Shown here: one piece after another, positions 1 to 64,000 of the stretch | Position numbering within the stretch: position 1 is the stretch's first letter | Layout: each line of letters opens with the position of its first letter | NCBI RefSeq assembly: GCF_001194135.2 | Contig: NC_068988.1 | Span: forward strand, 42,654,451-42,718,450 | From: Octopus bimaculoides | Lineage: Eukaryota | Direction of reading: 5' to 3' | Length of the DNA stretch: 64,000 nucleotides | Made by a program: the position numbers and the translations under genes | The notes under the pieces: generated by a model | Told to the model about the DNA's origin: nothing | Seen by the model: only the letters and a program-made list of their open reading frames with translations | Databases searched by the model: none

Positions 1-354
1 ATCGAATACCACGATGTGAGTGAAAGCTGCTCTCACTGTATTGTCCGGTGTCTGGTAATCTCTTCGATACCGACATCAAACCAAAAAAAGAATCCTGACC
101 ACAGTGTGGGTAATTATGTCAAATGTCACTGGCAATGTGCATTCAGCTGATTGCAACTGTTAAAGCAAGTCACTGAGCATGCGTACATGTCATACGGGAG
201 AGTTCCAATCAGGGGTGGATAATACCTTATAGGAAAGCCCTATATTGACTACATTTCGTTTCGCTTGAACTTCGTGTGTGTACGTTTTGCTGTTTTCAAT
301 ATTAACAATTCTATGAGTGTACGTGTGTGTGTGTTTCAGTAAACTATAGTAAAT

Positions 355-2251
355 GATATTTTACGCCGTTTTAATGAGCCTACATCTAATGAAATAGCCA
401 TCCTTATGGTAGATGATCTCCTTGAAAATCGTGATATTCTCATTTGTACTCGAGATAACAACCTTAAACGTGTTTCAGAGACTCAGCCCTTTTATGATGC
501 TCCCCAGTGTCCTCTTATTTTGTGGAATGGACAAGATGGATATCATTTCAATATTCCACAGATTGAACCTACAACAGGAGTTCCAATTACAAACAAAAAA
601 GTGTTGTCAAATGACTTCTATTCTTACCAAATGATGTTAAGACCAGAACATTCAAATCAATTACACATGTACCGTGATCTATATATATTCAACAAAACCT
701 AGTTGATATGTATACTAAAGTTGAGAGTCAGCGTCTCCTCTACATTCGTAATAATAAAAAAAGTTAAGGGCTAAAAATTATGTTCATCTCCGAGATACTC
801 TGAGGACAGATGGTGATATTCAAAACATGGGGCAACTTGTAATCCTCTCATTATCATTCACAGGTAGTTCTCCATATATGCTCCAACGAACACAAGCTGC
901 TATGATATATGTTTGGACATATGGAAAACCAGATCTTTTTGTCACTTTCACCTGCAATTCTAAATGGGAGGAAATAAAACCTAGCCTTCTTCCAGTCTTG
1001 CATCTTCTGGTATTGCAGCTACTCTCCTCAATGGGGGAAGTATTGCTCATTTCATGTTCAAGCTCCCTCTAAACCTTGCAATAAAAGAATCTCAAATGTG
1101 CAACATTTCCCAAAACTCTGCAATGGCAACAGTTCTCCAATAAGCTTGCCTCATTGTTTGAGATGAGTGCACTGTCACATCGTGGAGCCTCAGAGGTATT
1201 TGACCTACCCTCCAAGACATAAAAAACAATAGCACGTACATGGAAGGAGTAACAGTCTTCTTGCAGGAGATTTTCTTCAAACGTTGCCAGTTGTTCCCAT
1301 AGGATCAAAAGCTGATGATGTCAATGCATGCTTAAAAAAATCGAACCTTTGGAGACGTGTGAAAAAACTTCATCCCACGAGCAACACGACAGTACTTCTA
1401 CAAGGTGATCATACAAGCTTCTTAAGACTTCAGCTACATGAAAATTCATGCGGTCAAATGATACTTTCTCTTAGGGATCTTATAGATAACGTATTTCCTA
1501 ATTGATCTGTGAATTACATTGATGTAAGCTAGCTACGTGAAAGAGCTATGCTACCTCCAACTATAAAATGGTTGATAAACTTAATCATAAACTTCTTCAA
1601 AAGTTATCAGTACATCAGAAATGACTTTTCGATCAATTGACAACAGTCGATCAAGATCACGTTGAATCTCTGAGCACACTTAAACCCAATGAGATGCTGC
1701 CGCATAACTTGACACTAAAATTGCTTAGGAATCTTGACCCATCTCACCTGTGTAATGGAACTCGCTTAATTGTTACTTCCATGAAGCCCCATGACCTACT
1801 GGCAAAATCATAACAGGTATTCATAAAAGAGAAAATCCCTCTCTTTATTCCAAAAATCTCTCTCATACCTACAGATGTTCCATTTGAATTTAAGACGTTT
1901 CAGTTTCCAGTCAAACTAAGGTTTGGTATTTCAATTAATAAATCTCGGGACCAATGCTTCAAGGCAGTTGAACTTGATCTCTCTACTACATGCTTCTCCT
2001 ACGGCCAACTCTATGCTGCTTTCTCGCGAGTTGGAAGCAGCAACAATATATTCATTTCGACACCAACAAAGATTTACACAATGAATATTGTTTACCCTGA
2101 GGTGCTTCAACATTGACAGATTTTTAGTTCGAAATTCTATTATCATTACAATTTGGATATTTTAAAATGATTATGAGAATATATCTTTATATTTATAATT
2201 TACTAATCTGAATAAGAATAGCAGTAACCCGGGCAACGCCGGGTCATTCAG
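355..2251 (+). mobile_element. Decayed Helitron (Rep + Pif1-like helicase remnants), internally deleted
   Basis: Rep-side peptides RRFNEPTSNEIAILMV and YGKPDLFVTFTCNSKWEEI join directly (~985-1005) to helicase peptides GIAATLLNGG..AHFMFKLPLNL, PVVPIGSKADDVNACLKKSNLW, HLCNGTRL, FQFPVKLRF, GQLYAAFSRV, NIVYPEVL (stop 2114-2116). Many stops and frameshifts. 3' hairpin ACCCGG-GCAACG-CCGGGT at 2227-2244; terminal CTAG lost. Confidence 0.92.
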
Positions 2252-2252
2252 G

Positions 2253-2253
<1 letters not shown>

Positions 2254-2309
<56 letters not shown>

Positions 2310-2335
2310 CATACATAGATACATACACACACTCA
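2254..2335. repeat. Compound (CT)n(AT)n(AC)n microsatellite
   Basis: Directly visible; abuts the Helitron 3' end. Confidence 0.95.
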
Positions 2336-2341
2336 CATAAA

Positions 2342-3004
2342 TGGTAATTTCTGTCTGTTACCATCTTGTGCCTACATCAGTGAACCAATCTGGACGAAAC
2401 TTTGCATACATGTTAAACTAACATCCAGTTGATTTATAGGCTAGTTGGATTTCAAATCTATTTGTAAATCTGTCTATTGATCTAATTTATTTTACTTGGA
2501 TGCATATTCGTTTGTTAAAATAATATAGGGATATCCCTTATTCACCCACTAATCGAATTAATAGTTTGTAATGCCTATTTTTAGCAATAAACTATTACCA
2601 TAACGACGGGTTGGGCATAAAGACGGGAACTGAACAGGAAACGGGATAGGACATAGAACAGTGTATTGGTAAATGGAAACTGAGAATAACCCCCGCTTTC
2701 CCGGTATTACCGGTCAACTCATTTATTTTATTCAGATGTGTATTCGTTTGTTAAAATAATATAGGGACATTCCTTATTCACCCACTAATCCTATTAATAG
2801 TTTGTGATAGACTATTACCATATAGGTTAATAAAATATTAAATGGCTTAATTACACCTAACTGACATAGGATTGGGAATAAGAATGGAAGCGGAACTAAA
2901 ATGGGAAATGAACAGGGAACATGATAGGTCATGAAACAGTGTAATGGGGACGGGAACTGGAAATAACCCCCGCTTTTCCGGATATTACCGGGTAATTCAG
3001 CTAG
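2342..3004 (+). mobile_element. Non-autonomous Helitron-like element with tandemly duplicated 3' region
   Basis: Two ~230-270 nt copies (approx. 2505-2725 and 2740-3004), each ending ATAACCCCCGCTTT..CCGG.TATTACCGG. The second is followed by GTAATTCAG-CTAG-T (CTAG 3001-3004), the canonical hairpin + CTRR terminus. Confidence 0.7.
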
Positions 3005-3035
3005 TATATATATATATATATAACATATATATTTG

Positions 3036-3192
3036 ACTGCGGCCATCCTGGAGTACCGCCTTTAGTCGAACAAATCGATCCATTCAGAAAGTTTTGGTCG
3101 ACCCGAGGTTATAGTAGAAGACACTTGCCAAGGTGTCAGTGGGACTGAACCCGGGACCATGTGGTCGGGAAACAAGCTTCTTACCATACAGA
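3036..3192 (-). mobile_element. tRNA-derived SINE family A, internally deleted copy
   Basis: Reverse complement matches the head and tail of the full copy at 16662-17050. Confidence 0.75.
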
Positions 3193-3680
3193 CACATAAT
3201 TAATGGATCAACAACAGTTAATAAATTAATATTCCTTTANNNNNNNNNNNNNNNNNNNNNNNNNNNNNNNNNNNNNNNNNNNNNNNNNNNNNNNNNNNNN
3301 NNNNNNNNNNNNNNNNNNNNNNNNNNNNNNNNNNNNNNNNNNNNNNNNNNNNNNNNNNNNNNNNNNNNNNNNNNNNNNNNNNNNNNNNNNNNNNNNNNNN
3401 NNNNNNNNNNNNNNNNNNNNNNNNNNNNNNNNNNNNNNNNNNNNNNNNNNNNNNNNNNNNNNNNNNNNNNNNNNNNNNNNNNNNNNNNNNNNNNNNNNNN
3501 NNNNNNNNNNNNNNNNNNNNNNNNNNNNNNNNNNNNNNNNNNNNNNNNNNNNNNNNNNNNNNNNNNNNNNNNNNNNNNNNNNNNNNNNNNNNNNNNNNNN
3601 NNNNNNNNNNNNNNNNNNNNNNNNNNNNNNNNNNNNNNNNNNNNNNNNNNNNNNNNNNNNNNNNNNNNNNNNNNNNNNNN

Positions 3681-3713
<33 letters not shown>

Positions 3714-4129
3714 ATTAGTTTGCATAAATATCTCCATGTACTCCGACTTTAAATGTAATCTTTTAAAAGATTTCGAAGAGCGAAAACTAAACTTAAAGAT
3801 TAAATAGAAATTGGTAATCTAGCTACATAACCCATTATTTTACAGTTGCATTATAAAGTTTTATCTGGAAAACTTGCGACTTGTCACGACCAGCAATTAA
3901 GGCCGATTGTAGAAAGCCTCAATTTAAAAAGGTGTAAGACTAAAAGCTAAATGAAGGACAAAGTATGAAATCTAGTAATCACCTGAATCTCACGTCTACT
4001 ATCTCAATTAACAGGAACCAGAGAGAACAGGTGGTTAAGAAGATAGGAGAGAATATTTTAGGAGACCATCTGTTGAAACGATTAGTCAACAGCATATTAC
4101 AAGGAAACAGTTAATGTTGAAGTAATTCG

Positions 4130-4404
4130 TCAAAAGCGGATGTTGCAGAAAAATCCGGTTACATACGAATGAGACCGAACCGGAAGTGACGATTGAAGCA
4201 ACTTGTGTTGGACAGGCACGGCTCTTATAAAGACCTTTATTTACATGCATGAATCACTTACTCATTCTCTTTTACCGTTTTCGCTTGTTTTTCATCCTAT
4301 GTTGTTTTGTGTGTCACATGCTTGCTTGACATATTCGAGGAATCAGTCAACAGTAACTTCAGACAGCATTTTTACTCAATGGACGAGCCACTGTTTATCT
4401 CCAG
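4130..4404 (+). promoter_or_regulatory. Candidate promoter and non-coding first exon
   Basis: ETS-type CCGGAAGTG at 4180-4188 in a locally CpG-containing unique segment. Donor-like CAG|GTACGG at 4404/4405 followed by a long pyrimidine-rich tract. Link to the downstream ORFs is inference. Confidence 0.45.
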
Positions 4405-4469
4405 GTACGGTTGAATTCACATTTTTCTGTCTAATAAACTCAGACCATATTATTTCTTTCTATATAATT

Positions 4470-4830
4470 CATTAGCATGTCTCTCTCATTCTTTCTGTTT
4501 ACGTTTCACCCGCTCACTCAGTTACAACCGTGACTTCATTCGCTCTTATGTTTTTTTGTTTTGTGTTTATTTATCTATATCTCTCATCTCATCTTTTCCG
4601 CTCTTTCTCATTACATTTTGCTCCTCTCTGTCCCTCGACTTTTCCACTATCATTTTGTCGTTCTATCTCTCATCATTCAACGTCATTCTTTTTTCCTATA
4701 CATCTCTCTCCTTCCTATACATCTCTCTCTATTTTTTCAAAATTTCTCTCCCTGTGATTAACAGTTTTTCATCCCCTTTCTGTCTCTTATCTCTCTCTCA
4801 ATCTCTATTCTTTTTTTCTTCTTGTATCTT
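4470..4830. repeat. Pyrimidine-rich low-complexity tract
   Basis: Degenerate CT/T-rich sequence; source of the spurious F/S/L-rich ORFs. Confidence 0.85.
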
Positions 4831-6035
4831 CTCCACATCTACACTTGAGCTGGTAGAATAACCATGTATGAGTTTCATACATGGTTACTTGACCTGCAAG
4901 AAACAGCCACCTAATCTCCCTCCAGTCACACTATCGTCACTCCAACACACCAAGCAAATAAACTAAGGACACTTTGTATAGTGTTGTGCTTACACGCATT
5001 ATTTGAACAAAAGTCTAGACGATCACAGCTGAAATACCTTTGACCATCGCTCTTCCGTACCAAGGTTGACCACGGACTAAACAGCAACTTCCATCCTGTT
5101 TATACATCTCCGACTCTTAATCTCGTTCATGCATGCACACACTTGTTGCATTCTTGAAAAGGATTGTAGTGTCACAATTTTTACGCTAGAGTTTATCTTT
5201 ATAGTTAGACTTTAGTACTATAGCAAAATATATATTATCATACTACACTGTACTACTACATGATTAGTATTTAAGTTAACAACAGCTTTTCAAACTCTGT
5301 TTTAAAAGTAATAAGGCCAATCTCAAACCTCCAAGCGTTGCATGTTTGTGTTTATGTGGCAGTACCTGAAACATTTATGGACACAGTTTCCTTAAATTGA
5401 ATGATTGTAATTCAGGTACCAACACTTTTGAGAAGAGGGCAGTTAGTCGATTACTGGAACATTATTTTATCGATCCCGGAGGGATGCAAGGCAAAGTTGA
5501 CTTGGTCAGGATTTGAACTCAGAGTATAAAGGTCTGTAATTAAATACTACAAACTAGTTTGCCCATCACTCTAACATTTCACCAAACCATCACTAAATAA
5601 TAACATTTGTGTATGTATGGTTAAACATTTACATGTGTGTTTGTGTGTATGATTTAAGTATATTCAAGTGTCGAGGTGTTGTTGATATATTTAAAGCAGG
5701 GAGTATAAAATACTAGAAATGGTTAAAGATTAATATTATTATTAGCCATAAACTAATTTCAGCAAGCCTGATTAAGACAACTCCAAGCATGTTTTGATCT
5801 TATGAAACCTCCGCAGTGAATCATAGATTTTCTGGTATTTGCTAAAAGCAGTGATGATAGAATCACCATGTACATGTACAATAATTTAAATTTGAAGTTA
5901 TACTTGTCTAACCAGTGACTTGATATGAGACTATGTTAAAATTGAAGCAATTTCATTGGAGAAGTACCATTTTAACAATTTTAAAACATATCAAAATCAC
6001 TTTTCTTGGTATCTTTTATCTTGTTATAGTTATTG

Positions 6036-6385
6036 GACTGTGGCCATGCTGGGGCACTGTCTTGAAGAATTTTTATTGAATTGACTGCAGTATTTATTTT
6101 TCAAAGTTCAGTATTTATGTTATCAGTTTTTTTTGCCAAACTGCTAAGTTACGAGAATGTAACCATACCAACACCAGTTGCCAAGCGGTGGTGGGAGACA
6201 AACACAGATGCAATGACATACACACATGTATAATAGGCTTCTTTCAGTTTCTTTCTACTAAGTCCACTCACAAGGCTTTGGTAAGCCTAAGACTATAGTA
6301 GAAGTCCAAGTCCAAGGTGTCTTGCAGTGGGACTGAATCTGGAACCATGTGGATAGGAAACAAACTTCTTACCACACAGCCATGC
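6036..6385 (-). mobile_element. SINE family A copy
   Basis: Reverse complement follows the family A consensus from head (GGCTGTGTGGTAAG) to tail (CCAGCATGGCCACAGTC). Confidence 0.8.
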
Positions 6386-6939
6386 CCGTCAATATTTTCT
6401 ACACATACCTGCTCAACTTGATGTCTATAAGAAACTGCCATCCTTTTGTTATTGTATTTGTAGTGTATTTCTGTTGAATCACAGGCTTTTGTTTCAATCA
6501 ATTTTGAAAATACTGAAGAATTTTTTAAGATAAAAAAGTCTTGATTGACCATCTGTAACTTTTCTTTTTTTACCTTTTCAAAGCAGTAAAATGTGATTTG
6601 AGGTACATTTAGCTGCTATTTCTAGCAAGTCAAGCAACAGCATAAAAACTCCAGAGTTGGCTTGTAGTAATAAATATTTTGGCCATGATCATCAAGTATA
6701 GTATATCTTAATGATTATATGTAATTATATATATATTAACATTGTTTTAAGGTCTACTTTTCCATGCTTGCATGATCAGATGGAATTCAATGAGGCAAAT
6801 TTTCTACAGTTGGATGTTCTTCCTGTTTGTGAGCAAGCTAATATTTCCCTATAGCTAAACATATCTTTAACAGAAGATAAATGACTCTTGTTTACAACCA
6901 TCATGTGATATCAAGACAAAGACATCCACCCACTTGGGT

Positions 6940-7547
6940 GTCACTCTGAGGACATGTACTAAGAGTGATAAAAATCACATTCACTCAACATCATTATGTT
7001 TGGAGTGATCACTCATGATGGCAATATTATGCCTCCATTCATCTTCTCATATGGCTTTAAACTCAACACAGAGGCCTACATCAAATGCCTGGAGGTGGTA
7101 GTACTGCCCTGGGTCAAGAATGTGGCTGCTGGGACTCTGCACCATGCCACACAAGCAGGAGGACCCAGTCATGGCTGTCAGACAATTTCTGCGACCACAT
7201 CACCTCTAACATCTGGTCACCTAACTCCTCAGACTGCAACTCCCTTAATTATTATGTGTGGGGCGCAGTTGAGCAAGAGACCAACAAAACTCATCGTTGA
7301 ACTGAAGGCAAGGATTATGGCAGCATTCACCAACTTAAACAAGGAGACTATTGAGAAGAGTTGCAGGAGATTCCGAAGTCATCTGGAGGCCGTGGTCGAA
7401 GCCAATGGCAATTTTATTGAATAAATTTACTCTTTAGTATTTCAAGATATTTTTATGTAATTTGGGTAAATATTTCTGCTAAAATGAGGTCTCAGTGTTA
7501 TTTTCATTGTTGTGTAATTTAGATGACAGTTTATACACCGCACCTTG
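6940..7547 (+). mobile_element. Tc1/mariner superfamily, maT-like (DD37D) transposase 3' fragment
   Basis: MFGVITHDGNIMPPFIF...AYIKCLE, frameshift, DSAPCHT...WSPNSSDCNSLNYYVWG (37 residues between the second and third catalytic positions; third D mutated to N), ...CRRFRSHLEAVVEANGNFIE*. Ends in TIR-like CGCACCTTG at 7539-7547. Confidence 0.85.
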
Positions 7548-7742
7548 CATATGGTGTGGCTGTGTGGTAAGTTTGTTCTCCAACCATATAGCTCTGAGTT
7601 CAGTCCCACTGTGTGGTACCTTTCACAAGTGTCTTCTACTATAGCCTTGGGCTGACCAAAGCTTTGTGTGTGGATTTGGTAGATGGAAACTGAAAGGAGC
7701 CTGTTGTGTGTGCATACATACATATATACATTTAAAAATTGT

Positions 7743-8146
7743 TGCTTCAAATCGGAGAATAAATGTCATTATGATATATATTATATGCAATTATTATACT
7801 ATGAGCCTTCCATAGTAGCTTTCTCTCTGTAACTCGCAAAGTCTTTCGGGTTTGTTTATAAAAATATTATTTATGTAGTATCAAGACAGTTTATATATAT
7901 ATTAACTAAATTTGACTGAAATTGATGGGTAAGCGTTTGGCCAATCAGATATACAAGGAGCCATGAAAGCATTGATCTGTGAGTTCGATTTAGCCTGATG
8001 TTAGCTCATCATTTTTCAGTCATTTGTTTATATTTAAAAATTCTCGCTTCAAATCAGAGAATAACTATCACTATGATATACAGTTATTATACTATGAGCC
8101 TTCCATAGTAGCTTTCTCTCTGTAACTTGCAAAGCCTTTCAGGTTT

Positions 8147-8150
<4 letters not shown>
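7743..8150 (+). repeat. Direct repeat, ~110-nt blocks about 305 nt apart
   Basis: GCTTCAAATC(G/A)GAGAATAA...TATACTATGAGCCTTCCATAGTAGCTTTCTCTCTGTAACT(C/T)GCAAAG..TTTC.GGTTTGTTTATA occurs at ~7744 and ~8047. Confidence 0.85.
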
Positions 8151-8196
<46 letters not shown>

Positions 8197-8854
8197 GTGT
8201 GTGTGTGTCTGTGTTTGTACCCCCACTGCTTGACAACCAGTGTTGATGTGTTTCTGTCTCTGTAACTTAGCAGTTCAGCAAAATAGCTTGATAGAATAAG
8301 TACCAGACTTTTAAAGAAAACAAAAAACATAAGGACTGGAGTTGATTAATTTGATTAAAATTCTTCAAGGTGGTGCCCCAGCATGGCTGCTGACTCACAG
8401 CTGAAACAAAGAAAAGATAAAAGATAGACATAATATATCCAGGCTTTGATGAAACTTGTTCCGGCTATGACCATCCTGTACTGTTTTCAGACATCCTGTA
8501 TCGAGGACTAGAGATTTTACTAGTATTGCTAGTGGCTCAAATGACCACTTTAGAAACACTTTGTTGATGTCTACTTCCAATATCAATTAATATAATAAGC
8601 AGTGTCTGTATCAGCCTGCTCTAGTACTTTCACTGTCTGAATTTCAAGAATAAAACTAGCATGACATTTACATAGCTGAGCTATAATACTTCCACTCTGT
8701 CTGCATATCTGTGGAAACACTAACAAGTTGCTTAGTTCACTGAATACAGAGTAGGAATCTACATAGTTTAAATATCCATTTATAAATTGTATATTTTATT
8801 TATTTATTTATTTGTGTGTATATTTTATTTATTAAATGTTAAAGAGGAACAGGT

Positions 8855-9229
8855 GGAGGTGCAATGGCCCAGTGGTTAGGGCAGCAGAATCGCAGTCATA
8901 AGATCACGGTTTCAATTCCCAGACTGGGCATTGTGAGTGTTTATTGAGCGAAAACACCTAAAGCTCCACGAGGCTCCGGCAGCAGATGGTAGCGAACCCT
9001 GCTGTACTCTTCTACCACGACTTTCTCTCACTTTTACTTCCTGTTTCTGTTGTGCCTGTAATTCAAAGGGTCAGCCTTGTCATACTGAATATCCCTGAGA
9101 ACTACATTAAGGGTACACGTGTCTGTGGAATGCTCAGCCACTTGTACGTTAATTTCACGAGCAGGCTGTTCCGTTGATCGGATCAACTAGAACCCTCGAT
9201 GTTGTAAGCGACGGAGTGCCAACAACACA
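8855..9229 (+). mobile_element. tRNA-derived SINE family C, full length with TSD
   Basis: A-box TGGCCCAGTGG and B-box-like GGTTTCAATTCC. 14-bp TSD AAAGAGGAACAGGT at 8841-8854 and 9230-9243. Near-identical copies at 33843 and 35480. Confidence 0.9.
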
Positions 9230-9671
9230 AAAGAGGAACAGGTATTTTATTGAATTAATCCCTTTCAGTAGCTTGCCACAAGTAATGAAGTATAAAACTG
9301 AACATCACCCATGAGTTTTCTAGTTTCTGTTTATATCTTTAAGACCATCCTCCTTCTCTTTCAACTGGGGTGGTCATGTATCTTCTCAGAGCAAGATACT
9401 TATTCTTGTCCCTGCTATCATTCTTAACCTCTTCCCACCTGGCATAAAACCACCTCCTTCAATACTACTCGTCGACCTTGGTTGAGTGATCTTGTCTTGC
9501 AAATTACTTGGTAACTGTGCTAGTGCTGGTATCACGTATAAAACACTCAATACTCTGTAAAGTGGTTAGCGTTAGGAAAGGCACTCAGCCATAGAAACCA
9601 TGCAAAAGCTGACATTAGACCTTGGTGTAGTTTTCTGATTTGTTAGCTCCTGTGAAACCATCCAACGCACA

Positions 9672-10015
9672 CTAGGTATTGTTTTCAGTTGTGTTTGTTT
9701 GTCTATGGACAAGATATCACAAAAACCTCTGGATTGATTCGGATGAAACTTTCAGGGATGTTTGGCCTCATGACTGGCAGGAACTGATTAGATTTTAGGA
9801 TCAATCCAGTACCGGAAAAGGATTCTGGATTATTTTTCCTGTTTTTTTTTTACTTAATTTTTGAGAGTGGTTGGGTTCATTTTTAGTATCCTTGTTTGTG
9901 AGAGTAATCGAGTTTATTTTAGATATTCTCATTTTAAAAAATCATTTCCGGCTAATTGTTGAGAGGACATTGGTGTTGCCTTGGCTGTGGTCTGTGCTCT
10001 CTGAGTGCTCTTGTT
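9672..10015 (+). mobile_element. Non-autonomous Helitron-like repeat
   Basis: Starts GTGTTTGTTTGTCT...GGATGAAACTTTCAGGG and ends GGTCTGTGCTCTCTGAGTGCTCTTGTT, an architecture I associate with non-autonomous Helitron-like elements (recall only). Confidence 0.45.
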
Positions 10016-11369
10016 ATTATTATTATCATTATTATTGAGTGAGAGAACAGTGCATGCTATCAAAATGACACTGGAGTACAGATATACAAAGCCCAATATA
10101 CCCATCATGACAGCCTGTGTGATAAGGGTGCATCACAACTATATGTGCATGATATGGTGATGTCATATCAAGATAAACAGCGCATGACCTTGCAGGTGGG
10201 GCCCAGTTAGAATCTTCTTCCAGTCAAGTAGCCCATCCCAATATTATTATTTTAATATTATTACCACTTTCATGAAGTTAATTAAATGCTTTCAATTATT
10301 CTAGTCATATAGTGAGGTAAATTTTGCTTTACACTTCATCACTATTCATAAAGGTAATAGCAGTTCACTTGTATAACATTTACTTATATAATTAATTCAC
10401 TTGGCTTCCATAATGCATCATTACCAGGTTACCTTGTAGTATATTTTTTTCCTTTAAGTAATATAGTTTGTGCTATCTGCTGAACTATATGCATGTCTGT
10501 AATAAATGTGACGTAACATACTGAGGAAATTATATGAAACACTCTTATTAACTGTAACACTTGAGTTATGAGAGCACCAAGTCTAAATTTGGAATGGTTA
10601 TTATTCTCATTATGTTCGTCATTTGCCTGTTCTCTTGTTTCATCTTAGCATATCCTGTTTTTCTGTTTTAGTTCCTGCTTATGACAATAACACAGGCATA
10701 ATAAAGATTTGGTTACTATTTTCAGCCAGTTGTATAAACATGTATAGACTCTCTTGTTCATTTCTTGATATATAGATGCTGTCAATACTTTCTTTTGCAT
10801 TGTCCCACTCGGTGCCAATGGGTACAAGTAGAAAACATTTCTTGAGGTCTGTCATCAGATAGGAGAGAGGCCCTAATCATGTAGGTAATGGTTTGGGAGG
10901 ATGTTTTATCTTAGATGTACAATAACATATCTTATCCATCTCTGGCTTGATACTTGTGCTTAAGGAGTCCAGAATTTTGTGAGATGTGGCTGCTTGGTAA
11001 GAAGTTTGCTTCCTAACTACATAATTTTGGCTTCAGTCCCACTCCTTGGCATTAGGGAAAGTGTCTTCTATTATAGCCCCAGGCCAACCAAAGCCTTGTG
11101 GTTTTTATTTTGTTGATGGAATCTGAAAGAAACCTGTCATATATATATGTGTGTGTGTGTCTTTGTGTTACTGTTTCCTTGCCTTGACGTCACTGTCATG
11201 TAAAGTGTCTTTTGTTGTCAATCCTCTGTGAAAACATTTCTGCTCTTGAGGAAATATTACATTACTTGGAAACTTGAAAGTGTAGCTGACAAGAAAGGCA
11301 TCCAATTGTAGAAAATTTGCCTCAACAAATTCTGTCTGAGCCATGTGAGCATTGAAAAAGTCATCATTA

Positions 11370-11790
11370 TTATCATCATCATCATCGTTTAGCGTCTGCT
11401 TTCCATGCTGGCATGGGTTAGACAGTTTGACTGGAACTGGTAAGCCAGAAAACTGCACCAAGTTCCAGTCTGATTTGGCCTGCTTTCTACAGCTGGATGC
11501 CCTTTCTAACCCTAACCACTCCAAGAGTGTAATGGATGCTTTTTACGTACTACTGGCACAGGTGCTTTTATGTGTCATTGGCATGGATGCTGGTTACATG
11601 ATACCAGCATTGGCCACGACTATGATTTCATTTTGCTTGATGAACCTTCTCAAGCACGGCATATCGCCAAAGGTCTCAGTTGCTTGTCATTGCCTCTGTG
11701 CGGCCCAACTTTTGAAGATCATGCTTCACCATGTTGTCCCATGTCTTCCTGGGTCTACCTCTTCCACGATGATGATGATGCCTTTGACTA
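11370..11790 (-). mobile_element. RTE LINE 3' end fragments (ORF2 C-terminus + 3' UTR + (GAT)n tail)
   Basis: Homologous to 26600-27255 and 31222-31500. (CAT)n on + is the (GAT)n tail. Confidence 0.8.
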
Positions 11791-12451
11791 CTGACTTCCA
11801 GCTGAGCTTCTTACAAGAGTCAAAATGATTGTTACTGGCAACTGATCTGTTCCAGTCTCTTCTTTCCCTCCCCACACCAACACTAACTCACTTTAACCCC
11901 TGTAGTCATAGATAAAAAAGTAAAACTATTTTTTAATTTTTATTTTTTATTTATACCAAAATACAAGTAAATAACACACATTGAGTAAATTTTTCAAGAA
12001 TTCAATATTCAATATGCTTAATTTTTGGCATGGATAATTAAAAATTTGCTAACACTAGATAAAAAAATATCAATTTACTTAGCTCTGTGAAATTTACAAG
12101 AAGCCGCAGCCATTCTGTATGACTTGTGAGCAAACACTGAGTCAGAATCATGTGGTCTCCGTTATTTATGTGTTTTAGAGGTGTCCAATGAATTGGTAAC
12201 TGTGATTCAAATTAATTACAATTTATATTTGTTTTGTAATTTATGCTGAAAATTGTCCAATACATTGAACAAAGTAAAGAACAAGAAAAGGAAGGATTCT
12301 ATAAAAAAAATAAAAGATAATGAGAGCCAAATTGATTTATCTTTGTGGACTTTAGTCTAAATTTGATACTACCCTCTACTTTTAAATCAAAAACACACAT
12401 CTTGTTCCTTCATTGTGATACTGGTATACTTGATATACATACATATATATA

Positions 12452-12487
<36 letters not shown>

Positions 12488-12719
12488 TGTATGTATGTAT
12501 GTATGTATGTATATATAAATATANNNNNNNNNNNNNNNNNNNNNNNNNNNNNNNNNNNNNNNNNNNNNNNNNNNNNNNNNNTATATATACACTCAAATGG
12601 TGCTATTTACGGGCCACTAGCAGGAAGCCAGACAGCTGCTTTGGCAATGAACATGCTCGGACAGTGCTGCTAGTGCTCCACTGGTGCAGGTGCCAGTCAT
12701 CGAGTATGGTTCAATTACG

Positions 12720-12900
12720 ATTTCGATTTCACTTGCCCCAACAGGTCTTCGCAAGTAGAGTTTAGTGTCCAATGAAGGAGAGGTTGGCATGGGTGCCAGT
12801 CGTTGGATTCGGTTCGATTTCAGATTCCAGATTTCAAATTGCAAATTCACTTACCTCAACAGGTCTTCACAAGCAGAGTTTTTAGTGTCCAATGAAGTAA
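12720..12900 (+). repeat. Local direct duplication (~55 nt, ~125 nt period)
   Basis: TTCACTT(G/A)CC(C/T)CAACAGGTCTTC(G/A)CAAG(T/C)AGAGTTT..AGTGTCCAATGAAG occurs twice. Confidence 0.8.
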
Positions 12901-13455
12901 AGATACGAATAAGTGAGCTGGCTACACTTCTGGCAGAGCTCACAGATTATGCTCTCACTTGCCTTACCAGGTCTTCTCACGTACTGCATATTTCCAAAGG
13001 TCCCGGTCACTGGTCANNNNNNNNNNNNNNNNNNNNNNNNNNNNNNNNNNNNNNNNNNNNNNNNNNNNNNNNNNNNNNNNNNNNNNNNNNNNNNNNNNNN
13101 NNNNNNNNNNNNNNNNATGGAAAGCGGATGTTAAACGATGATGATGATGATGATGTGTGTGTGTGTATGTATATATGTGATGGGGCAGTCTATATAGATG
13201 TAATCCCCGTAATTTGAAACCAGTTGCTAAGTGCCAATGCATGAAACTGAGCCCTTCAGTCACTCTGTCACTTGTGCTGATTATATAATATGTATTTATG
13301 TATTATACATATTAAATTTCTCATAAATCTCTTTTCTTTCTTCCAGTTCTATCACGTGATGTTATGAAAGACTTGTGACGGAGAATCTTGAAATTGTTGA
13401 AAAGTCTGGAGACGTTGAATATATTTTGTCAACCCCCTGTCAGGAGCAGGTTCCA

Positions 13456-13722
13456 ATGAAGGTTGACTGGATTACAGAGGTTGTCAGTCGTGACAAAGTC
13501 ATCATCTTGCTTGTTAATTATGCCTTCTTGCTTGTAGTAGTTGCCAGTTTCATGATTTTTCTCCTCTACCTAACGCAAGACCTCTCCCCAAATATCAACT
13601 GGTCGGCATCACTGATGCTCTTAGCTGCAGCTTTTGTTATAGCTAATATGTTTCTGGCCAGCTACATTGTCCAAGTGCTACATGTACGTAATGAACTGCC
13701 CATGATATACTTTCAGTCTTGA
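13456..13722 (+). CDS. Uncharacterised 88-aa protein with two predicted transmembrane helices
   Basis: MKVDWITEVVSRDKVIILLVNYAFLLVVVASFMIFLLYLTQDLSPNINWSASLMLLAAAFVIANMFLASYIVQVLHVRNELPMIYFQS*. Unique, non-repetitive, GC-richer than its flanks, with two hydrophobic ~20-aa runs. Strong acceptor CTTTTCTTTCTTCCAG ends at 13346. The open frame extends upstream to a TGA at 13357-13359. Confidence 0.6.
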   Translation: MKVDWITEVVSRDKVIILLVNYAFLLVVVASFMIFLLYLTQDLSPNINWSASLMLLAAAFVIANMFLASYIVQVLHVRNELPMIYFQS

Positions 13723-14086
13723 AAGTTTGTCATCTGTTCTGTCAACCTAATCCTCTTCCATCCATATCATTTTATTTTTGTCTTCACAAGTGAGAAATTA
13801 CAATCAAGTTAATTGGACCAGTTTGTTTTAGTATTTACTAACGCATACATATTGATGCTTGGTACACTCATACATTTGTTCTTTCTCTCGCTTTAGATAC
13901 TAATATATATATGTTTTTGTATGTGAATATTAATCTTATTCTATCTGGATTACACTTATATTTATGTGTATATATGTGAATATATAATGGAAGATAATTC
14001 CAAATTAATTCAAATAAAGATAAAATTAGGTGATACATTATAAACGTTTTAATAAGAAAGTTAAAATTTTAGCTTCATCCATTACC

Positions 14087-14662
14087 ATGGAGACACAAGC
14101 TAACAAAAATGACACTTACATTTCAAGTTTGAAAATCAAACCTGACTATTCACATTCTTCTCACTTATCCCCACCACAAAATCTTCTTTACCCCACGGAC
14201 CAAAGCAAACAACTGGACCCAACTGCTTCCTCATTACTGAGTCCTTGTTCAAAATATACAGTGTCACAGCTTGTGGACAGCGCACAGATCCTTGTCTCAA
14301 CATTTGTGTTCAGTCACTGGGACAACATCCTTGGACCTCGAGTTGAGCAAGTGTGGTTCAATGGTGAGGCTCTTCTGCTCGATCAAAGCACCCTTCTGCA
14401 GATCTGTAAGCAAGGTTTAGCTGGAGAACTATGTCGGGACTTAAGCAGCAGTATTACTGATTGGCGCATCCATACCATTCCGGACAAAAATGTTGCTGCG
14501 GTTGTATTTGTGTTCAGTGCTAATGGAACCAATGGCCTTTCTTTACATAGCTTCACTTTGATTATACAGTTGGACCAACTTGAATATTTTCTCCACCTCT
14601 CCGATCTTATCTACAGCTGGATTAGCCGGATGGTTGGTAAACTACGTGTACTTCTTGAGAAG
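14087..14662 (+). CDS. C9orf72: C9orf72 coding exon 1 (longin/uDENN region)
   Basis: ACCATGG start at 14087, acceptor-like TTTTAG at 14067-14072 just upstream. Encodes ...STFVFSHWDNILGPRVEQVW...VLLEK. Donor AAG|GTAAGC at 14662/14663, phase 0. Confidence 0.93.
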
Positions 14663-15117
14663 GTAAGCAATCTATATCATTTCTTTTCTCTTTCTATTTA
14701 TCTATATTGCTGGTGACCTAATAAACAATGCAAGTGAGTGTCAGGAAAGCAAAGTAGTCAGTTTAAAAGGTTCAGGGATCTCTTAACTCTATTGGCATTG
14801 AAAAGTTTCTTTCTTTGAGTGTAAGGCAGATATAGGTTGGTTGGTCAGCCTGAGACTAGAGAAGAAGGTACTTACCCAGGGTGCCATGTAGTAGGACTGA
14901 ACCCAAAACCATGTGCTGGGAAGTGAACTTCTTTAACCACAAGCCATGCCTGTAGCTCAGTTATTTAATAATAAAGATTTTTTTTTATATGGGCACAAAT
15001 TCAGAAATTCTGTGGCGTGAGAACAATCAATTATATTGATTCCAGTACTTCACTGTTACTTGTTTTATCAACAAATGAGATCAGCATTGGTGAGATTTGA
15101 ATTCAGAACTTATAAAA

Positions 15118-15350
15118 GGCGGTGAGCTGGCAGAAATGTTAGCGCACTGGGCGAAATGCTTAGCGGTATCTCGTCTGTCTTTACGTTCTGAGTTCAAATT
15201 CCGCCAAGGTTGACTTTGCCTTTCATCCTTTCGGGGTCGATAAATTAAGTACCAGTTACGCACTGGGGGTCGATGTAATCAACTTAATCCCTTTGTCTGT
15301 CCTTGTTTGTCCCCTCAATGTTTAGCCCCTTGTGGGCAATAAAGAAATAA
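15118..15350 (+). mobile_element. tRNA-derived SINE family B, young copy
   Basis: Head GGCGGTGAGCTGGCAGAAATGTTAGC, B-box GAGTTCAAATTCC, core GCCTTTCATCCTTTCGGGGTCGATAAATTAAGTACCAG. More than 20 related copies in the window, mostly embedded in (TAA)n. Confidence 0.9.
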
Positions 15351-15715
15351 GAACTTAAAGAGGTATAATTCAATACTGGGTGGCATTTTTTATTTGATGT
15401 CCTAACATTTCTGTCAATCCATTACGAGTTGTAAGGATTTTTAACATAGGCACAGAGTCACATGTGACGGATGCTGTTGTTTTGACATCAATACTTGATT
15501 AGTACTTTATTTTATTCACCTTAGAAGAATGATGGTGAAGAGGACACAGAGGTTTCAAATGGGGGCATGACTAAATACTGCAATGTATGGGTTTATTCCA
15601 TTGCTATACTAATTCTTGGGTTGCCCTTAATATCTAGTGTAAACATGAGATCACATAGCTTTGAGCATGGAGCAGTTGAACTGATTGATCTTAAATATGT
15701 AACTATTACCTATTG

Positions 15716-15941
15716 ATATCAAATTTTGGCACAAGGCCAGTAATTTCGGAGGAGAGGGTAAGTTGATTACATCAATCCCATTTTATTGATTCTGAAGAGA
15801 TGAAAGGTAAAGTCAACCTTGGTGGAATTAAAACTCAGAACAGAAATACAAATGAAATGCTGGTAAGCATTTTGTTCTGCATGCTAATGATTCTGCCATC
15901 TTGCTCTCTTGATGATGATGATGATGATAATAATAATAATG

Positions 15942-15976
<35 letters not shown>

Positions 15977-16421
15977 CTGTTCTACTTTAGGCATAAAGCC
16001 TGAAATTTTGGTGGAAGAGGGATAGTCGATTACATCAACCCCAGTGTTCAACTGCTACTTATGTAATTGGCTCTGAAAGGATGAGAGGCAAAGTTAGCCT
16101 CGACGTAAATTGAACTCAAAATATAAAGAGGGATGAATACTACTAAGTATTTTGTCTGGTGTGCTAACGATTCTGCCAGCTCACCACCTTTAATAGTAAT
16201 AATAATAATAATCCCTTCTACTATAGACACAAGGCCTGAAATTTGCGGGGAGGGGATAGTCAGTTACATTGACCCCAGTGTGTAACTGGTATTTATTTCA
16301 TCGAACACTGAAAAGATGAGAGACAAAATCGACCTTGGCGGAATTTGAACTCTGAACATAAGGACAGACAAAATGCTGCTCTGCATTTTGCCCAGCGTGC
16401 TAACAATTCTGCTACCTTGCC

Positions 16422-16468
<47 letters not shown>

Positions 16469-16630
16469 TGTTTCTAATTTAAGCCCAAAGGTCAGCAGTT
16501 TTGATTGGAGGGCATTAGTCAATACTATTGACCCCCACCCCCCAATACCTGACTGGTGCTTTATTTTATCAACCCTGAAAAGATGAAAGGCAAAGTTGAC
16601 TTTAGTGGGATTTGAACTCAGAACATAAAG
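15716..16630 (-). mobile_element. Run of four minus-strand SINE B copies separated by (TAA)n
   Basis: Repeated GGCACAAGGCC...ATGAAAGGCAAAGT.GAC...TTGAACTC blocks. Confidence 0.85.
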
Positions 16631-16661
16631 AACCATAAAAAAAAAATGAACAAAATAAATA

Positions 16662-17050
16662 GGTGCAGGAGTGGCTGTGTGGTAAGCAGCTTGCTTACCA
16701 ACCACATGGTTCTGGATTTAGTCCTACTGCGTGGCACCTTGGGCAAGTGTATTCTACTTATAGCCTCAGGCCGGCCAAAGCCTTGAGTGAATTTGGTAGA
16801 TGGAAACTAAAAGAAGCCTGTCGTATATATGTGTATGTTTGTGTGTCTGTGTTTGTTCCCCCATCGTCACATGACAACCAATGTTGGTGTGTTTACGTCC
16901 CTGTAACTTAGCGGTTCGGCAAAAGAGACCTATAGAATAAGTACTAGGCTTACAAAGAATAAGTCCCGAGGTTGATTTGTTTGACTAAAAGGCAGTGCTC
17001 CAGCATGACCACAGTCAAATGACTGAAACAAATAAAAGAATAAAAGAATA
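16662..17050 (+). mobile_element. tRNA-derived SINE family A, full length
   Basis: Head GGTGCAGGAGTGGCTGTGTGGTAAG, internal (GT/AT) microsatellite, tail GACTGAAACAAATAAAAGAATAAAAG. Partial copies near 7553, 8205, 10985, 14830, 17575, 19610, 20410, 38830, 45478, 46795, 50370, 51040 and 54870. Confidence 0.9.
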
Positions 17051-19442
17051 AATGAATTAAAATATATTGTTTGCATGAAAAAAGTAATTGAAATTTTCTT
17101 CTCCTACATACATAAATGGTACAAAGGAAAGATAATTATTCACTAACAAAAGCCACCCAATAGATGAAAAGAGTTCATTCAAGCTGATAGATGTCTGATT
17201 CTAAATTCTATAGAATGATAGAATAATTGTAAGGTAATTCTTTTCACTCTGTAATCCTTATATTTACACGTAAAAACAAATGAAACAATAGACCATGTTC
17301 ATTATTAAATTAAATTCATTTCAATATTTAGGTATTTAATGAGTGTTAGCATGGCAATGTGACTAACAAATTCACTTTGCAACAGTGGGCCTCTTAAGTT
17401 CAATCCCATAGCACAGCACCTTGGACAAGTGTCTTCCATCAAAGCTTTTGGGTTGGCTAATGCCTTGTGACAGTATCAGTTAAGTACTGGGGTCAATATA
17501 ATTGACTGGTCTCTCTCTACAAAATTCCTGACTTTGTGCCTATTTAAGAAAACCTTTATCAATAAATGATAGCAGTGCAGGCATGGTTGTATGGATTATG
17601 AAGTTCACTTTCCAACCGCATGGTTTTGGTTTCAGTTCCCATTGCATAACACCTTGGGCAAGCAAATGTCTTCAACTGTGTGTGTCCTGACAATAACTGT
17701 AAATGAGTGGAAGATGATAAAAGGTGTGGATGTCCCTCCCCACTCTCTGTATGTATGTATGTATGTGTGTGTGTATGTATGCATATATATATATATGGGA
17801 GAATATACAAATAATAACAACAGACGAGGACAGGTGGTGTAAATAACAAAAGTATATATTAGTAAAGGAATTTATATGTAATGACCATTATTTTTAACTT
17901 GTCTCTTATATATCATTCTGTAAAAAACAGTTTATCTGAAGCCCATCCATGGATTTACAATATAGAATTGTGATGAACCATAACTTGGGACCCTACCAAA
18001 AGATTACTGGGAGTTTTTTTGTTATCTTGGTCTGCCTACAGAGAGCTCATGAAGTATTTTGCTTGGATTGATAATTCTTCACTATTTGTTCTGTGTGTGT
18101 GTGTGTGTGTATCTGTATATGGCTATATGGTTAAGGCAAGTGTCTTCTGCTGCAACCTTAGGCTGTCCAAAGCATCCAGCCATAAAAAAGAAATCTGTCA
18201 CACAAAAAGTACTAAACACACACACACACACACACACACATCTACACAACTATGTGTAGGTAGTGTTGTTAATAAGTTTGCTTCTCAACCATGTGGTTTC
18301 AGGTTCAATTCCACTGCATGATACTCTGGGCAAGTGTCTCGTGTCTTCACCTGTGATATTGTGAGTGAACAAACAAAAGGAAGTTGAGAGAAATTTGGCA
18401 GAAGTTAACCAATAATATCAACAACAGCAACAACTTATTGATGTTATTGATTAACCTCAATAAGTGATTGGACATACTCAATGGTGCATAATGGCACAAG
18501 AGTGTCTGATTGAAGAGTATTTGATCATTTCTACCAGTCTCCATCTACCGTCACATTTCCAATGTGGAGCATGTTAACCTTAGATGTCACACTTAAGACC
18601 TGTTTATGATTCCTCTACCTCAGCTTATAAAGAGAGATCTTACATCTATATTGATTAGGTGTAGACGCTACATGTAAGTTCTCAAGCTGATTTTATATCT
18701 GATACTTCGTCAATAAACAAACCCATCTGCTGTTTGGGAGTGACCCACAAATTTTGTACATGTAATTTTAGTTAAATTTCAGTGTATAATTAAACATTGA
18801 CAGGCATACTATTGTAAGTGTTAAGACTATACAAACTTGGACACTATTTTAAAGAGAGTAAGGAAATTGTTCAAAAAAGATTTGTCTTGAAGAGGACTAT
18901 GGGACTTGTTCTGTGCAGTTCCTATTTCATATAAATGAAGTGTTTGTTGTTGGATATTTGGCTGCTGTGTTGAACAAGTTGAACCTTTATTATTCAGATT
19001 ACTCTTTCAAATGTAATACTTATTTATATTGTTTTGAGTTGATCATACATTATCTCATAACTTTGACATTTTATACGATTATTTATTTTGAGAATGATAT
19101 AGGGTAGGTGTGTGAGGCCAGATCTGGCAGATTTGTGCATAAACCAAGTAGAATATTTGGGTTGGATACAGCCAGTTTAAATGCTAAAGGGTTAAGGAAC
19201 TACGTAGATGCTCTGTTGATGATTCATAGTGTCCGTATTATGAAGATAATGTGGATCTTGTGAAAAAATTTAGCTATTATGTGGGATAGGTTGAGGAACT
19301 ACATGTAAGATGTTTTGGTGGTTTGTGTGCCCCCTCCCTGCCATAAACATTTGAGGATTTAGCTGCTGCTTTGAGCAGGTTCATTGACCATGTAGAAGCT
19401 TTCTGACTGCAATTTTTTTCTACATTCTTCTGTCTGTTACAG

Positions 19443-19544
19443 GATTCTAGAAATGAAGCTCTGTCTGTATTTACATCTTACCTGTGTAATTTTACAGAGA
19501 TGCTGCTATCTTTGAGTGAAGCTAAGCTACCAACTGAAGTTGAA
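19443..19544 (+). CDS. C9orf72: C9orf72 coding exon 2
   Basis: Pyrimidine tract and TTACAG acceptor. Encodes DSRNEALSVFTSYLCNFTEMLLSLSEAKLPTEVE (cf. human MELLSSMKSHSVPEEID). GTAAGT donor; 102 nt. Not shown in the ORF track. Confidence 0.85.
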
Positions 19545-19729
19545 GTAAGTAAAACAAAGTTTTATGTTTCTAGTCTGTGTGTGCATGCAAGATATGTGTT
19601 TATCTCCACATAGGTACAGGTGTGGCTCTGTGGTTGAGAGGTCTGTTTCCCAACCATATGGTTTTTGTTTCAGTCCCATTGCTTGGCACATTAGTGTCTT
19701 CTGTTATGGCCCTCTGAATGGATTTAGTG

Positions 19730-20170
19730 GTAATGATGATAGGTCATGTGATGCAGATGGATGCCAACAGCTCCATCTGTTGGCATCTCTCTCAAAGTGG
19801 ATGGAAGTGCCATTCTCTCAAAGTGGATGGAACACATGGAAGTGAGAGACTCAGGAAGACATGGGACGAAGTACTGAAGAACAACCTCAGGACACTGAAT
19901 CTTTCAGGTGAGATAATGAAGAACCAAGATGCCTGGTGCCTTGCTGTATTCAAGAAAATCCGTACTCTGCAGCAGAATTGTTAAGACTGATCGTTCTATT
20001 GGTGTAAAGCACTCATGGTGACATGTAAAAGCCCCATGGAGTTCCACATAAAAACACTTGTGCGGTGCCACATAAAAGCATCCAGCATACTCTGTAAAGT
20101 GGTTAGTATTAGGAAGGACATCCAGCTGTAGAAACTGTCAGCACCAGTATTGCAGTCAAAACATCTTGTA
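19730..20170 (+). mobile_element. RTE LINE 3' fragment
   Basis: Encodes GHVMQMDANSSI...LKVDGTHGSERLRKTWDEVLKNNL, continuing into the family 3' UTR. Confidence 0.85.
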
Positions 20171-23100
20171 ATCACATGAGAGCATTTGTGTGTGTGTCTT
20201 TGTGTCTGTGTTTGTACTCCACCATCGCGCGACAACGGATATTGGTGTATTTATGTCCATATAACTCAGTTGTTTTGGTAAAAAAGACCAATAGAATAAA
20301 TACCAGGTTTAAAAAAAGAACTAGTGTTGATTCATTGGGTTAAACATTCCTCAAGGCAAGTGCTTCAGCATTGTTGCAGTCTAATGACTAAGACAGTGAC
20401 ACAACATAAACACAAAACCATGTATGTATTTATTTCAGGCATCCACTCAGTTTCAGTCTAACAAATTCCACTTAAACAGTTATTGATCAACCTGGAAGTA
20501 TGGCACAAGACTGTTGCCTGTGGTGCCATACTTAGAATTGAACTCAGAAATGTGTATTTGTGAAGCAGACATCTTAACTACATACTTATGTGTATACTTA
20601 TGTACACACATACACATATCATTATCATATATCACCATCATTGTCATTGTTTTAATGTTCATTTTTCCATGCTTGCGTGGGTTGGATAGTGCATGTTGCT
20701 GCAGATTTTCTATGGCTGGATGGCCCTCCTGTTGCCAACCCTCACTTGTTTCTGAGCAAGGTAATATTTCCCCATGAGCAGACATGTTTTCATGGAAGAT
20801 TGGAAATGAAGGGCACCACTTGCATGACAGTGGCATTCATTCACAACTAACATATAATGTCAAGTCAAAGCAACACAAGCTCTTTCTCTTTCTCACTCTC
20901 ACACACACATATTAGCAATCTGTGTATCATACTTGAAGCGTATGTACTGATGAAAGCCTTCTAAATTGCAGTATTTGCCTTAAAAAAAGCATCCCTTATA
21001 GATGTATAATATTAAAAACATAAATTTATCAGCAGCAGGCAAAATTCATCAACCAACAGTGATGTCATTACTAAATCCAGATTTCTGCTTTTTTGAGGTT
21101 TCATCAGTAGCAAGTATCCACTATCACTGCTTGACAAACATAAATTGGCTGCTAACTGATATAGCTAAATAGAGATTGAAAGGTCTTAGATGTCACACTT
21201 AACCAGCAGACTGGATAAAAACCTAAATCCAGAACCATGTAGTTGGGAAAAACCTAAATCCAGAACTATGTAGGTGGTGTTTGCTTATTNNNNNNNNNNN
21301 NNNNNNNNNNNNNNNNNNNNNNNNNNNNNNNNNNNNNNNNNNNNNNNNNNNNNNNNNNNNNNNNNNNNNNNNNNNNNNNNNNNNNNNNNNNNNNNNNNNN
21401 NNNNNNNNNNNNNNNNNNNNNNNNNNNNNNNNNNNNNNNNNNNNNNNNNNNNNNNNNNNNNNNNNNNNNNNNNNNNNNNNNNNNNNNNNNNNNNNNNNNN
21501 NNNNNNNNNNNNNNNNNNNNNNNNNNNNNNNNNNNNNNNNNNNNNNNNNNNNNNNNNNNNNNNNNNNNNNNNNNNNNNNNNNNNNNNNNNNNNNNNNNNN
21601 NNNNNNNNNNNNNNNNNNNNNNNNNNNNNNNNNNNNNNNNNNNNNNNNNNNNNNNNNNNNNNNNNNNNNNNNNNNNNNNNNNNNNNNNNNNNNNNNNNNN
21701 NNNNNNNNNNNNNNNNNNNNNNNNNNNNNNNNNNNNNNNNNNNNNNNNNNNNNNNNNNNNNNNNNNNNNNNNNNNNNNNNNNNNNNNNNNNNNNNNNNNN
21801 NNNNNNNNNNNNNNNNNNNNNNNNNNNNNNNNNNNNNNNNNNNNNNNNNNNNNNNNNNNNNNNNNNNNNNNNNNNNNNNNNNNNNNNNNNNNNNNNNNNN
21901 NNNNNNNNNNNNNNNNNNNNNNNNNNNNNNNNNNNNNNNNNCATACATTCATACATACATACATACATACATACATACATACATACATACATACATACCC
22001 CTGCCCCTCTCATAATTCCTTGTCTTGCGAGTTACTTGGTGACCCTGCCAGTGCTGGTGCTACATAAGAAGCATCCAGTTCACACTGTAAAGTGGTTGGC
22101 ATTTAGAAGATCATCCAGCTGTAAAAATCATGCCAAAACTAACCTTACATGTGCTAGTGCCACGTAAAAAGCATTGACCCCACTCTGCAGAGTGGTTGGT
22201 GTTAAGAAGGGTATACAACCATAAAGACCCTGCCAAAACAGATACAGTAGCATATTTTTTCCACCTTATTTTGCATTTATGTGCTCACCTGTGTATTTAT
22301 ATATATTATCATTATTATTTAAAACAGTTTGATTTGGCCATGTGCAACTTCAAGTTTCATAGGCTTCATACAGAAACCTGTTTTAAATAATATATGTAAC
22401 CCCTAAATGTGTTGAGTGCCTTTTTCTTTAATTTGTCCACTCACCTGTATATATACATATGTACACACATACACACACACACACACACACATATAGCTGA
22501 TATATCAGATAATCGTCATCACAAATTGATGTTACCCGTCACTCTATTGATTAATTGATTAAGTGTATATAGAAGCTGATGACTTTCATGTATTGATTGT
22601 TAGAGACACACTGTGATGAATTGATTTTCATCATTGAAGAGACTGGTGTTTTATGGTTGCAGGTAAGACTTGATTTGTGTGATGTGACATCACCTGTTTG
22701 CTTTATTTCTGTATCTCTCTTTCTCTCTCTCTCTCTATATGTGTGTGTGTGTGTGTGTTTTTGTGTGAGTGTGAGGAGGGTGTGTAGCCATGGTTACATT
22801 GACATCAGAGCAGGCTGGAACAGAATGGAACACTAGTTTGCCAAACTGTTGTTATGGTTGAAATAATGATTTTTCTTTTTTCTTGGTGGNNNNNNNNNNN
22901 NNNNNNNNNNNNNNNNNNNNNNNNNNNNNNNNNNNNNNNNNNNNNNNNNNNNNNNNNNNNNNNNNNNNNNNNNNNNNNNNNNNNNNNNNNNNNNNNNNNN
23001 NNNNNNNNNNNNNNNNNNNNNNNNNNNNNNNNNNNGGTTTGGGGGGGGGGGTTGTTTAGTACCTAATAAGTGAAAATGGGGTGGGTAGGTGGGGGATATT

Positions 23101-23439
23101 TGTATGCTGTGTCTGTTGAGTTAAATATTGTGGAGGTTTCCTGAGTCACGGAAAAATAATACAAGATTGAAGTTTAATTGATTTCCTTTTACTATTCCGC
23201 CCCACTTACTGCCACCTATTCCACTATCATCGGAGACATGTGTGCTGTCAATTGCTATTGGCCCCCTCCTACTCCCCACTGTGCTTTCTCCATAGTGGTG
23301 GCTTACAGCATAACAAAGAGAGTGTCTATTCAGAGGTAACAATAATAATGTTGATAAATCCTCCTCCTTCCACCAGTGCTACCTCTGTTACTACTACTAC
23401 TACTACTACTACTACTATACTATTGCTACTAATGGTTTC

Positions 23440-24037
23440 GAATTTCATCATGAAGCCAACAATTTTGATGTGAGGGGGGAAAGTTGATTGTATCAACCTC
23501 AGTACTTGACTGATCCTTTATTCTATTGACCCTTAAAAATGATGAAAGGCAATTGACTTCTGTAGCATTTGAACTCAAACTATATTTTATAGGCAGTGAG
23601 CTGGCAGTAATGTTAGCACACCGGGCGAAATGCTTAGCAGTATTTCGTCTGTCTTTACGTTCTGAGTTCAAATTCTGCTGAGGTCGACTTTGCTTTTCAA
23701 CCTTTTGGGGTCGATAAATTAATACTGGGGTTGTTCTAATCGACTGCCCACCCCACTCACAAAATTTTGGGCCTTGTACCTAGAGTAGAAAAAAAACAAC
23801 ATTATTATTTTATTATTATTAAGGTGGTGAGCTACTAGCAGAAACGTTACCACCCTGGACGAAATGCTTAGCGGTATTTTGCCTGTCACTCCATTCTGAG
23901 TTCTAATTCTGGCGAGATTGACTTTGCCTATCATCATTCCAGGGTCGGTAGAATTAGTACCAGTTATGCACTGGGTTTGATGAAATTGTGTCACCTCTTC
24001 CCCCCAAAATTTCTGCCCTTGTGGAAAATTTTGAAAC

Positions 24038-24068
<31 letters not shown>

Positions 24069-26545
24069 TTCTTATTATTAAGGCATTGAGCTGGCAGAAT
24101 TGTTAACATGCCAGGCAAAATGTTTAGCGGTATTTCATCCGTCTTTGCGTTCTGAGTTCAAATTCTGCCAAGGTCAACTTTGCCTTTCATCCTTTCGGGG
24201 TTGATGAAATAAGTACCAATGAAACACTGGGGTTGATGTAATTGAGAAGCCCCACAACACTCCCTCGAAAGTTTCAAGCCTTGTGCCTATAGTACAAAAG
24301 GTTATTATTATAATCTACCAGGGGGTTGGTATTAAGAAGGGCTCTTGTCAAACCATCCCATCTGTGCCAGCATGGAAGGCAGATGTTAAATAATGATGAT
24401 TATCATTTTTATTATGATTATCATCATCATTAATAACAATAATAATCCTTTCTACTGGAAGCACAAGGCCTCAAATTTGGGAGAAGGGATTAAGTCAATT
24501 ACATCGACTCCAGTGCATAACTGGTACTTATTTTATTGACCCTGAAATGATGAAAGGCAAAGTTGACCCCGGCGGAATTTGAACTGAGAATGTAGCAGCA
24601 GATGAAATGCTGCTAAGCATGTTGCCTGGCATGCTAGCAATTCTGCCAGCTCACCACTTAATAATAATAATAATACTAATATTCCTTTCTACTATACGAC
24701 TGAAAGAAGCTCGTCGTATATATGTATCATCATCATCATCATCATCATCGTTTAACGTCCGCTTTCCATGCTAGCATGGGTTGGACGATTTGACTGAGGA
24801 CTGGTGAAACCGGATGGCAACAGCAGGCTCCAGTCTGATTTGGCAGAGTTTCTACAGCTGGATGCCCTTCCTAACGCCAACCACTCAGAGAGTGTTTACA
24901 GTCTTTATTGCACCTGAACATCTGCCACAAACAAAAACTAACTTGCTAGTTAACCTGCCTTTGATGTTGCTGCACCTCTTATGGGTCCATAGCTTGCNNN
25001 NNNNNNNNNNNNNNNNNNNNNNNNNNNNNNNNNNNNNNNNNNNNNNNNNNNNNNNNNNNNNNNNNNNNNNNNNNNNNNNNNNNNNNNNNNNNNNNNNNNN
25101 NNNNNNNNNNNNNNNNNNNNNNNNNNNNNNNNNNNNNNNNNNNNNNNNNNNNNNNNNNNNNNNNNNNNNNNNNNNNNNNNNNNNNNNNNNNNNNNNNNNN
25201 NNNNNNNNNNNNNNNNNNNNNNNNNNNNNNNNNNNNNNNNNNNNNNNNNNNNNNNNNNNNNNNNNNNNNNNNNNNNNNNNNNNNNNNNNNNNNNNNNNNN
25301 NNNNNNNNNNNNNNNNNNNNNNNNNNNNNNNNNNNNNNNNNNNNNNNNNNNNNNNNNNNNNNNNNNNNNNNNNNNNNNNNNNNNNNNNNNNNNNNNNNNN
25401 NNNNNNNNNNNNNNNNNNNNNNNNNNNNNNNNNNNNNNNNNNNNNNNNNNNNNNNNNNNNNNNNNNNNNNNNNNNNNNNNNNNNNNNNNNNNNNNNNNNN
25501 NNNNNNNNNNNNNNNNNNNNNNNNNNNNNNNNNNNNNNNNNNNNNNNNNNNNNNNNNNNNNNNNNNNNNNNNNNNNNNNNNNNNNNNNNNNNNNNNNNNN
25601 NNNNNNNNNNNNNNNNNNNNNNNNNNNNNNNNNNNNNNNNNNNNNNNNNNNNNNNNNNNNNNNNNNNNNNNNNNNNNNNNNNNNNNNNNNNNNNNNNNNN
25701 NNNNNNNNNNNNNNNNNNNNNNNNNNNNNNNNNNNNNNNNNNNNNNNNNNNNNNNNNNNCTGGGGTCGATATGCTCGACCAAAAGGTGGTGCTCCGGCAT
25801 GGCTACAGTCAAATGACTGAAACAAGTAAAAGAGAGTATAGGCACAAGGCCTGAAATTTAGGAGAGGGGGATAGCTGATTAACTTGACCCCTAGTACGTA
25901 ACTGGTACTTATTTCATTGATGATGAAAGGCAGTCGACTTGGACAGAGTTTGAACTCAGACTGTTAAGACAGATGAAACACTGTTAAGCATTTCACCCAG
26001 TGTGCTAATGATCCTGCCAGCTCATCACCTTAATAATGATGATAATAATAATCCTTTCTACTAAAGGCACAAGGCCAGAAATTTTGGGGTGGGGGCTAGT
26101 CGATTATATTGACCCTAGTATGTAACTGGTACTTATTTCATCGAACCTGAAAGGATGAAAGGCAAAGTCAACCCTGGTGGAATGTGAACTCAGAATGTAC
26201 TGATGGACAAAATACTGCCAAATATTTTGTCTGACATGCATTAAGCTCACCACCTTAATGATGACAATTTCAAATTTTGGCACAAGAAATTCTGCAAACC
26301 GTTTTTTCCCAATGATTCTGCCAGCTCTCTGCCTTAATGATGATGATGATATTTTCAAATTTTGGCACAAGGCCAGCAAGTTAATGGGACGGGTAAATCG
26401 GTTACATTGATCCCACTACTAAATCGGTGCTTATTTTATCAACCCTGAAAAGATGAAAAGCAAAATTGACTTTGGCAGAATTTGAACTCAGAGCATAAAG
26501 ATGGATGAACCATCACTTAGAATTTTATTTGGTGTGTTAACAATT
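23440..26545. mobile_element. Dense SINE B cluster (about nine copies, both orientations) plus RTE tail fragments
   Basis: Plus copies at ~23590, 23821 and 24080; minus copies at ~23440, 24445, 25840, 26050 and 26350; all in C9orf72 coding intron 2. Confidence 0.85.
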
Positions 26546-26599
26546 TTGCCAGCCTGTCACCTTAATGATAAAAATAACAATAATGAGATATGGGCCCTG

Positions 26600-27255
26600 A
26601 ATGCAAGGTTAGAAAAGAATGAGGCTGGTACACGTCCAACAGAGTGCTAGTGTTTTGAGAGGCATAAGAAGAATTAGTTGTTATGTGCAAGATAGAAGGC
26701 TGCGCTTGTTTGGTCATGTGATGCGGATGGATGCTGACATCTCCATAAAGAAGTGCCAATCTCTCAAAGTAGATGGAACAGGTGGAAGTTGGAGACCTAG
26801 GAAGACATAGGATGAAGTACTGAAGAACGACCTCAGGATGCTGGACCTTTCAGGTGAGATGATAAGGGACCGAGATGCCTGGCACCTTGCTGTACTCAAG
26901 ACCTATACTCTGCAGCAGAAGTGTTAAGAGTGGTCCCTCTGGTGATGAAAAGCACTTGTGGTGCCGCATTAAAGTGCTTGTGCAGTGCCATGTTATAGTG
27001 CCTGTGTGGTGTCACATAAAAGAGTCGATGTGGCACTTCGTAAAAGTACCATGTGGCGCTACGTAAAAATGCTTGTGTGGTGCCATGTAAAAGCACCCGA
27101 CACACTCCGTAAAGTGGCTGGCGTTAGGAAGGGCATCCAACCATAGAAACCATGTCAAATCAGACTGGAGTCTGATACAGCTCTCCAGTTTGCCAGCTCT
27201 GGTCAAACCATCCAACCCATGCCAGCATGGAAAACGGATGTTAAATGATGATGAA
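26600..27255 (+). mobile_element. RTE LINE 3' end with 3' UTR and (GAT)n tail
   Basis: Encodes RRLRLFGHVMRMDADISIKKCQSLKVDGTGGSWRPRKT and runs into the GTTGGCGTTAGGAAGGGCATCC...GGACGTTAAATGATGATGA tail. This shows the many dispersed (CAT)n-headed repeats are 3' ends of this LINE. Confidence 0.88.
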
Positions 27256-27791
27256 TGAAGTTTCTACCAACACCTTTTCTACAGATCAAACAGGGCCACC
27301 TACCTGAAGGGGTTTGTGATTTGTCAGCCTTCCTACTTACTAAGACTTTGGTTTTTGCTGGGTTAACTGCAAGGCACTTTATCTCATTTAATATACACAT
27401 GCACCCATGCTGGTACCACATAAAAAACGTTCAGTACATTCTGTAGAGTGGTTGGCATTAGAAAGAATATCCAGCTGTAGAAACCATGCCCGAGCAGATA
27501 ATGGAGCCTTTTGCAGCCCCAGGCCTTACCAGCTGAGGTCAAACTGTCTAACCCATGCCAGCATGTAAAACAGACGTTAATCGATGATGATGATTTAAAT
27601 GTGCACTGCTATTAGTTTCATGTCTCTGCAAATAGAATGATCAGACAAGCCTGTAGAGCATTCCTTGTATTTTCAGACAATCATTCAGATTCCATCGGGA
27701 TGGTGGTAATGATCTGAGTAAGGAATTGGTAAATTTGGTGGTGGTTATTGTGATCATGATTTATTGTGTTCATTCTGTCCTCTTCCACCAG

Positions 27792-27920
27792 GTTGATGAC
27801 AGTATCCTCTGCCCATCTCACAGCATCGAAGAGGACTTCCTCCGGACAATGATATCATCGCACCTCATGACCTTCGGCCGCAGCGTCGTCATTGGTAAAC
27901 ATATCAAGCAAGTTAATCTC
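27792..27920 (+). CDS. C9orf72: C9orf72 coding exon 3
   Basis: CCACCAG acceptor. Encodes VDDSILCPSHSIEEDFLRTMISSHLMTFGRSVVIGKHIKQVNL (cf. AISSHLQTCGCSVVVG). GTAAGT donor; 129 nt. Confidence 0.92.
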
Positions 27921-29654
27921 GTAAGTAATTAGCACTAATTGTTTTAATGTCTTTATTTGGTATTTAACACAAGTTATTTTATTTGTTGTTGTTGTTTTTC
28001 GGGGCTAGAGTAGGGGGTGAAAGGATAACTCCCCCCCCCCCTTACAATTTGTAGTTTCTTATTTTGACATCACCGCGTCATCTCAGTCTCTTCTTTATGG
28101 TTGCCATAATTACAACTGGTTATTCTTAGTGTAATACAGAAGGTGTGTTGCCATGGTGAAGTTATTGCTATGGTAACTTTGTCTTTTTTAGATTATTATA
28201 ACTTAGTGTGGGGTTGGTGGGTAGTGTCTATGATCTTTGTAAGCCCTCTGAGATTGCTATGTGGTTGCTACAACAGCCTTGTCTCTCTGGCAACATTGTT
28301 GCTACAACAGTGCTGTCCATCTAGTAATGTGTTTTTTGCTACAAATGCTCTCTAGTAATGTGTTTTGCTATGGCAGCTCTGTATATTTCACCAAAATACT
28401 AGGGTTAATTTCAACAATTATACCACTGATTGCCACATTCTTAGACAAGTTAATAAGGTCCCTTGTTAACTTGTGTGAAAGTTTCTGTTTTCTCCAGTTG
28501 TTCGAATTAACAACCAAATTTCCCTCAAGTCACATTCTGTCATCTTAGAAAATGACATGTTGGATATTTTATCCCAGGGTTCCTGCTCATAGGAAAAAAC
28601 CTAGAATGGTTATGGCTGGAACGCCTTTGGTCACAGGTCTGTCCAATCAAGGTCTCTTCTATCTATTTTTCAAAAAGATCATGAATGCAATAATTAATAT
28701 AATAATCCTTCCTTACTATATGCACAAAGTCTGAAATATTGGGAGAGAGGGCTACTCAATTATGTTGCCCCCTCCCCAGTACTTCACTGGTACTTAATTT
28801 ATTGACCCCGAAAGGATGGAAAGCAAAGTCAATCTAATAATAAAATAAAATTGTTTCTAATTTAGACACAAGGCCAGCTAGCTTGAAGGGAGCAGGTAGT
28901 TGATATTAACTTCAGTACTTGGCTGGTGCTTTATTTTATTGATCCCCCACAAAGATGAAAGACAAAGTTGAACTCAGAATGTAAATAGCCAAAGCAAATA
29001 TAACAAGTCATTTTGTCTGATGCTCTAGTGATTCTGGCAATTCACTGCTCCCATGTTAATTGCCTTGGAAGCTGTTATTATTATCTTTGTTGTTATTATT
29101 ATTATAGCAGTGAGCTTAATTTGTAGTTATTATTAAGGCATGCTGGGCAAAATGCTTAGTGGCATTTCGTCTATCTCTATGATCTGAGTTCAAATTCTGC
29201 GGAGGTTGACTTTCCCTTTCATCCTTTCGGGGTCGATGAAATAAGTACCAGTTAAACACTGGGTCTCTGTAATTGACTAACACCCCCTCCTCCCAAATTT
29301 TAGGTCTTGTGCCTCTAGTAGAAAGGTTTATTATTATTTTTGTTGTTGTTGTTACAAGAGTACTTAAGTTCTTAGTAATGAAAAAGTTACCTATTGAAAG
29401 TTGATAGAGGATGAAGTAAATAAAAATGCCAAAATAACAAGAAAATGAGAAAGTTATATTCACCACTCCCAAAATACTATACAGGTATGATGCACTGCAG
29501 AAGTTCATGACGAACAGCATTTCTTGTGGAGACATAATGAGGCACAAATACATCTTGGCCTTCTGAATTGTCAATCTGTGTAATTTCAAAGTGTTTGTAA
29601 CCCTAACCTTAATCCTGACCCAAGAGTACAACAGGGGTACCCCACCCCCGCCCC

Positions 29655-29783
29655 ACCAGAGCCTTGTGGAGCTTTAGGTGTTTTCGCTCAATAAACACAC
29701 ACAACGCCTGGTCTGGGAGTTGAAACCGCGATCCTCCGACTGCGAGTCTGCTACTCTAACCACTGGGCCATTGCACCTCCACA
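29655..29783 (-). mobile_element. SINE C head fragment
   Basis: Reverse complement of the first ~130 nt of the 8855 copy. Confidence 0.85.
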
Positions 29784-30466
29784 TCATCTCATATAAAATA
29801 ACCAAATGAAAAAATGTTTGATAATTTTTGGAGCAACATATTTATTCAATATACAAGGACGTATACTACCTTGCTCATGTTTTTTCATTTTAACCTGAAT
29901 CCAGTCCACATTGTAAAATAGTTGGCATTTAGAAGGGCATCTAGCTGTAAAAACCTTGCCAAAACTGACCTTGCCTGTGCTTGTGCCATGTAAAAAGCAC
30001 TCGGTCCACTCTGCTGGGTGGTTGGTGCTAGGAAGGGCATCTAGCTGTAAAAACACTGTCAAAACTGACACAGAAATCTGGTGCAGGTTTCTGCCTGGCT
30101 GACTCCCGCCTGGCTGGCTCCTGTCAAACCATCCAATCCATGCCAGCATGGAAGGCAGATGCTGAATGATGATGTGCCTGTCCTGTATATTACATGTGAT
30201 ACACAGAATATATTTCCCCAGCATACATTCATCATATATAAATATGCATTTCCAATTTTTTGCAACTGCCAGAATACCTTGGGGACTTGAGAAAGGAAAG
30301 CTACTCAGAACTTATGAAACAAGGGTTAACTAAAAGTCTGAACACAAGCATGGATGTTTGAGACAAACTTATGAAAATGCTTTGGACAGGCAAAGAGTTA
30401 AAATAAACTAAAACAAATGTGAAAATAACAATCCTGATTTTGATTCTCATTTTCCCTCTGTGAAAG

Positions 30467-30589
30467 GTTATTAACACACTGGCGTTATTTAACACACCAG
30501 AAGAGAGATTATGTTCACGACGTGTCTTGGACCAGACAGGCAAGATGTGGCCATATCATCATGATCTTTACCTTCAAGGTATTGTTGCT
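30467..30589 (+). CDS. C9orf72: C9orf72 coding exon 4
   Basis: GAAAG acceptor after pyrimidine tract. Encodes VINTLALFNTPEERLCSRRVLDQTGKMWPYHHDLYLQGIVA (cf. IVRTLCLFLTPAERKCSR...GLFVQGLLK). GTAAGT donor; 123 nt. Confidence 0.92.
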
Positions 30590-31221
30590 GTAAGTTATTT
30601 GTTTATTGTTTTGTTTATGAATTTTTTCTCTCACGATTTTCTTTGTTTAATAAATAACTCTAAGATCAGATTAGATTTTAAATTCTTACTTTAATATCTA
30701 TCCACCATCTTGTCTACAACAACCTTGGGTACCTTTTTGAATTCCATACATCTAACACTCATGGACATGCTTACAAAATCAAAAAAACAACACAACACTC
30801 ATGACTTTCAGAAACATTTTTTTCACATTCAGAATTGCTGAAGCATGGAATAAAATATCCACATCAGTTGTTAGCAGTTGAGATACTACATTCTTCAAAA
30901 CTTCTGTGCTTCCTGAAATTTGCTGATGGTACACCTGATATCCCCACACTGTTTTTTTAAAAATTATTCACAGTTCACTACCTGTGCATATTCTATGTAC
31001 TGTTCACACACTTTTAGTTACTTTTTCTGATGAGTTTTAGTGCATCTGAGCACTGTTTACAATAAATTCATTATATACTAAATTTATTTTCATAATAAAT
31101 ATAGTTATTTCCATATGTTTAATAAAGGTTTAGTTTTCTAATGTAATGCAGTAAATTCAGCAATGACTTCAAATAAGCATTCCCCGTTCCTGCTGTATGT
31201 CTTCCATTAACTATTTGGCTG

Positions 31222-32732
31222 CATTGGCATAGGCCACGGGTTATGGTCTCACTTGGCTTGCCGGGTCTTCTCAAGCACAACATATCTCCAAAGGTCTCGG
31301 TCACTTGTCGTTGCCTCTGTGAGGCCCAATGCTGGAAGGTTATGCTTCACCACCTCATCCCATGCCTTCCTGAGTCTACCTCTTCCACAGGTTCCCTCCA
31401 CTGTTAGGGTGTGACACTTTTCCACACAGCTGTCCTCATCCATTTGCAACCCATGACCATACCAGCTCAGTCGTCTCTCTTGCACACCACATCTGATGCT
31501 TCTTAAATCCAACTTTTCTCTCAGGGTGCTTACACTCTGTCATGTATGCACACTGACATTACACATCCAGCGGGACATACTAGCTTCATTCCTTGCAAGC
31601 TTACGCATGTCCTCAGTAGTCACAGTCCATGTTTCACAGCCATGTAGCATGGTTGTTTGCACACATGCGTCATACAGTCTACCTTTTACTCTGAGCAAGA
31701 GGCCTTTGTCACCAGCAGAGGTAGGAGCTCTCTGAATTTTGCCCAGGCTATTCTTATTCTAGCAGCTACACTTTCAGAGCATCCACCCTCGCTACTAACT
31801 TGGTCACCTAGGTAACAGAAGCTATCAACTACTTGTAGTTTTTCCCCCTTGAATGTGATGGAAGCAGTTTTCTGCACATTTCCAGTGTTTATTGCACCTG
31901 AGCATTTGCTACACACAAAAGCTATCTTCCCAGTTAGCCTTCCTGTGATATTGCTGCACCTCTTATATGTCCATAGCTTACACTGGGTACATCTTATGGA
32001 GTTTCTACCTACACCTTTTCTATAGATCGAGCAGGGCCATCTACCTGAATGTATTAAGATTTTGGTTTTTGCTAGGTTGACTCTTTGATTCTAGACCTTG
32101 CTTCCACACCTGAAACTTCTTCTCTAGTTCTGATAGTGTCTCAGCTATTAGAGCAAGGTCATCAGCATAGAGAAGCTCCCAGGGGCATCCTGTCTTGAAT
32201 TCCTCTGTTATTGCCTGGAGGAATATGATGAATAAGAGGGGGCTGAGGACTGATCCTTGGTGGACCCCTACTCCTACCCAGAATTCATCACTGTACTTGT
32301 TGACAACCCTCACCTTACTGACAGCATCCCTGTACATGGCCTGTACAGCTCTCACTAACCATTCATCTATCCCTAGTTTCCTCATTGACCACCAGATAAG
32401 GGATTGGGGGACCCTGTCAAAGGCTTTCTCCATGTCAACGAAAGCTAGGTACAGAGGTTTATCTTTGGCTAGGGATTACTCCTGCAACTGTCTTACCAGA
32501 AATATAGCATCAGTGGTGATTTTTCCCTGGCACAAACCCAAACTGCATCTCGTCTAGACTGACTCTCTCCCTAATTAGTTGGGCTATGACTCTCTCCGTG
32601 ACTTTCATTACCTGATCCAACAACTCAATACCTCTGTAATTATTTGTATCTAATGCATCACCTTTACCATTGTAGCAGTTGACTATGGTGCTGCTACACC
32701 AGTCATTGGGTATGACTCCTTCATGTATTTAT
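31222..32732 (-). mobile_element. 5'-truncated RTE-clade LINE (RT domain, PHD-like finger, C-terminus), pseudogenised
   Basis: Peptides NYRGIELLDQVMK, QFGFVPG, LAFVDMEKAFDRV, GVHQGSVLSPLLF, LLYADDL, then a Cys/His cluster, VDSFCYLG, RIRIAWAKF and RRLSWYGH. In-frame stop and frameshifts. Antisense in C9orf72 coding intron 4. Confidence 0.93.
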
Positions 32733-33552
32733 AATAATCGTAGCAGCTAGAAGGACAGACATACTGCAGCAAAGTTTGTACCTAAATAGGTCAGTTCCTG
32801 TCCATTTGAACTTCACCTGACATAGCTGAGGTCGTAGGTCAAAGGAGATGATCAATCACCTTTTGACAGGACAAAGAAAACTTTTTTCATGCCTGTTGAT
32901 CATGGTGGTTTGGACGACCAAGAATTCTTACATTCGGTTTCGAATCTAGGCTTGGAGAAGGAAATGTTAATTTTTACACTTGTAACCTTAGATATCCATA
33001 TGATTTCAATAAGCCCTCAAATTGCTCTGAACCTTTCTGTTAATCTTTCCTGTTCCTAAGAGCCTCAACAGGACATTCTGTTTCAATCTCCTTTATCCAT
33101 TTGTCTACTTCATCACTCACAATTCCTAATGCACCATTTGTCACAGGTACGACCATTACAATTTCAAATCCTCATAGTCTCAAATTTGGAAGGATTGTAG
33201 TTTTTCAACTTTTCATTTGTTTTCTTCACAATTTTTATATGAAATGGACATGGTAGATCAATCATTGTGCAAATCTGATTTTATTTGTTTATTACTGTAA
33301 TTACTCTCCTCCTCCTCCTACTGCCACCACGACCACCACCACCACCACCACCACCAATCGACTAGTAATCGACTAGTCCCCTCCCCCCAAAATTTTAGGC
33401 CTTGTGCCTTTAATAGAAAGGATTATTATTATTATTATTATTATTATTAAAGTCAAGTTTGACCTATAAAACACTAAAAGGAAGTCACCATGTTTAAAAG
33501 ATGAAGAATTTGAATGTCACTCATCTTATTTGTTGATATTTTTTTATTTCAG

Positions 33553-33749
33553 GAACCAGGTAGCAAGATCTCTCACCTGATGAAAGATATGTTGACCAGT
33601 AAATACCCAAGTTCTGTCATAGACCTGAATCTACAGAGAGTCTTGCAGACCCCTGATCATTCCAGTCACGAGACCTATCGGCAAGAGATGCTGAAGAACG
33701 AACTTATTTGTCTGCATTATGATGATAACTATGAATCCTACATGAAACG
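33553..33749 (+). CDS. C9orf72: C9orf72 coding exon 5
   Basis: TTTCAG acceptor. Encodes EPGSKISHLMKDMLTSKYPSSVIDLNLQRVLQTPDH...YMK (cf. YPTTHIDVDVNTVKQMP). GTGAGT donor, phase 2; 197 nt. Confidence 0.9.
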
Positions 33750-33842
33750 GTGAGTAAGTCTTTCTGTTTCAGTTACTATCATCATCATCATCATTGCTGT
33801 TGTTGTCATCAGTGTTTAGTTATGTCTTATGATGTTCTGAGC

Positions 33843-34228
33843 GGAGGCGCAATGGCCCAGTGGTTAGGGCAGTGAACTCACGGTCATAGGATCGCGGTTT
33901 CGATTCCCAAACCGGGTGTTGTGAGTGTTTATTGAGCAAAAACACCTAAAGCTCCATGAGGCTCTGGCAGGGGATGGTGGCGAACCCTGCTGTACTCTTT
34001 AACCACGACTTTCTCTCACTCTTTCTTCCAGTTTCTGTTGTGCCTGTAATTCAAAGGGTCAGCCTTGTCACACTGTGTCACGCTGAATATCCCCGAGAAC
34101 TACGTTAAGGGTACACGTGTCTGTGGAGTGCTCAGCCACTTGCATGCTAATTTCACGAGCAGGCTGTTTTGTTGATCCGATCAACTGGAACCCTCTATGT
34201 CGTAAGCGACGGAGTGCCAACTACAACA
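33843..34228 (+). mobile_element. SINE C, full length with TSD
   Basis: 13-bp TSD ATGATGTTCTGAG at 33829-33841 and 34229-34241. Confidence 0.92.
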
Positions 34229-34435
34229 ATGATGTTCTGAGTTTCAACTAGCACCTATGTCAACTTTGTTGTCCATATTTTGGGGCCAATAGAATATAGT
34301 GCGAGTCAACTTTTGGGGTCCATTTAATTGACAGTTTCGCCACCTCATGCAAATTCGAGGCTTTTATTATTTTACAAATCATTATTTGTTGCCACTGTCT
34401 CACTACCATTTAGTATGATATTCCTTGCGCACAAT

Positions 34436-34900
34436 CCATGTCTCACCACCATGTATCATCACTCACCTTATTCATACACCATGTCACACCACCATATATC
34501 TTTACTCATGTTCCATGTCTTACTACTATGTACTATCACTCACGTTACACACATTCCATGTCTCATCACCATTTACCATTACTCCCCTTTCTCATTCCTT
34601 ATCTCACCACCTTGTGCCATCACTCACCTTTACTCATATTCCATCTCTCAGCACCGTATACCATCAGTCACCTTACATTCCATGGCACACTAATATGTAC
34701 CATCACTTACATTACTCATATTCCATGTTTTACAACTACGTACCATTACTTACCTTGTATTCTATATCACACTGCCATATACTGTCAGTCACCTTACTCA
34801 TACTCCATGGTCTCGGCAATATGTATCATCACTCACCTTACTTCTACTCCATGTCTCACAACAAAAGTTGGAAGTTGTCATCACTACTATTATCATTGAC
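34436..34900 (+). repeat. Degenerate ~41-bp minisatellite (about 11-12 units)
   Basis: Recurring CCATGTCTCACCACCATGTA(T/C)CATCACTCACCTTA(C/T)TCATA. Confidence 0.85.
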
Positions 34901-35231
34901 ATCTTTATAACCAACTTGTTTCTTAGCTACTAATTATTGTATCAAGTCGATTACCCCCCAATAGGACAGTTCCCCCGATGACAACCCCCTAGGAAATTAT
35001 CCCCCTTGGTTAATTACCCCGTCTCCAATGTATTAAGTTTTAAATCATCTGTTGTCCTCAGGGGTAATTGTCTTCGGGAGATTATTGTACATGAGGGGTA
35101 AATTTCATAGACTCACTAATTATACCACTGGTTAAGCTTCCACCACTATCATTTCCCAGTCCAGTCCACATCATCATCATCATCATCACCACCACTGCCA
35201 TTATAACATTGATAATTGTTTTGTGTTGCAG

Positions 35232-35292
35232 TAAAAATTTTGTTAATGTCACAGACTGTGTCGAATCATTTGTGAAAACGCTCCGGAAAGAG
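35232..35292 (+). CDS. C9orf72: C9orf72 coding exon 6
   Basis: TTGCAG acceptor. 61 nt restores phase 0: (R)KNFVNVTDCVESFVKTLRKE (cf. DTLVKAFLDQ). GTGAGT donor. Confidence 0.85.
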
Positions 35293-35479
35293 GTGAGTAA
35301 CTTTAATGGTAACGTTCAATCCTAGCTTTATGTAGTGAGGTGGGGCTTGTTTAGTCATGAGATTAAACCATGAGTAGATTGGTGAATTTGATTGAAGATT
35401 GATAGATTTAATAAATTTCTTTGAATGGAAGCGGTGGGTTGATTAATGGAAAGGTTTAACTCATGAGTGATAGAGCAGG

Positions 35480-35847
35480 GGAGGCGTAATGGCCCAGTGG
35501 TTAGGGCAGCGGACTCGCGGTTTCGATTCCCAGATCGGGTGTTGTGGGTGTTTATTGAGCGAAAACACCTAAAGCTCCACGAGGCTCCGGCAGGGGATGA
35601 TGGCGAACCCTGCTGTACTCTTTCACCACAACTTTCTCTCACTCTTACTTCCTGTTTCTGTTGTGCCTGTAATTCAAAGGGTCAGCCTTGTCACACTGTG
35701 TCACGCTGAATATCCCTGAGAACTACGTTAAGGGTACACGTGTCTGTGGAGTGCTCAGCCACTTGCACGTTAATTTCACGAGCAGGCTGTTCTGTTGATC
35801 GGATCAACTGGAACCCTTGACGTCGTAAGCAACGGAGTGCCAACAAC
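35480..35847 (+). mobile_element. SINE C, full length with TSD
   Basis: 11-bp TSD GATAGAGCAGG at 35469-35479 and 35848-35858. Confidence 0.92.
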
Positions 35848-36759
35848 GATAGAGCAGGAATGAGCTGTTTCATTTTAGCTTACTGGTTGACTGAGCTGAC
35901 CTGGGTGTTTAATGCTAACATTTAGCCTATGGTTGATTGAGTTATGGTAGGGAGTTTTATGATAAGATTTAGGTCATAGTTTATGGAACTATGGTGGGTA
36001 GTTTGAAGATGAGATTTAATCTATGGTTTACAGAGTTGAGGTGGATAGATTAATGACACGATATAATACATGATTAGTTAAATATCAATTAAGCAATGCT
36101 TCATTAATATTTGGTGGTTAGAGAAAGATATATCCCAGAGTTGGTGACATGGGATGTTTACTCGTTTGGTAAGATTTAACTTAGCATTTCCAGCCCTATG
36201 AGTCTATATGACTTGGGAAAGACCTTTTGGTGAAGGTTCATGACTTAGTGTTTAGGGAATTCAGCTTGTGATCATAAGGTTGTGAGTTCGATATCCAGCA
36301 GTGCCCTTGAGTAAGACCCTTTATTTCACGTTGCTCCAGTCCACTCAGCTGGCAAGAATGAGTAGTACTTGTCATTCAAAGGGCCAGTTTTGTCACATTC
36401 TGTGTCACTGAATTGCCCTGAGAACTACATTAAGGGTATGCATGTTTGTGGAGTTCTCAGCCACTTACACGTTACTTTTACGAGCAGGCTGTTAACATTG
36501 ATTGGATCAGCTGGCATTTAAATCAGTTCAAATATGTTTGGAACTAATTTGACCTGTATTTTATAGACTGTTTTCAATGCAGTTTCCTGTTGAGAAAAAT
36601 TCTCCTTTTAGGTAATTTGTGTTTTTAATGCCTATTGCATAAAGAGAAAATTTTTCAATGATAAACCACAGTGAAAACAGACTTTTTACAGGTCAAATAT
36701 GTCCCAAACATATTTGAATTGATCTGAATCTTTGTTTGCTTACATTCCTGCTTTCATGT

Positions 36760-37085
36760 GCTTACTATGATACATTCGGCCAGTAAGACATTTGAGCGAG
36801 ATCGTTGCCAGTGCCGATGGACTGGCTCCTGTGCAGGTGGCATGTAAAATACACTATTTCGAGCGTGGCCGTCGCCAGTACCGCCTGACTGGCCCTCGTG
36901 CCGGTGGCACGTAAAAGCACCCACTACACTCTCGGAGTGGTTGGCGTTAGGAAGGGCATCCAGCTGTAGAAACTCTGCCAAATCAGATTAGAGCCTGGTG
37001 TCGCCTCCTGGTCCACCAGTCCTCAGTCAAATCGTCCAACCCATGCTAGCATGGAAAGCGGACGCTAAACGACAACGATGATGAT
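36760..37085 (+). mobile_element. RTE 3' UTR-derived insertion (young, CpG-rich)
   Basis: Same tail as 26950-27255, ending AAACGACAACGATGATGAT. Confidence 0.8.
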
Positions 37086-37496
37086 TGAATTGATTTAGTT
37101 GGGCTATTTGATAGTCAGATTTAACTAATTTTATAGTGCACTTATCCCCTACAGAGATAAATTGTAACTTCCTTAGAGAAACTGATCTGATAGGTCAGAA
37201 AAGTTGACATATTCTCAGATCAGGATATGTACTATGATCAAGCAATGACTGATAATCTAGACACAAAATACTTGTTATCAAGTATGACAAGCAAGGCTCT
37301 GTGTATGGTATGTACAGCTTTATCTGGTGTACCTTCTTTAATCTCTCAGAAAATGAATCTAGTGTTAACATTGCTTTCAGAGTTTTCCAAATAAGTAAAC
37401 ATCTTTACCTTTAATCCTGTTATTGTTGTCACTGTTTTTATTATTTTTATTTGTTTTATGTACACAAATGGTTACAGAAATTGTGGCACACTGGCA

Positions 37497-37720
37497 TTAA
37501 CCCTTTAACATTCATGTTATTCTGTCAAAAGTAATTTATTCACATTGTTTTCAATTAACCACGTGTTATCTTGTAGCTTTGAGATTTTAAAGAGGTAACT
37601 GTTAATTTTAGAATTATGTTGTAATGTAGGTGTGATAGGCCACATCTAACCAGTTTTAACATGAAGCAAGTAGAATATTTAAGTCAGATATGGTCAATTT
37701 AAATGCTAAAACATTAAATA
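37497..37720. mobile_element. TTAA-flanked MITE (piggyBac-type ends)
   Basis: TTAA-CCCTTTAACATT...AAATGCTAAA. Related copies at ~19000-19195 (ends AATGCTAAAGGG-TTAA) and ~43307-43500. Confidence 0.65.
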
Positions 37721-38146
37721 AATATTATGTAGTATTGACTTGTGTTTCTCTATAATTTGAGATCATATTTTTAGAATTTACTTTATTTTTCCTTCTCTTC
37801 ATGCTCCATAAAATAAAGACTAGAGATTCAATGGTCATCAAAACACTCTATCATATATGCTTGTAATCTTGTACTAACCATTAAGGTTGCAAGTTGGCAG
37901 AATCATTAGCACACCAGGTAAAATGCTTAGCAGTATTTCATTCATCACGACGTTCTGAGTTCAATTCCGCCGAGGTCAACTTTGCCTTTCATCCTTTTAG
38001 GGTCAATAAAATAAGTATCAATAGAGCATTGGGGTCGGTGTAATCGACTTACTTCCTCCCCCGAAAATGCTGGCCTTGTGCCAAATTTTGAAACCGATAT
38101 ACGAAATTACTATTGTTGTTTACAAGATCTTTGTTGCCTGTTTCAG

Positions 38147-38271
38147 CTTCTACAGCTGCCCAGAATCTCTTCAGGAAACCTGTGTGGTGTGTGGGAATCA
38201 CATATTAACAACTTTCTCTGGTTATTACAGAGAAAAGCTCTATGTCTTATCAAATATGTTGAACAGGAAAC
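38147..38271 (+). CDS. C9orf72: C9orf72 coding exon 7
   Basis: TTTCAG acceptor. Encodes LLQLPRISSGNLCGVWESHINNFLWLLQRKALCLIKYVEQE (cf. QFLLVLHRKALTLIKYIEDDT). GTAAGT donor, phase 2; 125 nt. Confidence 0.93.
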
Positions 38272-38566
38272 GTAAGTCTTGCTTGTACTTCACTTTAATT
38301 TCTACAGATAACTTCGTTTTCCTATTGTCCTTCGTTGTATTTACCTCCCTTTCCTTGCACATCTCGTTTCTCTTTCTCTTAAAAAAAAAATAAATAAAAT
38401 TATGGAGAATGGTAGAAATTACGATTGCTCACTTTTCATCATCAAGTTATCTACTTTGCCAAGCTTTCATAAGTTAGACCGATCAGATTTTTATTTTTTA
38501 TTGCTGTCCTCTTAGATGGGTCAGGAACTATATGTGGTCTTGCGCGTACATTACATTTTGATGGCT

Positions 38567-38605
<39 letters not shown>

Positions 38606-39066
38606 GAGTGAGAGTGTGTATGTGTGTGTGTGTGTAAACGCTTTGAAGCATTTACTCCTAATCACTCAAACCTGGTTTGTCAGCAAATTATCTGCCCTTA
38701 GGATGTTAGTACTCGAAGATTTACCTCCCTTACAATATCGGTGTCTTGTCTCCCCCTGCACTTCCCTTCTCATGCTTCCTCTTCCTGTCAGTCCCTTGAC
38801 CATTGACGTCAAGGCCCTCTTCTTCTGACTCATCCCCACAGTAATCTAGCGGTTCAGCAAATGAGACTGATAGAATAAGTACTAGGCTTACAAAGAATAA
38901 GTCCTGGGGTCGATTTGTTCGACTAAAGGTGGTGCTCCAGCATGGCCGCAAAAAGAAAAATTCAGCAGTATATTAATCAAAATTTTCTAGAAAGATTAAA
39001 ATTATATATTACAGAGATGTACTTGCATAGCAAGCGACCTGATCTGAGATCATGTGCTGGAACAAA

Positions 39067-39290
39067 AACAATTGCAGTGGGGAAGGTGTTTATAACCCAT
39101 TTAAGAAACACACAAAAACCGTTAGATTCACTTCAACATTTAATGCAGCACGGAATTTTGTTAGTGAACAGGTCGCGGTCTCAAAGCGACGAAAATATTT
39201 TGGCAAATTAAATTTAAATGTTGAAGTAAATCTAACGGTTACTGTGTGTTTATTAAATGGCTTATAAACACCTTCCATGCTGCAGTTGTT
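39067..39290. repeat. Inverted repeat (77-nt arms, ~70-nt spacer) in the last C9orf72 intron
   Basis: 39067-39143 is the reverse complement of 39214-39290 with about 9 mismatches (compared by eye). Confidence 0.92.
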
Positions 39291-39382
39291 TAAAATTATA
39301 TAATTGTAATTATACTTGGAAATAATAATCATACTAGACATCATTAACAGTTATTAATATTAATCTTTGTCTTTTTTGACAG

Positions 39383-39566
39383 GAATCGTGGAAGTCACCC
39401 ATTAAATGATGGTATTCATAAACTACGTCAGGATCTTGGTTTGACTTTAGAAGCTGATTTGAGAATCGTCCTGGCAGCTGCTGATAAACTAAAGCCAGGA
39501 ATTTACTCTCTTGTCATATCAGATGGGCGTCGTCAACCTGATCATTTTGGACCATACTTTGATTAA
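39383..39566 (+). CDS. C9orf72: C9orf72 coding exon 8 (terminal)
   Basis: TTTTTTGACAG acceptor. Encodes (T)NRGSHPLNDGIHKLRQDLGLTLEADLRIVLAAADKLKPGIYSLVISDGRRQPDHFGPYFD* (cf. LKIDLDLTAEGDLNIIMALAEKIKPGLHS). Not shown in the ORF track. Confidence 0.93.
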
Positions 39567-39615
39567 AATTTGCATGTTATTTATTTATTTTATCACACAC
39601 ATACACACACAAAGC

Positions 39616-39621
39616 AATAAA
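39616..39621 (+). promoter_or_regulatory. Candidate polyadenylation signal of C9orf72
   Basis: AATAAA 50 nt after the stop codon, followed by GT/AT-rich sequence. Confidence 0.45.
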
Positions 39622-39659
39622 TATGTATATGCAAATGTATATAATACACTCTCCAAGCA

Positions 39660-39700
<41 letters not shown>

Positions 39701-39708
39701 AGCAACAG

Positions 39709-39747
<39 letters not shown>

Positions 39748-39925
39748 ATATATTCACAGGGTTAACTGGGGTTACTCATGCAGAAACCTATATATGGCTT
39801 TGCCATGCTGTATACATGTTCATTTGAAGTCTTCCGATTTTTTGGCTCCATCTCATCTCTGAAGATGCACAAATCAATATATATGCGCATGTATACATGC
39901 ATACAAAGTAGTATAAATATATTGC

Positions 39926-39968
<43 letters not shown>

Positions 39969-40259
39969 GGGAGAGAGAGAGTTAGTGTATATATGTTTAC
40001 TTACCAAGCTATATATATATCCATGCTGTATACATGTTTACATATGATTTGAAGGCTTTCCTATTGAAGGTGGCATCTTGTCTCTGAATGTTTTTATTTG
40101 GTCCTTTATTTACCTGTGAGCATAAATCCAGAACATGGAGCATAAACAAAATGATTACATGAACGTCCAACTCTTGTATACACAACATAAAGATGTCCAT
40201 GAGGGAAGCAATGATATCTCAATTGTCCCTGTAAATTATTTATGGACATAGCAAAGCTG

Positions 40260-40290
<31 letters not shown>

Positions 40291-41049
40291 TGTATGTGTG
40301 TACATGTATGTGTGTACATGTATGTATGTAGGATGTGTGTAGGATGTATGTATGTATGTATGCATGCATGTATATACATACATACGTACGTACATATGTA
40401 TATACATGCATACATACATACATACATACATACATCTTACACACATCCTACATACATACATACATACATACATGTATTAAACTGGAAACTGCAAACTTTT
40501 GTATATGCAAAGTATTTTTGAGTCAAATGATATCCATCCTGTGTATACTGGATATAAAAGAGTCTTTTCAATGGAACAACCAGTCAGAATATTATCCTGA
40601 ATAATAGAAGACATCTTTAGCTGCTAGTCAAGTGTCATTATACAGCTAAGGCTGATTAAGGTTTTAACTATTATGATGTTAACTTCTCCATATAACAGAA
40701 GTTGGTGTGGTGGAAGCCCAAGAAGTTCCAAAGAAATTTAAGAATTCAACAGAACAGTTGATAACCTTTGTTGGATAGAGACCTGAATCTATAGATTTAT
40801 AAGTTTGTGTATTTCTTGAAATGTGATCTAATAGTTCGTTATCTTTCCTGTTGTTTATGATATTTTGGGGGTTAAGGCATTATACAGTTAAGGCAGATTA
40901 AGGTTTTGACTAGCATGATCATAACTCCTACATTTAACATAAGTACTTGTAGTTTTTTTGGTGATCCTGAAAATTTTGGAATACTCTTGGTTTAAACTTA
41001 CTAACTGATGAAAGTGTTTTTGAGCAAATTCTTCAGACAAATCATCAAT

Positions 41050-42281
41050 GAAAAGGGTGATCAATTATGATACTCTTTGTTGTCACTTGTCTCCAAAAAT
41101 AGACGAATTCAAGCTTGTCTGCTTTAGTACCTCTTGGAATGATGAGTAAATTCTGGTGAAGGTATCCTGGTGGCATAGTAGAACTCCACCCATTAATGCA
41201 AGCATTGATTTAGAGCTTCCAAAGCTTTTTTGTTGCTTATCTTACACTTATCCTAAACAACAGAATGACAACACTTTAGTATTTGCCCTGTTCCAGATAT
41301 TTTTTTTACTAATATTACAAACTGTTGTATCATTGTTGACTTAATTCATGGGCAGTTTGAAAGAAGAAAGGGCTGTTTTACTCTTCACAAGTAGTATAGC
41401 AGTAATATCTGAAGAAGCAACAATCAAAGCTATTTGTTGTTTCTGTCATACTTGGGGCTGTCTTAACTTCATTATAGCCCCACTGGGGGCAGGGTAAGTT
41501 AGTGCATTGGGTCCTGTAGTATTTATTTACTGACAGCAAGCCATAAATTACATAGATCAGAATTGGAGCTCTTAGACCTGTGGGGCAATTGGGTAAACTG
41601 CCCAGTGGTTGTAATTTGGAAAGCAACAGCTTAGTGAGAAATGTTTTGTCAGTTCCTGCAGGAGCATCAAGAGAAAAATCCTGTTTGGAAAACAAAGGAA
41701 ATCCTCTCTTGAATGTAAGGATTGTAGAATGATTTTTAAACTGGCATCAATTTTGGTCCATTCTCACTGACATATCCTGACAGGTCTTTAGTGGTGTAAG
41801 AAGTTTCTTTAAATAGTTCTAAGGTTAGAATATTGACTTCAGAATGACTGGTGTGAGAGATTCCATACCCTTCATAGAAAAATTATAGCTATTAATGCTG
41901 CATTGTAGATTTCATCACTCTATTCTATTTTCCTGTAAGGACATTGCAACTGTATCTGATATTTGTGAAAATTTGATTCTGCAATATTGATTCTGTACTT
42001 TAGCCATATTGATTTACTCTGGATCTTTTAGAGTAGAGTAGCAAACAGTGTTCACATACTTCCTTGTGCAAAACCCAGAAACCATTAACATATCAACCAA
42101 AGATTGACCATCAGCCTGTAGCAATTCTAAATGTTAAATATGCTTTTTTTTCATAAGAAGTGTCAATATTACCATCAATGGTTTGAAGATAGAGAAGCAA
42201 TATGGAACTTCAAATTTCATACAGAAGCAGTCTTAAGTAAAAGCTTTTACATGCGCTGTTTATACTCTTCCTATTGTCTGA

Positions 42282-42328
<47 letters not shown>

Positions 42329-42637
42329 NNNNNNNNNNNNNNNNNNNNNNNNNNNNNNNNNNNNNNNNNNNNNNNNNNNNNNNNNNNNNNNNNNNNNNNN
42401 NNNNNNNNNNNNNNNNNNNNNNNNNNNNNNNNNNNNNNNNNNNNNNNNNNNNNNNNNNNNNNNNNNNNNNNNNNNNNNNNNNNNNNNNNNNNNNNNNNNN
42501 NNNNNNNNNNNNNNNNNNNNNNNNNNNNNNNNNNNNNNNNNNNNNNNNNNNNNNNNNNNNNNNNNNNNNNNNNNNNNNNNNNNNNNNNNNNNNNNNNNNN
42601 NNNNNNNNNNNNNNNNNNNNNNNNNNNNNNNNNNNNT

Positions 42638-42680
<43 letters not shown>

Positions 42681-44880
42681 ATATGTATCAAAATAACTTT
42701 CATTCTCAACAACTTTATTTTGTGATTCCATTGTTTATTCTTTGTATAACAGGATAGTAATTGATAGTACAACAGGATTTGGGTAAAAGAGTGTTTTTAA
42801 CAAATGTGAGAAACAGCTTTTATAGTAGTTTGCCTCAAGGCTAAGGATTGGTCAACAGTAGTTTCTATACAGCCACTAATTGAACTGGATGGTATCAATC
42901 ATGAATAGGGAATCTAAATATTTTCCAAAATGCCTTACTGCTGTTCATACTCCACTACATCTGGAGTTTTGTAACTTAAACTTGAAATGTTTTGTTTCAA
43001 AGTAGTGAACATTGCAGCTCATGATTATAAGGTAATGAGTTTGATTCCTGGCGGCATGTTGTTTCCTTAGCAAACACTTTATTTCATGTTGCTCCAGTCT
43101 GCTCAGATGGCAAAAATGAGTTGTACCTGACAGACTTTTTGGTAGTACAATATTCAACATAGCATGTAGGCATTAAATTGTTTTGATTTAAAAAATGGCA
43201 ATGAGGCACTATCTATTGATTGCCAATTTTTGTTTCATAACCTCAACCTTGTGATGCCCATCTTTTGTATGATGGATATTTATCTTCACCTGTTTGTTTC
43301 TTTAATCCTTTAGCGTTTAAACCAATCTCATATCTAGCTAAAATATTCTACATGCTTTATGCTCAAACTGACCAGATCTGGCCTCTCACACCAACCCCAC
43401 ATTATCATTCTAAACAACAGTTTACTCATCAAAATCTCAAAACAATGTGAATAAATAAGCATTACATTTGACAGAATAATTTGAATGCTAAAGGATTTTG
43501 TAAGCTTATTGTCTTTCATGCATGGAGAGGTGAGGTTGTTCTTTTTGATGCATTTTCATGTGACACAATCTCTTTGATTCTATTAAACTGTCAGTCTTTT
43601 GTTATACATATCAGTCATATGATCAATGTTTGATTTGACAATTTCTTAATGTCCTTTCGTGGCATTTGTAGATTCTGCTGCTATCATAGAACCAATCTGA
43701 TTATAGTGAATTCTGGGCAAAAACCAAATTAAAATATATGCCCCTTATTTTGTTTGTTTATTTTTCCATTCAGTTGGACATATATGACCACATACTGGTT
43801 GAAATAGGTGTGAAGTGTAACGTCTATTAATTTGGAAATTTTCAGATGAAAAAGTTTTTCAGTTAACTAATTAACTCCTGTCTGTCAGTGTATAATTTAT
43901 CCTGGAAAGAGTTCTAGATTTCATTCCATTTAGTATTGTAAGTAAAAGCGTGGAAAAATTCCTCGGCCATAATTATGAACATAAGTCATGACATCCTGTG
44001 TTCTCTCGTACATATATCGTGGATTTCCTATAAAAGCGGGTGGGAGAATACAAAACTGTTCTAGCTCTGTTCTGGTGGTATCATTGTTAATGCCATCTTG
44101 TCAATGTATATGGGATTCTGAATGTGTTTTTTGTTTCCATGCTTGTAGCCCAATTTCTTTGATTCCATTGAATTCATAGATGGTATTTTGCATACATATT
44201 AGCGACATACTGGGATATTGTAAAGCATATGAATGATGAGTTTCGTTTATGAATTTGATGTTACATGTCACAATCCCTCAAAACAATGTTTCATTTTCTA
44301 TGAGGTTCTCTGACCATAATAATTGCCACTTTACTAAACTCAGGAACATCAAATCAACAAACCTGAAAATCCAAAGTTGAAGTACATTCTAAAGAATACT
44401 GCAAATTTCATGAAATAAGAATTGTTTTTATGGAGTGTTTCTTATTTCTTTTTGGGTTCTAATTCTAGTGCTTGAAAAGTTTTTGTTGCAACATTGTGTT
44501 TCTTTTTGAATATCATCTAAAAATATAATGTGTAAAAACTGTGGGTCTTTATTCTGTAAAGGCTGAAGCAAAACCATTCTGTGATAAATTTGTCCTTGTA
44601 TTTTAAAAATCAGTATAAACCCACATTCCATGATAAATTTTGGTCCAAATGACTTTTTCTGAAAAGCACAATTGAATACTCAAATGCAATTAAGAAAATG
44701 TTTTTGACTCTGAAGTGGGGCTTAAAGAAGTCTAGCTGAATTACAGAACATGGACTTTGCCATTAGGAAAATACATGCCTGATAATTTCTTACTCATTTT
44801 CTAACCACACATTTGCCAGCATGCTTTGCATGTAAAGTTCACAGATACAGTTATTCAGATGTATAATCATGATTAAGAAT
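41050..44880 (-). mobile_element. Second decayed Helitron (N-terminal region, Rep, helicase), interrupted
   Basis: Minus-strand peptides in the expected order: FKIQGQIYHR...DPQFLHI (44500-44600), VAIIMV, ILPPAFIGNPRYMYERTQDVMTYVHNYGR (~43950-44050), EW..RG remnant, Walker A FSLDAPAGTDKTFLTKLLL (~41640-41690), IIPRGTKAD (~41120). Split by SINEs, a MITE, (TA)n and a gap. Confidence 0.88.
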
Positions 44881-45191
44881 CATAATTCAATGCATTACTT
44901 GCCATTGCATTTGTTCATATTTCTGAAAATTTTTGTTTTTGAATTTTACTTTTCTGTCTTTTTTAACTTTTTCATGATTTTTTTTTTTTCTATCTTTCTC
45001 CATTTTTACAATCTAATTTCTTTGACCTTTTCATTTTCTTGAGCTTCTTTGTAATTCTATATTCCTCCAGTCCTTTCCTCTGCAGTTTTTTTTCTCTATT
45101 TCAGACTTATACTTCTGTGGTAAATGATTTGAACTGTGACTGTTTGTTGAAACCAAAGCAATTACACACAAAAACTATTAACTTTACTTAA

Positions 45192-45469
45192 CCCATTACC
45201 TCCCATAATTCTATTAACTGGAATTTTTTTTATGAAACTTTGATTTCTAGCATAAAACAGCTTTAGAAACATGCTGGAATGATCAAAATAACATTTTAAA
45301 TAGAAATAAGCGAGATATTGGGTGAAAAATTAGCAAACCTCATTTGAATATCAAAGAAATATACCTAGTAGATATAGCAAAAACGTTAGATATGTGTAAA
45401 TATTGACAGATAATTATGAAATTTGTAATTTTTAAGTGATCTCATATGAGATCACTGGTAGGTAATGGG
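45192..45469. mobile_element. 278-bp piggyBac-type MITE with TTAA TSD
   Basis: TTAA(45188-45191)-CCCATTACCT(C/A)CCA ... TGGTAGGTAATGGG-TTAA(45470-45473). Confidence 0.85.
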
Positions 45470-46106
45470 TTAAACATAGGCACAGATGTGGTTGTGTGGT
45501 AAGAAGCTTGTTTCCTTGACATATGGTTCCAGATTCAATCCCACTGCATGGCACCTTGGGCAAGTATCTTCCATTATAACCTTGGGCTGACCAAAGCCTT
45601 GTGGGTGGATTTGGTAGACAGAAACTGCAAGCAGCCTGTGTTTGTCTGTATCTTTGTATCTTTGTCCCCCATCACTGCTTTACAACCAGTGTTGGTGTGT
45701 TTACATCCCTGTAACTTAACAGTTCGGCAAAAAGAGACCAATAGAATAAGTACCAGGCTTAACAAAAAGTAAAATTTCTTCAAGGCAGTGCCCCAGCATG
45801 GCCGCAGTCTAAGCCTGGTACTTACCAGTAGTATGTTGTGGTTATTACTGGGTGTGCTGTCACACTGGCCATACTATGACTAACATTAGTATTACTCAAA
45901 TTAGGCATACAAACTGTATTTCTATTCAAAATGCATATCCGAAATGTAAATAATATAAACTTAATTCAATTGGGATACAAATATATGGCACTAAAATAAA
46001 CTGAATTAATAATACCTTATAAATTGTAAGCATTCTAAATTAAGCCATAATTTTTTTATGCGCACACACTGAAAAATAAGAAATCATGTAGTTTTACTTA
46101 CTTAAA

Positions 46107-46400
46107 TTATTTATATGTATGTTCTGTTCTTCTTTGAGACATAAAATGTTTGATAACCTCATTGTACAATGAACCACTTTGCTTGAGCTGCATTAGTACA
46201 CTTTTCTCAATCGAAAGTAAACCAAGGCCTCTTAGTCTTTCTTGACTTTGTGATTCGCAAAAGCAAATAAGCAAGTATTTATTTGTTTGAGAGTGCAAAA
46301 TATGTGTTCTGCTGGAGCAGTGTTGCTTGTACTGCCCAAACTTGTAGTGTTTGGTGCACTAACAGTGCCAGAATTCGACCTCTGACTTCTAAAAGTGTAT
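46107..46400 (-). mobile_element. hAT transposase C-terminal dimerisation-domain relic
   Basis: STSNTAPAEHIFCTLKQINT / SQSQERLRGLGLLSIEK resembles the hAT pattern S.ER.FS.LK..K..LRS...QERL..L.LLSIE. Confidence 0.7.
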
Positions 46401-47559
46401 TATTAATTTTGTAAACAAATTAAGATCAAAGTGATATGATGATACTGTTAGAAAAAAAAATTGTAAAAAAAATTACTTTTAGTTTAGGAATTTTAAATTA
46501 ATTTAAACATACTTCTTGCCACAAATACAAACATTTGACTGTGCTGTCAAAGCTGTCGCACACCCTTTGCTATTAATTTTTTGCCAGTCTCTCATCATCC
46601 TATGATACACCTAGTACTATTATGATACAATGTGCTGTGAGGTGTGCAGTGTTATTTCAGGACATCTGCCACCAAATTTCAAGCATGGGTATAACAAAAG
46701 TTTTCCATTATGATTTCTGATTAAATTAATGAGTAAGGTTAATTTTTCATTTTCAATGGATGTGCAGCGCACACCTAATACACCCAGAACATACACCCTT
46801 AGTACTTATTCTATTGGTCTCTTTTTGCCAAACCACTAAATTATGGGGGCATAAACACACCAACACTTGTTATCAAGTGCTGGTAGGGGACAAACACACA
46901 CACTACAGGCTTCTTTCAGTTTCCGCTTACCAAATCTACTCACAAAGCTTTGGTCGTCCTGAGGCTATAGTAGAAGACATTTGCCTAAAGTGCCATGCAA
47001 TAGGACTGAACCTAGATAAGAACATCTTACAAATGATTAGGAAAACTATGGTTGGATACATCTAATACAGTTCAATGAAATTATATGTATTGTAGTTTTT
47101 AGATTGGGGCATGATAGGCAACAGACTCATTGAAAGAGTTTTAACATGAAGAAAAGTAAGAATATGATTGGTGCATTTCAAAGTCAAAGAAAGGACCGAA
47201 ATATAAGAACTTAAGATCTAGGTGACAGTTTGTGATGAGAAAAACTGAAGGATGTGAGTGACCCAACAGCTGAGCATGAAAGAAGTTAGTTGAGTTTATT
47301 AATAAAAAGAGAAAAAAATGGAACTTTTAAAAATAGCATGTGATCTTCACCTTCAGTTTAATAATAGCTGAATCAAGCCACGTCATTTAGTTACTGACCA
47401 GCTCATGAAAGTGAACATACATTTGGTGAACTTTGTCATTTGTTGCATTAAACAATGAAAGATCTGGGAGAGCATCGTGTGTTTGAGAAATTTTGATTCT
47501 AATTGAAAAAAAAGAAAAAAATCTTTTACTGAGACATTTCTTGTTACAACAGGCCTAAG

Positions 47560-48290
47560 AAGAGGATAGTGTTTTGGTTATGTCCATTATCATGAATGGT
47601 ACTAGCATTTCGAATTGGGAAGAACTTTCACTAAAGATAATCCCTTTGTCAAAGTCAATGATGATATTGGGAAAGTCTATGCTGTGATCTGTGAAAATCA
47701 TCGCCTGACTGCATATAAATTTTCTGAAGAAGGAGGCATCTGTGAAAGTTTGTGGTGCTTGATTTCAAATGAGAAATGGAAGATGCATCATATTGTTAAG
47801 GAAATTTGTGTGTAAAGAGAATTGAGTTACAATCAGTTCAGAGGTGTTTGGCTTTGATGTCAAACTAAAAAAGCAGTTGCCTCTGTGAGTAGTAGCTTTG
47901 CCGTTGGGAACAGAAAACAGGTGCTGGAAGCGAGTACATTAGAGTTATCCAAATGTGAAGGGGATGTTGGTTATTTCTTTTTTATGTGAAGGACATTGTT
48001 CATCCTGAATCAAACAATCAAGAATTATACTACGATATCCTGAGATGTTTAAGAGAAGCAGTGTAAAAGAAGGATCCTAGGCATGAACAAACAGAATGGA
48101 TACTGCGGCATGAGAACAAACCTGCTCATGTATTGTTCCTTATCTGGGGATTTGACAAATCATGAGGTGACAGTTATCCCCCAAGCAACCATACTCTCCA
48201 GATTTAGCCTTGCTAATTTGTTTTTGTTCAAAAAGTTGATCACATATTATAGAGGATAGAAAAGGTCAGAGAAAATTCACTAGGGGAACT
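47560..48290 (+). mobile_element. mariner (DD34D-type) transposase relic
   Basis: HTH-side GKVYAVICENHRLT; catalytic-side YYDILRCLREAV, WILRHENKPAH and PYSPDLA motif; many stops. Confidence 0.78.
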
Positions 48291-50521
48291 GCACTAGTCC
48301 TGATAAAGCAATTTTCTAAAGTGTTCCAAAACTTGAATTTAGACCTTAAACGTTTTCTTCCCTTTTTTAAAAACAGTAGGGTTCAATTTGAGGAGAAATG
48401 GTTGCTATTTTTTGCAGGCTGAGCTGGTCAAGTCACTGGTTGAGAGGATTGGTTCCTCTTTTAATATATTGTATACATTAAAGACTGTGAGCTGGATGAA
48501 CTGCTAGCAAACCAAACAAACTGCTTAGTAACATTTCTTCTGGTTTTGTGTTCTGAGTTCAAATTCCACTGAGGCTGACTTTGCCTTTCATCATTTTGGG
48601 GTCGATAAAATAAGTGCCAGTCGACTTGTCCAGCACCCCAGCTGTGCAAAATTTTCAGGCCTTGTGCCTATAGTAGAAAGATATTTAATACAATATCTTT
48701 TCTGTTTACTACCATCCTCACAGTTGAAGCTAATTTGTATGGGGAAATTGGTTGTCATTGTGGTTTGCCCTTCCTACTGGCTTCATGGAGTATCTTGACT
48801 GAATGTGGGTTTCCTTTGTTTCCACAACGAGGTAAACCTAATCATAAAATATTCTCTCTAGCCAATGGGATTGGAGATGATGGGAAGAGGCCTGGTAGAT
48901 GGATTCACAACTTGTTCGTGGGCTAGCAATGGCAACCCATGCCTTTATGACATGATTTTAATGCTGCGTTAAAAGTGGGATTTAATGTACCTGTAGCTGA
49001 ATGAAATAAGAAACTGAAATGGTGTAATATGTTGGTAAATTACATCTTTTAGCCCTCGACTTTTCAGACGTTCTGGAATATTGGGCTGTTGATAAATAGT
49101 TTTGACTTCATTGGTGTCCTGTCCTACTGAAATATCTGATTAGTCTCGAGAAGACGCCTGGCTGTTTCTGCCTCGCACTCACCTACAATTCTGTTGTATT
49201 TTGGAGTGTCACAAAAATTTAAAAAATAAAATAAAAAACAACACTAGTTTTCCCTAACAAGATTTGTAATTAAGATATTGTGTAATTAAGAGATTATTTT
49301 GAGTGCATATTAATTTTTTCTTTCAATTCTTACTGTTTATTTTTGTAAAGAGATCATTTTCATGGAAATATTGCAAAAGTTATGTCCCTTCCTTTTCCTT
49401 GTTCAAATAGCGTTGGATTAGATTTTTGTAAATACTAGTAAATTCTAGTCAAGTATCTGGACATTTAAAGAGAATGTACCTTTCTTTCTTAATCTATGAC
49501 TTTATGCAAAAGTTAGAAATAATAGAATGACATTGTTTCAGATACTCACTAGACTTTTACCGTTAAAGGAAGTTGTAGAGTATATGTACAGACGTTCTTC
49601 ATCAAATTTTTTGGGCTATATCAAATTTGTTAAATTTTAGTTCTATATATCTTAAAATTAACTTGTAAAAAGGATAAGGGAAAAATGTATTTATTACATT
49701 TATTAAAAACATTTATTCTTGAGAATGTTAATTTTTCAACATGTTCACCGTCATTACGTATACAAAACTTGACGCGATTATGAAGTCCTGATATTCAGCT
49801 GTAATCTAAATCACACTAGTTATTCTATTTCGCAAGTCATCTAGGTTTCGTGGAATTATATGTCTCCATAAAAAAAAAAAGTCGACATATAAAAAGTTTC
49901 TACAAATAAACAATTATGAATTACTAATAGATATACATCAAGTTTCTAAATGTTGTTTTCAAATTAATGTAATAAAGATAGAATTAAGGTTATAAAATTT
50001 AGAATTACACAAAACCTCCATGTTTGACATTGTATTGAAATACAATTTTGCGATCTTTGACAAGTATATATAAAATTATTTAACCATCGAAAGGAAAAAA
50101 AAATTAAGAGTTACCTCCCTTGATTGCATAGCCGGGGTTATTTCTCTTGTCAGAAGTAAAGCGTGATCGTCAGACCGTCTGAATCACTCGTACACTTGTT
50201 TTGATAGATACTTGTTTTACATGCATATACGTGATGTGATCAATAAGTATCCGAACTGTTGCTATAGCAATGAAGCTAAAGCATGCAGAATGAAGCCGCT
50301 TGGCACAGATTGACCTAGAACTCTGTTATTGCAATTAACTTTTCGATTAACGGTGCCTACCTCTGGTTCCAGGTTAAATGCCACTGCGTGGCACCTTGGG
50401 CAAGTGTCTTCTACTATAGCCTCGGGCTAACCAAAGCCTTATGAATAGATTTTGTAGACAAGCAAAAAAACTAGTTTGAAATACTAAAAGATCAACGTAG
50501 TAGTTATACTGACACGTAATA

Positions 50522-51006
50522 TTCGTAACCACTTCAACATGGCTGTCCGTTTGAACGGACTTTATTGCGATTCTTTAACTCCAAGAGAACATCTCTAGCT
50601 GGTTAACGATGCACATCTGCATCCGAAATATTGCGAGCAGGGGACCGAACCCCAACCACCTTCTAGCAACGGGACCAGCAGACCAGCCTGGTTTCGGTCT
50701 ATTTCTGCCTCTCTTTAGTACTGGACACATCGTCTGCTAGAGATGGCCAGATATATTGCAAGCAGAGGCGAGCTACTGCCATCTCTAGCAGACGAGGTGT
50801 CCAGTACTGAAGTGAGGCAGAAATAGCCTGCAACCAGGCTGGTCTACTGGTCCCGTCGCTTGAAGGTTGTAGGGGTTCATTCCTTTGCTTGCAACATCTC
50901 GGATGTATCTGTGCCTCGTTTACTAGCTAAAGGAGATGTCCTCTTCGGGTTAGAAAATGGCAGTAAAGTCCGTTCGAACGGACAGCCATGTTGAAGTGGC
51001 TACGAA
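50522..51006. mobile_element. Foldback element: ~225-nt inverted arms with a 30-nt loop
   Basis: 50522-50747 pairs with 50778-51006 (ends TTCGTAACCACTTCAACATGGCTGTCCGTT / AACGGACAGCCATGTTGAAGTGGCTACGAA; inner GTCTGCTAGAGATGGC / GCCATCTCTAGCAGAC). Confidence 0.92.
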
Positions 51007-51317
51007 CCTTATATATATATATATATATGTATGCATGCATTTGTGTGTGTGTGTTTGACCCCACCATAGCTTGACCACCGATGTTTGTGTGTATATATCC
51101 TCGAAACTTAGCGGTTCCGCAAAACAGACCGATAGAATATGTAGTNNNNNNNNNNNNNNNNNNNNNNNNNNNNNNNNNNNNNNNNNNNNNNNNNNNNNNN
51201 NNNNNNNNNNNNNNNNNNNNNNNNNNNNNNNNNNNNNNNNNNNNNNNNNNNNNNNNNNNNNNNNNNNNNNNNNNNNNNNNNNNNNNNNNNNNNNNNNNNN
51301 NNNNNNNNNNNNNNNNN

Positions 51318-51358
<41 letters not shown>

Positions 51359-51589
51359 TACGTAGCAGATATAAAAGCATGGCAAATTTAACTATTTCTC
51401 CGTGAAGTGATCAAAATCTTTTACACTTATTGGGGGGGTTTCATCATATGTGTCTACATCACTTGATCACTCCCAGTGAAATTAGCAGACGATCTGTTTA
51501 TATACACAATAAATTCAGTAGCTTTAGAGAACATGGTTTACTAATTTCCATCCTAGAAGTGCCTAAAACTTTATTTAATATCAGCGGTC

Positions 51590-51900
51590 TGCAGTTACAT
51601 CGGCAGCGCGTCAACCAGCAGTGGCAGCTACGGCAGTAATAACAACAATAGCAACAACAGCATCAATAGTGCGTCCGGCAGTAGCAACAATAGCTGTCTT
51701 GTTGGCGGCAAGTGCAGCATCAGCATCCCATCCAGAATAACAGCAGATGCAGATGCAGCAGCCGCATCAGCAGCTGCATCAGTAGCATCCGAAGCAGCAA
51801 CAACCGTAGCAGCCGCAGCAGCATCTGCAGTCGCAGCAGCAGCAACGGTCCGGAAGTGGCAGCAACATTAACAGCGGTAACGTTAGCAGCTTACCACTAC
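51590..51900 (+). repeat. Degenerate CAG/CAGCAR-rich low-complexity tract
   Basis: Repeated GCAGCA, CAGCAT and CAACA units; GC-rich relative to flanks. Confidence 0.8.
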
Positions 51901-51922
51901 CAGCACAAGAGCACAGGCACAG

Positions 51923-52628
<706 letters not shown>

Positions 52629-64000: not shown

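Follow-up and report, generated by a model that had tools for sequence, protein, structure and literature searches.

A bicistronic animal mRNA whose upstream ORF encodes a conserved membrane microprotein has been described for STREMI and SLC35A4, where an upstream ORF of about 100 codons encodes a hairpin protein with two transmembrane (TM) segments, lies on the same mature mRNA as a larger conserved protein, and both ORFs are under purifying selection (PMC13303939). Other animal loci carry two conserved ORFs on one capped mRNA, including PYURF/PIGY (one product of which is a roughly 70-aa two-TM membrane protein), the MIEF1 microprotein, MOCS2A/B and Drosophila stoned A/B; in several of these the two products act in one pathway. 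In nematode-type operons same-strand genes separated by a short spacer are transcribed together, but the pre-mRNA is resolved by SL trans-splicing into monocistronic mRNAs. C9orf72 acts in a soluble complex with SMCR8 and WDR41, which in vertebrates needs a membrane protein, PQLC2/SLC66A1, to dock at lysosomes.

The locus studied here lies in a 64,000-nucleotide stretch of Octopus bimaculoides DNA (the window; contig NC_068988.1, positions 42,654,451 to 42,718,450), in which an 88-codon ORF sits directly upstream of C9orf72 on the forward strand. As in STREMI/SLC35A4, the upstream ORF encodes a conserved two-TM protein, predicted to be a hairpin, but there is no sequence similarity to STREMI. 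STREMI has conserved GxxxG motifs and sits in the mitochondrial inner membrane, whereas the present family has an invariant N-Y-x-F in TM1 and no GxxxG; the downstream gene is C9orf72 rather than a nucleotide-sugar transporter, and the taxa are lophotrochozoan rather than vertebrate. No homology was found to the PYURF/PIGY, MIEF1, MOCS2 or stoned products; at the octopus locus the small TM protein is the upstream cistron and the spacer is long, AT-rich and not AUG-free. In contrast to resolved nematode operons, the spliced, mature-looking contigs of relatives described below still carry both ORFs, although monocistronic, SL-capped forms cannot be excluded. PQLC2 is a seven-TM transporter encoded elsewhere and is unrelated in sequence; a membrane protein co-encoded with C9orf72 is a natural candidate for a comparable docking role, but by analogy only. 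What is new is the protein family and its disease-relevant downstream partner; full-text literature searches found no prior description, which is absence of evidence in the literature searched and not proof of novelty.

The sequence-only reading had described an 88-aa ORF with two hydrophobic helices, a strong acceptor before it, an AATAAA and an acceptor-like AG before C9orf72, and its observation is confirmed in full. The ORF runs from ATG (13456–13458) to TGA (13720–13722). The acceptor-like site upstream consists of a polypyrimidine tract plus CAG (ctcttttctttcttccag|ttc, AG at 13345–13346) and is conserved in the closest relative, although a second acceptor-like site near 13444 is not excluded. 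The 5′ leader (13347–13455) contains an in-frame TGA at 13357–13359 which closes the frame upstream, so the ORF is complete within one exon. The intercistronic spacer (13723–14086) measures 364 nt (about 365 had been stated), has a GC content of 0.26, and contains the AATAAA (14013–14018) and the AG at 14071–14072. The C9orf72 ATG at 14087 lies in a strong context (attaccATGG). A donor-like ccag|gtacgg is present at 4404/4405, at the end of a putative non-coding first exon (4140–4404) proposed in the same reading; this exon has no comparative or RNA support, since alignment of the mRNA leaders of two spliced contigs (L015 and L016, see below) to window positions 1–13460 gave only noise, the leaders of relatives being too diverged to align.

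Hydropathy analysis of the 88-aa peptide shows two peaks centred near residues 25 and 62, separated by an 11-residue polar loop that lacks K and R. AlphaFold2, run with a 16-sequence alignment, predicts a helical hairpin (H12–43 and H49–86), with only moderate confidence (mean pLDDT 70.8). Predicted TM helix 1 (residues 15–39, 13498–13572) holds L18, N21, Y22 and F24, which are invariant in the family alignment, and predicted TM helix 2 (residues 51–75, 13606–13680) holds the invariant F60 and A68 and the nearly invariant S52, A57 and V72.

The downstream ORF is C9orf72. Its first coding exon (14087–14662, donor GT at 14663–14664) alone matches Pfam PF15019 with an E-value of 1.5e-4 (21.9 bits), below the 27-bit cut-off, but products of the relatives carry PF15019 and the 494-aa C9orf72 protein of contig L015 maps colinearly by tblastn onto eight window exons, covering 14087–14704 in the first. 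The remaining coding exons, given as approximate tblastn/blastn footprints, are 19440–19547, 27789–27929, 30467–30586, 33535–33723, 35230–35295, 38159–38272 and 39351–39566, with the stop at about 39564–39566.

The small ORF is a real coding sequence. The only near-identical protein among 5.8 billion clusters (P0001, 99% identity) lies on a 1.8-kb genomic contig of a close relative (L001) that is colinear with window 13186–14707; a look-up of the exact window peptide in an assembly index found nothing on record. Between the window and L001 identity is 97.4% in the small ORF and 94.8% in C9orf72 exon 1, both without indels, but 87% with 53 gap columns in the spacer and 78–79% with many indels in the leader and upstream sequence. 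The 7 substitutions in the 267 nt of the ORF comprise 6 synonymous and 1 non-synonymous changes (dN/dS about 0.045), compared with a dN/dS of 0.05 for C9orf72 exon 1. Against the more distant L015 synonymous sites are saturated, and pN is 0.16, against 0.15 for the conserved core of C9orf72 exon 1. A chance ORF is rejected on the selection, homology and synteny evidence.

The sequence-only reading could assign the peptide to no family, which is correct for curated families, but homologues do exist. Pfam searches with the peptide and 16 family members gave only sub-threshold hits (best E 0.0036, far below cut-offs) to unrelated TM families (DUF2162, holin, DUF3180), which we read as compositional. 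A profile search of PDB sequences (E 2.2) and a Foldseek search of the AlphaFold2 model against the PDB (best E 3.5) returned nothing significant, a helical hairpin being too simple a fold to be informative. An exhaustive phmmer search of 1.84 billion representatives identified five real relatives, counting P0001; the other four (P0005, P0006, P0007 and P0009) have E-values from 7.9e-10 to 2.4e-4, and a sixth hit, P0008, a 540-aa tandem-repeat protein, was rejected as spurious. A profile search found 18 proteins of 80–101 aa, once predicted N-terminal read-ins are trimmed. Only two of the 18 carry any name, in both cases ‘hypothetical protein’: LSAT2_000519 of Lamellibrachia satsuma (Annelida) and PoB_002104700 of Plakobranchus ocellatus (Gastropoda). 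The others come from contigs, some of them cephalopod-like, a term that for L015 rests only on its similarity to the window. Current annotations thus miss or orphan this gene. A scan of JGI metagenome contigs with the family profile gave no confirmed relative.

At all ten distinct loci recovered (eight lineages) the small ORF lies directly upstream of a C9orf72-like first coding exon on the same strand, with spacers of 62–560 nt. The spacer is 364 nt in the window, 401 nt in L001, 348 nt in contig L005, 376 nt in genomic contig L014 (ENA), 83 nt in genomic contig L024, 62 nt in the Plakobranchus genome (L013) and 430 nt in the Lamellibrachia genome (L012), or 322 nt if an in-frame upstream ATG is the true start. 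In the spliced contigs it is 560 nt (L015–L020), 408 nt (L021) and 220 nt (L022/L023). In L024 an acceptor (ttttttctttttatag|) about 88 nt upstream of the small-ORF ATG and a donor after C9orf72 exon 1 bracket both ORFs in a single exon-like unit, the same layout as in the window.

Intron-free contigs from three other lineages carry the small ORF, the spacer and a complete C9orf72 ORF. L015–L020 come from six separate sequencing runs and are 99.8–99.96% identical over their full length; each carries an 88-aa ORF (73% identical to that of the window), the 560-nt spacer and an uninterrupted C9orf72 ORF, which is 494 aa where complete and is cut by the contig end in three. L015 aligns in order by blastn to window 13453–13722, 14234–14643, 19454–19526, 27802–27908, 30512–30586, 33578–33722, 38145–38271 and 39465–39523, spread over 26 kb, so the introns have been removed while the spacer is retained. 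These are short-read assemblies, none of them from the window's own species, and such assemblies can merge overlapping or read-through transcripts of neighbouring same-strand genes, so the contigs do not prove that single molecules carry both ORFs. L021 (93 aa + 538 aa) maps in the same way onto the separated exons of the Plakobranchus genome, and L022 (85 aa + 459 aa) adds a third lineage. A genomic contig of an L015-like species shares a 28-nt spacer block and the ATG-proximal sequence colinearly with the L015 mRNA, consistent with no intron in the spacer.

We therefore favour, with a probability of about 0.8, the reading that 13456–13722 encodes a genuine, conserved 88-aa protein, predicted to form a hairpin of two TM helices, and is the upstream cistron of a bicistronic C9orf72 mRNA. 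In this view one exon, starting at or near 13347, carries a short leader, the small ORF, the spacer and the first 192 codons of C9orf72, and is then spliced at 14662 to the remaining C9orf72 exons; this layout recurs in the gastropod and annelid genomes and in the other contigs. The analysis itself establishes that the ORF is under purifying selection, has orthologues and lies immediately upstream of C9orf72 at every locus recovered, and that assembled, spliced contigs of three other lineages contain both complete ORFs; that the octopus makes the same bicistronic mRNA, that either ORF is translated and by what route, and the topology, localization and function of the peptide are inferences. 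The interpretation offered by the sequence-only reading, that one upstream first exon may feed both ORFs either as one bicistronic mRNA or as mutually exclusive products, is partly supported: comparative evidence supports the bicistronic alternative, whereas the alternative-last-exon option is not supported.

The conserved two-TM architecture, the polar N-Y pair near the start of TM1 and the acidic loop, together with neutral or positive termini, point to a peptide that functions through helix–helix contacts in a membrane, presumably with both termini in the cytosol and the loop in the lumen. Its fixed position on the C9orf72 message suggests a role in the same endolysosomal pathway, for example as a membrane partner of the C9orf72–SMCR8 complex, but this is the weakest step of the inference and a direct functional partnership is considered unlikely on present evidence. 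Co-encoded proteins need not work together, as STREMI and SLC35A4 are described as originally independent genes joined by retroposition (PMC13303939). A more speculative and equally doubtful possibility is that the peptide is an ancient, previously unseen membrane subunit or receptor of the C9orf72–SMCR8 complex, kept on the same mRNA so that the two are made together, and later lost, moved or diverged beyond recognition in vertebrates, nematodes and other lineages. If so, it would reveal an ancestral way of attaching the complex to endolysosomal membranes and give a new search image for a vertebrate counterpart. A conserved membrane microprotein sharing an mRNA with C9orf72, in both molluscs and an annelid, is a concrete and testable candidate partner, and would add a deeply conserved invertebrate example to the short list of animal bicistronic mRNAs that encode two functional proteins.

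Of the alternatives, the one that survives best, although unlikely, is the alternative last exon, in which transcripts from one promoter either splice to 13347 and end at a poly(A) site in the spacer (near 14030 in the sequence-only reading), or skip to the AG at 14071–14072 and continue at 14073 as a monocistronic C9orf72 mRNA, the bicistronic form being a minor by-product. Both signals exist, the AG is conserved in L001, and the AT-rich spacers of L015, L021 and L022 also contain PAS-like hexamers. However, the AATAAA reads AATAGA in L001, the closest relative; no PAS-like hexamer occurs in the spacer at four of the other nine loci scanned (L001, L005, L012 and L013; a tenth locus was read by eye); the spacers of 62 and 83 nt cannot hold both signals; and the tract before the AG is A-rich (gttaaaattttag), a poor acceptor. 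All 8 contigs carrying protein P0012 fall in the 2–5 kb class, and the six shown carry both ORFs; no short monocistronic contig was recorded, although minor monocistronic isoforms cannot be excluded.

Slightly less likely are two independent, tightly linked genes, with a C9orf72 promoter in or near the spacer and the joined contigs arising from read-through transcription or from assembly merging of overlapping UTRs. Gene predictors called two separate genes in Lamellibrachia and Plakobranchus, de novo short-read assembly can fuse neighbouring same-strand transcripts, and the spacers of the window, L001 and L015 (364–560 nt) are long enough for a compact promoter. Against this, adjacency, order and strand are the same in every mollusc-type and annelid locus recovered, which is unusual for unrelated neighbours; the 62- and 83-nt spacers leave little room for a poly(A) site plus an independent promoter; identical joined contigs with spliced C9orf72 were assembled independently in six samples; and both ORFs lie in one exon-like unit in L024. 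A purely regulatory upstream ORF is very unlikely because, although the position in the 5′ leader of C9orf72 mRNA resembles that of classical regulatory uORFs and a regulatory effect on the downstream cistron is almost unavoidable, it is the amino-acid sequence that is conserved (dN/dS 0.045, six columns invariant between molluscs and an annelid, two-TM architecture and loop character retained) and 80–101 codons is much longer than typical regulatory uORFs.

As to how the second cistron would be read, we favour leaky scanning past the small-ORF AUG plus reinitiation after the tiny spacer mini-ORFs, but this is inferred, and an IRES-like route or minor monocistronic isoforms remain possible. 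An Rfam search of 13200–14200 gave one chance-level hit (E 0.69) and folding of the spacer is not unusual (z −0.86), so there is no evidence for a structured IRES. Spacer AUGs are not depleted (6 against 5.7 expected in the window, 12 against 7.7 in L021), which is not what a spacer shaped for efficient scanning would show and would be harmless if C9orf72 were mostly translated from a transcript lacking the spacer. The start contexts and the spacer mini-ORFs are compatible with scanning and reinitiation: the small-ORF AUG has C at −3 and A at +4, a weak context, in the window, L001, L015 and L022, whereas the C9orf72 AUG has a purine at −3 (A in the window) and G at +4, a strong context, in the window, L001 and L015. 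All but one of the spacer AUGs tallied open mini-ORFs of 1–37 codons that end before the C9orf72 AUG; the six in the window open mini-ORFs of 1–22 codons, and five of these six AUGs are in the weakest context.

In the lineage represented by contig L005, a polypyrimidine tract plus CAG sits directly before the codons for VVNRE (L005 219-247; family members P0007 and P0014), and P0007 has no ATG there. The N-terminus of the small ORF is therefore probably located on an upstream exon, meaning that an intron lies inside the small ORF in this lineage. P0014 (150 aa) differs at the other end of the protein, where it reads through the usual stop codon for about 57 further residues; this could be a real variant or an assembly or sequencing error. 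In the Lamellibrachia satsuma locus (L012 10629-10737), the annotated C9orf72-like start at 10737 has an in-frame upstream ATG at 10629, which is in a better context and is not separated from the annotated start by a stop codon. The annotated N-terminus is probably 36 residues too short.

In the window, a second acceptor-like site (ccccctgtcag/gagcag/, 13434-13450) lies just before the small-ORF ATG and its motif is duplicated in the leader of contig L001, the close relative, which leaves the true 5′ boundary of the exon provisional. An assembly gap (run of N, about 13017-13116) is located only about 230 nt upstream of the acceptor-like site that precedes the small-ORF leader, and many more N runs, flanked by TA/CA microsatellites, occur across the window; the assembly is a draft and intron sequence is missing. 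The spliced contigs L015 and L016 both begin (positions 1-24) with a sequencing-adapter remnant (…GTGCTCTTCCGATCT), their first real bases are therefore fragment ends and the 5′ ends of these contigs should not be read as transcription starts. The spacer between the two ORFs is otherwise fast-evolving, but a 28-nt block of it (L002 186-213 and L015 652-679) is 89% identical between two related species that are more distant from the window. No counterpart was noticed when the window's spacer was inspected by eye only, and the block may be a regulatory element.

One remnant and one probable remnant of mobile elements were also found in the window. A reverse-transcriptase fragment (Pfam RVT_1, E 1.8e-13) lies on the opposite strand inside a C9orf72 intron [32041-32433 (-)] and is a retroelement relic. 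A weak DDE_3 transposase-like match [56059-56283 (+), E 0.0025, below cut-off] lies next to an N gap and is probably a decayed DNA transposon.
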